Shown here piece after piece: positions 1 through 64,000 of a stretch of DNA of 64,000 nucleotides. This DNA is from Haliotis rubra (Eukaryota). How positions within the stretch are numbered: position 1 is the first letter of the stretch; every line of letters starts with the position of its first letter. Location: contig NW_025766026.1 of the NCBI RefSeq assembly GCF_003918875.1, positions 62,001 to 126,000 on the forward strand, read 5' to 3'. The notes below the pieces were generated by a model. That model was not told where the DNA came from and searched no databases. It saw only the letters and a program-made list of their open reading frames with translations. The position numbers and the translations under genes are program-made.

Positions 1-600
1 AACTATAAGGTTTTTTAAAATGTTTACCTGAAATGTTTTTCGAGATGTTTTGGAAATGTTTTTAAAAATGTTTTATTCACGTGATTTTGTATGGTTCCAG
101 AAATGTTTTAGAAACATTTTCAAAAACGTTTAACTATAAGGGTTTTAAAATGTTTTTCCTGAAATGTTTTTTTCGAGATGTTTAGGAAATGTTTTTAAAG
201 AATGTTTTATTCACGTGATTTTTGTATGGTTCCAGAAATGTTTTAGAAACATTTTTCAAAAACGTTTAACTATAAGGTTTTTAAAATGTTTTCCTGAAAT
301 GTTTTTTCGAGATGTTTTGGAAATGTTTTAAAAAATGTTTTATTCACGTGATTTTGTATGGTTCCAGAAACGTTTCAGCAATGTTTTTTCTCCAACATTC
401 AGTGAATATATTCCATAAGGTTTTTCTGAAAACGTTTTATAGATGCGATTTGGTATGGGTCTGGAAACGTTTTAATAACATTTCCTTCGAACATATAGTT
501 TAATCTTTTCAGAGCATATAGAATAGCCCTGATAACAATTAGGTGGTGTTTTGTTTAAAACGTAAAACCACTGGAACAAAACGTAGAACACTAACAGTAA
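1..600. repeat. Tandem ~131-136 bp AT-rich array (left arm of a foldback-like element)
   Basis: Unit start aactataagg recurs at 1, 132 and 268; rich in aaatgtttt/aaaacgttt motifs. Confidence 0.8.
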
Positions 601-660
601 ACAATGTACATAACATGTCTGTGGCAAATAGTTAGACATATACATAGGGGCGTGTCTCAC

Positions 661-764
661 TTAGAAACAGCGTTAGAAAGACATATAGATGTCTAGACTC
701 AACCCTTTTACTATATAATAGGGTTGGGTCTATACATCTATATGTCTTTCTAACGCTGTTCTAA
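661..764. repeat. Hairpin MITE-like inverted repeat
   Basis: ttagaaacagcgttagaaagacatatagatgtctagactcaaccct pairs with agggttgggtctatacatctatatgtctttctaacgctgttctaa. Confidence 0.8.
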
Positions 765-2739
765 ACGACACATATATCCCTATGGACATATATAGTTAAT
801 CTTTACAAGGACACCAAAACAGATAAAAGAATGGCAGACTTGTAATCAACAATTTTATTAATAATTCTGGAAACGTGTACACCTTTTCAGTTTGTTTCAT
901 TATCTTCTTCTTTGCTTTTTTGCAGTCATCCATATTTCTGAAATATAGAAAACTTTCAATAATCTTAAGCAGGAACTTGAAATGTGATATTTACTCAAAC
1001 CAAGTGACACTAACCAGGAGACTAAGTCTTCTACCACGTTTTGTACAGACACGTGTTTGGTGGACATGAACACACTATTGGAATGTAATGATTGATATGA
1101 TAATATCCAGAATCGTGCTGAATACCAAAGATGTAGCAAGCACAGAATATCACTTACTGGTCAGAGGCTGGGTACAAAATTACAAATCAAATCTTGCAAT
1201 AAAAAGCCCAAAATATATCAACATGTGTATAGACAATGGTATTTAACAGCTGCACTTACATAATTCACAGCTCCTGGATCATTTGATGTGTTCTCCCATA
1301 AATCCATCATGTGTAACAGTGTGTTTTGTATATCCTGGAATGCTTGTCTCATATTCGCCCTTGCTGCAATGAAAATAACAATGTTTCCACATCACAAGTT
1401 ATAAATTGAACCGTTTTTCCATAAAGCATATAAAGTAGCTCTAGTTAGTCTAAAGCTGAAACATACTATGTAATTGCCTCAAGCTTTTGGTGGGTGCCCA
1501 TTTACAACAAACTTGGATTACTGGCGAGCGTTTCTAGCCCAGAATCCAAACTGGAATTGATTTATTACACATCTATTGTAACTAGCTACATGATTCAAGC
1601 CTTACACGCGGAACAGTTGCAGCTGCAGTACGATTTCGTTGCGAGCATTGTAACCAGATTCTTCAGTTTTCGATCACGATGTTTTCGGTTTCACCGAAAC
1701 ATCATTTCACCAAGAATTGTAACAACTTTATTTGGTCCAACATTTACTAAACTGAGACCACGCCATTTTCACTATGGAATACTGTACCATGAAAAACCCT
1801 AATCAACACGGTTTCAAACGATGTCACTTATATACTGGTGTCAAACCTCGACATTGTTTATATATCCTTTCTGCAAAAGCAATTAGATCAATATTTTTAT
1901 GTAAATCATCACCAAACATTGATCACCTCACTGACAATATATTGTGATAGTCTGTGGCCATACACTGTGGTATAGCAAGTGGCCATACAGTGACAACTCA
2001 TAGCCGAGGACTAGTCATCGCCAACGCCCCGTTATAGTGTAGACCACACGTTTATTTCTGGCTCTTGTCTAGAAGGGAAATACATCTATCCAAAACCGAT
2101 CAATTAATTTGTCTTGGGAAAATTTAAGAATACACAGTGTTAACAGAGTACCTTTAATAAGAGACCATATAATAAATATTATTTATTATATCGTCTCTGC
2201 TTTAGTATAGCACTTGAAAACATGCGGTAATAGTGGACAAACAACAATCCGACAACCCAGCAGATGGTCATTTAACATTTAGTTTAGTCAGTGTTAATTA
2301 ACAAGAATGCGTCTGTCATTTCTGTTAAGAAATAGTTTTTTATAACATACACACACTATGGCAGCCAGTAACTATCCCACAAGTGGATCAGAAACTAATT
2401 TCGAAATTATTTCGATTCCCATTTTCGTGGTACAAAATCGACGCAACTTTCCAACGACTTAAACGAGCAAAATTGTCATAGTTTAAAAAATTGAAAATTA
2501 GCTGCAATGTTAAATTAAGAAAATGTCCTTCAGAAATAACATGGAAAAAATTAACAACGATAAGGGCCACTGGCTTGCGCATACATTTACGATCGAAAAC
2601 CGAACGTAATAGCGGCATTAACCGCCTTACTGAACTCTGCTTGAACACATATTGCTCGCTCTTGATAGCCTAATTATCCTTTTATTTATGTAACATAAAA
2701 TTAATTAGGTACAAACTCTCTTAGACATTCTTCACAACG

Positions 2740-3255
2740 ATATAATATACATGTTTATCCAAAGCGAGCTGAATTCGATGTTCTGGTGATTTCGACGATT
2801 ACATTGCTCGCGCTATATCGGGGGATTACGTTCGCGATCGGAGTGCACAAACAGTTTCACTGGTAGGGCGGATGCAAAAATATCAATATTATTTACCCGA
2901 GATCGTTAATACCACTTCAGATGCAAATCAATTGCCTATATAACCAAATATAGCAAAAAATCTGTAAGATCTGTCGTCTGCTGGTGACAAGCAATATACC
3001 AGATATAAACAGGAAGCCACGTACACGTGAGTACACGTGAGTGATCACAACACTCACTCGCATGGCGGAGCGAAATGTATACAAATCCCAGATGTGGAGA
3101 TGTTTCGCCGATAAGATATCATCAACGCTATTTCTGAAGGAAACACTTGATATTTTTGGTGTGAAATAGATAAATATATCCCTTTTCACTCAAGGTTAGT
3201 AAAATAAAATTACGTTTTTGTCTTACATCGTCGAAAAAACCCTGTCACCGGGATT
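2740..3255 (+). mobile_element. Dispersed ~520 bp repeat, copy 1
   Basis: Reverse complement of 50300-50868 (e.g. ttctggtgatttcgacgatt...cagtttcactggtagggcgg; tttttgtcttacatcgtcgaaaa). Confidence 0.85.
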
Positions 3256-3539
3256 CTCTGTTGGAACACTGAATCACGTTTCTCAAAACCCCGCTACTTT
3301 TGAGTAACACAGTATTTTAATCGAGTGAATATCAAAATGTACATAAACATGAAAATAATGACTGTAAAATTAACTCACCGCAACCGAGGTCACATCGATG
3401 ATCCAGTTCCAGTTGTTGCACCATGAGTCGAATGACAAGGTGGTAGGGTCCTGAATAAACTTCAACTAAGATGGCGGGTGCAAAATTATGACGTGATGGG
3501 TGACGTCATTCCGACGTCATTTCCCGCGGTAACAATAAG

Positions 3540-4860
3540 GCATTGTGTCGCAACATTTTAAAAATGTTATCAAAACGTGTAGGTGTGATATCATTTCAAA
3601 ACCCTTTTAAGAACAAGTCATAATAAAAAACACATTTTAAATGTGATGACAGATCCGGCTAAAACATTTCAGGAACGTTTTAAGGCACTTTAATGACAAG
3701 TCATACATTAGAACATGGCTGAGTGAGATAATTGTTTGTGATTGCAGTGTATGTACTGTTTATGTCACACCAACGTTACAACAGAAACCGTGTTTTAAAA
3801 CGTGATCACAATTAAACATGTTCTTGCACATCATTTCTGCAATGTTTTAAAAACATTTCAATCATATGTTATGAAATAGTTTCACCCATGTTACAGCATG
3901 ACGATTCTGAACAACATTTTGAAAACATTTAAAAAACATTTTCAGTATTTTTGAGATATCACACATTATTTGTATGACTATGTTCTTGCATAATCTCTGC
4001 AGCGTTTTAAAAACATCTCACTAATATGTTGTGAAATGGTTTCAAACACGTTATAGCTTGACGTTTTTGAACAACATTTTGAAAACATTTCAAAAACATT
4101 TTCCCAGTATTTTTGAGAGATTTAGACATTATTCGTATGATATGGCATAAATATGTGCACAATGTTTTTAAAACGTGATGACAATATTTCATTAAACATG
4201 TTCTTGCATAACATTCCTGCAGCGTTTTAAAAACATCTCACTAATATGTTGTGAAATGGTTTCAAACACGTTATAGCATGACGTTTTTGAACAACATTTT
4301 GAAAACATTTCAAAAACATTTTCAGTATTTATGAGAGATTTCGACATTATTTGTATGATACGGCATAAATGTGTGCACAATGTTTTTAAAACGTGATGAC
4401 AATATTTCATTAAACATGTTCTTGCATAACATTCCTGCAGCGTTTTAAAAACATCTCACTAATATGTTGTGAATTAGTTTCAAACACGTTATAGCATGAC
4501 GTTTTTGAACAACATTTTGAAAACATTTCAAAAACATTTTCAGTATTTTTGAAAGATTTAGACATTATTTGTATGATATGTCATAAATGTGTGCACAGTG
4601 TTTTTAAAACGTGATGACAATATTTCATCAAACATGTTCGTGCACAACATTTCTGCAACGTTTTAAAAATATTTCAATGACATGTTATGAAATAGTTTCA
4701 CTCATGTTATAGCATGACGTTTTTGAATAACATTTTAAAACATTTCAATAATATTGTGAAACATTTTTATAACGTTCCAAAACATTTTGACGAAAATGTT
4801 TTTGAAAAACTATTTTGAAACCTTATGAAAATGTTTGGAAAATGTTTTGTGTTAACTGAA
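3540..4860. repeat. Tandem ~218 bp AT-rich array (right arm of a foldback-like element)
   Basis: aaacatgttcttgcataacattcctgcagcg recurs at ~4192, ~4410 and ~4628; unit is related to the reverse complement of the 1-600 array; ends in aatgttttgtgttaactg. Confidence 0.8.
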
Positions 4861-5236
4861 GTGCAGTTATCTATTCTAACAGTGATTTTTAACTCACACC
4901 AACTACATGTAGTTACATAAAATACATTGTCTGTCTGCCTGTCTGTCTGTCTGTCATTGGTCCAATATGTCTCTGTTTCCGTGGGGATGTTACATGTCAC
5001 AAACTCATATCGATGAAAGCATGTCAGATATCAGAGGTGAAATCATTTCAAGGCTCTTTTTTCTGTTTAATAATGTAAAATGAAATCATGGATAGGCTTG
5101 ACTTGCCGTACACAACACCAGGGAGAATATTTTGTTAATGCGCGGCATTTAATCTCCTTAAAACCGACAACGGACACATATACAATATGTGTTTGCAATA
5201 TAAAAGAACAGTGCCAGGCTGCCACCAGGTTCCAGG

Positions 5237-5388
5237 GACTTTTGAAGCTGCAGGCCCTCATTTGCTAATTGTGACATAAAAATAGACATGTAAATTTATT
5301 GCAGGCCACATAGACTTTTGAAGCTGCAGGCCCTCATTTGCTAGTTGTGACATAAAAATAGACATGTAAATTTATTGCAGGCCACATA
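5237..5388. repeat. Two-copy ~76 bp tandem duplication upstream of gene A
   Basis: gacttttgaagctgcaggccctcatttgcta...tgcaggccacata occurs twice. Confidence 0.85.
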
Positions 5389-5515
5389 GGCCCATAACAT
5401 TTTGAATGTACTGTCCCTAGACGAAATCTGTTTGCCAAGGGCTTACAGGCAGGTACTTCTCTCGAACATTTTATACAATAACATGTGGTTGATTAGTGTT
5501 TTACAACATCAGATC

Positions 5516-8500
5516 ATGGAACGAACTTTGACGAAGAAGGATCAGAAACAACTGAACAAATGGATGAACGGAATGAAAGCCTTTGAACTTCTGTACAAGG
5601 CTTCCCGTGATGGTTGTTCCAACACCGCCTTCCACCAGAAGTGTGACAACAAGGGGCCTACAGTCACAGTCTTCTATAACACGTCGGACTGCGTGTTTGG
5701 TGGCTACACCGCGGTCAGCTGGGACTCTGCTAATGCCTACAGGGTCGACCCGACAGCATTCCTGTTCCGTTTGTACTTCAAAGGTTCCAGCAGCCCTAAA
5801 AAATACCCAGCAATAAACGGCACCAATGCAATTTACGGACACGCGACCTATGGCCCTACTTTCGGGGGTGGTCCTGACGTTTACAGTTTCAACGGTACTG
5901 TGGCCTTGAGCGGTGCATCCTTCCCACTCAACGGTTCTTTGGCTCCTGGTGCAAGCTACGCCATGGCGGGAGACAATGCCACATCACTGGCCTGTTCCAG
6001 TCTCGTCTGCTACGACGTGGAAGTCTACAGTGTGAAAGGTGGGTTGGTCAGACACTCTGATGCCAAGAGTTATTGTCGACCAGTGAAGATCCGGGTTAGA
6101 ATACGTTTTCAGCAACTCATGCTTGTCGTCAGAGGTTGATAATGGGATCGGGTGGTCAGTTTCGCTTATGCATGCCATTGTATCTTAGTTACGTAGGTCA
6201 ATGCTCATGACGTCAATCAGTAGATTTCATGGTTCAGACTCCATTATTTGCAGACCGCATTCACATAGCTTTAACATGGCTGAGTGCAGCGTTTAACAAC
6301 AGAGTTATTGTCATAATACAATTTTATACGAGTGATGAGAATTGTGAATTGGTTAATAGTGTGTCATAAGACCCTGGCGTTGTTGATCATTACCCACAAT
6401 ATCAGTAACTGAATTTCTTGGTTCAGACTTGAGTAGGTCCTTCCCGCCGTCATATAGCTGGAATATTGCGGGGGCGAAACAACAAACACGTTAATAGTAA
6501 CTGATATGTTTTGTGTTTTATGAGATGCTTGAAACAAGAACCATAACTTTTGCAGATGGAAGCATTATCAACGACGACCCATGGAGACAACTGACAGAAT
6601 CTAAACCAAAGGTAGATCGCAGTTTTTAGTGACATACGATCACCTTAGTGCTTTGTGAAAGGAGACGCTGTGGTATTCACTTTCTAAGCTGACACTACAG
6701 AGGACCGTTAACACAAACATGATTCAGAGACAAGACATAAATATTGTCACTATTGTTAGGGCATCAGCCCACGTGTTCTGATGGGTGCCTTGAAACAGCC
6801 CCCTTTTTTCACAAATTATCCAGCTCCCATTCTTACATTTGTTAGCCTATCTCCCGGACTTCTTACCTCTATTTTAAAACCAAGACTCGCCCACTCCAGC
6901 CCCGTTTATTTTAGGAACTATATCGCATTTCTTGGACCTGTGAATAAAGTGAATCTAAAATCTGTGATGTGATTTGTTTTAATAATCTATTTTTAATGTT
7001 TCATGTTTTACTACCCCATTTCTAACTTCATCTGTACTCTTATTTACTAATCGTACTTCCCAGTATTATATATTCTTATCATGTATACTGTTTCTGCAAA
7101 AAAAATCCCTCTTCTCACAACTTCCAGTTAACCATTCCTCTTGTAGGTTGTTGTTTGTCTGGATTGTTGTTTAACGCCGCACTCAGCAATGTTCCAGCAA
7201 TATGGCGGCGGTTTGCAAATAATCGAATCTAGACCAGACAATCCAATGATCAACATCAGGAAAAGCGATCTACGGGATATAATCACATGTATAAACCAAG
7301 TCAGAGAGCCTGACCATCCGATCCTGATAGTCACCTCTTGCGACAAACATCGGTTACAGAAGATCATTTCTAAACGGGATCTTCTTGCGTCTTATTCGTT
7401 GTAAAACCTGGGATTAAATTTATACGTTATCTCCCTAATGGGTTTCAAAGTAAAATTAGGTATATAATTCGTGTTTTAAAGGTTAAGTGTACTAAATCGA
7501 AGACACGTTTTTGTTTTATCACCTATCTACAGCCAGATATTCTAACCAGACTAGGGGTAGCAAAATACATTTTAGCCTATAGTGAAAGATATATTTCAAA
7601 CGTCGTAGCGCTTATTTAAACACTAATTTAAAACAAATATTTAGTTGTTCTGACTGTGTATAAAACATAGGAAACATTACTACTTCGACCCTCGTGCATT
7701 TCAAAAGAAACCTTGGGGTCGTTTTTTGTTTGTTTGTTGTTGTTTTTTTGTCTATCATTACAAAATCCCGAAACCTGCAATTATATGCTTGTAAAACTTT
7801 TCCCCCTGTTTTATGACAGGTATAATTATATGGTTTTGGTTGTGGCATGCATGCCATTTTTAATAAGCTATTAAATATCTTACATCTACTGACATCAACG
7901 TTTGTGCTACAGGTTCTGAAATCTGAGATCGAAACATATTCCCCAATCGAGGGGGTGAAGGCAGGACGAGTCAACATTCTATTGGTCGGGGCGGTAGGAG
8001 CCGGTAAGTCCAGCTACTTCAACACCATGAACTCGATCTTCAGAGGTCACGTGACTAGTCAAGCCTGCAGCGGAAGTGCCGAACACAGTCTTACGACACA
8101 TGTGAGCCGTTTTGTAATATTTGTGTGTGAAAGGGTCTGTCTATATAAAGAATATTCTAAGTGCTGGAGAAGAAAGAAATCACAAAAAGAAAAGTTTCCG
8201 TAAACTTCTTCCCTCCTTTGAGCTATTTGAATTCATTTGATGATATGTTATATCAGAGGCTCTAATTCCATATCCCACGCATCTTCACGAGGCAAGGGAG
8301 GTAACTGTGAAAGTAACGTTTCCACGTTTGAGGAGGTAGGCGTTAATGGTGGAGTAATAGTTTTGCTGGACTAATAGTCTATGCATATTCCGATCAAAAT
8401 CGCGAAAACACCTAAAACAAAATTCTCCGTAACTGAAAATGGTAAAAAATGTGTCCCTGATGTCATTCAACTTCAACCTTCAGCATCGCTGGACAGTTGT

Positions 8501-11200
8501 CCTACTTATTAATCAGAACCATCATACTATGAATGCGTTCGATTGACAAATCTGAAATAATGAAAGTACTAGTAGAACTCTGTTAGATGTCATGTAAAAT
8601 GTAAATCATGTGTTCTTTTAAGATTGTTGTTGACATACTTTATTGATGATTCATAGATCTATGAGAAGCGGGACTATTATTAAACCCGTTGCTATATTTA
8701 TATATTTAAATTTTACTTTAAACACATTGCTAGATTTATATCTATTTATCCATTTCACATGAATGAGTATAACAATAACATTGTTTTCAATTAAGGTTTA
8801 TTAGCATATCTCGATAGATCCATGTTTGTGTTAAACACAGGAACCTAGTGTAATGGTACCAATGGCAAGAAACACTGACATTTATTTTCTCTTAGTATCG
8901 GAAGTACAAAGTCCGGTCCTCCGAGACGGGTAAACCACTCAAGTTCCGCCTGTGTGACACACGAGGCCTAGAGGAAGCCCAAGGAATGGACGCGACTGAC
9001 GTGGTTGCCATATTGGATGGACACCTTCCTGACAAGTATATGGTACTTCATGACGCTGTTTAGATCTCGTATCATCGATACAAACCAAAAATGATCATTA
9101 GTGACATGTCTGGTCAAATGCCTTTAAATAAGAATGTATTCCATGTTCGTCCAAATATGTATAACGTAACTCGTTTTAGTGAGAGATCCATGTTGATACG
9201 TGAATTGTACACAAAGAAAGTTTTGGAAGATCGTCCGCTTCAGCTATCGGTACTTCATGCAGATCCATACACGACAGTATGTTTTCGAAGAAAATGCAAC
9301 AGATCCTGTTGTAAGCACATGGTATAGGGTGTCACAGAATCATTTTGTATTAGTACTGTCTTTGATCAACAAATGTTTACTTCCGTGGTTATATCGGATC
9401 ATTCGTCACCACTCGCCCCTTTCCCTAATAGGTATTCGGCATGTCCCGGAGTAACACGAGTGGGTGACGAATGATTACCGATCACAGAAGGCACCCAGTG
9501 ACTCTTATCAAGCTTTGTGACTTGGCTGTTCACACCACACTGTATCCCGGCGCTTCTGATTCTGATGTTATTCGGTCCATAGTCGATTATGTACAGTCTA
9601 TGATGTCTCTGTAATATTGGGGTAAAGCGTCCGCTCGAAACACTGATTTCTGATGTCAACCCGACGTGAATATTGCTAAAGGCGGCGCAAAATCGTACGC
9701 ACTCAATCTTGGGTATTGCATATTGTGGTGTCTAACAGTATGCACGCAGAATGTAGTTGTTTCAAACCTAACTATTATGTTTCCAGTTTAACCCAGCTGT
9801 GTCAATTTCGCCTGACACCCCTGGATACAACAAGTCCCCTGTAACACAGGACAAGATACACTGTGTGGCATTCGTCATGGACGGCTGTTCCGTAGACGTG
9901 TTCCCAGACAAAATTCTGCAGAATATGAAAGCTATACAACAGAAAGCTAATCAGAGAGGTACACAAACTCAAACATTTTAGAACAAACAATCCAAATTAA
10001 CAACAACTTCAGCCAATGAAATTCCAAATTGTTTTGAAGCTGTTGGTTTTGAAACCTACTACCACGTTTGCTACGAGTGACGATCCGGGTTAAAGCTGAT
10101 CTTTAGTAACCTATACTTGTCGTAAGAAGCGACTGACAGGATCGGGTGGTCAGGCAAGCTGACTTGTTTGAAATATGTAATCGTATCCAAACTACGTACA
10201 TCGATGGTCATGATTTCGATCACTGGATTTTCTGGTTGAATCTTGATTATTTACAGGCCGTAAATAGCTGGAATATTGCTGAGCGCGACGTTGAACAACA
10301 AACAAACAAGCATTTTAGATATGTATAGTTGTATACAGTGCATAATCCAGGACCTGGTTAACAACTTTAGCCAATGAGATTTGAAATTCTTTTAAAGTTA
10401 TCCTTAGAATCTACACCCCTTTGCCAGGAGTATGATACATTGATGTATCCTGCTGTCTCACTCTAACATATAAATGGTAATATTTTCAACTGAGAGCAAC
10501 TGGGAAGTTTTACACCTGAATTGTAAGACCTGATTGAAGCGTTTACTCCTTAATTGTAAGACCCAGCTTTTACAGTTGTATTGTACACTATTCTTCTGTA
10601 AATATTAATTCAATGTAACTAAAAGTTACCGTGCTTTCAATTGAAAATTCTTAAACCGGAATCTACCCAGTAGCCTAAAATGTTATGTGTAATGTTTTAA
10701 ACCACTCGCCTGCTTTCATGGAATTCGTTTGATAACGCGACTGCCGCATTGTTTCAATATAAGATATGCTGTCTCATTTTATTTTATTTATTTTTACTTT
10801 GCTTAGAACGAGCAGAAGAATTTTCATCGCTTAGTCAAATCCAGTATTCATTTCTTTATCTTGGTTTCACTAAACTCAACAGGGAGGTAGAAATGAGTTT
10901 TGTTCTGAATCCTTTTCAGGTATACCACAAGTGGTCATCTTGACCAAGGTGGATAAGGCCTGTCCATATGTTGAAGAGGATCCGGGGACCCTGTTCTACA
11001 GCTCTGCAGTCAGTGAACTGGTGGAACAAGTGTCCCAACTCATTGGTCTGCCCCGTGCCCACGTTCTGCCCGTGAAGAACTACGAGAAGGAAATGGAGCT
11101 GGTGGATAACGTGGATGTCCCTGCTTTGATCAGCCTCCGTCAGATGCTGAGATTCGCTGATGACTATCTCTACAACTTCCTGGATGAGGAGGACGATTAG
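5516..11200 (+). CDS. IFI44L: IFI44/IFI44L-like protein, gene A (TLDc + P-loop GTPase-like domain), ~455 aa, 6 coding exons
   Basis: Exons 5516-6038, 6556-6611, 7913-8101, 8896-9042, 9787-9958, 10920-11200 are all GT-AG and phase-compatible, totalling 1368 nt. TLDc motifs LLYKASRDG, FHQKCDNKGPT, FGGYT, YGPTFGGG; linker DPWR; G1 GAVGAGKS; G3 LCDTRG; IHCVAFV; G4 LTKVD; VKNYEKE. Symbol is family-level, not an orthology claim. Confidence 0.92.
6080..6300 (+). mobile_element. SINE family 2 copy (gtgaagatccgggttagaa... head)
   Basis: Matches copies at 19199, 26689 and 59287. Confidence 0.8.
7160..7385 (-). mobile_element. SINE family 2 copy
   Basis: Reverse complement of the family 2 consensus, including the gctgagtgcggcgttaaac tail. 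Confidence 0.8.
10075..10310 (+). mobile_element. SINE family 2 copy
   Basis: gatcgggtggtcagg core and gctggaatattgctgag tail followed by (caaa)n. Confidence 0.8.
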
Positions 11201-12189
11201 AACTTATTGATGTCTTTGTTCAACGCAGGGTAGGAGGAGGGTGATGGGGACCATGTGGAGAAACACACTGAACACAGTTAAGATGAGCAATTGCTAATCA
11301 TGACAGGCGGTAAATATGCAATGATAATATGAAAATGGAGTATCCAGGCATTATACCATCAACTGATTTAGGAAAGAAACCCAACCCGTCACACCTTGGG
11401 TGTTCCTGGAGAAAGGGCTGTGTGTCCAACTTCACCTCTCCTCTGCTGACAGATTGGGACGATGGGATGGCTTCACCGAAGTCTCTTTGAATCGTTGATC
11501 CATCGTTGAACCATCGAACTGAGCAACCGAAAAGTTGCTAAGACATGCGATAAGGCAATCTACTCTGTTGTTACTTTTTGTTATATCTTGCTTATGATAT
11601 TGGTTTGTGGTTAGCTATAAAATACGGTTCGACTGGCTATTGATGTTTAGTTTCAGAGAGGGCTACAGTATTCATAAAGTACAGAAAACTCTACAAGTAC
11701 TTATAAATATGTCCAATGTTTTGTGCAAAACGGATGTGTGGAATGTGGTGTATGATATAAATTGGAACATGTTCCGACAAATGAACTACACGTTTTCAAT
11801 GTAACACAAATAAAGAGATGTCTGATAAGAAGTGTTGGATGGGCCCTTCATTCGAACACTTGGTGTCATGATCAGTACTATAGTCTCTAAATTAAATGTA
11901 AAAAGGTGGTGTTTTTTCGTTTGTCTTTCTTATATTTGTCGGACTGCCTGAACTCTTGCATTGATATCAGTTTGTATAACCCATTAAGCTTCGACATTTT
12001 CCAGTTTGGTATATTGTGACAGGCTATCAGAAATATTGTATCATTCCTGTTAATGGATTGTTCAGTTGTACACTTGATTATCTGATAAACTTTCACAATG
12101 TGACTGAACAGTATACTCGCATATGGCATTACTGTTGTTAGATCATGTAATGTAATGGAGGGAAGGAAGTGTGTGTTTTGCTTTGTTTT

Positions 12190-12387
12190 CTTTGTAGTTC
12201 AACGGCAATAAGCAATGCTCTAGCTATATGGTGCCGGCCTGTAAATAACCCAGTGATCAACATCAAAAAGCATCGATCTACGCAATGGGGATACGATGAC
12301 ATGTGTCACCCAAGTCAGTGAGCCTGATCACCCGATCCAATTAGCATGTGTTGCTGGAGACGTATTCTAACCTGGATCGTCACGGGA
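12190..12387 (-). mobile_element. SINE family 2 copy
   Basis: gcctgatcacccgatcc...ttctaacctggatcgtcacggg. Confidence 0.75.
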
Positions 12388-12892
12388 AGGGTGACTCCAT
12401 AGGTGTGGTAGGGTAGGTACAGAACTTCAAATCAAAATACTAAAAATCCATTCTACATACTAATAACTAGATGCCGATAGTAATTTTAGTACTAATTAGT
12501 AATCTTAATACTAATCTTAATACTGATGCTAAATGTGACACTGAATACTATCTACACTATATGCGTTTATATACTAACAGCTGTATGCCAATATTAATAC
12601 AGTTGTCACATAGTCATGGAACCTGTGGCTGCCACTATGCATTATTAAATGTGTATTGTTCATGTCCATATACTGCTCTACAGCATTACCCTACTTAATA
12701 TTATGATCTTGAGTTGGATACAACTGTTTCTTTTCTTTTCGCTTTATTCTCTAAGCCAGATTACACACACATTTTCAGCGACAGGATCTTGTGACACTTC
12801 CAAGCGAGCGTGTCAGAGCTTTCTTATCAGCCAATGGACCTGAAAGCTTCTAAGTTTTCCTTACTAAGTTTCCGTATAGTTTATAGATTATG

Positions 12893-13050
12893 GGGGCGGT
12901 GGGGTAGCCTAGTGGTTAAAGCGTTGGCTTGTCACGCCGAAGGCCCGGGTTCGAATCCCCACATGGGTACAATGTGTGAAGCCCATTTCTGGTGTCCCCC
13001 GCCGTGATGTAGCTGGAATATTGCTAAAAGCGGCGTAAAACCAAACTCAG
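12893..13050 (+). mobile_element. tRNA-derived SINE family 1, full length with TSD
   Basis: A box (tagcctagtggt) and B box (ggttcgaatcc); flanked by direct repeat ttatagattatg. Confidence 0.9.
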
Positions 13051-14829
13051 TTATAGATTATGTCCTTTATGAACACCATACCATCAATATTTGCCTTGGG
13101 CAATAGCGTGTAAAAAATTGAAAATTTGATAGAAGATTTGAAGATGATCTAAAAATTTAGGAAATACGCATCGACGTGATGATAGGAATTTATCACTCTG
13201 AAGTTGTAATTCTGATACCATGATGTCAACAATTCCGTGATATAAAGGAAACATATGAACTTTGTTGTTTAACGCTTCACTCAGCAATATGTGAAAGTCT
13301 TGGCGAGACAATCCAGTGGCTGACATTATGAACACTTTATAATTATTGGGATACGATGATATACACCAACCAAGTCTGCAAACCTGACCCATCCACCCAG
13401 CTGGTCTTCTATTTATAAATTTGGACACGCATGGGTGATGTAAGCTAATTCTTACCTGCATCTCCTCGGGTTAAGGCTATGATTAGTCAGGAACACTATG
13501 ATACTTTTGAGTGGGACACCAGAAATAGACTTCACACATTGTATCCATGTGGGGAATCGAACCCAAGCCTTCGGAGTGCTTCTGAGTAAGCTTATTCACT
13601 TGGCTTCACTACCTCTCTCAAATACTGTATTGTGTGGGGCTTCTGTGTCAAGGTAAGGACTACTTAATATGCTAATGTCTAAAAGATGAACCCAGGTGCA
13701 TATTTATATATGATTTAAAAAGAACGAATCTTGAATAACTGTGACAAAACCCGATAATTCAATTAGGAGGACGAAATCATCTCCCAATATCAGGAATTAA
13801 AAAACTGTATTACGTGAACGAGTGTCAGTTTGGGTTTTTCTCAGCATTTACTTTAAAATGCAGTCATACTGCTGAGCAATCCTATTCCCCTAGTTCACTT
13901 GTGTTTGAGTACGTGCGCGTGCAGGTGTGTGTGTGTGATATTTTCTGATGTAATCTTGAACAAGTAAGGTATATGCTTCTCGTGAAAATATATGTAGTCT
14001 TACCGTATTGTTCACAACGGATGTCGCAAATCACATTTACCTCTTATGCCCTAATCACCAACTCATTTTGTTTTTGCAATGTGAATATGTTTGATACTTA
14101 TTTTATATTTAGACGTATTTATTCTAAAAACCTTCCCAGTGCTGTTACTTTCTTCAAAAACACGAAATTGGTACTGCGGATTTATTCAAAACGCTTGAGA
14201 GGTTACATGTGAAGTACATTTATTAACTGCAACACTGTTTCTGTTTGTGAAATGACTTAAAAATAAATTATAACATATTACCATCTTTACATTCACCGAA
14301 GACCGGAACCTCAGTGTCACGCCGGCAGATACTAGCATAGTACACGCTCACTGTGATCTCGGATTTGATATCATTGATGTTCAGAACCCACCATCTGTTC
14401 GATCCATGGACACCATAGCTGCTACACAACATCTTCTGGTCTCGAGCCTGAAGTGGGAAAGGAACCATACCGGTGATCGTATCTTTTAGTACACAGTATT
14501 CACTTTCAAGATGTGTGTTGGTGATAAATAACAACTACGTTCCATAATGTGTGAAAAATAGTCCAAGACTTTGGTTGGAACTGCCGTGACGTATCAATCT
14601 AACGTGGGGCGAAAGAATCGCGTCAGTAAATTATAGTTATAGCAAAACTACGGTATTTACAAAATTCACTACCAGGGTAAATCGCGAATACCATCCAAAA
14701 TGACGCTTTTTTTGCAAAATAGCCTCAAGAAAAACGTGCAGGAACTTTTTTTTCACCATGTAAGAAACAGCACAAGTGAGATCGGTTTCTGGTAAGTTCA
14801 GCACTATCCCGGCGGGAATGTCAAAACAG

Positions 14830-14936
14830 CAGTCTAAGTAAACCTTAGGGTTTCTACTTAGGACCTTCTACTAGGGTTTGTTCTAGCCAGTATAGCAGTG
14901 TAACAAATAGTACTGAGCCTAGGTTTACTTAGACTG
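14830..14936. mobile_element. Small MITE with TIR cagtctaagtaaacct
   Basis: cagtctaagtaaacct ... aggtttacttagactg. Confidence 0.75.
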
Positions 14937-15008
14937 TCAAAACAGAAATAGGACACCTTCAAGTGTATGCATTAAAATGTAACAGTTTTTGTTATTATTT
15001 AAGATAAA

Positions 15009-15448
15009 TCATTAAGGTCATACCGGAAGCGACCCTACGGTAAAACTTCAAGTATTTGTCAACAAGGGGTAATAGCATTATAATCACACCATGCAATCAC
15101 GGAGTTCACGTTTATCTTTTAATTTCATTCAAGTCATTTCAACATTTTATCAATGTGTAGTTCCAGGGTGCCGTTGTACAAAGCTATCTTAGCGCTAAGG
15201 TAACCGTAACTCCCATACCTTAACATAGACTTAAGGTAATCTTAGCGTTAAGGCTGTTTTGTACAACGGCATCCAGGTCATTAAGGTCATACCGGAATAG
15301 ATTCTACGGTAAAACTTTAAATATTTGTCAACAACGATTAATAACATTATAATCAAACCATGCAATCACAAAGTTAACGTTTCACCACCATCTTTAATAA
15401 TTAATTTCATTCATGTCATTTCAACATTTCATCAAGGTGTAATTCCTG
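15009..15448. repeat. ~155 bp direct duplication flanking a ~115 bp Harbinger-like palindromic MITE
   Basis: tcattaaggtcataccggaa...tgtgtagttcc repeats at 15009 and 15278. The inner element gtgccgttgtacaaa...tttgtacaacggcat has a cttagcgctaag core shared with 57708-57818. Confidence 0.75.
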
Positions 15449-17027
15449 GAGAAGATAGTTTTATTTCGTAATTATAAGTAATGTACCATTTGGAAATATC
15501 CATGCCAGTGTGTGCAAGAAAACAACAATGATTAGAATAGTTTAATGATAATATTGGCCTTTCTTGTGATGCTAAGCATGCTGCCTACAATTCGTCTAAC
15601 CTTTGTACGACTGGGCCCGCCGTAGGTCACGGCACTTCCCGAGACCTTAGTACTTCCGGTGACAAACAACGTTTCATACATTTTCGAATGGTCTCTTGAT
15701 TGTCAGGTGATGGTAAGGAACCCGATAATCCTTGCAGGAATAAGAAATTTCCTGTCACACCATCTCTAATTTAGCCAACATTTACGACTGTCAACAGTTG
15801 TGACAGCCAAGCATAGTTGTACACTTGGTCCGATCTAGCAATGCCATATTTGGCGGTCGCGCAACTTGGAACCAGAACTGGTTCGTAAATATATGCTTGT
15901 CACCGGAAATTTGGTACCGGAAGTAATCTGGGCCCCGTCTCGCATATCGCAAGTTGGTGCGCGCAAAGGGTGCGGGGAACCAGCTTAGTACCGGAAGTAG
16001 CGCCTCGCGAGACGTATCTATAGGCCCTCTGATATCTTATCTGACGTTGTAGATGTTGTTACAGTGACCAAGGACAATTCAGGAAAAATTCTGTAGTATA
16101 GTCAGCTTGTATCAATGAGTAACACTTATGCTATAGCTAACAAGTGTGGATCACAAAATACAAGCGTCGTTGTGTTTACGTACATTCTGAGTTTTGTTCT
16201 AGTATGGCTATGTATTTGCATCTGTAGCACAAAATAAATTAACGGAAAACCACCATCGCTTATTCTGGCACAAAGCACTCAACTATAGAAATCACCTGCG
16301 TGGCAAATGCATTCGCTGTAGGGCGTCACAACGGCTGGGAACACATTCATATGATCACAGCTCTCAATATAGGACTAAATATGGATAACTACATCAAATA
16401 ATCCTGTCAACCATCCCTGAGAGAACACAGGAAGAAGCCGCCGACAGTGATTGCAACTACTTTGTATGAGAATAGTCTGGAAGCATCTTTCTCCATATGA
16501 AGTATATTTGACTTGTTTAAACTAAGGTAAAATAATGAGGACAATCCTTAAAGGTGATGACGTAAACAAATCGAACAAAATGTCAAAACTGAATACAAAG
16601 TATTGAATACCATTTGGAAATATACCCTTAATCATTTGTAGACGGGTAACGTCCACTCCAAAGTCAATCAACCATGTCTTCCTGAATCGGAAGTCCCACT
16701 GAGAACCACCATCTCCAGGTGTCTACAGTCTAGGCATAGCGTTCATCACAAGTTAAAGACATCTGGTCGTATCAGGTTATCCTATTAGTTGAAGGGTTGG
16801 GTTAAATCCCGAACTCACTTTTGTGACCTTGATATTTTGACCTTTGTAATAGCTTCATTGACAGAAACGCGTGGCTTAAGCATCAGCTAGCACTAGATAA
16901 ACGTCAAATTTCTTCACGATAATAATATGTGTGATATACGTTCTATACTACATGGCTGAAATGAATATTACTGTTCGGATATGGCTCTACACGATCTCCG
17001 GGAACACTCCCATGGACACCATAGCTG

Positions 17028-20000
17028 CTACACAATGTCTTCTGGTCTTGAGCTCTGCACAGAATCATGCTGGCGATCTTGTATGAACCGTAGCATCTGC
17101 CTTAGACTGAACAGAGTAAGTCGGTCCACCTCCTTTTCTAGTTCAATCTCCTCAACATAGTTCTTCACCGGGAAGATGTGCGAGCGCGGTTGACCCATGA
17201 GCTCTGCTGCCTTGTCAACCAGATCTGCTATCTTAGAACTGTCGAACGTAAGAGACAGGTCTTTGTCCGCCAACGAGCAAACCAAGTCTATCTTTGATAG
17301 CACCACTGTTTGGGGAATATCTGCTCGAAAAGAAAATAAGCTTAACTACATCGACAAAATTTAGTTTTAAGAGAGAAGAACGAAGCTTTTAACTCAAAGG
17401 CTAACATTATGACTATAGTGCTTGTTGTATAACGCCTCACACATCAATATTCCCGGCATACTCCGCTTGTAAATAACGAGACACGGACCAGACTATCCAA
17501 TGATTGACTTGCTTATCAACAATCGACACAATGGATGACAATGCAACGGCAACAACGTTAACCTTATCAGGTGTACAACATTTTGAGTTAAGTCTAGTGC
17601 TGTTTATTAACGACGTAGGGTAAGTGCATAGTTAAACTTACTGCATTTGTTGGCTATGTCTTTCCACTTGTCAAACTCCCTTTTTATATCTCTCGGTAGG
17701 TCATCGATGACACTTCCATCAATAACAAACACAATACCATGCATGCTCTTCAAATCAGTCCTCTTCCTATAACTGTCAATGATACCGTGAATCCATAATG
17801 CAAGCTTCGTCTGAAAATAGACCAATCGACTGCATCCATACATATCATGTGGCAAACAATAACTGTGAGTCAATTTTAGCAGGATCACGGCGGGGGGCAT
17901 CAAACATGAAAACAGAGCCTATTTTATGCCCTGAAGAGCAAACACTTTAACTACTAGGTTATATCCTGCCACTACTGGATTGATTCATGTTGCCATACTG
18001 TGTTATTCTTTGAATATTCCAGGTTTTCAAGCATATCAATTCTAGATCAAAACATGTTTGATTTGATGCTTAACTGACCGTGATTGAATCTGCATCAGGC
18101 GTAGTGTCTTGGGGTGTTTCCAATCCTGGACTCTCACAAAATCTCAAACTGAGAACTGCCCTGTCTTGTCCTCTTTTGATCTCATGTTCCTTCCTCTAAA
18201 AGTGATTAAATTGACAACTTTAAAATTGAGAACTAAATGTGGTAAAACGTTAAAGGAAGCTACAGAATGTAATATGTTACAAACTATGTGTGCATGAAAG
18301 CATTGAAAGAAAGTTTTACATAAATATATGAAGTAAATTCATGCATATCATTTGTCCTCTTGCCTTGGAAGTACCACTTGCAACTTCAGTGCTGTGGGCA
18401 CTTGTGACATAACCCCTAAAGGCGGAGCGAATGCTGTGTATGTAGCTGGACTGGCCGGCATCTCGCTGACACACAAGCAAGATCTTCACGGGGTCAAGTG
18501 TTTGGGGCACGCTATAAGCTTCTATGTCTGCCTTCATGTTCTGAAAGTGAAATTGTGAAATAATATGAATATAGCCAATGGTATCTTTCTTAAAGGCACA
18601 GTGCCACATATGTTCGACAATATTTTGGCCCATATTATATATGTTGTGGCATATGCACTCACCTTAGCTTCCTATTGATGCAACAGAAGACTTATTATCC
18701 CTTATGACTTGCCTGAAATCGATAATTGAATCTTCGAGGCGTACAACTTCCAAACAGAGAACACTTGCCATATATGGAATGTAAAATATTACTCTGTATA
18801 TCGGAAACTGTCGCACATGGTGGTGTCGGTGTTTGCCGAACTGGCTTTCACGGGTTGCGCCCATGGCATTTATAAAGAGCGCTCCAAGGCACATAACTCT
18901 GTGGGGTTCGCTTGAAAAAACGTTCGGCCGGTAGAGGACCTGAGAGTCGATTTAATACAACGTTGTATTAATTCTTTCCAACTTTTTTTTTAATATTGTA
19001 ATCTAAAAACGTAATTTATTTTATATTTACGTTACGTTATTACATTATATTTATTTTCTCTGGGGGCTTCATTATGTAGTTTGAAAGAAGTGTGCTGTGC
19101 AATAACTAGTACCTTTAAGGAGAACACACTATAATGTATTCAATCAATATAGAGGACAATGCTTGAAAATGCGCTGTAATTGTGTTCTTCTTATTACTAC
19201 CCGTGAAGATCCGGCTAAGAATATTGATCTTCAGTAACCCATGCTTGTCGTAAGAGGCGACTAACGGGATCGGGTGGTCAGGCTCGGTGACTTGGTTGAC
19301 ACATTTCATCGGTTCCCAATTGCTCAGATCGGTGCTCATGCTGTTGATCACTGTATTGCCTGGTCCAGACTCGACTATTTACAGACCGCCGCCATGTAGC
19401 TGGAATATTGCTGAGTGTAGCGTAAAACTAAACTCACTTTTCTTATTACTTCAGTACTTACGTCATTTGTGTCCGTTATTTGTGTCCATGGGGAAGGCAG
19501 GTAATCTTTATCATCTGTCGGAAAGAAGAAAACATTAAATTCACCTCGAATGACATACTTCCTCTCCGTTTCAGCTTGCCTGACTGTTCGAAAATAATTA
19601 ATTGTTTCTCAAAACATACAATGACCAAAGTGTTTGCTGTTCTAATACATGCCATTAAATTCAACACGAGAGGTACACGGGGGTTAAAGAGCAAATACAT
19701 GTACCCAGCAGGACACAAACAGTCGAACACCATTGTCTCGAAGTTGAAGGGACCTACGCAATAAATTCCAGTTATCCGAGAGTCGACACAAACGTATAAG
19801 TGAGTGAGTGAGTTTAGCTTTACGCCGCACTCAGCAATATTCAAGCTATATGGCGGCGGTCTGTAAATAATTGAGTCTGGACCAGACAATCCAGTGATCA
19901 ACAGCATGAGCATCGATCTGCGAAATTGGGAACGGAAGACATGTGTCGACCAAGTCAGCGAGCCTGACCACCCGATCCCGTTAGTCGCCTTTTACGACAA

Positions 20001-22398
20001 GCATAGTCGCCTTTTGTGGCAAGCATGGTTGCTGAAGACCTATTCTACACCGGATCTTCACGGGTCAAAAACGTATAATGCTGACTATATCAGGAATATA
20101 TGGGAACCAAACTGTAACTTCGAGACAACCGTGAGTTCGACACAACGGTGTTTGTATACGCATTGAGAAGGACAAATGTATATTAGTTATGTACTGAACA
20201 GGGCAAATAAATGCATTCACAATAACTTGGAAAGGTATACCACGTGGCATTCCAGTAACTGCACAATAGTAAGTTTAGTTTAACGCCGCTCCCAGCAATA
20301 TTCAAGCTATATGGCGGCGGTCTGTAAACAATCGAGTCTGGACCAGACAATCTATTGGTCAACAGCACAAACAACTCGATGCAGTTCGTAACCTGGTTTT
20401 TACGTATCTCCTCAAACGAATCATTTGCACATATACCGCTGAGGGACAGACAATAAATGCAATGTATGTTCTCTTGGTGATTTGGCTGACTACATAACAC
20501 CGGTATTGATGTCCCTACACTGGCTACCAATATAAGCCCGGATCCACTTCAAGATCTTGTGCTTTGCCTACACTGTTTGAATGGTACAGCACCGAGCTAT
20601 CTATAAGAACTGATCTCTCCTTACCAGCCTTCATGACGTCTAAGGTCTGAAATCCAACGCCTACTTGCAGTACCAAACTCAAGACTAAACTCGTATTGCA
20701 ACAGCTCGTTTCAAGTAGCAGCACCCCAGTTATGGAACTCACTATCTCAGAACATGAAAAGAATCCCTCACCCTTGAGACATTTAAAACCAGCCTAAAAA
20801 CGTATCTCTTCAGAAAGTGCTATCCCCACGAACTATCTCCTCCTGTGAACTTCGCATCTGTGACTATTGTAGCGCCTTGAGCATGCACTTTTGTTGATGG
20901 AACCCAGCGCAACACAAACAGACATTCTTATTATTAGCTGTGGCTAATGTGTACAATACCCTCATACCAAGAACTTGGTAAACTTGAAATCCCGTTTGAG
21001 CCATATTGTTGGAAACCAGACGTTCATGTCTGTGGTGCCTCTGGCTGTTGTATGTCTGGCCCAGGTCAGTCAGGATCAGGAGCTTCATCACCACATCCCG
21101 CCTGTAAGGAGAGCGCCGCTCAAGTCTGGTTTCAACATCTCGTCTTGCTTTCTCATCGTTACCTCCGCCAAACGTTGGGCCGTAGAGAGGATGACAGTAG
21201 ATTGAACAGCTGTGATCATCAGTGTCATATTTTCTTGGATCGAAAGAACCTCGGTCGTACAATTTGAACACGAAAGCATCACGATCCGGTTTTGATCCTG
21301 AAGGTTTGGCATCCCAACTTGCAGAAGTATACCCCCCTAATGTAAAACCGAGAAGATTCAATCACTCATATTCTTCATGGCAATGAAATAGACATTTTGC
21401 TGTAATGCTCGTCAACTTAAGATGTAATACTATTTTATCACTAACATAAATATATCAGGGGGTATCATTAATACTTTATGACAACGTTACATGCGAAATT
21501 AGGAGACATGATGGTATACAAATGGAATGCCGCTGGTTTGTTTCAATTAAATGTACCAGTGATGGATTTATCTCTATTGTCTTTGATAAACTATTTAATC
21601 GCCATGCCTGTGAAAGTGTGTTTGTATGTACTCAACACAATTAAAAACGTGTATGAAATGAATGCCTGGTTTGACTAGGTGTTAGTTAAAAAATCCAGAA
21701 AACCCACAAAACTGGTAATATTTGTGATCTTCGAAGGGGGGTAATTTTTTGTAGTTTCTTGCCACAGACGGTAATGGCAATGACATGTAGGCAACTTGGA
21801 CGTGGGTCTGGCGGTAAACGTGAAATAGTTGGTCATATAGAGCGTGACAAAGCATTAAACACAACAGTTACACGATCATCTATAACAGGAAAACGCAAAA
21901 AGCAAGTATGCCGCAACTCTTGAATCAGCAACTTGCTCTGGGTGGGCGTTATGCTTGACAATCTCTTGCAGCAGTTTCACGTGACCTGGGCTGGAGTCGC
22001 CAGACAATAAAATTTTCACTGAGTTTTGATGCCATTTATAATTTAGAGCTGAATTTAGCGAGAATGCCGTCATTCAGTACTACGGATCGTTTGCAAACGA
22101 AGCGGTACATTGTTCTTTATTAGGTTAGTTATCGGGTTAGATAATTCCGTAAGGCTTCATGACAATATGCCGAAACCAAACGTGCTTGCGGAATATTTTT
22201 AAATGTAATATACTCACCAAACGAACTGTTGTCTGCAAAGAAGATGGATACAGTCGGTCCTTTTCTGTCGCAACATCTGTGAAAGTCATACGGGACGTTC
22301 TTTGAGGTTCCGCTTTCAAACAACAACTTGAATTTCTTCCTCCCCTCCAACCAATGCATTAACGTTTCCTCACACAGTTGATTGAACAGTTTTGTCAT
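17028..22398 (-). CDS. IFI44L: Divergent IFI44/IFI44L-like protein, gene B (~446 aa), degenerate GTPase motifs
   Basis: Exons 22398-22218, 21336-20968, candidate linker 19579-19545, 18540-18364 (GC donor), 18195-18079, 17810-17642, 17320-17028 join into an open frame. TLDc FHRCCDRKGPT/FGGYT/YGPTFGGG; G1 reads LLVCQRDAGQSS; G3 reads FCESPG; SKID and VKNY retained. The linker exon and the GC donor are the least certain parts. Confidence 0.8.
19199..19438 (+). mobile_element. SINE family 2, full-length copy
   Basis: acccgtgaagatccgg...ggaatattgctgagtgtagcgtaaaactaaactcac. Confidence 0.88.
19800..20066 (-). mobile_element. SINE family 2, full-length copy
   Basis: (gagt)n tail at left, ccggatcttcacgggt at right. 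Confidence 0.88.
20515..20890 (+). mobile_element. L2/CR1-group LINE 3' fragment
   Basis: Degenerate translation LHWLPI..RIHFKIL..NGTAPSYL..APQLWNSL..FKTSLKTYLF, typical of the L2 ORF2 C-terminus, then a gcgccttgagca tail. Confidence 0.75.
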
Positions 22399-22607
22399 CC
22401 TGAGTGGAAATAATACGACCTGCAAAACCGGTTTACATGACAACATAAGAGCTGTTGCGGCAAAATAGTTCATTGATTATTACGTTGAGGTTCTCGGTGC
22501 CCAGTCAAAGTGGCTGCTTATATGTGCATGCAGAACAACAAACCACACTGTATTTTAAAGAAGAAGATATTTATTTACACAAGTCTGTTACCATACTAAG
22601 ATTGCTG

Positions 22608-24985
22608 TCAAGAACGCCATTCATTTCATACACTCCAGTACCACCTTCTCACTAACACCTAGTCAAGAACGCCATTCATTTCATACACTCCGGTATCCCC
22701 TTCTAACTAACACCTAGTCAAGAACGCCATTCATTTCATACACTCCGGTATCACCTTCTGAGTTACACCTAGTCAAAAACGCCATTCATTTCATACTCTC
22801 CAGTGCCACCTTCTAACTAACACCTAGTCAAGAACGCCATTCATTTCATACACTCCGGTACCACCTTGTTACTAACACCTAGTCAAGAACGCCATTCATT
22901 TCATACACTCCGGTACCACCTTCTAACTAACACCTAGTCAAGAACGCCATTCATTTCATACACTCCGGTACCACATTCTCACTAACACCTAGTGAAGAAC
23001 GCCATTCATTTCATACACTCCGGTACCACCTTCTAACTAACACCTAGTCAAGAACGCCATTCATTTCATACACTCCGGTATCAGCTTCTGACTAACACCT
23101 AGTCAAGAACGCCACTAATTTCATACACTCCGGTACCACCTTCTCACTAACACCTAGTGAAGAACGCCATTCATTTTATACACTCCGGTACCACCTTCTC
23201 ACTAACACCTAGTCAAGAACGCCATTCATTTCATACACTCCGGTACCAGATTCTAACTAACACCTAGTCAAGAACGCCATCATTTCATACACTCCGGTAC
23301 CACCTTCTGACTAACACCTAGTCAAGAACGCCATTTATTTCATACGCTCCGGTACCAGATTCTAACTAACACCTAGTCAAGAACGCCATTCATTTCATAC
23401 ACTCCGGTACCACATTCTCACTAACACCCAGTCAAGAACGCCACTCATTCATTTTCATACACTCCGGTACTACATTCTAACTAACACCTAGTCAAGAACG
23501 CCATTCAGTTCATGCACTCTGGTACCACCTTCTGACTAACACTTAGTCAAGAACGCCATTCATTTCATACACTCCGGTACCACCTTCCAACTAACACCTA
23601 GTGAAGAACGCCCATTCATTTCATACTAGTCAAGAACGTTCCGGTACACTCCCACCTTCTGACTAACACCTAGTCAAGAACGCCATTCATTTCATACCCT
23701 CCGGTACCAGATTCTAACTAACACCTACACTCCGTACCACCTTCTAACTAACAACTAGTCAAGAACGCCATTCATTTCATACACTCCGGTACTACCTTCT
23801 TCTAACTAACACCTAGTCCAAAGAACGCCATTCATTTCATACACTCCGGTACTACTAACACCTAGTCAAGAACGCCATTCATTTCATACACTCCGGTATC
23901 ACCTTCTGACTAACACCTAGTCAAGAACGCCATTCATTTCATACACTCCGGTACCACCTTCTAACTAACACCTAGTCAAGAACGCCATTCATTTCATACA
24001 CTCCGGTTCCACCTTCTCACTAACACCTAGTCAAGAACGCCATTCATTTCATGCACTCCAGTATCACCTTCTAAGACCTAGTCAAGAACGCCATTCATTT
24101 CATACACTCCGGTACCACCTTCTGACTAACACTTAGTCAAGAACGCCATTCATTTCATACACTCCGGTACCACCTTCTGACTAACACCCGGTTCCACCTT
24201 CTCACTAACACCTAGTCAAGAACGCCATTCATTTCATACACTCCGGTATCACCTTCTGACGGTACCACACCTAGTCAAGAACGCCATTCATTTCATACAC
24301 TCCGGTACCACCTTCTAACTAACAACTAGTCAAGAACGCCATTCATTTCATGCACTCCGGTACCACCTTCTAACTAACACCTAGTCAAGAACGCCATTCA
24401 TTTTATACACTCCGGTATCACCTTCTGACTAACACCTAGTCAAGAACGCCATTCATTTCATACACTCCGGTTCCACCTTCTGACTAACACCTAGTCAAGA
24501 ACGCCATTCATTTCATGCACTCCAGTATCACCTTCTAAGACCTAGTCAAGAACGCCATTCATTTCATACACTCCGGTACCACCTTCTAACTAACACCTAG
24601 TCAAGAACGCCATTCATTTCATGCACTCCGGTACCACTTTCTCACTAGCACCTAGTCAAGAACGCCATTCATTTCATGCACTCCAGTATCACCTTCTAAC
24701 TAAGACCTAGTCAAGAACGCCATTCATTTCATACACTCCGGTACCACCTTCTAACTAACACCTAGTCAAGAACGCCATTCATTTCATGCACTCCGGTACC
24801 ACTTTCTCACTAGCACCTAGTCAAGAACGCCATTCATTTCATGCACTCCAGTATCACCTTCTAACTAAGACCTAGTCAAGAACGCCATTCATTTCATACA
24901 CTCCGGTACCACTTTCTAACTAACACCTACTCAAGAACGCCATTCATTTCATACTCTCCATTACCACATTCTAACTAACACCTAC
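22608..24985. repeat. 55-bp minisatellite, roughly 43 copies
   Basis: Unit agtcaagaacgccattcatttcatacactccggtaccaccttctaactaacacct; period 55 (22661, 22716). Confidence 0.95.
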
Positions 24986-26688
24986 AGTAACTTGTTTTAT
25001 AGAGATTTACTGCGTACGTCGTAAACCAATCATTAAAAGGGTAAACACATAAAATATGACCTAATTGATGACGTTTTCCAATTTACTGCAAAAAAACTAA
25101 ATACAATCATTGTTTTTACAAATCATGTTCTAGCTGTTATACAAGGCAGCACATCGTCGACATGCAACATCTGTATTTAGATATACAACGTCCCGACTAA
25201 AGTATACCCAGTCACGAATATCCTCAGAAAGAGATACATTCGATTTGACGCAACCAAACAATCAAGTGATCGATGGACCAAATAATTCAGTTGTAAATAT
25301 GCAATAAGTTTTGTTCCAACATATTTACACAGATCTACTACAGGACTATAGTTATACAGTAATCTCTGCTGCTCACGTGGCCCACGTCCCCGTTGAGAAT
25401 AGACGCCGTTTGTTAAAAGTATCTGCCCGGCTTACATCCAGCGCTTATACTCTTGAAGACGAGAGACTCAAACTGAGATGAAATCATTGTCGGAGTTTGC
25501 ATGTCGATTGTGTCTGTTTTCAGATGCATGTGAAACATAAATCATGTTTGTGTAATATCAAAATGTATTATTGATACCGGTTTTTACCAGCTGTGAAGAA
25601 ATCCATAACAATTGAGTATCGAATGAGTGCAAATATAAAAATCCAAGTTGCATAACACATGTAAATATCAGCTTTCCTTCAGAGCCTGTGAAATGTGCAG
25701 CCACTCGGCGCAACCTTGACCTTTCAAACAAAACTTTCATTCAGCAGAAATGTAAACGTGTATTATTCTCCATGAAGAGGACGGTCGATGTGTTATTTGT
25801 ATTATTTCGAATAGGAAAACGTCCAGTTTTGAAGTATAATCCTAGACACCTGAAAATCTGCATTCCGAAATGTTAAATTCCTGAGTTAAGTGGCCTTTTT
25901 GTCACCCACCTCGTGTTTTGGCCAGCCTTTTCTGAACATTTATCCTTACCAGAAGTTTGCGTGATTTCAGCTGATTAGATCTGCAATTCTACAATAACCA
26001 CTGCATTCAATGAACTCACTACCAACACCTATATACTCCACATACCTCGTGAAATGTCCGGCCGTTCACATGAATATAAAAATTTAAATTGGATATTTTC
26101 TCTGTCTAGTTACCATATGAGTAATCACGTAAGTTAGATGTGTCGGACATCAAACTTTTGAACTAGTACCTTGGCCTTGCTCCGAGGTTTTACTGAATGC
26201 TGAGCCCATGGATGCATAGGCGGATCCAGAATTATTTTTAAATGACCATTGAAACTCGGGTGAAAATGAAATGTGCACCTTCCCTTTTCTCAATAATATG
26301 CACCCCCCTTTCTAAAAAACCTGTATCCGCCCCTGGGATGTATAGTATCCGAAGAGGACCTCAGTCTGTTTTCTTATTATTTTTGAGAAATTATCATTTA
26401 AACTATTAATGTTCACCGTAGAGACTACATGTGCAACTCTACTAGTGCCTTGTATTATACTACGTTAGCATGTCGGCAAGTGCAATCTATACAGACACGT
26501 CCGTTCTATTAATAGATCGTTTTCCAAGAAGCCAACTTTCTCTTTCACAGAAATGGCACGAATAATGCCAGAGTATTGATTCACAGTGTATTGATGCACT
26601 CCAAGTACAAAACAGATCTTCAAAGATGTTATCGTGTAATAGATTTGTTGTTGCTATAAAAAACCCTTTCAGATGATATATTGCAAAC

Positions 26689-26920
26689 ACGTGAAGATCC
26701 GGGTTAGAATTGGTCTTTAGTAACCCATGCCAGAGGCGACTAACGGGATTGGGTGGTCTGTCTTTCTGACTTGGTTGACACATGTCGTTGTATCCCAGTT
26801 GCGGAGATCGATGCTCGTGATGTTGATCACTGGATTTTCTGTTCAAGACTCGATTATTTTCAAACCGCTGCCATATAGCTGGAATATTTCTGAGTGCGGC
26901 GTAAAACTAAATTCACTCAT
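26689..26920 (+). mobile_element. SINE family 2 copy
   Basis: gtgaagatccgggttagaattg...gagtgcggcgtaaaactaaattcactc. Confidence 0.88.
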
Positions 26921-28854
26921 TTACTATAATACAAAATGTCCTTACCTGTTAGTGGTCGGTTTTGTGAGGAAACACTTGCTGTGCTAGGCTTTCGATCCGC
27001 AAAAACACTGTGGCGATTTGTGCTGTGAACATATTACGTCACTGGAAAGCCCAGCCGTATCTATTTATAGAGGACACGTCCTTGGTTAGCGGATGGACCG
27101 GTTACCAATACACTCGGTTTACTGGTCCAGCAGTAACATACATATGTAAAAGTGTAAAGGAGTCCTTGGTGGGTACAAGTGGTCGTCTTATGTTGCAGAA
27201 TTACAAATATAATAGAGCAAACATTAAAAAGTGTAAATATTCTCGCCAATGGGTCAAATGTTTGCGCGCGCCCAAGTGCGTGATATTTTAATAACGCTCT
27301 TAATTAGCCGATTTGTATCATGATACTTATAAACATACTTTCATGCATTTAAAACCTCCAAAATATTATTTCTGAGTAAAAGTGAATATTCTCGCCCAGT
27401 TTAAATTATGAGTTTTTCGAAAACATTTTTTTCCCAGTTTTTCATCCTTTCATATCCATTACAACAGCATGTTAAATTTTGTCAACTCTTCTGTCAGAAA
27501 CTGGGCAGCGTGAGGAATTTAGACGAAAATTTAGACAAAGACGAATATATACATATCCATGTGTGTGTGTGTGTGTGTGTGTGTTAGAGAATCAAATAAT
27601 GACCAATACTCACAATAAGTGTGAAATTTTGTAACATTTGGAAAAAGGTATACATGTTGGTTGAAGCTAATTTATTTTACCACAATTAGTATTTCTATTG
27701 GTGTGTGCGGAGGGTGGGGGAGATGTTGGGGTGGGGGTGTTTGCAGCATGAAATCAGTGTGTGGTTGCCTCTTCATTACCCGAGTCTGCACGCACACACA
27801 CCCATTTCTCAAGATTGTGCACCCTCACCCCCACCCTTCTCAAACACCTGTATCCGCCCCTGCTGTGGATGTAAATGTGCATCAAAGACTAATTTACTTT
27901 TACTTTTAGACTGTACCTTTACTTCCCTATTTACTTACATCCTTCTGTCAAAATGCCATACAAAAAGTCAGATGCACAGATACGTTTTAATGCTCAAAAC
28001 AAACAATTCTATACATTTTTGTCTCAAGGTCTGCTATCTTCCACCAACAAATGGTGCATTTACAGAAGTATAGGAAACGATATGTAAATAATACGGCATC
28101 TCTTGATCGTAGTGTATATGTTCTGTGTAAAAGAGTATAAAAAGTCGAACAAGGAACGTAAACATTCGAACGCACAATATCAACGCATAATCCATGTCAA
28201 CTCGATACCATAAAAGGTCATCTAAAAAAACATTCACGTGAGATTCAACACTGTTGTGATATTATAGATAAATACAAGGACATTTGAATTTGATATCTAT
28301 GCCCATTTTTGCCAATAATACTTACATGTCTTTTCACAGTGTTTATGTATATATACTACCCATGAAAAGTTTAGATTCAAGAGTGTATTTGATACTGTTT
28401 AAAGGTATTGTTTACACATGAACTGATGTATTGTAAAACAAATTCGTAACGTTGAAAAGATTATTGTTATGACTTCAATAAATGATGAAACTCAGTGAGA
28501 ATTGGCGAATTCTTAACAAAACTTTACACCGAAACGCAGCAGTTCACATGCACGATATTTACACATGCTTTTCTGCATTTTGATGCATGATCCTCGTGCA
28601 ATAGCATAAAGTTTGCAGCCACATATAGTGAGTGTTGTCCAAACTTTTGATGGGTAGGATATATCGTTTTAACCTACAGGCGGATAACAGCATAACTTAT
28701 GTAAGATGTACACACTACTTTACTACACACTGCTACATACTATAGTCTGTTTCACAGTTCCACATCCGCCTCTTCTCCCTTTCGACTATCTGTAATGCTA
28801 TGGCCCGGACTGAAGCAAGTCTAGATTTATTCAGGTTCATCGTTCAAGAAAACT

Positions 28855-28901
28855 TAATCACCTGATGAGGGAGCAAGCATAGACTCCGAAACGTCGTGTT
28901 A
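28855..28901 (+). ncRNA. Minimal type I hammerhead ribozyme motif (Penelope-like/retrozyme type)
   Basis: CTGATGA (28862-68), stem II ggag/ctcc, GAAA (28888-91), palindromic ACGT with GTC cleavage triplet, stem I taa(t)cac/gtgtta, then caataaa. It sits in a ~150 bp element flanked by aagaaaact direct repeats. Confidence 0.65.
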
Positions 28902-29323
28902 TTCACAATAAAGATGTTGACATCCATAAATCTTGCTTTTCTTATGTATTCGACTTCTAAATGCCCTTCAAAGATTTGAAGAAAACTAACTCACTTCAGT
29001 TCAAATTGGGTTTCCAACTATGTCCTGAATGGGAATACTGCATTTGGTCATTAATGGTAATTACAACAGCACTCTAGTTAGAATCACTGGAGAGAGATGC
29101 CAGAGCTTGACAAGAGCCCCAATAAATAAATAAATATGTCATTTAATCTTTTACCTGATGGTTGTAGAATGTAACTGATAATCCCCCTACCACGAGTAGC
29201 CAATGCCAATGGAATTAGTTCCTTTATCCCTCATCTTACTAGGGCTCCTTCTCAATCTATAAGGAAGTACCTGGATCTATACAAATGATATATATTCAGG
29301 TGCGTAGTGTTGTCAACTATATT

Positions 29324-32300
29324 CTACTGCAAATGCTGTAATAGAAAGTCGTCTGTGAACCTCAGCATCTGCCTGAGGCTGAGAAGAGTGAGTCGATCCA
29401 CATCGTCGTCCAGTTCACTCTCCTGCTCGTAGTTCTTCACAGGGAAGACGTGAGACCGAGGCAGCCTTAAGAGTGTTGCAGTTTGTTCCACCAAGTCCCG
29501 TATCTGGGTGCTGTGGAACGTCAGAGATAGATTACTGTCCACCATCCTGCACACCTTGTCGATCTTCGTCAACAGGACTGTCTGCGGAATACCTGAAACG
29601 CATATCGACGTACATAAATACACACACACACACACACGTAGACACACATGCAAACACGCACGCACTCGCGCACACACACAATGAGCTGTATGATCAATAC
29701 ACACGTCCATGTATAGTACTCCTTATACAAAGATAAGGGGCGGTGGGTAGCCTAGTGGTTAAAGCGTTCGCTCGTCACACCGAAGGCCTGTGTTCGGTTC
29801 CCCACATGGGTACAATGTGTGAAGTCCACTTCTGGTGCCCCTGCGGTGATGTTGCTGGAATATTGCTAAAAGCAGCGTGAAACTAAACTCACTCATTCAC
29901 TCATTTAAAATAAAATTCACGCACAACATAAAGTAAAATAATTTTCATTAAATCGACATTGCATATGTAGCACCTCATACGTTCGTAATATTCAGAGGAG
30001 TTCTTACCATATTCGTTGGCAGTTTTCTTTATTTTCTCAAACGCATCCTTCACCTCTAGCGGTAGACCATTGATCACTGAGCCATCAATGACGAAAGCAA
30101 CACAGTGAATCTTCCGCTGGAGCTCCTCCTCGTCCTGACGCCATGCCTGCTGACGTCCTAGATGTCTATTCCACAGGTTAGTCATCATCGTTGCCAGCAT
30201 AGCCTGTCCCGAAAAAATGTTCATCATATACTGGGTTTTTCACTCTTTAACTTCCCAACTCATCTGTTTACCGTTTTTTCGGGGAAAAAAAGTGTACATC
30301 AGGATTAAGAATAAAAAATGGATTCAGTTGAACATAAGTACCACTAAACAGGAAACAAATCCAGATTCCTGGGTGGAGGCACATGGCATATGTAACCTAT
30401 GTAAAATTTCACTGGAACACAGTTTAGTGTATAACTGGAGTCCCAGGAAGTGTCTGGCAAAAGATGTTTTTACAATAATAAAGCATACGTTTATTGTAGA
30501 TGGCGACGTTTCGTTTCTTACACCGTTTTCAAACTAAACGCGCTTGAAAGTTTGGCTTAAAACGGTGTGAGAATCTGCATCGAAACGTAGATTATCTATG
30601 CAATAAACAAACAGTTGTTATCCATAAAGTCGCATGCTTTATCATTGACTCACCAACTTCTAGAATGGCAATCAAACAATTAGTATGGTGACTTAATTGA
30701 TTTTAGACGCTTACTATGTAACTTTGCGGACTTCCTTGTATGATGTTTTGGATGTCCCGTACCATACTCTGGCCCATTGCTTGTTCAAATCCTCGTGTGT
30801 CCCACAATCGAAACTTGAGTAGCATCCCTTGAGGCCAGGTATAGATCCTGTGTTCTTCATTCTGGAGCAATAAAAGGAGGGATAGTCAAAGAAAGGCATT
30901 GCAATCAACCATGCCAGTAACCCTGACAAACAGTGATTCATTATGACAATGTTGCGTAAGCTGATAAATACGCAGAGGAACCGCAGCAGAGACTACACGT
31001 CTATAATAGCGAGAACGTTACCTATTACAGCTGAATTTCACTGACATAGATTTGAGAAATGTTTGGATCAAGATATTGCAAATGATACTCTGCAACTCGA
31101 TGGATCGAGGTCACACAAAGGTGAGTGACTGGATAGTTTGTTGCGCCACTTAAGTAATAGTCCAGCAATATCACTCACGTGGGACTCTAGAAATGGCTTC
31201 ACAGTTGCTGCCTATATTCAAACGCCAGTTAAAATTGTTCTTCAGTATCCCATGCTTATCGTAGGAGGCGACTAACGGGATCGGGTGGTCAGGCTCGCTG
31301 ACATGGTTGACATATGTCATCGTATCCCAATTGCGTTTGATCTATGCTCATGATGTCAATCACTTGATTTTCTTGACAAGATTAGATAATTTAAAGACTT
31401 CCGTCGTATAGCTGGGATATCAAAGGGGTTAGTTGGATCCTGGGTGAATGGATTACTTAGAGAATAACCAACGAGGTTCGAGTGATTACGGGAAATATGC
31501 CCGAGTTGAAATAATGTTCACAGTGCCGAGCCTTGGCGAGGCACTGAACATTATTTTAACGAGGGCATATTTCCCGTAATCACTCGGACCTCGTTGGTTA
31601 TTCTATTTTTTACCCATCATGTAATTTAAAAGGAAGAACCACGAAATAAAAACCACCCGGAGACAGGACTTCTGACCTTAAACAGCTGATTCGTATTCAT
31701 GCGCGTATTAAACATAACTACGCTATGGAAATAGTACATCATAAAATCGCTTTAACATACAACAAAATTATTATGCCTGGAATAATTAATTGACATTTGT
31801 TTATATGCTAAAATGATCTTTTAAATATATCATTGAACTTAATAAGAGCTAAACATTTATTTGATCAAGTCAGTGCGACGGAACATCGTTCATTCACGAC
31901 TGACGTGTTTTTTAGTGACGGGTGACGGTGTAGTGTTGAAACACACTCTGGCAAAAACCTGTCAATTTTTGGGAAAGTCAACGGTTAAAAGTTGGGAAAT
32001 CTAAAAGACAACCATCCAACGAATACATCTAGTTAAAGTTTTCTGTCAAGAAACTCAACAAGTTTGAAGATTAAACAACATTTTGCTCTGTGGAAGGCGT
32101 GTTACACTCTCGTCTTAGTAGAGTACAGCAGTTTCAAGAAGGATAACTCTAGTCGGAATCCGAGTCTATGAAATGTGTCCATCTCTGCATCGGCTACTGG
32201 GACCAACCTCTCAGATTGATTAGGAATGCATGTATATAAAAAGTCATCTTGAAGAAGAACATTTAGCACTGATTCCGGTAAGAAAGGAGCTGTTTTCTGG

Positions 32301-35300
32301 TTCGATGTCATGGACGCCGTGTCCGACTTACTTGTTACACTTTCAGATAACATCTTCAGTCGGTATCTTAAGCTTGCTGTTTCTATTTCCCCAAATTCAG
32401 TTTCAACAACAAACAGGTTTTGAGAATTCAAGGGCTGTAAAATTCTTATCACTCTTCCTATTTGGTCACCGTCAACTTTAACTAGGTAAGTGACCTTGAT
32501 CGGGGTTAGCCTAACGGCGGCCATGTTTGTTTACAAACAATGCAAACGATTGTTTGGTAGGTTTTTTAAAGATTATATAATTTAAAAAGACTACTATTTA
32601 TAACGCAGGTTTATTCCAAAATAATAACGTCTAATAAAAAGAATATTCATATTCTTTCACCTTAATGTTTTCTTTTTTAGATCTCGGAATGTGTGATTAC
32701 ATTACATAATGTCAATTTATCAATGAATCGATGAAACTTTATGAATGAACGTAGTGTGTGAAAGTAGTTCCGGCATCCAATGAAAATGTACAAATATACG
32801 ATCAACCAATCAACGTCGAGAATCACTAAATTGCACATGTGCAAATATCAAAAAGATATTACACGGGATCTCCTCACCCGTATGGGTAATAAATGCGAAT
32901 AATACAACTACATTGTATCGTCTGACTACTTGTATATATTATGATTTGTCCCTGCACCTTTTGTGTTAGACTGTGGAGTGCACTGCCGGTAGGCACAGAG
33001 CTTGTGACGTAACCCCTGAAGGCCGAGGTGATACTGTTGAGGTAGCTCGACTTTCCCGCTCCTATCTGACCAACTAGGAGTATATTTGTGAACGTCAAAC
33101 CACCAGGAGGCTTGAAACCTTCTAAGTCTCTTCGTAAAGACTGAAACATGAAACAGGGAAAAACACATCATATTGTATAATCATTATGACAGATCATACA
33201 ATATTATACACATGATGACATATGTGTTCTCTTAATTCATCTTCGTGGGATTTTTTATAGCCAAGAACTATATTGTTTTAATGTTTGTACACTCTAATGA
33301 GAAATCAATTGCACTAACTTTATTATTTTCTTAAACAGCATATAGAATCGTTTCGCCCTAGTTACAACGTTGATTCTTACAATTGCTAATGAAATATCAC
33401 GGTTTATGTACCTCAACCGCCACTTGAGTGACATTTCGCCATGCCTTTTCAACATATTCATTGTCATCTGAAATAAAAATGTATGGAAACTGTAACCCGT
33501 CTCAGTTTAACGTGGAGAGGTCAAACCGCGAATCAGCGAGATAACCGCGTCTTGTTGATGTCTGGCAATAACTTTGATTCCAGCTAATCAACATGCAAAG
33601 ATTTCGCAACGTTATGCTTTGGGCTCTTCGCAACGTTATAACAACCTTTCTTATAACTTGGTGTCACGATAGAGTTTTCCGTAAAACGTTTCCCTTTGAA
33701 GTTCCTTGTTCACTATTCAGCTACAGCTTCAGAAAACACAGCAAAGCAGCATGCAAACTGACGAATAAACATTGAAGTCGAATAAACATTGAAGTCAATT
33801 CTGCTTTGTTTCATATGTACTGTTCACAACTAAGAAACCCATTAAATTAAATACAACGTTAAGACAGCGTAAAATACCTCAGCATCAAATAATATTAACC
33901 TTGTGGCGACATAAAATGACCAGGCCACAACGTTGTGACAAAGTAATTCTGAGTCCACAAAATAACGTTGTGACCATTGGTCTTCGAATCGCTGTTTGGA
34001 CAATACTTTTTAAACATATAAAATCTAAACTTTTGCAATCGCATGTTGTTTTTATAAGTTATGATTAACATATACTTCAAAATTGACCGAGATCGGTGAA
34101 GAAATGAATTTCTAAGAACATTCTACCGGTACGCTTATATAAAATACACATATACTCATGCCAATAATGGTTGTCACCCCCTTCAATTTTTTTGTCATGA
34201 GTATATGTAATGAGTGTTGCCTTAGAATTTTCTCAAAAATTCATTTCTTCACCGATCTCTAATCAAATGAAATTAATGTTAATCATAACGCATAAAACGA
34301 TATACGATGCAAAAGTCTAGAATATATATTTTTAAATACTGTCCAAACAGTGATTCAGAAACTAATGATTTGTGACAACGTAAATTGTGTCATAATATTT
34401 CAGTGATACTATTGGATCGGCGGGGTATATACATACTTGGTTCAGGTTAACCGGTGTCTGGCAGAGTGATCAACGATGCATAAATCAAACCACCAAATCC
34501 TATTTATTTAAAGCGTTAAGTCCTGGGTGGTTTTCCGACCGGCAGTGATTGCGCGCATACAACAGAATATACGCTCGACTTTGATAAATCGCCATCACGG
34601 CTGGGAAATATAACGTACTCCAGCGAACAACTCCGATTACCTACCCAAAACAATAGCCGTGAAGGACAATAGCCGTGAGAGTAATGTGAAGTTTCGCTGA
34701 ATACAATGGATGAAACCAGCTCTTCTCAAAAACTGGTAGGTAATTGTAAGCAGACAAATATTTACTTGACAACGGTTAAACTTACCAATGACAAGAAATA
34801 CCTCGAACTTCACAACCTCCTCTTGACCGTCTGTGAAGTTTACACTTTGGCGTACTTCAGGGCTGTATGCTTGACCTATTGCTGTTCGCACTGTGACGCC
34901 CGCCTGGTGACCAGTGTCCGTCTGTGTGACAATATCCTTCGTTCCGTCGGCTTGACCACCTCCAAATGTTGGTCCATAGTCGCTGTGGCAATAGATAGCA
35001 CAACGATGGGCTTTAACAGGGTACTTCTTCGGGTTGAAAGTGGCCCTTTTGAACAGCTGGAACAGAAAAGCTCTTTTGTCGTGCTTGTATTCTTGGTTAG
35101 AAGAGGGCTGCCAGGTCTGTCGCGTATAGCCACCTGGAATATCAGACAAGAATCTGTCAACACATGATGATGCATTTAGCTGAAACTATAATCCATTGTG
35201 TTTTCATCATGTTGTGACTTGTGCCTTGTGTGAAATTTGTAATAACTTAAGAACGATTTAAGGTTCAATTCTCAACATGGGTACAAGGTGTGAAGCCCAT

Positions 35301-35749
35301 TTCTGGTGTCCCCAACCGTGTTATTGCTGGAATATTGCTAAAAGCGGCGTAAAATTATACTGACTCGCTCACTTGTATCTTGCTGAGAAAGTTCTTCAAA
35401 GGGTTTTTTAACGCGGGAACTCCTTGAAGTGACGTAATGAAAAAGGCGGCGTTCGAAGTATGTAGAGGATTTACATTAGTCATTGCGAGATCAGTCTGGG
35501 AATTTTTACTAGTTAGCTCAGTTCGAGTTTATGGTGTGAAACGTACTCTATTAATATAGCCGTACCGAAAACACTGTCGCCATTGGTGTAGAAGACAGTA
35601 ACAGTGGGTTCACTTTTGTCACAGCGCTTATGAAACTCTTCGATCTGATTGTGGTACTGGGAACTGTCAAACAGGATCTTGAACTTATGGCTCTCCCCAA
35701 GCCACTCCTTCAGCATTTCCTGGCACAGGGGGTTGAATGACATCGACAT
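29324..35749 (-). CDS. IFI44L: IFI44/IFI44L-like protein, gene C (~460 aa), 7 coding exons
   Basis: Exons 35749-35566, 35133-34786, 33467-33412, 33140-32958, 30861-30715, 30203-30008, 29592-29324 are GT-AG and phase-compatible (1383 nt). G1 GQIGAGKS, G3 LWDTRG, IHCVAFVIDG, G4 LTKID, VKNYEQE. Confidence 0.9.
29737..29903 (+). mobile_element. tRNA-derived SINE family 1 copy
   Basis: ggggcggtgggtagcctagtggttaaagcg...actaaactcactcattcac. Confidence 0.88.
31455..32870. mobile_element. Non-autonomous element with ~150 bp terminal hairpin (Crypton-like, tentative)
   Basis: Near-perfect palindrome 31459-31607 (gaataaccaacgagg...cctcgttggttattc) around gccgagccttggcgaggc; internal degenerate ORF 32102-32524. 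Family assignment and right boundary are inferences. Confidence 0.5.
33960..34390. mobile_element. MITE with long (~170 bp) inverted arms
   Basis: gagatcggtgaagaaatgaattt pairs with aaattcatttcttcaccgatctc; ttatgattaacat pairs with atgttaatcataa. Confidence 0.75.
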
Positions 35750-37865
35750 ACTGCACTTGTGTTTAAAACAGTACAGATGTTTAGGTTACTGTCTTGTTGT
35801 CTGAAACAGTACACATGTTTAGATTACTGCACTGGTGTCTAGGAAAGTACATATGTTTACATTACTGCACTGTTGTCTGGAAAAGTAGATATGTTTAGGT
35901 TACACACTGGTGCCTAGAATAATACACATTATTATATGGGTATGTATATAGCGATTTAGTCCATCCCACATGCATGCTCAATGCACTTTGTTTTTTCCCT
36001 CGATCACTGGATGTCAATCTCAACGGCACATCGTATTTTCGTTCTCAACTCTCTGGGGAGCATACAACTTGTGCAGCCACGAGGCGCACCAAGTTATTGC
36101 GGCTTTTTCCCATCCTTACGAGGTACCCATTCACAGTTGGGTGGACTGGGACACAAAGACACAGTACTTTGTCCAAGTTTTACTGCACCCGCAACTAGGT
36201 GTTTGCACGTATTCAGGTAGCCACCATCTGGTCATTTGCCAGCGAATTTGTGGGTTCTTTTAAGTGCACAGGGTTGTGTACTGTACACTAGGGGTTGTGA
36301 CAACACTGAAAGAGTCTGCACACAAAGTTGACACCAAGGATTTACACCCGGTCACAGGCCCACACATGTTTAAGTTACAGCACTGGTGTCTAGAATAACA
36401 CACATGTTTAGGTAACTGCACTGGTGTCCAGAATAACACACATGTGCAGGTAACTGCACTACCGTGTCAGAATAACACACATGTTTAGGTAACTGCACTG
36501 GTGTCCAGAATAACACACATGTGCAGGTTACAGCACTGGTGTCTAGAATCACACACATATTTAGGTTACAGCACTGGTGTCTAGAACAGTACATATGTTT
36601 AGGTAACTGCACTGGTGTCCAGAATAACACACATGTGCAGGTTACAGCACTGGTGTCTAGAATCACACACATGTTTAGGTTACAGCACTGGTGTCTAGAA
36701 TAACACACATGTGCAGGTTACAGCATACGTGTCTAGAATAACACACATGTTTAGGTTACGGCACTGGTGTCTAGAACAGTACATATGTTTAGGTTTCAGC
36801 ACTGGTGTCTAGAATAACACACGTTTAGGTAACTGCACTGGTGTCTAGAATAACACACATGTTTAGGTCACTGCACTGGTGTCTAGAATAACACACATGT
36901 GCAGGTTACAGCACTGGTGTCTAGAATAACACACATGTGCAGGTTTCAGCACTGGTGTCTAGAATAACACACATGTTTAGGTTACAGCACTGGTGTCTAG
37001 AATAACACACATGTTTAGGTTACAGCACTGATGTCTAGAATAACACACATGTTTAAGTTACGGCACTGGTGTCTAGAATAACACACATGTTTAGGTTACA
37101 GCACTGGTGTCTGGAACAGTACACATGTTTAGGTTACAGCACTGGTGTCTAGATCAGTACACGTTTAGGTTACAGCACTTGTGTCTAGAATAACACACAT
37201 GTTTAGGTTACAGCACTGGTGTCTCGAATAACACACATGTTTAAGTTACAGCACTGGTGTCTAGAATAACACACATGTGCAGGTTTCAGCACTGGTGTCT
37301 CGAATGACACACATGTTTAGGTTACAGCACTGGTGTCTAGAATAATACACATGTGCAGGTTACAGCACTGGTGTCTAGAACAGTACACATGTTTCGGTTA
37401 CAGCACTGGTGTCTAGAACAGTACAGATGTTCGGTTACAGCACTGGTGTCTAGAACAGTACACATGTTCGGTTACAGCACTGGTGTCTAGAACAGTACAC
37501 ATGTTTCGGTTACAGCACTGGCGTCTAGAACAGTACACGTTTCGCTTACAGCACTGGTGTCTAGAAAAGTACACATGTTTCGGTTACAGCACTGGTGTCT
37601 AAAACAGTACACATGTTTCGGTTACAGCACTGGTGTCTAGAACAGTACACATGTTTCGCTCACAGTACTGGTGTCTAGAACAGTACACATGTTCGGTTAC
37701 AGCACTGGTGTCTAGAACAGTACACATGTTTCGGTTCAGCACTGGTGTCTAGAACAATACACATGTTTCGGTTACAGCACTGGTGTCTAGAACAGTACAC
37801 ATGTTTCGGTTACAGCACTGGTGTCTAGAACAGTACACATCTTTCGGTTACAGCACTTGTGTCTT
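35750..37865. repeat. 38-bp minisatellite interrupted by an inserted element
   Basis: Unit gtttaggttacagcactggtgtctagaataacacacat; degenerate units 35750-35930, main array 36361-37865. Confidence 0.95.
35930..36360 (-). mobile_element. ~430 bp SINE-like insertion inside the 38-bp array
   Basis: Unique sequence splitting the array at acacat. The minus strand has a CORE-like segment (cccagtccacccaactgtgaatgggtacc) and an L2-like tail (gtgcattgagcatg). Confidence 0.55.
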
Positions 37866-37949
37866 GCATTTTACAGTTATGTAGGCATGATTGATATTAT
37901 GGCACGACAGATACTCGTGCTAGCTTGCAACTGTGCGTGGGATCGGGCG

Positions 37950-38524
37950 TGTGTATATGTACACGTGTACGTGTTTGTAGTAACGGATGGCATTTAAATT
38001 AAGTTTTAAATCATTCGAAAATATGTTTTGTGCATCCCACTTCTATATTCTGAAGCTGAAGCCATCCAGTATATTGCGATTGCAACTTTCATTCGTACAT
38101 CCCAAGTTTGGCGAACAGCTTGGTCACTAGCTTTTAAGTAATCCTGCAGTTGTGTGCAGATAAGATCGAAACCCCCTTTGTTCATCCGAAAATAATCGTA
38201 CCAGTCTTTGTCGTCACTAGTTTTATTCACGTCGTTCCAGCTAACAGACGGTCTTTCTTGTGACAGACCTATTGCAAGAGCAGTACATATCTAATACTGG
38301 GTTTGTCTTCTAAAGCGCCAGTGATAAGAGGACATCCTTCTCTGTTGAAGTTCAGAGAAACAATGAGACATTTTAATGCATTTATTATTCACACTTTCAA
38401 GTTTACTCACTCTACATAAATTCCATGTGAACGCAAAGTAAATTTACTATTACACACGTATGTATATTTACACATGTGCAAATTTACTTACATGATTAAA
38501 TTTTGTGCATGTGAATGCGGCTTA
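37950..38524 (-). mobile_element. PIF/Harbinger transposase relic
   Basis: ORF 38006-38230 (DWYDYFRMNKGGFDLIC..L...VAIAIYWMASASEYRS) resembles the N-terminal part of HARBI1-type DDE transposases; terminus gcatgtgaatgcggc. Confidence 0.7.
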
Positions 38525-39918
38525 AGAATGTTTCAGAGTTTGTCTTTGATGACATGAGAGGTGCCTTGAAGTAGGACGTAGAGGTTTTATCCATATGGTC
38601 GTGTATCCATTACTATCCCCTGTGACAAGGAAGGTAGCTGACATTACAGAAATCCAATTTCCACCCTTGTCGATGTAGGCTATAGGTTCTGAGTTATATT
38701 TTGTCTTGCATAGTGAGTCCATGGCGTGTGCCGCCAATTGTCGGCCGACTTTTCCAAATGTTCATTATCAAACCAACGTGCTCGTGTGAATTGATGCATT
38801 TCGCTGTGTAAAAATATAATTACAATATTGATTTTGATTATCGATCGGATCATCTTGACGGCATTTTGTTTGAAGTGGTGCAGTTGGAGGTGATGAGAGG
38901 CAGAATCTGATTGGTCAACATACGGGCCATGGAAGGGCCATAATAGCCATTTGTGACGCTACGATCGAGGCGAAATGAAATTCAGCACAAATCGGCAATG
39001 ATAGAAAACGGACTGTCGTCAAACTCCTTGCTATAGAAAGATGATCCATCTATACATAGGTTACATGTTATATCGCCGTAACAATCCTGCTTACATTATC
39101 TCCTATATCTATTCAACACAGTCATTTGTCACACAATTGGTAAATAGTCTGAGTCTGATTCCAGTCCCTGAAGATCATGAGAGCATCGTCCTACGCAAAT
39201 GGGATAAGATGGCATGTGTCAACCAAGTCAGCAAGCCCGACCATCCGATCCGTTATTGCCTTTTACGACAAAGAATGGGTTAGTGAAAGACCAAGTCGAA
39301 CCCGGATCTTCACGGGCCTTACCTGTCGAAGTACATGTAGTTTCATTTTAGGGTTTGGGTTTAAAAGTATATGGAGAGTATCTGTCTCTTGTTTTGTCGT
39401 GACATGTCCATTTTTCCAGGTCTCGATGTAGGATGTAAGTGTTATTTTCTCACATGAGCTTGTATGATCTTACTCTGAAAGCTATAGTCTTGTTGGGTTT
39501 GTAAGTATTCCTACTTTAAAGTGTGATTTAACTGGAGAAATTTCAGTTGTTTATTCAGAATTTCATCACAAAATACACAATAAATTACACATATATTGTG
39601 CCTTGTTTACGCCGCCATGTTTCTAGCTATGAGAACAGTAGCCTGTAAATAACTGTGTAACTCCAATGACACCTGCGTCCACCCTATTATATCCCTTTAT
39701 CACAAGGTAATAATAAGAATTACTTTAAGTTATTATTTTGGACATCTTACTGTACTCAAGCCTGAATCATGTCACCTATCTAAACGCTTCTTCCCAAGGA
39801 CAGAGTTTCCATTTAAGCTTCATGCAAGACTAGACTTGACTTTAATTGTATCTAGTAAACATACTTGGCTCAGAGATATGCCTAACGTACACGTGGCATA
39901 ATATTACCTATAATTGCC

Positions 39919-39940
39919 CTACTTTCGGTTTTTCGTTTCA
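39919..39940 (-). promoter_or_regulatory. IRF/ISRE-like motif upstream of gene C
   Basis: Minus strand TGAAACGAAAAACCGAAAGTAG: tandem GAAA cores, near-identical to 52116-52134. Confidence 0.5.
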
Positions 39941-41300
39941 GTGCAGTTTACTTAGATTATACCTTTGCTGAAAATGATATAAAAATATATAAATATGAAC
40001 ACCTAAATATGATTATCCACCCTGTTGAAACAATACTATATCCTCACAACAGCCACGATTGAAGTATTATTGCTTTTATTTCTGAACTACAGACATATAT
40101 AAAAGGATACATTTGCACTAGAAATCATTCAGTGTTATTACAACCAATACATGTGTCAATAGATAGTTCGATAGATGTGTCAATAGATAGTTCGATAGAA
40201 GATTCATACCTGGAGTATCGTAACTATACGTACCACTTACCGTTATTTTACAGCAGGGGAACATGACAGATCTAGCGGGACACACAGTGATGTACATACA
40301 CCACGAGCAGCTGATTGTGAGAATTGACATCAAGGGGAGACAACTCGTGTAGCTATTTAACGGCTTGGGGTCATGATGACCCAGGTGTAGTTGAGTGATT
40401 GACGGATATGTACAACTCCGACCGAAAACACACGTTTTCCATAAGTTTGTGTGTTTTTACATGTATAATACCGATTTTTGTCATTTGTGAAATTAGCTCT
40501 AAAGGTTACAATAGGGAAATATGTACTTTCCCAAGTTTACAATGACCTGTATGATGCCATGTAATTAATATTATAACAGCAAATGAACAACCACAAGCTT
40601 ACTTACTTATGTCGAGTGAGTGGGTATGGTTTTACGCCGCCTTTAGCAACATTCCAGCACCAGAAATGGGCTTCATGTAAACTATGTGGGGAATAAAACG
40701 CAGGTCATCGGCGTGACGAGCGAACGCTTAAACCCTTGGCTACCCTACCTCCCCGACTAGTCTCGATCATTTGTATAGTCCGGAACCCTTCCAAACTGTT
40801 ACGCTCCATATACAATGGGGCACAACATCGTTTCCGTAATCAACACATTGTTAAATTTCTGATGACTTTTGCGGGGAAGAATATTCCCCTTGGTTAGAAA
40901 CAGAATACATCATCAGCCGCTAAAATACACTGTTTTAATAAGAGGAATGTGTGTACTGAATCATACAAATAAACAGTTTAGGGTTAATAGACATGTGCTG
41001 AAACTAATTCATTCGAGCCTTATCCCCTTTTCGCAACAGAATGAAATTTCAGTAAAGGTTCTAATGACTCACAATTAACTACGATAGTAAGAATGTTATA
41101 TGTGATATATATGCCAATATTATTATAGCAAGCGTAACGTGTTCGTGTACCGTTAGATGGAGGACAGTACCATGAGCAACTGCTACAAGACATAAGGCAA
41201 GCATAAAACTGTTAAAATATTAAAATGTTCTCACTTCTAGTCTTCTAGTAAGCATCATTCACAGGTCAAAGGATGCACACACTCGGGAACGGTATACATT

Positions 41301-44300
41301 TCAGTTATCATTTTGATCGACATGATAATACAGATAATCATCTGCCAGACGCAGAATCTGTTGGAGACTCAGCAGAGCTGGAACATCCACGCGTACATCA
41401 AGTTCTGTTTCCTTCTCATAGTTCTTGATTGGCAGAACACAGCTCCGCGGGATACCAAACATCTGGGCAACCGTGTCAACGAGATCAGACACGGTGATGG
41501 TTTTGAAGAGACCCGACAAGTCTTTGTCCAGAACAGGACAGACCTTGTCCACCTTGGTCAGCAGAACAACCTGAGGCACACCTGCACGAAGTACAGAAAA
41601 GAGGGTGTTATGCAAATTGCTGACACTTCAGGAATGAGTGAATGTGTTTGGTTTAACGCGTCTTCTAATACTGTTTCAGCTACACCACGGTATGCCAGCT
41701 TCATGTAGGATGAAAATCAGGAGGTCCTGGACGTTTACCGCTTAAGTGAACACCACAAGTACGGAGGTCTTGGACGTTTACCGCTTAAGTGAACACCACG
41801 AGTACGGATATCTTGGACGTTTACCGCTTAAGTGAACACCACGAGTACGGAGATCTTGGACGTTTACCGCTTAAGTGAACACCACGAGTACGGCGGTCTT
41901 GGACGTTTGCTGCTTAAGTGAACAGCACGAAGTACGGAGGTTTCTTGACGTGTACGAGTGCGGAGGTCTGGTGTACCGCAAAAGTGAACACCACGATTAC
42001 CTAGTGCGTGGACGTTTACCGCTTAAATGAACATCAAGAGTACGGAGAGCTTGGACGTTTTACGCTCAAGTGAACACCACGAGTACAGAGTGCTTAGACG
42101 TTTACTGCTTAAATGAACACCACGAGTACGGAGGTCTTGGACGTTTACCGCTTAAGTGAAAACCACGAGTACGAAGGTCTTGGACGTTTGCTGCTTAAGT
42201 GAACATCACGAGTACGGAGTGCTTGGACGTTTACCACTCAAATGAACATCAAGAGTACGGAGGTCTTGGACGTTTGCCGCTTAAGTGAAAACCACGAGTA
42301 CGGAGTGCTTGGACGTTTGCTGCTTAAATGAACACCACGAGTACGGAGGTCTTGGACGTTTGCTGCTTAAGTGAAAACCACGAGTACGGAGGTCTTGGAC
42401 GTGTACTGCTTAAGTGAAAACCACGAGTACGGAGAGCTTGGACGTTTGCCGTTAAAATGCCAGGATTTTTATCGGGGACAACCAGGATTCGAAAACAAAT
42501 ATTTGGTTTCTGTCGTGCCTAGTGGGACGTAATTCTGCAGATCTGCTGCGTCTTACACGACTAACTCATCGATTACCCTGACTCCCTATTCAAACCAGTC
42601 AAAGTGGCACAGTGGCACATGTCCATCCCGAACGTACCGATCTCCTTATACAGAAATAATACATACCAGCATGTCATATTTCAGATCATTTTAACATTTC
42701 TTTCACACAAAGTGCGAAATGTGTGAAATAAGACATCATTATGAACATCTAAAATGTGTGAAATAAACATCATTATGAACATCTAAATGTGTCAATCAAT
42801 AATAGCGAAAGTCCAGAACAGTGTCACAAGAGAAGGTACATATCGTTCTGACAATAATATGATTCACTTAACAGCTTGCTATTATATTCCAATTCCTGCC
42901 TTGATTCTACCAATAGCGTGCGTCACACGTCAGATCAAGTAAACTAACGCTGGCGGCGGAGGGTAGCTGAATGGATAACCACGCTCAGAAGGCGTGACTT
43001 GCATCTAATTCTTTAGTCGCGTTCCATACTGATGATGAAGCATATCTGTGGTTTCTTAGATTTGTTCGAATAACCCTTTCACAAAGCAGCTAAAAGCATC
43101 TGAGACTGTGATGACAACTTGGGTATGCTACCCCGATTGACGATCATGAGAAGATTTTTTTTAATACTTTTTTGAGGGAACACTGCCATCTTGATATTTT
43201 TTGCAACACTGCTACAACACACATTTTACGCATACATTATTTTACAATGGTTATCTGGTCTACAATACCTCGAGCATTTGCAGATTCCTGAAACTCTTTC
43301 ACAACCTCTAGGATCTTGTCCGAAAATACGTCCACAGTAGAGGCGTCAACGACGAACACAACACAGTGAGCTGTGTCTTCAAAAGATGGAGATTTCCTGT
43401 AGCCTCTTGTCTCTGGACCCAACTTGGTTAATGGGTTAAACTGAATACAAAAATTATACTTGCACCTAGTGCAGCAATCAAGCTCCTAATGGTAAAGTGA
43501 TTGCAGCTCGGGTTGATAATATGTTCTTGCGGTAAAGGGTCCGATGAAGATTCAGATAAAGAAGAACAATACCTCTATGGATAGCCCTAGTCCTGACTAG
43601 TATCGCCAACAATCGCCTGCATCCAGTGGGGTGGATGTAAATCATACAGAGGTACAGTGCATGTAACAGATGTACAGTAAATCCCCTATCCTCCGCGTAT
43701 AGTTTGTTCTCATAACGTTCACAATGGTTTCAGGTACAAATCCGTGACATGTTACCAGAGATATTTCTATGGAAGCGTAGTAGTGCCACAAACAAAAGAA
43801 GAGCATCTGCGTAGATGATACTTGAATCTATTCTTTTATATTACAACGCTGATAGTTGGACAATTTGAAATGATTTCACTTAGGTGCAAAAGTATCCCAA
43901 AAGGACAAATAGAAATCAACAATCAACATGTTGCCAAATATAATAATACTATATATGTTTGTACTATATGCTTCAAGGGTCTCAACTTCCCAATGAAATT
44001 ATCATCTGTGTTGATCTCTTGTACACAGATGAAAGTACCTGCTACGTGAATGAAAGTATTTTCGATGTAAATGTAATTATACGTATCGTCTACGTATATG
44101 GAAGTATCTTCTACATAGAGCTAAATATCATCAAAGTAGATATTTCTTTAGACTCTGGCAATAGCTTTATAAATTACTGTTCCTTTGCGCCAGGTTAATA
44201 AAGTGCAGCATGTTCTAGTCAAAATGTGGCTGAAATGATGCTGAAGTGACCCCAAACGTCAACTCACTCACTCAGTTACACAAAGCGTACTAATACACAA

Positions 44301-47300
44301 CCTGAAATCCATTCTCAACGTGTCCATCGAGAAATGCCACCAGATCCTCGGGCTTCATCCCATTGTCCCCCTTCAATCCTCGTGTGTCACACAGACGGAA
44401 CTTCAGCGGCGTGCCAGACTTCGACCTCACTTTGTAAACCTTGAACTATGTAATTCGGAAAACATAATGGACCTACGAAGAACACCGAAAAGCAAGCATT
44501 GGTCATCCTCGAAAATCTCCAGGGTATATGTTCCGATAAATCTCCACTATACCCTGGTTGCATCTACAGCTCGGCCCGATGATTTTATTACCTCCCTTGG
44601 CTAGCTTTTACCCAATCGGGTGTCTACGCTGGGAAGGTGAGCTTACAAATCACAACTTTCGCTTCTTAAATAATCTAACCGATTAAACTTGGCAATACAA
44701 ATTATGCAGAGGTACTCTGAAAGAGGAAGAGGAGTTCTTGCATATATATTTTTAACGTTTCGGACCTGTCAATTTGTCTGTATAATTTCTCCAAACATCT
44801 GAGTCGCACTGCGCACAAACCTTCGCGGCTGCGATCGCTATTTTGTTGACACTGGCAAGCTCGGTTGTAACGGCGGCTTAGCCGATAGGCTACTGTGAGA
44901 ATGCGGGCCAGAAAAGGGAGGTAATAAAATTATCGGGCCAAGCCGTATGTGCAACCAAAGTATAGTGGAGATTTATCGTAACGTATACCCTGGAGATTAT
45001 AGAGGATGAGCATTGGTGTGTACATAGTCGCTTTACAAACTATAGCATAAAGTTTCACATGAATACGGTTTCACTCTGCTGCAAGCAGTGGTCAGAATTG
45101 TAATAGTGTTAACTGTCAAATCTTGGATGAATTTTCCAAACCAGTGATTGAAATAATGAGCAACGATCCCCGGCATCGGGAAACTACCTACGATCTGTGT
45201 TTCAACTTACATGACAAGAACAGGTTAACCAAGATATCAGATCTACATGGAGTTACCATGGGTAAATTCAAATGACAAAATGAAGTTTCCTACATTCCTC
45301 TGATAAAAACCTTCATTCATTCATCATTGTAATTTTATATTTCTGCATTCACTGTTACGGAGCAAAGGCTCTCGGGTACCACAGAGTCAAGAACTGAGCA
45401 TTTGAATTTAATATTTTATATTACAGATTCAATAAAAGTTGAAATCCCTCCTGACCCCAACAAAGTTAAAAGAACAAATCTTCTCACAGTTACTTACAGT
45501 CCAACTTTAGAGAGAATTTCTATCTAATCTGTCTGTAGGCATGTAAAAGTAGTTATTGAGCTATCAAAACAATAACATGGACTTGAAATTAGTAAATTCT
45601 ACTTCTATGTCAGGCATACACCAATATCAAACTCAAAGGAAAAAACACAATTTTTATAAGTCTGCAAATAGCGAAAGCCACCACGTCGGAATCTGTTTGA
45701 TATATCAGCCATGTTTTGTTGAAAGATATTGAATGGTTTTCAAGTTGTGCTCCGGAAACGAAGTGATTACGGACGGACGGACAGAGAGACAGACAGACGA
45801 GGCGTTGACTATATCTCCCCGCAATTTTAATTGATTTCTACCTTTTCTACTATTATAAAAAGAATAGTTTCTTCATTCATATGTCGAACATACGGTAGTC
45901 TCGAAGCAAAACTTGTTCCCTGCATATTTAACATTTTGCGGTTGTTTTGGCCCTCGGATAAATCAAAATGTTTGCATATGTCCCTCAACTTCGACAGAGC
46001 ATTGTCCGCAAATCTGCAACTGATTTCTTAAATACGTACCCCTTGCGTGAGACTGTGTGTGGTACTACCACTCCTCGCCTGACCAGTCACGTGACCTTTG
46101 AACATTGAGTTGATGGTGTTGAAATAGCTCGATTTGCCACTTCCTACTGCACCCACAAGCAACAGATTGACATGGTCCAGTTTCGCCTCTTCCACGGGAC
46201 AGTATCTCTCAAGTTGTGTCATCAACTTCTGGTTAACATATTGCGATAATGTACCTCAATCCACGTGCACAATATAGTTATTAAGCTATATATATATAAT
46301 TATTTCAACATCAATTTTTTCGCAAATGGTGGCTGACCTGTAAAACTCCCGTGAATAATTCTGAAAAACTTGAAGTAGGCATGTACATGAATATGTTTAT
46401 GTACAGTGAAACCGTACATGTGATTAGCGACATTAACAATCTCGTGGGATCTCGTGGAATCTCGTAGACTGGGATAGAGACATAATGTAACAATAGCAGA
46501 TGAGTGTCTTTAAGGCATATACTAACCCCGTGGTCTGCATTGCCGATGTTTCGCCACGGATCATCGAACTCCACATTTGCGTCTTCAGCAAGAAAAAGAA
46601 CAAACAGATAAGAATATAGAAAAACATTTTCGGCATGTGTTTCGATGTCTACGTTAACAATGATTATGAGGGTTTCCTGTCTATTAGAGGCGGTGGGGTT
46701 GCCTAGTGGTTAAAGCGTTCGCCGAAGACCGGGTTCGATTCCCCACATGGCTACAATGTGAAGCCCATTTCTGGGGTCCCCCGCCGTGATATTGCTGGAG
46801 TAAAATAAAATAAAACAAACTCACTCATCCCTGTCTGTTTTAGTGCTGTGTGTATCATAATGTGTTCAAATCCCGATTCCATGTTTCGAAAACTATCATT
46901 CCTAATAAAATTGGATAGCGCAAGCAGCCATATATAAGGCAAGATATGGGGTAACTGAAAAAACAATCGATCACGCACAGGAAAATTCCCTTTTGCAATC
47001 TGCAAATCTTAAGAAAAAGGTTCATTTGCTGTCCACAGAATTGTCAAATAATAATGTGCACCAAGGTAAGGTTGGGATTTCAAAACCAACATTACTAGTA
47101 TGCTATTGTTATTAGTTTATTAGCGTAAGTACCAAACCGAAACATGAGTCATCAACCTATTCAGACATTTACCTACCTTTCAACCCATCCGAAGTTTCTC
47201 GTGTGAAAGTGAAAAGAGACACAACAAACAACTATGGTTACACGTAATTCCAATTCCTTCTTTCATAAGAAAGGGCATTTACAAATTTTAATTTTAAACT

Positions 47301-48784
47301 ATAAAACAATCGTATTTCTGTTTGATGAGGTCGTAAAATGATTCATAATTCATCTGGCTCACTGGTTACACTTGTTGTGTCTTCTTTGGACTAAGAAAAC
47401 TGTTCAGTCAGTGTTGAAGCGTTCAGTTGAGTTGTTAATGAACATTGAGATAATATATCATTTACAGTATATTAGTTATCCATTTTCACAAATTCATTTT
47501 GAATTGGTGTTAACTGTTTAATAAATGTGTTGAACAGATCTTGATTTGGTTTCTCTGTTCATAAGTATTGACTTTACCTCTATTGGTAGTTGGAAAAAGT
47601 AAGTGAACAATTTGACATGACAGACACTATATTCTATCTGGCCAAATACCTCATCTAGCTTGTTTTTAATGCCAAGATTATTTTTATAAAGAAAAATACT
47701 GAGATTTGGATGTCAACCCCATAGGATATGTTGAATTAACTCCATGTATTGCAGCGTTCATTTTACTGAAACGAATTTTATTCTAGAAAAAACTTACTTC
47801 TACCTCTGTCAGTTCAACGCACACGCACACGCACACTCACGCCATCCCAACCCCTACCTCACACACATCTTTACTCGCACCAACTCACACACGCGCGCGC
47901 ACAAACACACGGTTGAAATAGTATTGTCTTCAAGACATCAAGAACCTGACACCCCTAGGTAAAAAAGAAATGGTGGAACACTCCACTCCAACGAGACAGT
48001 TCAAGAAGACAAACTAAACATGCTATTAGACATGCTGTCATTAATTTTGGTTTTGATGACAAATCTAATCGATGGGTTTTCTGAACTGCGCTTATTCAAA
48101 ATTTTATTTCCTACAAAACATTTCAACTCTTCTGGATGGATTCATCCGAATGATTTTTACTCACATTCCTGGACAACATTGACTGTTGAATGTGAAAGTA
48201 TATGCATTATTATCTAGTTATTGTTTCAGTTATTGTTTCCTCAACGTCCCCTTACCTTGGACCTTGTAAACATCAATTGCCGACAGCTCGAGATCATTCC
48301 CTGTGAAATCTGTTGCTGTGTCGCCAGCCATGTCATAGTCCGCCCCGTGTTTACTTGCTGTTTTACATGGGAAAAACCCATCTTTCTTCTGATAAGGACC
48401 CTCATTTAAAAAAAGTAGGTCTTCACCAAAATAAGGACCACAAGATGATTTCTGGCATATCGCCCTTTTTTCGTGTTCATCTTTTAGCCTGTACTTCTTG
48501 GGTTGAAAAGATCCATCTCTGTCAAGCCTGAAGAGAAATGCTCTGTCATCGTAGGAATAAGAAGACGACGTTACACCCCAGCTTACATTGGTGTAGCCTC
48601 CAAACACCCATCCAGCGGTATTACGTGCAACCGTCACAGTTGCTCCTAAGTTGTCACATTTGGAGTGGAATGCAGAGGCTCCACATTCATCAGTTGCAGT
48701 GCTGTAGAGGAGTTTGAACTGTTTGTTTCCTCCCAGCCAAGTGGACAATTGTTTCCGATGAGACGACGACAGATGTGAAGTCAT
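41301..48784 (-). CDS. IFI44L: IFI44/IFI44L-like protein, gene D (~456 aa), 6 coding exons
   Basis: Exons 48784-48256, 46582-46527, 46228-46040, 44445-44302, 43440-43269, 41581-41301 (1371 nt). Exon sizes 56/189/172/281 are identical to gene A. G1 GAVGSGKS, G3 LCDTRG, G4 LTKVD. Confidence 0.92.
41720..42455. repeat. 43-bp minisatellite, roughly 17 copies, in the last intron of gene D
   Basis: Unit ggaggtcttggacgtttaccgcttaagtgaacaccacgagtac. Confidence 0.93.
44500..45012. mobile_element. MITE with ~100 bp TIRs
   Basis: tcatcctcgaaaatctccagggtata...ttattacctccct pairs with agggaggtaataa...tataccctggagattatagaggatga. Confidence 0.85.
46689..46828 (+). mobile_element. tRNA-derived SINE family 1 copy
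   Basis: A/B boxes and cacatgg...aagcccatttctgg body. Confidence 0.85.
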
Positions 48785-49127
48785 GTTTTCGACAGTTTAC
48801 TGCGCGTATAGCAGGACCTGTGGATCATACATAACAACAGCTTTGAAACTCAAAAAAAGGTAATCATCATTGTCTCAGGGCGTAGATATACACCGCAATA
48901 AAGCTTGTGATTTACTAACTATTGAACTCTTCTCAGTAAGTTTAAATTCTGTTATTCTTTCTCTTGAGGTATACATGATATCTAAACCATGCACTAGTAC
49001 AGTTTTAAATAGCCCCTGGGATGTACATTACATTATTAATATGCGGTGAAACCATCAGCAGTTAAATATATAAAGAGAGACGGTTAAATAGCTCTACAGC
49101 ATGGTCTGACGTTTGGTGTGACAGGAT

Positions 49128-50148
49128 GGTGTCCTCCCATTTCGCAGACAGCCAGTTCGCAGACACCTTAAAACAACAACATTTACGGTTCAGTGAACAG
49201 AGTATCTACTACCTGTTACCTACACATTATAATGGAATAGTCCAAATAAAAACACAGGAACAAACTGAAGCTAGGTTATTTATTTTGAAAGATGGACTAA
49301 AAGACAGTTATTTGAATTTTTATTGCTGCAATATTAAAACAGTTTATTTTTATAAACATTTCAGTTTAACCTTCTAGTCTAACGCGAGTCGGCATCATCA
49401 TATTGAAAACATTAGCTTAGCTATTAGAAATTGCGACACGGTTGTATCATATAAATCAAAAAGACACATGTGAACCTAAATATTATTCATAAGGAATAAA
49501 GAAGTTATGTGTTTTGCACACAATATTAAGATACAAGACAAGCCCACTTAATTACGATTTATTTAAGACGCATCATGTGAATGTGGCCATGGATGTGAGA
49601 ATGTTTTTCATTACTTCCTTGAATGTCCATTGTATACTACCCAAAGACATAAACTGTTACAATCTTTAGAAAGTATTGTTAAAATTAGAACACTGATTGG
49701 TATTAATCTGATCTTACATGGCAATGCAGGTGTTTCATTTACTGCAAATCAGAATGTTTTCAAATATGTACAGATCTATATCTCTCCAACAAAACGTTTT
49801 CTCAGTTAACTTCTGTTGTACATATCCTATTATTGGGAGGGGTCTTTTCTATCAATTAACACAATCAAACCTCTCAATGACAAAGCTGGGTTTTTTTTAA
49901 TTTTTGATAGTAATTGATAGTAAAATCAATTTGAGAAGACAAATCATTTATAATTTAATCATAACCAAGTTCTATTTACCCACAATCAAACTGCTCAGTA
50001 ACGAACCTGTTTCAGGCTTACCCTGCTCTACTCACTAGACAGTGGACTGTTCCATTATACCCGTAGGTGTTACCCTCATTAACCTTCCAGTTCAGTGTCT
50101 GTCAAATGGGTGTCTGATAACTGGGTGTCTGTCAATTGGGAGATAACC
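49128..50148. mobile_element. Non-autonomous DNA transposon with 8-bp TSD
   Basis: TSD gacaggat on both sides; imperfect TIRs ggtgtcctcccat / ttgggagataacc with subterminal cagaca repeats. Confidence 0.7.
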
Positions 50149-50299
50149 GACAGGATATCTCGATTTAATTAACAACTGACAAGATTCACACTGTACGTAA
50201 ATCAGCATAGCGCTGTATCTATTAATCCTTACACTTAAAAGAACATCGTCATTTAAATACATCACATTGTTAATACTGTATGTGCATAATTCAACATTT

Positions 50300-50868
50300 A
50301 TCCCGGTGTCAGGGGTTTTCGACGATGTAAGACAAAAACGTATTTTTTATCTGTAATATCATTTAAAGTTTGTATTTTTCTAACCTTGAGTGATAAAGGA
50401 TATATTCATCTACTTCACACAAACATATCAAGTGTTCCGCTCGTAACATCCGGGTATTTTGTATGGGATTTCGACGATGACAAATACTTTTTGCTCCGCA
50501 CTGCGAGGGAGTGTTGTGATCACGTGGCTTCCTATTTATATATTGCCTGTCACCAGCAGACGACTGATCTTACTGAATTTTCGCTTGCTATTATTTGTTA
50601 TAAAGGCAACTGATTTTGCATCTGAAGTGGTATTAAATGATCTCGGGTAAATAATATTGATGTTTGTTTGCTTTTTATATAACTTTACTTCCGGATTTCC
50701 ATTGTCAATAAAACTTCTCACGACAGCGACTGGGCACCCGCCCTACCAGTGAAACTGCTTGTGCACTCCGATTGCACACGTATTCCCCCGATATAGCGCG
50801 TGCAATGCAATCGTCGAAATCACCAGAACGTCGAATCCAGCTCGTGTTGGGATATAATATGTATTATC
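50300..50868 (-). mobile_element. Dispersed repeat, copy 2 (inverted relative to 2740-3255)
   Basis: ccgccctaccagtgaaactg...aatcgtcgaaatcaccagaac. Confidence 0.85.
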
Positions 50869-52115
50869 ACTTAAAAATCACTTACGTTATTAATCAACAA
50901 TACAAACTAAATACGTTTGGTTGAGATTATAGGTCTGAGTTCCAAGAAGGAACAGACGTGTACATGTTAGGTGTTCTCTCGTGTTGTCATTCAAAAGAAT
51001 GCTGTAAACATAATTTAACGATTTTACTATTTTTTGTGTTGTTTTTTGTGTGTGTGTTTTGTACAAGGCGTTTTGAAGTGTGGTACAAAGATTTGTGAGT
51101 TCACATATATAAAACTGGTATTCAGAGGATGCACAGTGTCGGGAGTTTTGCTGACATATTTAGACATAAACACCTGACGTTGTGTTGTATCCTAATGTGT
51201 TGTACTATTGACGTTTACTGACCATAACATCATACAGGGGCCTGCAGGTTCATCTCAAATGGTGTCCATAATATCCCAATTCTGGAAGTTTCGGGATAAT
51301 ATGAAAACAAATGAGACAAAATATAACATGAAGCAATTGGTCAAGTTGCTGGTTGGCCTAACGATACTAGCCACCGCCAACAAACTCCTAACATGCACAA
51401 GCGCGCATTACTAAACCACAGGTAACCCAGTCCTGTCGACCCTCAATGATAGGAAGAAACATACTATTATTGTGATGATAACATCATGTCCACATTATCG
51501 TGTAGCCTGGCCATAACAGGTCTTAGTAGTAGGACAACATCATTTCTGTTAAAAATTCAGAAAAAGGCTAATAGATAGGTATTAACATTCTTCTTTCTTT
51601 ACATTTTATTATCAATACACTGTCATATATTGTCATCATAATCGTAATCACTGTCTATATGTTGTTAAAGAGAATATTTCTAATGACCGAGGTGTCTAAG
51701 TTTGTGAGAGTAACATCTGATTCGATCTATGTTGATGTTCCCTGCTTCGATGTTTCTTTCCTATTCTCTGATGATCTTGTTGCAGCGCTGTCTCTGTTAT
51801 GGATTCAAAATCGTCAAATTTAACAACATATGATTTTGCTATATACATTTGTTATTTCCCGAATACAAAAGAAAATAGAATAAATAGCGTTCTTAAGAGA
51901 GGTCTTTTCTTCTCTTCCAGATGCAGATTCTACATACCCACTCATAAACAAGCAAAATAAAGCAGATGTAAAGTTACAGATATTGTTTCATTTTTTATAT
52001 ACTGTTTTTCATTTTAAACCGACCGTCCCTACATTAGATCACGGTGTCTACGTGAAACACATTAAATTAAAATGCCGCCCTTATCTAATGGGCCCGACAG
52101 TATTAGTTGGTAATG

Positions 52116-52134
52116 CTACTTTCGGTTTCGTTTC
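52116..52134 (-). promoter_or_regulatory. ISRE-like motif upstream of gene D
   Basis: Minus strand GAAACGAAACCGAAAGTAG fits the GAAANNGAAA IRF consensus with three GAAA cores. Confidence 0.55.
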
Positions 52135-52226
52135 TAACATCAGACACATAGACATCGATAGTATTCGGCACCCAGCTTTTGTCCTGAAAGTTTATTACAT
52201 GACAATTGAAATTCTCGTGAAAACGG

Positions 52227-52399
52227 NNNNNNNNNNNNNNNNNNNNNNNNNNNNNNNNNNNNNNNNNNNNNNNNNNNNNNNNNNNNNNNNNNNNNNNNNN
52301 NNNNNNNNNNNNNNNNNNNNNNNNNNNNNNNNNNNNNNNNNNNNNNNNNNNNNNNNNNNNNNNNNNNNNNNNNNNNNNNNNNNNNNNNNNNNNNNNNNN
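52227..52399. other. Assembly gap
   Basis: Run of N. Confidence 1.
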
Positions 52400-52993
52400 G
52401 CAGTGTGTATGCAGGATAATGACGCCATCTGACCAACAAAAACATACAAACGTCCTTCACTGACCTTACAGGGTAATGGACTCTCGAAGCTATTTCCTCT
52501 TTGTCTCGCTTAATCATATCTCGCTTAATCTTTATAAAGAGAGCTAACTCTATGAAGCAAGTGTCAGTCGATGCAGAATCGTAACGCGCTCTCACACCTG
52601 AGATCGAATCGCGTGACAAACATTTGTTGTCAACATTTACGGTTGCTGCACATGAAGGTGATATGTTGCATATGATTACCACAATATCGGGAATGTTTCC
52701 CCTCAGAATAAATATGAAAATTGGAATGAACTTGTAAAGAAATACATTTTGCTGATGCTCAGTGGGGAAACTACATGGTCTTTGGTATCTTTCATGACGT
52801 GTCTCATATATTTACTGTTATTATTCCTTTGCTTTAACGTTTCATCTGTTTTGCAGTACAGGTGAAGATGAACAGAACAGTATGTCTACAGCGTACGAAC
52901 AGTCCCATTTCTATTTCGAATATCTAAGCCAAAGCCGGTTAGTTGGAAACATTTTCAAGACTCATGTAATTAGAAAGTAAGTGAGTGAGTCAA

Positions 52994-53024
<31 letters not shown>

Positions 53025-53504
53025 ATATTGATAAGAGTGAGTGATTCATTGAGTGAGTGAGTGATGGAGTGAATGAGTGAGTGAGTGAGTATGAGTGGGG
53101 AACTAACGTGGGATCGAAGCTGACGAGCGAACGCTTTCCCTACTAGGCAACCCCACTGCACTGAAAGTATATCAGAATAATAATACGTTAACTTTTCTAT
53201 TGTAATAGCTTGGTCCTTACTACAATTACGCTCGGATCACACTGTACCTGACTGCAGACTTCGGAGTACACCAAGGATGACCCAGCCAATTCTCACTCTT
53301 CCGTCTCCCTGTTTCCTTCAACATGAACCAGGTCTCTGCACCTTGCCACGAATGTAGCCGGCCGTGTGTGTTTTATGTGTACCCCATGGCCATCTCCATC
53401 CTGAATAAAGCGGGCCAGCAAACAACGAAAACTGCTTTTAACTGTGTAAGTTCATGAAAATTTAATGTTCAGATTGTTGTTATTAGTCTCTAAACTAATA
53501 TATA

Positions 53505-55005
53505 CTAGGCACATAAAGAAACCGTGCTTACAAAAATTTAAAATCTAAATTTATCAAACCTGTGTAGACACATAAGGATTTAAACTTAGAGATTAGTGAC
53601 ATGTATCCAACATGCATGCACGTGCCACGTTCCGTGACGTCAGTGGGTTCGTCCTTGAGACGTGCAATACGTTGTTGCACGTGCATTCCGGGAAAGAGAA
53701 ACAGAGCAAATGAATGCCACACAATACTGTCACTTTGGAAAGCTCAACCCCTGTCCTTGCGATCATTCAAACAATTAAACGGCTATTGCAACGCATAGCA
53801 TGCCAAGGCTCACGTCTGCACAACGTCATGAGGCCATAGGGATAGTCCGTGGGGGAATGTCTCAACGACAAGTGGCTGCACATTTCCACTGCCACCGGAA
53901 CACCATTTCTGCACTGGTGAGACGCTACCAGAATCACAAATGACGTCATCGATCGGCCACGTTCTGGACGTCCACGTGTAACAACGCCAAGACAGGACAG
54001 ATGGATAAGGGTGACCCATCTTCGCCACAGGTTTCAGACTGCAGTGATGACTGCCCGAACCATCCCAGAACTTCGCCGTATCCACCCCAACACAGTTCGA
54101 CAACGTTTACGTCATCACAGGATCAGACCACAACGTCCCGCCATACGGCCTATCCTGACACAACGTCATCGACAAGCTCGCCGAATGTGGTGCCGAAATC
54201 ATGTCCGCAGACCCTTGTTTTAGTGGAGAAATGTTGTTTTTATAGATGAGTCCAGGTTTAACATTTCCCATAGTGATGGATGTCAACGTACCTATAGACG
54301 CGTGGGAGAACGTTATGCACAGGCTTGTGTCTTGGAGAGGAATCGCTTTGGTGGTGGTTCCGTGATGATTTGGGGTGGAATAACAGCACGCCAAAGAACT
54401 CCTTTGGTGATTGTTCAGGGGCAACTTAACTGGTGTGGGCTACAGGGATCAGATTCTTCGACCTGTGGCAATGCAACGTCATGGCCCTGGGTTAACCTTC
54501 CAACAGGACAATGCCCGCCCTCATACGGCAAGGGTTGCTATGGATTTCTTGCAACACCACAACGTTGACTTACTGCCTTGGCCTGCAAATTCACCGGCTC
54601 TCTGCCTGATAGAGCATGTGTGGGACGAGATGGATCGACGTCTACGCCGTCTTCCTCATCCGCCAGATAACGTCCTTGACCTTGCTACAGAACTTGAGAG
54701 AATCTGGCGTGACATCCCACAAGCCTTCCTTGCACGTTTGATAGGCTCTATGCGTCGTCGATACACTGCTGTTCTCAATGCCGATGGTGGACATACCCGT
54801 TATTGAGCTTGTGACATGGTCGTTTGACCACTGTCCCGCTTGTGGACTCGTGACGTCATTGTGATTGACTTTTCAATTGAAATTCTCCAGACTTGTTATG
54901 GTCTCATGATCCCTCCATTAAAGTTTATATGTACCTTTGACATTGTTATCGTACTTATCAACTGGGATAATATTTTGACAATGCACAGTTTCTTTATGTG
55001 GCTAG
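53505..55005 (+). mobile_element. Tc1-like transposon, near full length, transposase disrupted
   Basis: TIRs ctaggcacataaagaaaccgtgc / gcacagtttctttatgtggctag with TA on both sides. Transposase ~53800-54806 with MPRL start, DESRF, GGGSVMIWG, FQQDNARPH, WPANSP..IEHVW, GGHTRY; contains frameshifts and stops. Confidence 0.92.
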
Positions 55006-55717
55006 TATCTGATGTGGATTCAATTGCTTTGCTTGGAAAACCTTTTCTTAAATACATTATTATAAAGAAAGAAGAAGGTGACCTGTGTACCGGTGTACTT
55101 GTTTAGCATATCGGGGCATCCTATTTTCACAGCGGGCAGAAGATTGAGATATATGGACACTTTATATTAACAACAGGAACTGTCATAGGATAGTAGGTTA
55201 ATCAAACCGATTCTTTATTAAGAAATGACTGCAAATATCAGTACATGTGGCAATCATGCCTAATTACATAGCAGTTGATAGCTAGTGCTCCATACCTCTA
55301 GGAACCGTCAAACCTTCAGTCAGACGAAGAGGCATGCTAGTTTATACACAGACAATGAATTGTTTAAGTCAATCTGAATTTATGACAGGAATCAGGACTG
55401 ACACGCATGCACGTGTGAGGCGCTACTCCATGTGCAAACTACGTACTTGGGCGTTAGGTTTTAGGCACATAGATGTTCGTGCATAGGCTTTCTTCGTTTA
55501 CAATCATATATTTTATGTTCCGATATAATTTATAGCACATGACAGCCAACATGTAAATGACAAAAATTGAATACATTGAACCAAGTGCTATAAAATCATT
55601 TCACTCTCTCTTTCTCTCTGAACTTGCTTCTCATTGCACAGCAGCTTTCTGAACTTCATAAGTGACATTCAAAATTTCCATTTTGAGCACGAAAATGTCT
55701 TTGAGTATAACTATAGG

Positions 55718-58700
55718 CTAAATTCGCCTCCAGTTGATGAAGAACATAGTGGCCATTGTAGAAACCAGCAGATAGATGTTGGCAGCACAGGATTCTCCCT
55801 TGTCTGAAACTGTAAAGATACATTACAGGAAGCATACTGGACTTCGACCACGAATAGAAATACACTGAAACCTCGTTGGTCCAGAAACTCCTCATTTGGA
55901 CGCTTACATGTTAGAGTGAGTTTGGCTTTTAGCTATAGTCAAGCAATATCACAGCGGGGGACACCAGAAATGGACTTCACACATTGTACCTATATGGGGA
56001 ATCGGGTCTTCGGCGTAAACGAACGCTTTAACCACTAGGATATCCCTACGCCCTCCTTACATGTAAGAACGTCTACATAAATCACAGTATAAAAATCATT
56101 TTTATCATAAACTGAGCCATCACGAGTTATCTCCCTTTATGATCGTTAACGATAAATCATGGCCAAACGTTTTGCGTCTCATTCTGCAGAAGATTAAATG
56201 TTGGTTTTCAAAGATAAGCTAAATAAAGTGATCTTAAGGTCTGCACCTCAGGAAATACGGAATTTACAAGGGTCTTACAGTTCGTACACCCTGTCAAAAC
56301 ACCGTGTAACTAATAATGTCTGGACCCCATGCTATATACATCCTGCACAATGTGCACAGCATGAGTGAATGAGTTTAGTTTTAGTTTTAGCTATGTGGCG
56401 GCGGGCTGTAAATAATCGAGTCTGGACCAGACAATCCAGGGATCAACAGCATGAGCATTGGTCTACGCAGTTGGGATACGATGGCATGTGTCAACCATGT
56501 CAGCGAGCCTGACCACCCGATCCAGTTAGTGGTCTCTTAAGACAAGCATGGGTTACTGAAGATCAATTCTAGCCCGGATCTTCACGGGAAGTGCACAACG
56601 TGACGAAACTAATGAAGAACTAATATTTAAAAAATGTCTGTTCACAATTGTTCCAAATTATACGTTATCCATTAAGGATTTTTTGTATTAAAATCTATTC
56701 TGATCAAGAAAAAGGTCAACAGTAATAACTTCAAGCATTACAAGAAATAACTGTAAAAAACAATATGAAGTCTGTGGCATCGTACAGCCTGTTATCAGAG
56801 AGTTTTCAACACGTTAGTGGCATTGCCTGTGTTTAGTTATGTGAACAAAAACGCAAGATATTTTATTAGCCAATCTAATGAGATGTAATCACTTCCAATG
56901 TATCTATCAAATCATAATCCTTAAAATACATTACGTACCAGGTTCACAGGTGGACTGTCCGAAGTATGGGGGGCAGGCTGAAAAAGTGCACGTGTTTTAA
57001 AACAATAGTTCTTCTGAAGGAAAGAACTAACTGATATTCACACAGTTATTTTAGACATTATTATGCCAGTCATAATTCTCTTCCGTTAAATAAAATTCAA
57101 ATTCAAATCAGACATCTCCCTGACGCATGTTTGAGTGGTTCCACATTAATGGTTTTGAACTTGAAATGGACTTTCACACATTCTAATGTGATATCTGGAA
57201 TCAAGAATAACTTTATTCGTGGTTTCAGTATAAAAGTACTTTGTGGTTAACGAGGTACAGTTCAAATTTTAAAAATAATTCTTGTGCTCCGACATACCCG
57301 TGGACCCACAGATCATTGTAACGATCGCTTCAAGTAGAGCCAAATACCAAGTGAGTGAGTGAGTTTGGTGAAGTGTTTGACATTGAAATGTTACCATTTT
57401 TATGTGACGTCAGTAGGAATGCTGCAGGGTTCACACACAACATTTGTACGACGGTATTGGAACGGGACTGTAGCCTTGGAGCCAGAGTCTGGCGGCGGCT
57501 CCACACGGTTGATCTAGCAGATACACACTGGCTGTTGTTCACCTCCAAACATCCATACATGACGGCAAAGCCGCTGTAGTCTGTGTCCACCACCCAGTAG
57601 GGATATTGGTCTGAAATGACAACACCAGCAATATATGCAATATACCATGAGGATGAAGGTCAGGTTTGCTGGTCTGACTTGGGGTAGTGCTGGTTGTTTT
57701 CATATACAGGGCCCAGATTTTCGAAGCTCTCTGATCGCTAAGATAGTCGTAAGTGCCATACATTAACATTAACTTACGACGATCTTAGCGCTAAGAGAGC
57801 TTCGAAATTCAAGGTCCAGCTACGTACTTGACATAACTAGTTCATAAAGGATGACATTGTTTTACAAGGAAAGAAGAAGGTATAAGAAACATCTTTCCTG
57901 AAAGCGTAGGGAGTTTTCTGCTTGTCTACAGCTTATTTAGGCGCAATATTTAGTTCCGAATAACTCATCCTACATGTCATTAGGTCATTTTATTGTTCAC
58001 ATAATTATATATGACTCCCTCTTCATGCCGTAAATTGTCATAGGAGTATGTTGATACGTGTTCATAACGCAATATTCACCCCACCATTGCTGTCTTTTAC
58101 TTTGAGTGTAAACTTCCCCGGAGTTTCTAATGGTTCCATAATGGCCTCCCTGTAGAAACATCCTTGCTTGTTCCTGAAAAAGAGAGCGATAATTGAATCT
58201 GGTCTCGATTTATACAAGAGAATCGTTCCCCAAGGTAAGTGTTGTATTAAGTCCAGTATATAGAAATTCTCACCAGAGTGTCTTTTGATATCAATTATAT
58301 CAACACGGGTTGATAAAGTTACAAATATCCGAAGCTTGCCGAGGATTTTTACTTTTATCAAAGAGTGATGATATATTTGATACCAGATGACACGAGGGTG
58401 AGATTCTATTTATCATAAAAAATCAATTAATCTTCATTAGTTTTCAATGAAAATGAACAACTAACGTGCCATTAAACGTGCAGTGCAGCGTGTCATAGCA
58501 TTGTGACGTCATCGTGTTTTTTACGTCATAGCATTGTGACGCATGTAATTTATGACGCCAGGGCATAGTACAAAGTCTACTGTCAACATGATATCTCCTA
58601 GGGGATATCGTTTGATCTCACACAAGCAATATCTCCATTGGAACACAGCTTGGGATGATAAATAGAGAATCTCACAATTGTCTTCTGATATCAATAATAT

Positions 58701-61700
58701 CAACACGAGTTGATAAAGTTTCAAATATCCGAGGCTTGCCGAGGATATTTTTACTTTTATCTACGAGTGTTGATAAATTTGATATCAGAAGACACGAGGG
58801 TGAGATTCTATTTATCATCCAAAATCACTCTTCATTAGTTTTCAATGAAAAATGTACATCTCTGAACACGGCACTGTCATTAGACTTGCATTGTTGCTAT
58901 GTCATAGCATTGTGACGTCATCAAGTCATAGCATTGTCAGAGCGTTGTACAAAATCTACTGTCAAATAACATCTCCTCGTGGATATTTGATCTCACACAA
59001 GCAGTATCTCCTGTGGAACACAGTTTTGGATGACCAAGACGTGTATTCATGCTAGAGGAAACATTCCATATTCATTGCAGCACCTCCAGTGTTCCATTAT
59101 CCATACCTTCCTCTGATGAACGCAGACACCTTCCCATCGCTTCCTGCAATGTACTCGTGTTGATAGTCTTGGAAGAGTTCTGACGGAGGGATATACGACT
59201 GGGCCAACCATTCCATTTCATACCAGCTCCCGGAGTACTGTCAGCAATACAAACCACAGTGTTAGACATATTTAGACACAATAAGACCCGTGAAGGTCAG
59301 AGTTAGAATTGATCTTCAGTAACTCATCATTGTCGTAAAAGGCGACAAACGGGATAGGGTGGACGTGGCTTGGTGGACACGCGTCATCGTAAAACGATGT
59401 TTATGTTGTTGATCACTGGATTGTCCAGCCTTGATTATTTACAAACCGCCACCATATAATACAACAACCTTATCAACTATATTGCATGGGGAAAAAGGGA
59501 GTATTCAACACAAGCACGTTACATATAACCTTCAATTTCAGTCACATTGCATTTAAGTAGAAATACCTCCTTAGGAAAATGATTAAATATAATGAAATTG
59601 TGAATGTTCTTTCAAATGTTACATATCTCACCAAAATTCACTTCCAGTTAATGATGTTCGACGGGTTGATAAAAGCTTTGAGCCTAACAATCAGGGAGTG
59701 TGGTAAATGGTTTGGGGTGCACAATATCTTTACAGTAATGCAGTCCACACACTTCTGACAATGACAACGGAGTTTTGGATCACACTAGTGTAAAGGGCTT
59801 CCCCTTGACGGTGTCCTCCACAGATGAAATGACGTCATAATCCGTAACATAATGTTTTCCAGGCAGGCCTTCCTTCAAGTTTGGGACGCTATTTTTAACA
59901 ATGGGTATATACATAGGCGGGTAATATGTCAACAGTGGGTGTAGTTGCTTTGCTAGCTTCGGATTGTGTCAGTTAACGATTTGATAAAGTGGTCTTGCAG
60001 AATCTGCTATCTCACTGGGTAAGATTTAGATGCTGTGTACCTTCGCTATGTCGAAGTCTTGTTGTACTTGAAATGTTGAAACATTGCAGTTTTGACCCTC
60101 TGTTGTCTTGTACTGTGCTGGTACATCACATTCTGGAGGAAGGATGAACAACGATATGAGTTTACTTACAAAAGTTTGTTGCCAAACTGCATGTTGGTTT
60201 CATATACACTAACAAATGTACATTGTTTTAAAAGTTTTAATGGATGATTAAATATTACAAATGTATTCTTTCATCTAATCAAAACAACGCCATACAATTG
60301 GCTTCTGACGACATGAGTATGAACAGAAATAAATGAATAACCGATATTTAGGCACTCGTGTCGTAAACATAGTATGATATGGGCACGAATATAATATTCT
60401 GTTTATTACCGACGTCGTCAAATTGAGGAAAATAAAACCAAATCTACTTCAAACACAGGCTGGCTACCCGCCGTCGTCGCATGTAGAACGCCACGTCACA
60501 GAAGAAACGTGACGTCATAGCCTTGTTCATGACGTCACGTCACCATGACAATGTGATATTTTGCCCTAGGGCATCGCAAGAAAAATATGAACCCCGATAT
60601 GTTCGCCCTCGTAGGTAATAAATAGAGAATACTACATGAGGTCTCATTACATACGAATTATACGAAACTCGTGTCCTTCCTATGGTATCTGACCTCGCTT
60701 CTCTCGGTCAGATACCACTGGAAGGTCACGAGTTTGATTTGCGATATAGGATGAAACAGTGTGATTGTTTAGAAAGAGTTCACCGTTTACGATTTTAAGG
60801 TTACAAGTTTGGCTGAGATTCGATCCTAAACATACGAAGGTCTGTGCTAATCAATAAATTTTAGCAGCCAAAACATTATACCTTAGCCGTGTCAGAGATA
60901 CCAATAATATCACGAAATTGCCAACGATTGACCCCTATAAAACCCGAAAAACGCTGGTTTATAGTTTCAATAATGCGCGGTATGTACACATTTCTAAACA
61001 GCGCATGGTATGGCATGCTTATTTCGCAGTTGATTGATGACGTATTTATTTATTTATTTTTATTTCCCATATTTCATGTACAGGCAAACATGTATAGATA
61101 AGTTTCATAATTATACAATGGTATATGTATACATGTATGAAAATGTACAGTTGGCTGAAAAAGTATAATTGGCTGGATTATCTTCCAAGTAATAGATGTA
61201 ATGTTGACCAATATTGAAAAAAATAATTGCTCAGTTCCCGCTGATATCGTGACATATCATGGTGACGGACAATTTCATTTTTTAAATATTAAACTTTGGT
61301 TTGAAACCATTTATGCTGCATCTGTAGATATAATGTTTGACTACTGAAATTATTTCATTAATCGGATTATTGTTTAATCCTTTCAATCCTAATATAACGA
61401 TTTTATTTGTAAGTTCCACTTGTAACTGTAGTTCAACCATGCATGATTCTATTTATTTCCATAATTTAAAAACAAATTCACATTCCCATAACGTATGATT
61501 GATAGTTTCTCTTTCTTGTTCACAAAATGGCCATATTGGTGAGGATGTGCATCCAATTTTATAAAGTAGTTGTAATGTTGGGGGGATATTGTGGATAATT
61601 CTATATTGCAACCATTTCAAGTCTATGCTTCGCGAACATTTATTTGCAATGATGTTAAAAAGATTCCAGTCATTTTCAGTAAAATTACTCTCTAGAACTC

Positions 61701-64000
61701 TTTTCCATTTTGAAAAACTTGGCAACCGAACAAATTTTGAGTTCAAGAGGGAGGCGTATAATTTTTTACTCCCAATTATGGTGTCAATTTTTGAGACATT
61801 AAAGGGATAAATTGGTTCGCTTAATTTCTTTTTAAATTGCTTTATATTCAGTGTTCGAGCATATGTTATAATTGCCTTTTTCACTGATTCATACGTTAAG
61901 AAATTGGTTTTTATTGAAAACGTATTGGAAAATTCTTTATATGTGAACAGTCTGCCTTCTTCATGTAGTAAATCATTTACAAAAACGACACCTTTTTTGT
62001 ACCACTCAAGATACAGAAAGGGATGACTATCAATTCTGATATTGTCGTTATTCCATAAAGATTGGCATTGTATGTTTTCTTCATTTACAATTTCTCTTTT
62101 ACACATGGATATAAAGTTCGACCATTCTAAAGGTATGTCTTTCCAAAAGGAGTTCGTTGAAGAGGGAATTATTTCATTTTGTATATAGTAACTATCCGTC
62201 AGTAAAGATTGAGTCCTGATTTTAAACTGGTGATGAGAAACGTCCATGTGAGGTCATGACCGCTTATTCTATTTATCTATTTTAGTTTTTGTGAAGATAT
62301 AATTTTTCTAATATTTGGAGTTTTTATCCCCCCCATGCTCTGGGTTTAACATCATTACATCTCTTTTAATCTTATCAGGTTTGTTGGGCGGTGGGGTAGC
62401 GTAGTGGTTAAAGCGGTCGTTCGTCACGCCGAAGACCCGAGTTCGATTCCCCACATGGGTACAATATGTAAAGCCCATTTCTGGTGTCCCCCGCCGTGAT
62501 ATATCTGGAATATTGCTAAAAGCGGCGTAAAACTAAACTCACTCACTATCAGGTTGGTTTTTCCATATGAAATTAAAACACATTTTTAAAAGTCTTTCAA
62601 TGACACATTTTTTCGGATTTGGTAGAGATGAGAATAGGTGGTTAAGCTTTGGTAGTAGAAGTGATTTAAGAACAGTATTTCTTCCGTACCGGGTTAAGGT
62701 ACGAGCTGACCAAATGTTCATTTGCCTTTCAATCTGAGCTAGTTTTTCGTTGTAGTTTATTTCAACCATATTATCAAGATCAATATCGAAATGAATTCCC
62801 AAGAGCGTGAAGTCTGTTTGTGACCAGTCAAAATTCCATTCTTTACATATCTTATATCGGGATCTCTTTTTGGAGCCTATCCATATTAGTTTAGTTTATC
62901 TACGTTGACTTTTAAACCTGAAAAACGGGCAAATAGTTCTAAAGTACTCAAAACTGCATAGAGGGATTTCTCTGATCCGTCTGATGTAAGTGCTGTATCA
63001 TCTGCGAACTGTGATAGAAGATATGCTATACTTCCAAGTTTAATCCACTTTATATTTTTGTTGTTCACGTAATCTAGTTTTTAAATTCCTGATATGGGGC
63101 GATGATTTCGTCCTCCTAAACGAATTGTTCTTATTTCCAGTTATTCAAAATTAATTTTTTATATCATTTGTAAATAAGCATTTATAAATTTGCGCCTGTG
63201 TTCATTTCTTCTCATCTTTCAAACTGTTGCATATTAAGTAGTTCTTACCGTGACACAGAATCCTCGCATAATATAATATTTAAGCGAGGTGGTTGGAAAA
63301 TCAAATGATTAAGCGTTCGCTCGTCATGACAAAGACCCGGGTTCGATTACCCACTTGGATACAATGTGTGAAGCCCATTTCTGGTGTCCCCCGCCGTGAT
63401 ATTGCTGGAATATTGCTAAAATCGGCTTAATCTATAGTCAGTGACACGTATCGTAGTGTCCCTGACCAATTATAGCCTTAAACCGAGGAGATGCAGGAGA
63501 TTTATAATAAGGTGACCAACTGGATGGATGGGTCAGGCTTGCAGACTTGGTACATGTCATCGTATCACAATTAATAAGTGCTCTTGATGTCAACCACTGG
63601 ATTGCCTGGCCAAGACTTTCACATATTGCTGAGTGAGGCGTTAAAAAACAAACAAACCAACAAACAAAGCTTATATGTTTCGTTTATGTCACGGAAATGT
63701 TGCTATTATGGGATCAGATTTATCACTTAATAGTTATAAGTTCTTAGCATCACGTCGATACGTGTTTCTTAAAAGTTTAGTAAAATCATCTTCAAATCTT
63801 CTTCTATTAAATTTTCAATTTTTACGAGCATTCGCACAAAGCAAATATTGATGTTATGGTGTTTATAAAGGAAATACTGTATAAAAATATGCGCGTGGTT
63901 CGTTGACTGGTAAGTAAGGAGTACATCAGAAGCTTTCAAGTAGATTGGCTGATAAGACAGCCACTTTTGGACGCTCACCTGCAGGTGTTCCTAGATCCTG
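55718..64000 (-). CDS. Lipocalin (apolipoprotein D/Lazarillo-like), 5' end outside the window
   Basis: Exons >64000-63979 (tentative), 60132-60041, 59237-59107, 58173-58085, 57610-57395, 56977-56939, 55803-55718. They give lipocalin SCR1 QQDFDIAKYSGSWYE, SCR2 YWVVDTDY and SCR3 VWSR, conserved cysteines and a hydrophobic C-terminal tail. Confidence 0.8.
56362..56588 (-). mobile_element. SINE family 2 copy
   Basis: gagcctgaccacccgatcc...cccggatcttcacggg. Confidence 0.88.
57708..57818. mobile_element. Palindromic MITE (same core as 15163-15277)
   Basis: ttcgaagctctct...agagagcttcgaa; gtcgtaagt/acttacgac. Confidence 0.75.
58258..59040. repeat. Two tandem ~400 bp copies of a hairpin-headed element
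   Basis: gatatcaat..atcaacacg.gttgataaagtt..aaatatccga.gcttgccgaggat recurs at ~58290 and ~58690; each copy forms a palindrome ending gtgagattctattt. Confidence 0.8.
59700..60015 (-). mobile_element. Decayed mariner-type transposase fragment
   Basis: Broken translation DSARP ... PNLKEGLPGKHYVTDYDVISSVED ... LYTSVIQ..CQKCVD resembles the mariner C-terminus. Confidence 0.5.
61060..63075 (-). mobile_element. 5'-truncated Tx1/L1-type LINE ORF2 relic
   Basis: ORF fragments with SQFADD (RT), LKVN..K, WSARTLTRYGR..VLKSL, WLQYRIIH and a C-terminal Cys/His zinc motif (PFCEQERETINHTLWEC). Confidence 0.88.
62386..62547 (+). mobile_element. tRNA-derived SINE family 1 inserted into the LINE
   Basis: Full A/B boxes; TSD-like tatcaggtt on both sides. 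Confidence 0.9.
63286..63430 (+). mobile_element. tRNA-derived SINE family 1 copy
   Basis: gacccgggttcgatt...aagcccatttctggtgtcccccgccgtgatattgctgg. Confidence 0.85.

What the first reader, a model, noticed from the sequence alone, without database searches (positions are those of the whole stretch)
17028..22398. Gene B: intact-frame IFI44-like paralog with a dismantled nucleotide-binding site (candidate pseudo-GTPase or decoy)
Seen: A, C and D have G1 GxxGxGKS and G3 DTRG, whereas B has CQRDAGQS (first Gly and catalytic Lys lost) and ESPG (Asp to Glu), and its G3 exon is 10 codons shorter than in A and C. Its exons still splice in frame without stops, and the TLDc motifs, SKID and VKNY are kept. 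Established: the Walker A Lys and the G3 Asp are needed for NTP/Mg binding in P-loop GTPases. Inference: B is a maintained dead paralog that could act as a dominant-negative regulator, scaffold or pathogen decoy beside active siblings, giving an active/inactive paired module in an invertebrate IFI44 locus.
Basis: partly seen in the sequence, partly recalled or inferred. Interest (0 to 1): 0.8.

Follow-up and report, generated by a model that had tools for sequence, protein, structure and literature searches.

The report
Conserved abalone IFI44-like pseudo-GTPase paralog
Gene B is a real, spliced and expressed abalone immune-family gene whose GTP-binding switch lost its key residues before the sampled abalone species split, yet the rest of the protein has been kept by selection, so it is a conserved "dead-switch" paralog rather than a decaying pseudogene.

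Summary
The window is Haliotis rubra. Gene B (minus strand, CDS 22398-17028) translates exactly to RefSeq XP_046567341.1. Its G1 is CQRDAGQS and its G3 is CESPG. Siblings A, C and D have GxxGxGKS and DTRG. B's G3 exon is 117 nt, against 147 nt in A and C.

B is not a young pseudogene:
- Syntenic orthologs with intact frames exist in H. asinina, H. cracherodii and H. rufescens. All four carry K->Q in G1 and DT->ES in G3.
- Whole-gene dN/dS among B orthologs is 0.27-0.42, the same range as the canonical sibling C.
- Contigs of two runs (X1, X2) skip two B introns exactly at the annotated junctions, including a GC-AG intron conserved in four species, and other contigs stop at the edges of exons 1 and 2. 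The degenerate motifs are in them.
- Within the G domain, the switch I-G3-switch II block evolves near neutrally (omega 0.66-0.79). The rest is as constrained as in C (0.15-0.28).
- AlphaFold2 folds both domains.

So "maintained catalytically degenerate paralog" is supported. The dominant-negative, decoy and paired-module ideas are untested, and the unconstrained switch surfaces argue against pairing through the G interface.

I favour a switch-less scaffold or adaptor that works through the TLDc domain and the non-switch G-domain surfaces. This is a new variant of a known kind (pseudoGTPase) and of moderate interest.

The parts
22218..22398 (-). B coding exon 1 (start ATG 22398-22396), first part of the TLDc domain. 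The exon probably begins at 22419, after an AG acceptor, with a 5'UTR exon further upstream.
   Evidence: Exact translation match to P0151. Contigs of X1 and X2 stop exactly at the 22218/22217 donor. The X2 contig departs from the genome at 22421, while the DNA contig of X5 runs on.
20968..21336 (-). B exon 2, the rest of the TLDc domain (GGYTSASW ... GPTFGGG ... FQVYQVL).
   Evidence: An X2 contig covers 20968-21335 exactly, with unplaced flanks on both sides. Pfam TLD E = 1e-11.
19462..19514 (-). B exon 3, a 53-nt linker exon with the family's conserved PW motif.
   Evidence: A homologous 53-59 nt exon is present in the three other species.
18793..18939 (-). A 147-nt in-frame exon included in both H. 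rubra RefSeq isoforms only. It lies in a roughly 800-bp repeat-rich insertion into an intron that is 116-141 nt in the other species. Whether it is included in the mRNA is unresolved.
   Evidence: DNA-run depth here is hundreds of times the flanks. The AF2 model has pLDDT below 50 over residues 199-245.
18364..18540 (-). B G1 exon. The degenerate P-loop CQRDAGQS is at 18471-18448. The exon ends at a GC donor (GCAAGA).
   Evidence: A GC donor at this junction is present in all four species (GCAAGA in H. rubra and H. asinina, GCAGGT in H. cracherodii and H. rufescens). X2 contig 9 joins 18364 to 18195.
18079..18195 (-). B G3 exon (117 nt). CESPG at 18138-18124 replaces the family's DTRG.
17642..17810 (-). 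B exon with the remnant of switch II and strand beta-4 (GIVFVIDGS).
   Evidence: X1 contig 1 and X2 contig 8 join 17642 to 17320.
17028..17320 (-). B last coding exon: G4 SKID (17297-17286), PVKNY (VKNY at 17168-17157), a B-specific C-terminal tail and the stop codon at 17030-17028. The 3'UTR runs to at least 16800.
   Evidence: X1 and X2 contigs cover 16800-17320.
29324..35749 (-). Gene C, the canonical sister paralog of B (GQIGAGKS at 33071-33048, WDTRG at 30804-30790). It has the same 7-exon structure.
   Evidence: Tree.
5483..11200 (+). Gene A, a canonical paralog of the other subfamily (GAVGAGKS at 7988-8011, CDTRG at 8953-8967). The start and the small PW exon were not refined.
41301..48784 (-). 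Gene D, a canonical paralog (GAVGSGKS at 46153-46130, CDTRG at 44391-44377). The small PW exon was not refined.

Best explanation
Shown:
- B is a genuine, expressed protein-coding gene of Haliotis rubra (RefSeq LOC124275738).
- It arose by tandem duplication of a C-type IFI44-like gene (TLDc plus septin-like G domain) before the four sampled Haliotis species diverged.
- On the stem of the B lineage, several residues invariant in the rest of the family were replaced: the P-loop lysine (K->Q), the following Asn (N->H), a switch I Gly, and the G3 Asp-Thr (DT->ES). Switch II was also shortened.
- Since then the TLDc domain and the non-switch parts of the G domain have stayed under purifying selection as strong as in the canonical sister C. 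The switch I-G3-switch II block drifts almost neutrally.

Inferred:
- B no longer cycles as a GTP-driven switch, so it is a pseudoGTPase.
- It acts as a constitutive, nucleotide-independent scaffold or adaptor. The working surfaces would be its TLDc domain, the conserved alpha-1/beta-4-to-C-terminal part of the G domain and a B-specific C-terminal tail.
- In other proteins the TLDc fold docks on V-ATPase.
- This would preserve the nucleotide-independent part of IFI44 function, which is also seen when the G1 motif of human IFI44 is deleted.
For: - Exact gene model with a full open frame.
- Orthologs P0001 (H. asinina), P0152 (H. cracherodii) and P0221 (H. rufescens) sit in conserved synteny next to the C ortholog. 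They have the same exon structure and the same GC-AG intron.
- All four B proteins carry Q for the P-loop Lys and ES for DT.
- Among 124 family members of at least 300 aa, only this clade lacks GK[ST].
- The only columns that are 100% conserved in 46 other members and changed in all four B proteins are K280, N285, G302 and D330. All lie in G1, switch I or G3. G4 K414/D416 and PVKNY are kept.
- Whole-gene dN/dS is 0.27-0.33 by NG86 and 0.29-0.42 by YN00 and ML for the deep B pairs, against 0.26-0.57 for C.
- The switch block has omega 0.66-0.79 with confidence limits spanning 1. The rest of the G domain has 0.15-0.28, matching C at 0.13-0.31.
- The segment AGQSSYIHS.RSAFRGYVTS is identical in all four B proteins apart from one I/V position.
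- In the tree, the B clade is sister to the C clade, both at 100/100. The B stem is 0.75 and the C stem 0.45.
- X1 and X2 contigs skip the introns 17320|17642 and 18195|18364 exactly and stop at the edges of exons 1 and 2. The X5 and X6 genomic contigs run through the introns. At least seven samples of one study hold the last exon and 3'UTR.
- The AF2 model has mean pLDDT 79 with both domains folded. Foldseek matches TLDc structures (NCOA7, OXR2, Skywalker, and mEAK7 bound to V-ATPase) and GTPase folds (EngB, IRGs, mitofusin).
- Pfam MMR_HSR1 passes its threshold in C and A-like proteins but not in B.
- Human IFI44 with G1 deleted still restricts RSV (Busse et al. 2020).
Against: - No biochemical data exist. 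K->Q, D->E and T->S are conservative and invariant, and G4, the PVKNY motif that I take as the likely G5 equivalent, and the P-loop G-x-S are kept. Nucleotide binding could therefore persist.
- C's own switch block is also fast-evolving (omega 0.37-0.67), so the contrast with B is one of degree. With 73 codons the confidence limits are wide.
- Among the 20 coding differences listed between the window and the reads of organism A, 14 are nonsynonymous and 6 synonymous. Recent relaxation in this lineage cannot be excluded.
- V-ATPase binding is extrapolated from other TLDc proteins only.
- Only four species, in two deep lineages, were available.
- The runs are labelled RNA only as a guess. Their RNA nature is inferred from the exact intron skipping.
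Confidence: 0.55

Rival explanations
1. One reading: B regulates its canonical siblings (A, C, D) by hetero-oligomerising with them. The model is the GMS subfamily of mouse IRG proteins, which have an atypical P-loop and hold the GKS effectors inactive, or septin pseudoGTPases inside hetero-oligomers.
For: - GQS in place of GKS parallels GMS in Irgm1-3 (Hunn et al. 2008).
- By profile, the family's G domain is closest to septins, GIMAP and Toc34, which dimerise across the nucleotide site.
- B has stayed next to C in H. asinina, H. rufescens and this window.
- Septin pseudoGTPases arose repeatedly.
Against: - The switch I, G3 and switch II surfaces that form the G interface in those families are the least constrained part of B (omega 0.66-0.79, with indels between species).
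- GMS proteins keep DxxG and their interaction depends on nucleotide. B has also changed G3.
- Adjacency is expected for any tandem duplicate.
- No interaction data exist.
Confidence: 0.2
2. B still binds a guanine nucleotide, or another ligand, in a retuned pocket. It would be a permanently loaded, non-hydrolysing or slow G protein rather than an empty one.
For: - The replacements are chemically conservative and strictly fixed in four species (Q, E, S, H).
- G4 [ST]KID, PVKNY, the P-loop Gly279/Ser281/Ser282 and the G3 Gly333 are invariant.
- The P-loop and alpha-1 segment is among the most conserved in B (identity 0.96).
Against: - The P-loop Lys is 100% conserved in the other 46 aligned members. 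From general knowledge of P-loop NTPases, it is needed for beta/gamma-phosphate binding.
- The first and fourth P-loop glycines vary among B orthologs (C/G/S and D/G).
- Switch I and switch II are poorly conserved.
- GTPase HMMs no longer reach threshold.
Confidence: 0.17
3. B is a pathogen decoy: a non-functional mimic of the active paralogs that soaks up a viral or bacterial antagonist.
For: - It belongs to an expanded immune-type gene family and lies beside canonical copies.
- The switch block evolves fast, and there are many nonsynonymous differences between close haplotypes or species.
Against: - No antagonist of mollusc IFI44-like proteins is known to me.
- B differs from its siblings exactly at surfaces a mimic should keep. 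It is only about 40-45% identical to C and has its own conserved C-terminal tail.
- No test for positive selection at sites was possible with four sequences.
Confidence: 0.04
4. B is a transcribed gene on its way to becoming a pseudogene, and the open frame is kept by chance.
For: - Catalytic motifs are lost.
- A repeat inserted into an intron is partly annotated as an exon in H. rubra.
- One RefSeq isoform uses a non-canonical donor.
- The listed differences against organism A are 14 nonsynonymous to 6 synonymous.
Against: - The frame is open in four species separated by dS up to about 0.8.
- Whole-gene omega is 0.27-0.42, with bootstrap limits below 0.45 in the deep comparisons. Outside the switch block it is 0.15-0.28.
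- The only coding indel listed in the reads is 3 nt long.
- Splice sites are conserved, including the GC donor.
Confidence: 0.04

Closest known systems
IFI44 / IFI44L family (vertebrate interferon-induced protein 44 and the mollusc 'IFI44-like' expansions)
   Same: - The architecture is the same: an N-terminal TLDc domain plus a C-terminal septin-like G domain.
- Homology runs the full length.
- RefSeq names the orthologs 'interferon-induced protein 44-like'.
- In human IFI44 the G1 motif is dispensable for anti-RSV activity and G4 is incomplete.
   Different: - B and its three orthologs are the only members among the 124 inspected that lack the P-loop Lys and the G3 Asp.
- Switch II is shortened.
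- B has its own conserved C-terminal tail.
- Induction by virus or interferon-like signals was not tested.
GMS subfamily of immunity-related GTPases (Irgm1-3), which regulate the GKS IRGs (Hunn et al. 2008, PMC2532785)
   Same: - It is a paralog within an immune GTPase family in which the P-loop Lys is replaced (GMS there, GQS here).
- It coexists with canonical GKS siblings.
- The B model finds IRG structures among its best GTPase fold matches.
   Different: - It is a different family: there is no IIGP Pfam match and there is a TLDc domain.
- GMS proteins keep G3 and act in a nucleotide-dependent way. B has also changed G3 and has unconstrained switch regions.
- No regulatory interaction is shown.
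PseudoGTPases in general (for example septin pseudoGTPases, PMC10731463; p190RhoGAP and AAGAB domains)
   Same: The GTPase fold is predicted to be kept, catalytic or nucleotide-binding motifs have degenerated, and the protein is conserved and expressed.
   Different: To my knowledge and in the paper searches, no pseudoGTPase has been described in the IFI44 family or in molluscs. The nucleotide-binding class of B (empty or loaded) is unknown.
TLDc proteins that bind V-ATPase (mEAK7, NCOA7, OXR1, TBC1D24/Skywalker)
   Same: B's N-terminal domain matches these structures by fold and by profile. It is under purifying selection (omega 0.21-0.32 in the deep comparisons).
   Different: V-ATPase binding has not been shown for any IFI44-like protein here. 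Those proteins do not have this G domain.

Membership tests
IFI44/IFI44L-like family | N-terminal TLDc domain (Pfam PF07534) | tested here: met
   P0151 scores 45.4 bits against a cut-off of 24.5, E = 1e-11. Fold matches to NCOA7, OXR2 and mEAK7 TLDc structures.
IFI44/IFI44L-like family | Full-length homology of the C-terminal G domain to annotated IFI44-like proteins | tested here: met
   phmmer and hmmer hits to mollusc and fish IFI44-like proteins. B is placed inside the family as sister to C with 100/100 support.
IFI44/IFI44L-like family | Canonical G1 GxxxxGK[ST] | tested here: not met
   CQRDAGQS in the window. K->Q in all four orthologs.
IFI44/IFI44L-like family | G3 DxxG | tested here: not met
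   ESPG or ESQG in all four orthologs.
IFI44/IFI44L-like family | G4 [NT]KxD | tested here: met
   SKID in H. rubra and TKID in the other three. K414 and D416 are invariant.
IFI44/IFI44L-like family | Induction by virus, poly(I:C) or interferon-like signalling | not tested
   Only presence in RNA-type contigs was seen. One ISRE-like match lies about 4.1 kb upstream, at 26535-26546, and is weak evidence.
pseudoGTPase (pseudoenzyme) | GTPase fold retained | tested here: met
   Prediction only. The AF2 G-domain core has pLDDT around 90. Foldseek matches EngB, IRG and mitofusin with probability 1.00.
pseudoGTPase (pseudoenzyme) | Loss of residues required for nucleotide or Mg binding or for hydrolysis | tested here: met
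   K280Q, D330E, T331S and G302E/K, against 96-100% conservation in 46 relatives.
pseudoGTPase (pseudoenzyme) | Maintained and expressed, so not a pseudogene | tested here: met
   Omega of 0.27-0.42 with open frames in four species. Intron-skipping contigs.
pseudoGTPase (pseudoenzyme) | Measured absence of GTP hydrolysis, and measured binding class | not testable with these tools
   Needs purified protein.
IRG GMS-type regulators | IRG (IIGP, PF05049) G domain with a GxxxxGMS P-loop | tested here: not met
   No IIGP match for B. The P-loop ends in GQS. B is an analogue, not a member.
IRG GMS-type regulators | Direct, nucleotide-dependent control of canonical siblings | not testable with these tools
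   No interaction assay was possible. Near-neutral switch regions argue against it.
unprocessed pseudogene | Frame disruptions, omega near 1, no spliced transcript | tested here: not met
   Intact frame in four species. Omega well below 1. Spliced contigs. Only the 73-codon switch block has omega near 0.7-0.8.

The most novel reading that the evidence does not exclude
B is the regulatory half of an invertebrate counterpart of the mouse GMS/GKS IRG system. In this reading a P-loop-Lys-less IFI44-like paralog controls, or is guarded by, its canonical neighbour C. Alternatively, its conservatively remodelled pocket (Q/H/E/S) has been retuned to hold a nucleotide permanently or to bind a different ligand. 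Either way, immune G proteins with altered switches would have arisen independently in molluscs and mammals.
Probability: 0.2. Interest if true: 0.7.

Novelty: new variant of a known kind. Interest (0 to 1): 0.4.

Why it matters
IFI44 and IFI44L are widely used interferon-signature genes whose mechanism is still unclear, and it is debated whether their G domain needs GTP. Here, over the whole depth of the sampled abalone radiation, the phosphate- and Mg-binding residues were replaced and the switch regions left to drift. The TLDc domain and the rest of the G domain stayed under selection throughout.

This is independent evolutionary support for a nucleotide-independent function of the family. 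It agrees with the human IFI44 G1-deletion result. It also points to the surfaces that carry that function: the TLDc domain, alpha-1, and beta-4 through the C-terminal helices.

In addition, B and its canonical sister C form a matched natural pair for biochemical comparison in a farmed mollusc that suffers herpesvirus disease.

Tried and rejected
- Pfam on single exon ORFs gave almost nothing. Full-length proteins were needed.
- H. rubra proteins P0157, P0158, P0087 and P0154 do not translate exactly from this window. They are other paralogs or haplotigs. I therefore modelled A, C and D by homology. The small PW exon of A and D was not recovered, so their models are wrong at that junction. The motif coordinates are unaffected.
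- P0050 and P0156 gave no exact model.
- RefSeq isoform X1 of B (P0222) fits only with a non-canonical ATATGC donor. I treat it as doubtful.
- I could not settle whether the 147-nt exon 18939-18793 is spliced in.
- The joint table was swamped by repeat-derived joints from the DNA runs. Splicing evidence therefore comes from the contig pieces in its table 8.
- The young-pseudogene reading was considered and rejected.
- An assembly-error origin for the odd motifs was rejected, because X2 contigs carry them.
- Paper searches found no description of IFI44-like pseudoGTPases or of abalone IFI44 paralogs.
- The earlier-findings look-up by words gave nothing relevant.
- I did not run a second structure prediction for C, branch-site codon models or a heterodimer prediction. 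The last two are not available here.

Full report
**What is in the window.** A tblastn of B's exon peptides and of database relatives finds four IFI44-like genes. They are A (+ strand, about 5483-11200), B (- strand, 22398-17028), C (- strand, 35749-29324) and D (- strand, 48784-41301). A phmmer search with B's last exon against 1.8 billion representatives returned 383 relatives. The best was P0001, at 88% identity. P0001 is 'interferon-induced protein 44-like' of Haliotis asinina. A second search found P0151, H. rubra 'uncharacterized protein LOC124275738 isoform X2'. An exon chain on the minus strand of the window translates into P0151 without a single mismatch. The window is therefore H. 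rubra, and B is that RefSeq gene.

**Gene model of B.** The coding exons are:
- 22398-22218
- 21336-20968
- 19514-19462
- 18939-18793
- 18540-18364
- 18195-18079
- 17810-17642
- 17320-17028

All acceptors are AG. All donors are GT except the donor after the G1 exon, which is GC (GCAAGA).

The fourth exon (147 nt, in frame) is present only in the H. rubra RefSeq models. It lies in a repeat-rich insertion of about 800 bp, in an intron that is 116-141 nt long in the other three species. Genomic read depth there is hundreds of times that of the flanks. The AF2 model gives it pLDDT below 50. Skipping it keeps the frame. I could not decide whether it is included in the mRNA.

**Check of the observation.**
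- A has GAVGAGKS and CDTRG. C has GQIGAGKS and WDTRG. D has GAVGSGKS and CDTRG. B has CQRDAGQS (18471-18448) and CESPG (18138-18124).
- The G3 exon is 147 nt in A and C, 144 nt in D and 117 nt in B.
- SKID, VKNY and the TLDc domain are kept.
- One qualification: the 10-codon shortening is shared only with H. asinina. The H. cracherodii and H. rufescens orthologs have 144 nt there.

**Orthologs.**
- The H. asinina locus L001 carries, in the same order and orientation as the window, a C ortholog (P0155), the B ortholog (P0001) and an A-like gene.
- H. rufescens (L003) has C (P0153) followed by B (P0221).
- H. cracherodii (L002) has B (P0152).
- All B orthologs have open frames, the same exon plan and the same GC donor.
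- In the alignment all four have Gln for the P-loop Lys (GQQGAGQS, SRRDAGQS, CQRDAGQS) and Glu-Ser for the G3 Asp-Thr (CESPG or CESQG).
- The tree puts the four B proteins in a clade with 100/100 support, sister to the C clade (100/100). The duplication and the motif changes therefore predate the split of these species. The B stem (0.75) is longer than the C stem (0.45).

**How unusual this is in the family.** I examined 74 alignment columns that are at least 85% conserved in 46 non-B members. The columns that are 100% conserved there and changed in all four B proteins are K280Q, N285H, G302E/K and D330E, with T331S beside it. All lie in G1, the helix behind it, switch I or G3. G4 K414/D416, PVKNY and the P-loop G279/S281/S282 are kept. 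Pfam's MMR_HSR1 model passes its threshold in C and A-like proteins but not in B.

**Selection.**

| Region | B ortholog pairs | C ortholog pairs |
|---|---|---|
| Whole gene, NG86 (deep pairs) | 0.27-0.33, bootstrap limits below 0.45 | 0.26-0.47 |
| Whole gene, YN00 and ML (deep pairs) | 0.29-0.42 | up to 0.57 |
| Switch I-G3-switch II block (73 codons) | 0.66-0.79, limits span 1 | 0.37-0.67 |
| Rest of the G domain | 0.15-0.28 | 0.13-0.31 |

- The closest B pair (H. cracherodii against H. rufescens, dS 0.06) gives 0.43, with limits of 0.25-0.86.
- Window-wise identity tells the same story as the table. The segment behind the P-loop is 0.96 identical among B proteins. Switch I is 0.56 in B against 0.91 in C, and switch II is 0.26-0.40 against 0.50-0.62.
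- The TLDc domain of B has omega 0.21-0.32 in the deep comparisons.
- B as a whole is therefore maintained, but the switch apparatus is not.

**Expression and splicing.** Runs X1-X4 of one study hold about a fifth of the sampled words of the 5.7-kb gene, roughly its exon share. Contigs laid on window:16800-22620 show the following.
- X1 record 1 and X2 record 8 join 17320 to 17642.
- X2 record 9 joins 18195 to 18364, which is the GC-AG intron.
- X2 record 10 covers exon 2 exactly.
- X1 record 7 and X2 record 13 stop at the exon 1 donor.
- The X2 contig leaves the genome at 22421, next to an AG acceptor. This suggests a 5'UTR exon further upstream.
- X5 and X6 contigs run through the 17320-17642 intron, so they are genomic DNA.
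- The runs are labelled RNA only as a guess. Exact intron skipping shows that they contain spliced RNA.
- Weak contigs in intron 1 (depth 3-6, against 15-44 on exons) indicate some unspliced RNA or DNA carry-over.
- At least seven samples of that study hold the last exon and 3'UTR.
- The contigs differ from the window by 2-5%, so they come from a divergent haplotype or a very close relative.
- Of the 20 coding differences listed, 14 are nonsynonymous and 6 synonymous. None is a stop, and the one coding indel listed is 3 nt. This small sample cannot exclude recent relaxation, and I record it as a caveat.
- The P-loop and G3 codons are covered by X2 record 9, which has one other letter in each piece. 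The only difference listed inside them, at 18421, is synonymous.

**Structure.** AF2 on a 50-sequence alignment gives mean pLDDT 79. The TLDc domain and the G-domain core are confident. Switch I (residues 299-305), part of switch II and the extra-exon residues score low. Foldseek finds TLDc structures (NCOA7, OXR2, Skywalker, and mEAK7 bound to V-ATPase) for the N-terminal half. For the C-terminal half it finds EngB, IRG proteins, mitofusin and MnmE. A profile of the family against PDB sequences finds mEAK7 and Skywalker TLDc, and then septins, GIMAP and Toc34. No IFI44 structure has been solved.

**Mechanism.** The following is shown:
- B is a conserved, expressed paralog.
- Its phosphate- and Mg-binding residues are replaced.
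- Its switch regions are unconstrained.
- Its other parts are constrained.

From this I infer that B no longer works as a GTP switch and acts as a constitutive scaffold or adaptor. The working surfaces would be the TLDc domain, the non-switch surfaces of the G domain and the B-specific C-terminal tail.

Two outside facts fit this reading:
- Human IFI44 with G1 deleted still restricts RSV, and human IFI44 lacks a complete G4 (Busse et al. 2020).
- TLDc domains of other proteins dock on V-ATPase (structures).

In those systems the interaction runs through the nucleotide-dependent G interface, and in B the corresponding surfaces drift. A retuned, still-binding pocket is a serious alternative, because the replacements are conservative, invariant among species, and accompanied by an intact G4. 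The decoy and decaying-pseudogene readings have little support.

**Novelty.** The gene is annotated in RefSeq, as 'uncharacterized' in H. rubra and 'IFI44-like' in the other species. I found no paper that describes a pseudoGTPase branch of the IFI44 family or abalone IFI44 paralogs. PseudoGTPase paralogs are a known phenomenon. I rate this as a new variant of a known kind, of moderate interest.

Noticed in passing
window 22607-24984: A minisatellite of 43 copies of a 55-bp unit lies directly upstream of B's first coding exon. It has a strong negative GC skew on the + strand (-0.39 and -0.32 in the 2-kb windows 22001-24000 and 24001-26000). It probably sits in B's 5' intron or promoter region.
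   Followed up: partly
window 18541-19461 (extra exon at 18793-18939): The intron between the PW exon and the G1 exon is 116-141 nt in H. asinina, H. cracherodii and H. rufescens but 921 nt in H. rubra, because of a repeat insertion. Both RefSeq isoforms take 147 nt of the insertion as an in-frame exon (49 aa, AF2 pLDDT below 50). This is either exonisation or an annotation artefact.
   Followed up: partly
window 19198-19438, 19807-20004, 26687-26917, 56389-56592 and at least 9 other places: A SINE-like element of about 240 bp occurs in at least 13 copies in the window (71-91% identity). Two copies lie inside B's introns. Depth in the genomic runs shows it is extremely abundant.
   Followed up: partly
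window 5516-6061 (A) and 48784-48242 (D), against B 22398-20968 and C 35749-34786: A and D encode the whole TLDc domain in one exon. B and C share an intron inside it. The four genes therefore belong to two old subfamilies (A/D type and B/C type), which agrees with the tree.
   Followed up: yes
window 18349-18363: RefSeq isoform X1 of B (P0222) extends the G1 exon by 15 nt to a non-canonical ATATGC donor. The X2 contig supports the GC donor at 18364 instead.
   Followed up: partly
window 26535-26546 (-), 52118-52129 (-), 61504-61515 (-): There are three exact matches to the ISRE-like pattern GAAANNGAAAST, against 0.52 expected (2 of 100 shuffles reach 3). One lies about 4.1 kb upstream of B's ATG, beyond the minisatellite. 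One lies about 3.3 kb upstream of D.
   Followed up: partly
window 30203-30861 (C), alignment columns 345-390: The canonical sister C has also lost the family's conserved block after G3 (consensus LDGHxPDxYxFNP in A/D-type and bivalve members). Its switch block has omega 0.37-0.67. Remodelling of switch II therefore began before the B/C duplication.
   Followed up: partly
window 17028-22398, against reads of organism A: The listed coding differences between the reference allele and the X1, X2, X5 and X6 contigs are 14 nonsynonymous, 6 synonymous and one in-frame 3-nt deletion. Several nonsynonymous ones restore the residue seen in the other species (for example Q448L).
   Followed up: partly
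window 52227-52399: A run of 173 N (assembly gap or masked). I left it untouched.
   Followed up: no
L002 1-2050 (H. cracherodii): The gene called upstream of the B ortholog has a 929-residue product with two TLD hits. It is probably two tandem IFI44-like genes fused by the annotation.
   Followed up: no

Follow-up and report, generated by a model that had tools for sequence, protein, structure and literature searches.

An ISRE-like 19-base word beside IFI44-like genes and other antiviral-type genes of the abalone Haliotis rubra

Molluscs mount an interferon-like antiviral response, and the DNA elements that wire this response are, to our knowledge, almost unknown. A stretch of 64,000 nucleotides of the Haliotis rubra genome (RefSeq assembly GCF_003918875.1, contig NW_025766026.1, positions 62,001 to 126,000 of the forward strand; hereafter, the window) carries the IFI44-like genes A to D, and a preliminary description of it proposed that C and D share an IRF-driven control element. 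Is the shared motif a control element, and is it the kind of site that an IRF would read?

Genes A to D are assigned to the IFI44-like genes, which combine an N-terminal TLDc domain with a C-terminal GTPase-like region and have full-length similarity to IFI44/IFI44L. (Pfam TLD matches the first coding exons of A, C, and D, and there was no match for the TLDc ORF of B.) The exons of gene D map to 41304-48819 on the minus strand. D is 97% identical to "interferon-induced protein 44-like [Haliotis rubra]", and its 456-amino-acid orthologue P0001, which is named IFI44-like, can be aligned along 98% of its length to teleost IFI44-like at 37-38% identity. The first coding exon of D (48256-48819, minus strand, ATG at 48784) encodes the TLDc domain (Pfam TLD, E = 7e-16). 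Gene C lies at 29330-35748 on the minus strand, and its first coding exon (35565-35748) is preceded by the acceptor gcag; as had been claimed, an acceptor-like site precedes the first coding exon of each of the four genes.

The word at genes C and D

Genes B, C, and D are on the minus strand, and read on that strand, the D site (52116-52134) is the exact 19-mer GAAACGAAACCGAAAGTAG and the C site (39919-39939) is GAAACGAAAAACCGAAAGTAG, which is the 19-mer with an insertion of AA (the plus-strand readings are ctactttcggtttcgtttc and ctactttcggtttttcgtttc, respectively). The two near-identical strings, their common orientation, and their distances from the start codons (3.3 kb for D and 4.2 kb for C, whose ATG is at ~35748) are all as first described. 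The insertion at the C site is polymorphic: the other haplotype, present as a haplotig (contig C824), carries the exact 19-mer.

The flanks of the two sites had been called unrelated, and this holds. MAFFT leaves the two motifs unaligned to each other, and BLAST between the surroundings of the C site and those of the D site finds 13-19 nt in common and nothing more. The 360 nt around the C site are single-copy in the genome. The D site lies within a unique gap of ~80 nt with interspersed repeat on either side, and an unfilled assembly gap (52227-52399) begins 93 nt upstream of it. The preliminary description had named a common repeat as an origin that would undo its reading, and neither of the two sites is a repeat copy.

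The 19-mer contains three GAAA cores, of which the last two form a canonical dimer site, A-AC-GAAA-CC-GAAA-GT. The IRF consensus is AANNGAAA and the dimer ISRE is A/GNNGAAANNGAAA with a 2-bp spacer (PMC5861432); GAAACGAAACCGAAAGTAG matches both the half-site consensus and the 2-bp-spaced dimer site. The window's allele of the C site, with its insertion, retains just AAAA-CC-GAAA. Potential readers are encoded in the genome, as IRF DNA-binding domains (PF00605) score above the cut-off at two loci (C2384 and C935). Against an IRF reading, a degenerate IRF site would not call for identity at all 19 positions.

Single GAAANNGAAA sites had also been reported near A and B and in an intron of D, and they are indeed present (1683-1692, 26537-26546, and 47205-47214). 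The window holds 10 such sites, compared to an expectation of 3.9 ± 2.1, and 1 of 100 shuffles gets to 10. Conservation in Haliotis asinina bears out the site near B and not the other two. The B site (GAAAGAGAAAGT, 26535-26546, minus strand) is 4.1 kb upstream of the ATG of gene B; its H. asinina orthologue is GAAACAGAAAGT, which matches at 11 of 12 positions with the sole change at an N position, and beyond it come a perfect run of 30 nt and ~200 nt at ~92% identity. The A site (GAAACCGAAA, 1683-1692, minus strand) is on the strand opposite to gene A. Its region could not be aligned to H. asinina, and there is no ISRE-like site within 10 kb upstream of the A orthologue. The intronic site in gene D (GAAAGTGAAA, 47205-47214, plus strand) falls in no conserved block, and a scan of the H. 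asinina locus with the ISRE pattern gave no counterpart. Both of these sites are probably due to chance.

Occurrence and conservation of the word

The exact 19-mer occurs four times, and once more with the AA insertion, in the 1.38 Gb genome. Once haplotig C824 is removed, there are three independent exact loci, and the reversed control has none. These loci are the IFI44-like genes C and D and a RIG-I-like receptor gene. With up to 2 mismatches allowed, the control has 27 matches, from which we estimate that ~0.02 exact copies would be expected by chance, as against the 3 independent copies observed, so a chance origin of the 19-mer is excluded. This enrichment, which had been proposed as a check against genomic background, is seen for the exact word (3 loci versus 0) but not for its 13-mer core (75 occurrences versus 71 in the control). 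Similarly, allowing up to 3 mismatches gives 401 matches to the word versus 471 to the control, so variants of the word are not enriched in bulk across the genome by either measure. The triple-GAAA architecture GAAANGAAANNGAAAGT occurs 99 times, versus 54 for its control.

The third exact copy (C835:62065-62083) precedes the first candidate coding ORF of the RIG-I-like receptor by ~4.8 kb and the exon with DECH helicase motif I by 6.7 kb; the exon for the RIG-I C-terminal domain of this helicase gene is at C835:75996. At two more of the nine loci with a RIG-I_C-RD domain (C57 and C821), a variant with at most 2 mismatches precedes the C-RD exon by 16-17 kb, with the relative orientation unchanged. 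By calculation, we would have expected close variants at ~0.007 loci instead of at 3 of 9. The word is absent from the other six RIG-I_C-RD loci and from both IRF loci.

Two other kinds of genes have a near-identical variant of the word nearby. Eight TRIM-NHL copies form a tandem cluster in which GAAGAGAAACCGAAAGTAG precedes the ATG of the RING exon by ~0.7 kb; immediately downstream of this site are a TATA-like box and a splice donor. The other variant, GAAACGAAAGCGAAAGTAG, is separated by 1.1 kb from a gene that encodes Macro and Deltex-C domains. (Except for the test of RIG-I-like receptors, these gene associations are post hoc.) The word is in the sense orientation at the IFI44-like and TRIM genes and antisense at the RIG-I-like and Macro/Deltex genes. 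It is absent from most IFI44-like genes, including the other paralogues on the contig, C1668, and two paralogues in H. cracherodii.

The H. asinina counterpart of the C site is identical to the 19-mer (19/19) and is embedded in a perfect run of 34 nt, which ranks third in length among 2340 non-coding runs when the insertion-free allele is used for scoring. The TRIM site is also conserved at 19/19, and the orthologue of the D site, AAAATAAAACCGAAAGTAG, matches at 16/19 with the 3' 13-mer intact. Together with the B site, these sites stand out from a background identity of 72-80%, which points to purifying selection relative to their flanks. Changes between the species are confined to spacer positions or to the first GAAA unit.

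Position relative to transcription starts

Gene D is expressed and spliced in four small runs that are probably RNA. Transcript contigs of 2.5 kb from three of the runs cover exactly the 48256-48819 exon span; the match stops exactly at the acceptor (48819), and 43-70 extra bases continue on the 5' side. These extra bases have no placement within 46228-52227. (The intron at 46583-48255 has GT..AG ends.) As this 5' non-coding exon was not located in the interval from the motif to the ATG exon, the start that was used in those samples probably does not lie downstream of the D site. So, the earlier statement that the motif lies upstream of both genes does not seem to hold for D: the non-coding first exon is apparently beyond the motif, and the D site probably falls within intron 1, at ~0.4 kb past D's likely start. 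Our best candidate for the promoter and non-coding exon 1 of D is a unique conserved block directly upstream of the assembly gap (52400-53000, minus strand). This block is single-copy in the genome and has 86% column identity to H. asinina, versus ~72-80% elsewhere. It contains a TATA box (52538-52530), an ISRE-like GAAATAGAAATGG (52917-52905), and a CRE-like ACGTCA (~52800).

The C site lies between D's 3' end and C. The 3'UTR of gene D is at least 1026-1062 nt according to the transcript contigs, and the sole AATAAA past that point, which is likely its poly(A) signal, is at 40075-40080 (minus strand), 135 nt upstream of the C site. This places the C site ~115 nt past the inferred cleavage site of D. 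A TATA-like TTATAGG (39907-39913, minus strand) starts 6 nt after the C site; H. asinina has TTTAAAGG there. It is followed by an E-box, CACGTG (39895-39890), and then by a conserved AGGCATATCTCTGA (39883-39870). TTATAGG may act as a promoter element, and C's start probably follows shortly after the C site.

What the word may do

The word stands unaltered beside three antiviral-type genes and persists in another species of abalone, so it very probably serves as a genuine control element for a set of antiviral genes. More specifically, we predict that the 19-mer is a functional cis-regulatory element of the ISRE, or IRF-binding, type, and we would put the probability of this at about 60%. The "conserved IRF-driven control element" of the preliminary description is thus upheld as regards a non-random, non-repeat, conserved site that matches the IRF-dimer ISRE in a genome with IRF genes; that an IRF drives it is our prediction. 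Its phrase "no recognised classical interferon" should be qualified, since there is a report of an interferon-like protein in oyster (PMC8218723).

Under the proposed mechanism, sensing of a virus would lead an abalone IRF to bind the word as a dimer or as a higher-order complex. The bound IRF would raise transcription of the IFI44-like genes C and D, at least one RIG-I-like receptor, the TRIM-NHL cluster, and the Macro/Deltex gene, and induction of the RIG-I-like receptor would amount to positive feedback. By analogy with oyster, the upstream signal might arrive via RIG-I-like receptor/MAVS or via cGAS/STING-TBK1.

Another possibility, which we consider rather unlikely, is that the word is a real regulatory element that is read by another factor, such as a PRDM1/Blimp-1-type repressor, a STAT-IRF composite, or a lineage-specific zinc-finger protein that recognises a long word. 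All 19 positions are exact at three unrelated loci, which is beyond the need of a degenerate IRF half-site, and the trailing GTAG(G) is retained at many variant sites. Also, PRDM1 competes at PRDI/ISRE sites, and GAAAG sites are common to the Blimp-1-type repressors and the IRFs. However, the core follows the textbook pattern of an ISRE with a 2-bp spacer (PMC5861432), the neighbouring genes belong to classic IRF/ISGF3 target families, and substitutions between the species fall where IRF sites predict that they should. We regard action at the RNA level, for instance by an intronic or UTR element, as very improbable. The probable location of the D site in intron 1 and the proximity of the C site to D's 3' end would suit it, but the word occurs in both orientations relative to its neighbours, which fits a DNA element and not an RNA one.

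The word could also lack a role in the host. That it is a neutral A/G-rich string that recurs and has not yet decayed would accord with the background frequency of its 13-mer core, with the chance-like A and intronic D sites, and with perfect runs of at least 23 nt not being rare (25 in ~12 kb of interspecies alignments). This is hard to reconcile with the three independent exact copies, the 3 of 9 RIG-I-like loci, and independent conservation at four orthologous sites in H. asinina, so we give it little credence. A little less implausible, and still improbable, is that the word is a fragment of a mobile or virus-like element that was carried by a repeat, for instance by the promoter module associated with Maverick-like ORFs, was dropped beside these genes, and has little or no host function. 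There are four copies of a variant, GAAACGAAAGTGAAAGTAG, on C2256 and one on C2422, and a site on C808, next to polB-like and A32-like ATPase ORFs, shares homology with these copies that spans the motif. PolB fragments flank the C57 and C821 sites as well. Homology beyond the motif was found only for this separate variant (on C2256, C2422, and C808): the C, D, and RIG-I-like receptor sites do not show the many copies or the shared surroundings of a repeat, and a search for flank homology among the three gave none. Their similarity breaks off precisely where the 19-mer does, and the flanks show no decaying homology; also, the surroundings of the C site are single-copy. Moreover, the C, D, B, and TRIM sites are orthologous in H. 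asinina and better conserved than their surroundings.

A related variant of the word is found within a repeated element that adjoins Maverick-like ORFs. Endogenous retroviruses seeded IRF-responsive switches in mammalian host genes. A speculative extension of the ISRE reading, which we think is unlikely as a whole, is that a composite ISRE word, fixed at 19 nt, is the mark of an antiviral regulon in abalone that consists of the IFI44-like, RIG-I-like, TRIM-NHL, and Macro/Deltex genes, that a sister variant is part of an ISRE-E-box-CRE-TATA promoter module in a repeated unit beside Maverick/Polinton-like ORFs, and that such elements either seeded host IRF switches or exploit the host's IRF response to express themselves.

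The vertebrate ISRE (IRF-E) occurs in the promoters of IFI44, RIG-I/DDX58, TRIM, and PARP9-DTX3L, and the abalone word likewise adjoins IFI44-like, RIG-I-like receptor, TRIM, and Macro/Deltex genes. The two have the same core (A/GNNGAAANNGAAA) and the same 2-bp spacing of half-sites (PMC5861432). The vertebrate element works in either orientation, as the abalone word, to judge from the placement of its sites, would too. In contrast to the vertebrate ISRE, the abalone element is fixed over 19 nt and includes a third GAAA unit, spaced by 1 bp; owing to non-coding first exons, its distance from the first coding exon is 0.7-5 kb. Also, our analysis recognised no type I interferon, STAT2, or IRF9 by sequence in abalone.

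Among invertebrates, the closest case is in shrimp, where LvIRF binds an ISRE in the 5'UTR of Vago4, as proven for this single gene by EMSA and a reporter (PMC4602278). There, an endogenous ISRE that is read by an IRF lies downstream of the start of an antiviral gene, as the D site probably does. The Vago4 site has wet-lab proof, whereas the abalone word is a candidate that extends to several gene families and is conserved across species. In oyster, CgIRF2 and CgIRF8 activate human ISRE and IFN-beta reporters (PMC5557890), there is a cGAS/STING-TBK1-IRF axis (PMC8218723), and IFI44 is induced by virus (PMC7460283). Molluscan IRFs recognise ISRE-type DNA, and the upstream pathway is present in molluscs. 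Unlike the mammalian reporter elements of the oyster IRF studies, the abalone word is an endogenous candidate, and in the literature that we searched, we found no endogenous molluscan ISRE that is common to a gene set.

A short, exactly defined, conserved endogenous element that is common to several antiviral families would be a concrete handle on this response. It could be built into abalone- or oyster-native reporters or used, with ATAC-seq and CAGE, to define an IRF regulon by motif, and it bears on whether ISRE logic predates interferon itself. As abalone herpesvirus is a problem in aquaculture, markers of inducible antiviral capacity would be of practical use. The AA-insertion allele of the C site is a natural variant that lends itself to studies of allele-specific expression.

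Two loci of one word among the IFI44-like genes

Genes A to D are IFI44-like; in A, C, and D, the first coding exon carries a TLDc domain. In the public protein set, the orthologue of gene D shares 97% identity with it and goes by the name "interferon-induced protein 44-like [Haliotis rubra]"; against fish IFI44-like proteins, its identity is 37-38% over the whole length. (Exon maps are from exon-by-exon searches, and full-length comparisons used database proteins.)

Both shared motifs were read directly from the window, with an exact match to the coordinates in the preliminary description: GAAACGAAAAACCGAAAGTAG at the C site (39939-39919, minus strand) and GAAACGAAACCGAAAGTAG at the D site (52134-52116, minus strand). 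Their flanks had been described as looking unrelated, and global and local alignments of the C and D flanks bear this out, as the homology ends with the motif. Similarity also ceases at the edges of the word when the C, D, and C835 loci are compared (C835 being the contig with a third exact copy).

Across the 1.38 Gb assembly there are four exact copies of the 19-mer and one with an AA insertion, and the reversed control has no exact matches. Two of these copies are on C824, which is the other haplotype, as its identity to the window is 97-99% along 3 kb. With haplotig copies removed, there are three independent exact loci: the C site, the D site, and C835:62065-62083. The AA insertion lies within the C-site motif of the window (39926-39929) and changes the canonical GAAA-CC-GAAA spacing to AAAA-CC-GAAA. 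Because the gene-C site on C824 (L001, C824:59957-59975) is an exact 19-mer, the insertion is a polymorphism, and because H. asinina has the insertion-free form, the allele in the window is derived. It may be a weaker site.

The cluster on this contig (C1136) comprises about eleven IFI44-like genes over about 210 kb, and the 19-mer is found only at C and D. Pattern searches by coordinate found no copy at the other IFI44-like genes (C1136 positions 6313, 40002, 144104, 154895, 168926, 179835, and 207854 outside the window, and a further gene at C1668:2439809), at six RIG-I-like loci, or at both IRF loci. The word is thus an element of a subset and is not family-wide.

Other copies and their conservation

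The exact C835 copy is followed downstream, on the plus strand, by DECH-box helicase exons and an exon for the RIG-I C-terminal regulatory domain (C835:75996), which places it upstream of a RIG-I-like receptor gene, at about 4.8 kb from the first candidate coding ORF. The genome has nine loci with this C-terminal domain (RIG-I_C-RD). Beyond C835, two of them (on C57 and C821) have a variant of the word with up to two mismatches, 16-17 kb upstream of the C-RD exon and in the same relative orientation. Given 52 such matches genome-wide, about 0.007 would be expected in nine 20-kb windows.

Two further associations were noticed post hoc. First, a genome search found eight copies of GAAGAGAAACCGAAAGTAG on C2146, C2208, and C1580, each on the strand of a RING-B-box-NHL (TRIM-like) gene and about 0.7 kb upstream of its ATG. 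(The tandem cluster on C2146 is at 1051700-1071599, L034/L035.) Each copy precedes a TATA-like box and a splice donor; an acceptor lies directly before the ATG exon. A non-coding first exon is predicted between the motif variant and the ATG exon in these genes. In abalones, the RING-B-box-NHL family has expanded greatly: H. rufescens, H. cracherodii, and H. asinina have dozens of proteins at 60-75% identity. Second, on C2289, a one-mismatch copy, GAAACGAAAGCGAAAGTAG, has a gene 1.1 kb away (C2289:2427493-2430435, which is L039:1194-4136) that combines a Macro domain with a Deltex C-terminal domain and so recalls the vertebrate PARP9/DTX3L pair.

We compared orthologous loci in H. asinina, where non-coding blocks are 72-80% identical and much of the region is unalignable. 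At the C site, H. asinina keeps the 19-mer unchanged within a perfect run of 34 nt, which ranks third in length among 2340 non-coding runs when the insertion-free allele is used for scoring. The TRIM site is conserved at 19/19 positions, 2.6 kb upstream of the ATG. The D site is conserved at 16/19, with an intact 3' AAACCGAAAGTAG and a decayed first GAAA unit. The word is absent from two H. cracherodii IFI44-like paralogues and from a TRIM relative.

The weaker single sites that had been proposed as IRF elements fared unequally. At the B site (26535-26546, minus strand), GAAAGAGAAAGT becomes GAAACAGAAAGT in H. asinina, a change at an N position. The B site is followed by a 30-nt perfect run and then by about 200 nt of about 92% identity, up to a conserved splice-donor-like GT; judged by sequence, this stretch looks like a core promoter and exon 1. 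The A site (1683-1692, minus strand) did not hold up, as H. asinina has no alignable orthologue and no ISRE-like site in the 10 kb upstream, and neither did the intronic D site (47205-47214, plus strand), which is not conserved in H. asinina. H. asinina also lacks a DDE-transposase remnant (54411-54806) and a 1.1-kb insertion (49043-50174), and positions 55330-57630 align with the 3' portion of a gene with a lipocalin domain that is annotated upstream of the H. asinina D orthologue (L049:1-5759).

Candidate readers of the word

The best reading, to which we give a probability of about 0.6, is that the word is a putative antiviral switch read by an IRF. The 19-mer includes an IRF dimer site with 2-bp spacing, which is canonical (PMC5861432), and two loci in the genome code for IRF DNA-binding domains. 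Oyster IRFs switch on ISRE reporters (PMC5557890), and viruses induce oyster IFI44 (PMC7460283). The word belongs to an already known kind of element; in the literature that we searched, we found no report of an endogenous ISRE common to molluscan antiviral genes. That a different factor reads the same word is unlikely, and a role at the RNA level is very improbable.

It seems quite unlikely that the word is a fragment of a mobile element without host function. A common repeat had been named beforehand as a possible source of the motifs, and the C and D sites both proved not to be repeat copies. In a genome search, a 360-nt stretch around the C site has a single copy, and the D site is within a unique stretch of about 80 nt whose neighbors are an old repeat (51900-52085) and a high-copy repeat (52165-52226). 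On the other side, GAAACGAAAGTGAAAGTAG (C2256:142575-142593, L036/L037; C2256:98988, 215997, and 231723; and C2422:296413) and the C808 site (C808:76780-76798, L008) belong to one repeated element. Its order is GAAACGAAAGTGAAAGTAG, CACGTG, TTACGTCA, and an TATAAAAG box. The word is at the head of an E-box/CRE/TATA module that appears promoter-like. Maverick/Polinton-like ORFs adjoin it (a polB-like ORF with no Pfam match, a weak, sub-cut-off match to the poxvirus A32 ATPase, and SAP/Rho_N repeats). Chance we consider improbable, as only about 0.02 exact 19-mers are expected (derived from the 27 control matches at up to two mismatches). The enrichment against background that had been suggested as a check is absent for the bulk word: genome-wide, the 13-mer core has 75 matches vs. 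71 for the control, and the word at up to three mismatches has 401 vs. 471. It is present for the near-exact neighborhood (up to two mismatches; 52 vs. 27, with part of these being tandem and haplotig copies) and for the triple-GAAA architecture (99 vs. 54), which alone stand out among these counts.

Starts of genes C and D

For gene C, the site is likely to be promoter-proximal, judging from its surroundings. Six nt after it there is a TATA-like box, then an E-box and a conserved block. The 3'UTR of gene D is at least 1026-1062 nt in transcript contigs and the sole AATAAA past that point is at 40080-40075, so the gene D transcript probably ends about 115 nt before the C site.

Gene D had been guessed to have a non-coding first exon, and transcript contigs indeed continue 27-70 nt 5' of the acceptor. 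In four small, probably RNA, runs, 2.5-kb contigs match 48256-48819 exactly, up to the acceptor, with 43, 55, or 70 extra 5' bases (the contig of the fourth run is shorter, at 358 nt, and has 27). Hence, gene D is expressed and spliced, with a non-coding first exon. The extra 5' piece had no placement in 46228-52227, where pieces of 36-56 nt did place, and depth was zero in bins 50228-51827 in the run with the longest 5' extension, which puts exon 1 beyond 52227. A search for the gene D 5'UTR found no Logan-derived protein in the cluster of H. rubra proteins P0001 and P0151.

An assembly N gap (52227-52399) is directly followed by a non-coding, single-copy block (52400-53000) with 86% column identity to H. 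asinina, well above its surroundings. This block contains a TATA box (52538-52530), a CRE-like ACGTCA, and an ISRE-like GAAATAGAAATGG (52917-52905) that is conserved in H. asinina, with T to C at an N position. It is the best candidate for, and probably is, the promoter and exon 1 of gene D. If so, the D 19-mer falls in intron 1, about 0.4 kb past the start. The D motif, described as upstream of its gene, is 5' of the ATG and would be downstream of the candidate start. An IRF-bound ISRE downstream of the start has a precedent in shrimp (PMC4602278).

Two other candidates near gene D were rejected. A read-depth peak at 52028-52227 was considered as an exon beside the D motif and is accounted for by the high-copy repeat. 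A block of about 500 nt that is common to the upstream regions of A (2765-3254, plus strand) and D (50844-50300, minus strand) was considered as a conserved promoter. It is 87-92% identical whereas the A and D proteins are only about 42% identical, which marks it as a young interspersed repeat. Transcript contigs of low depth reach this block. Transcript contigs also join a 56-nt exon (46527-46582), missing from the protein-based exon map, to 48256. A further "opposite strands" joint (46527/46692), possibly an artefact of assembly, lies in a repeat with high expression (depth >30,000).
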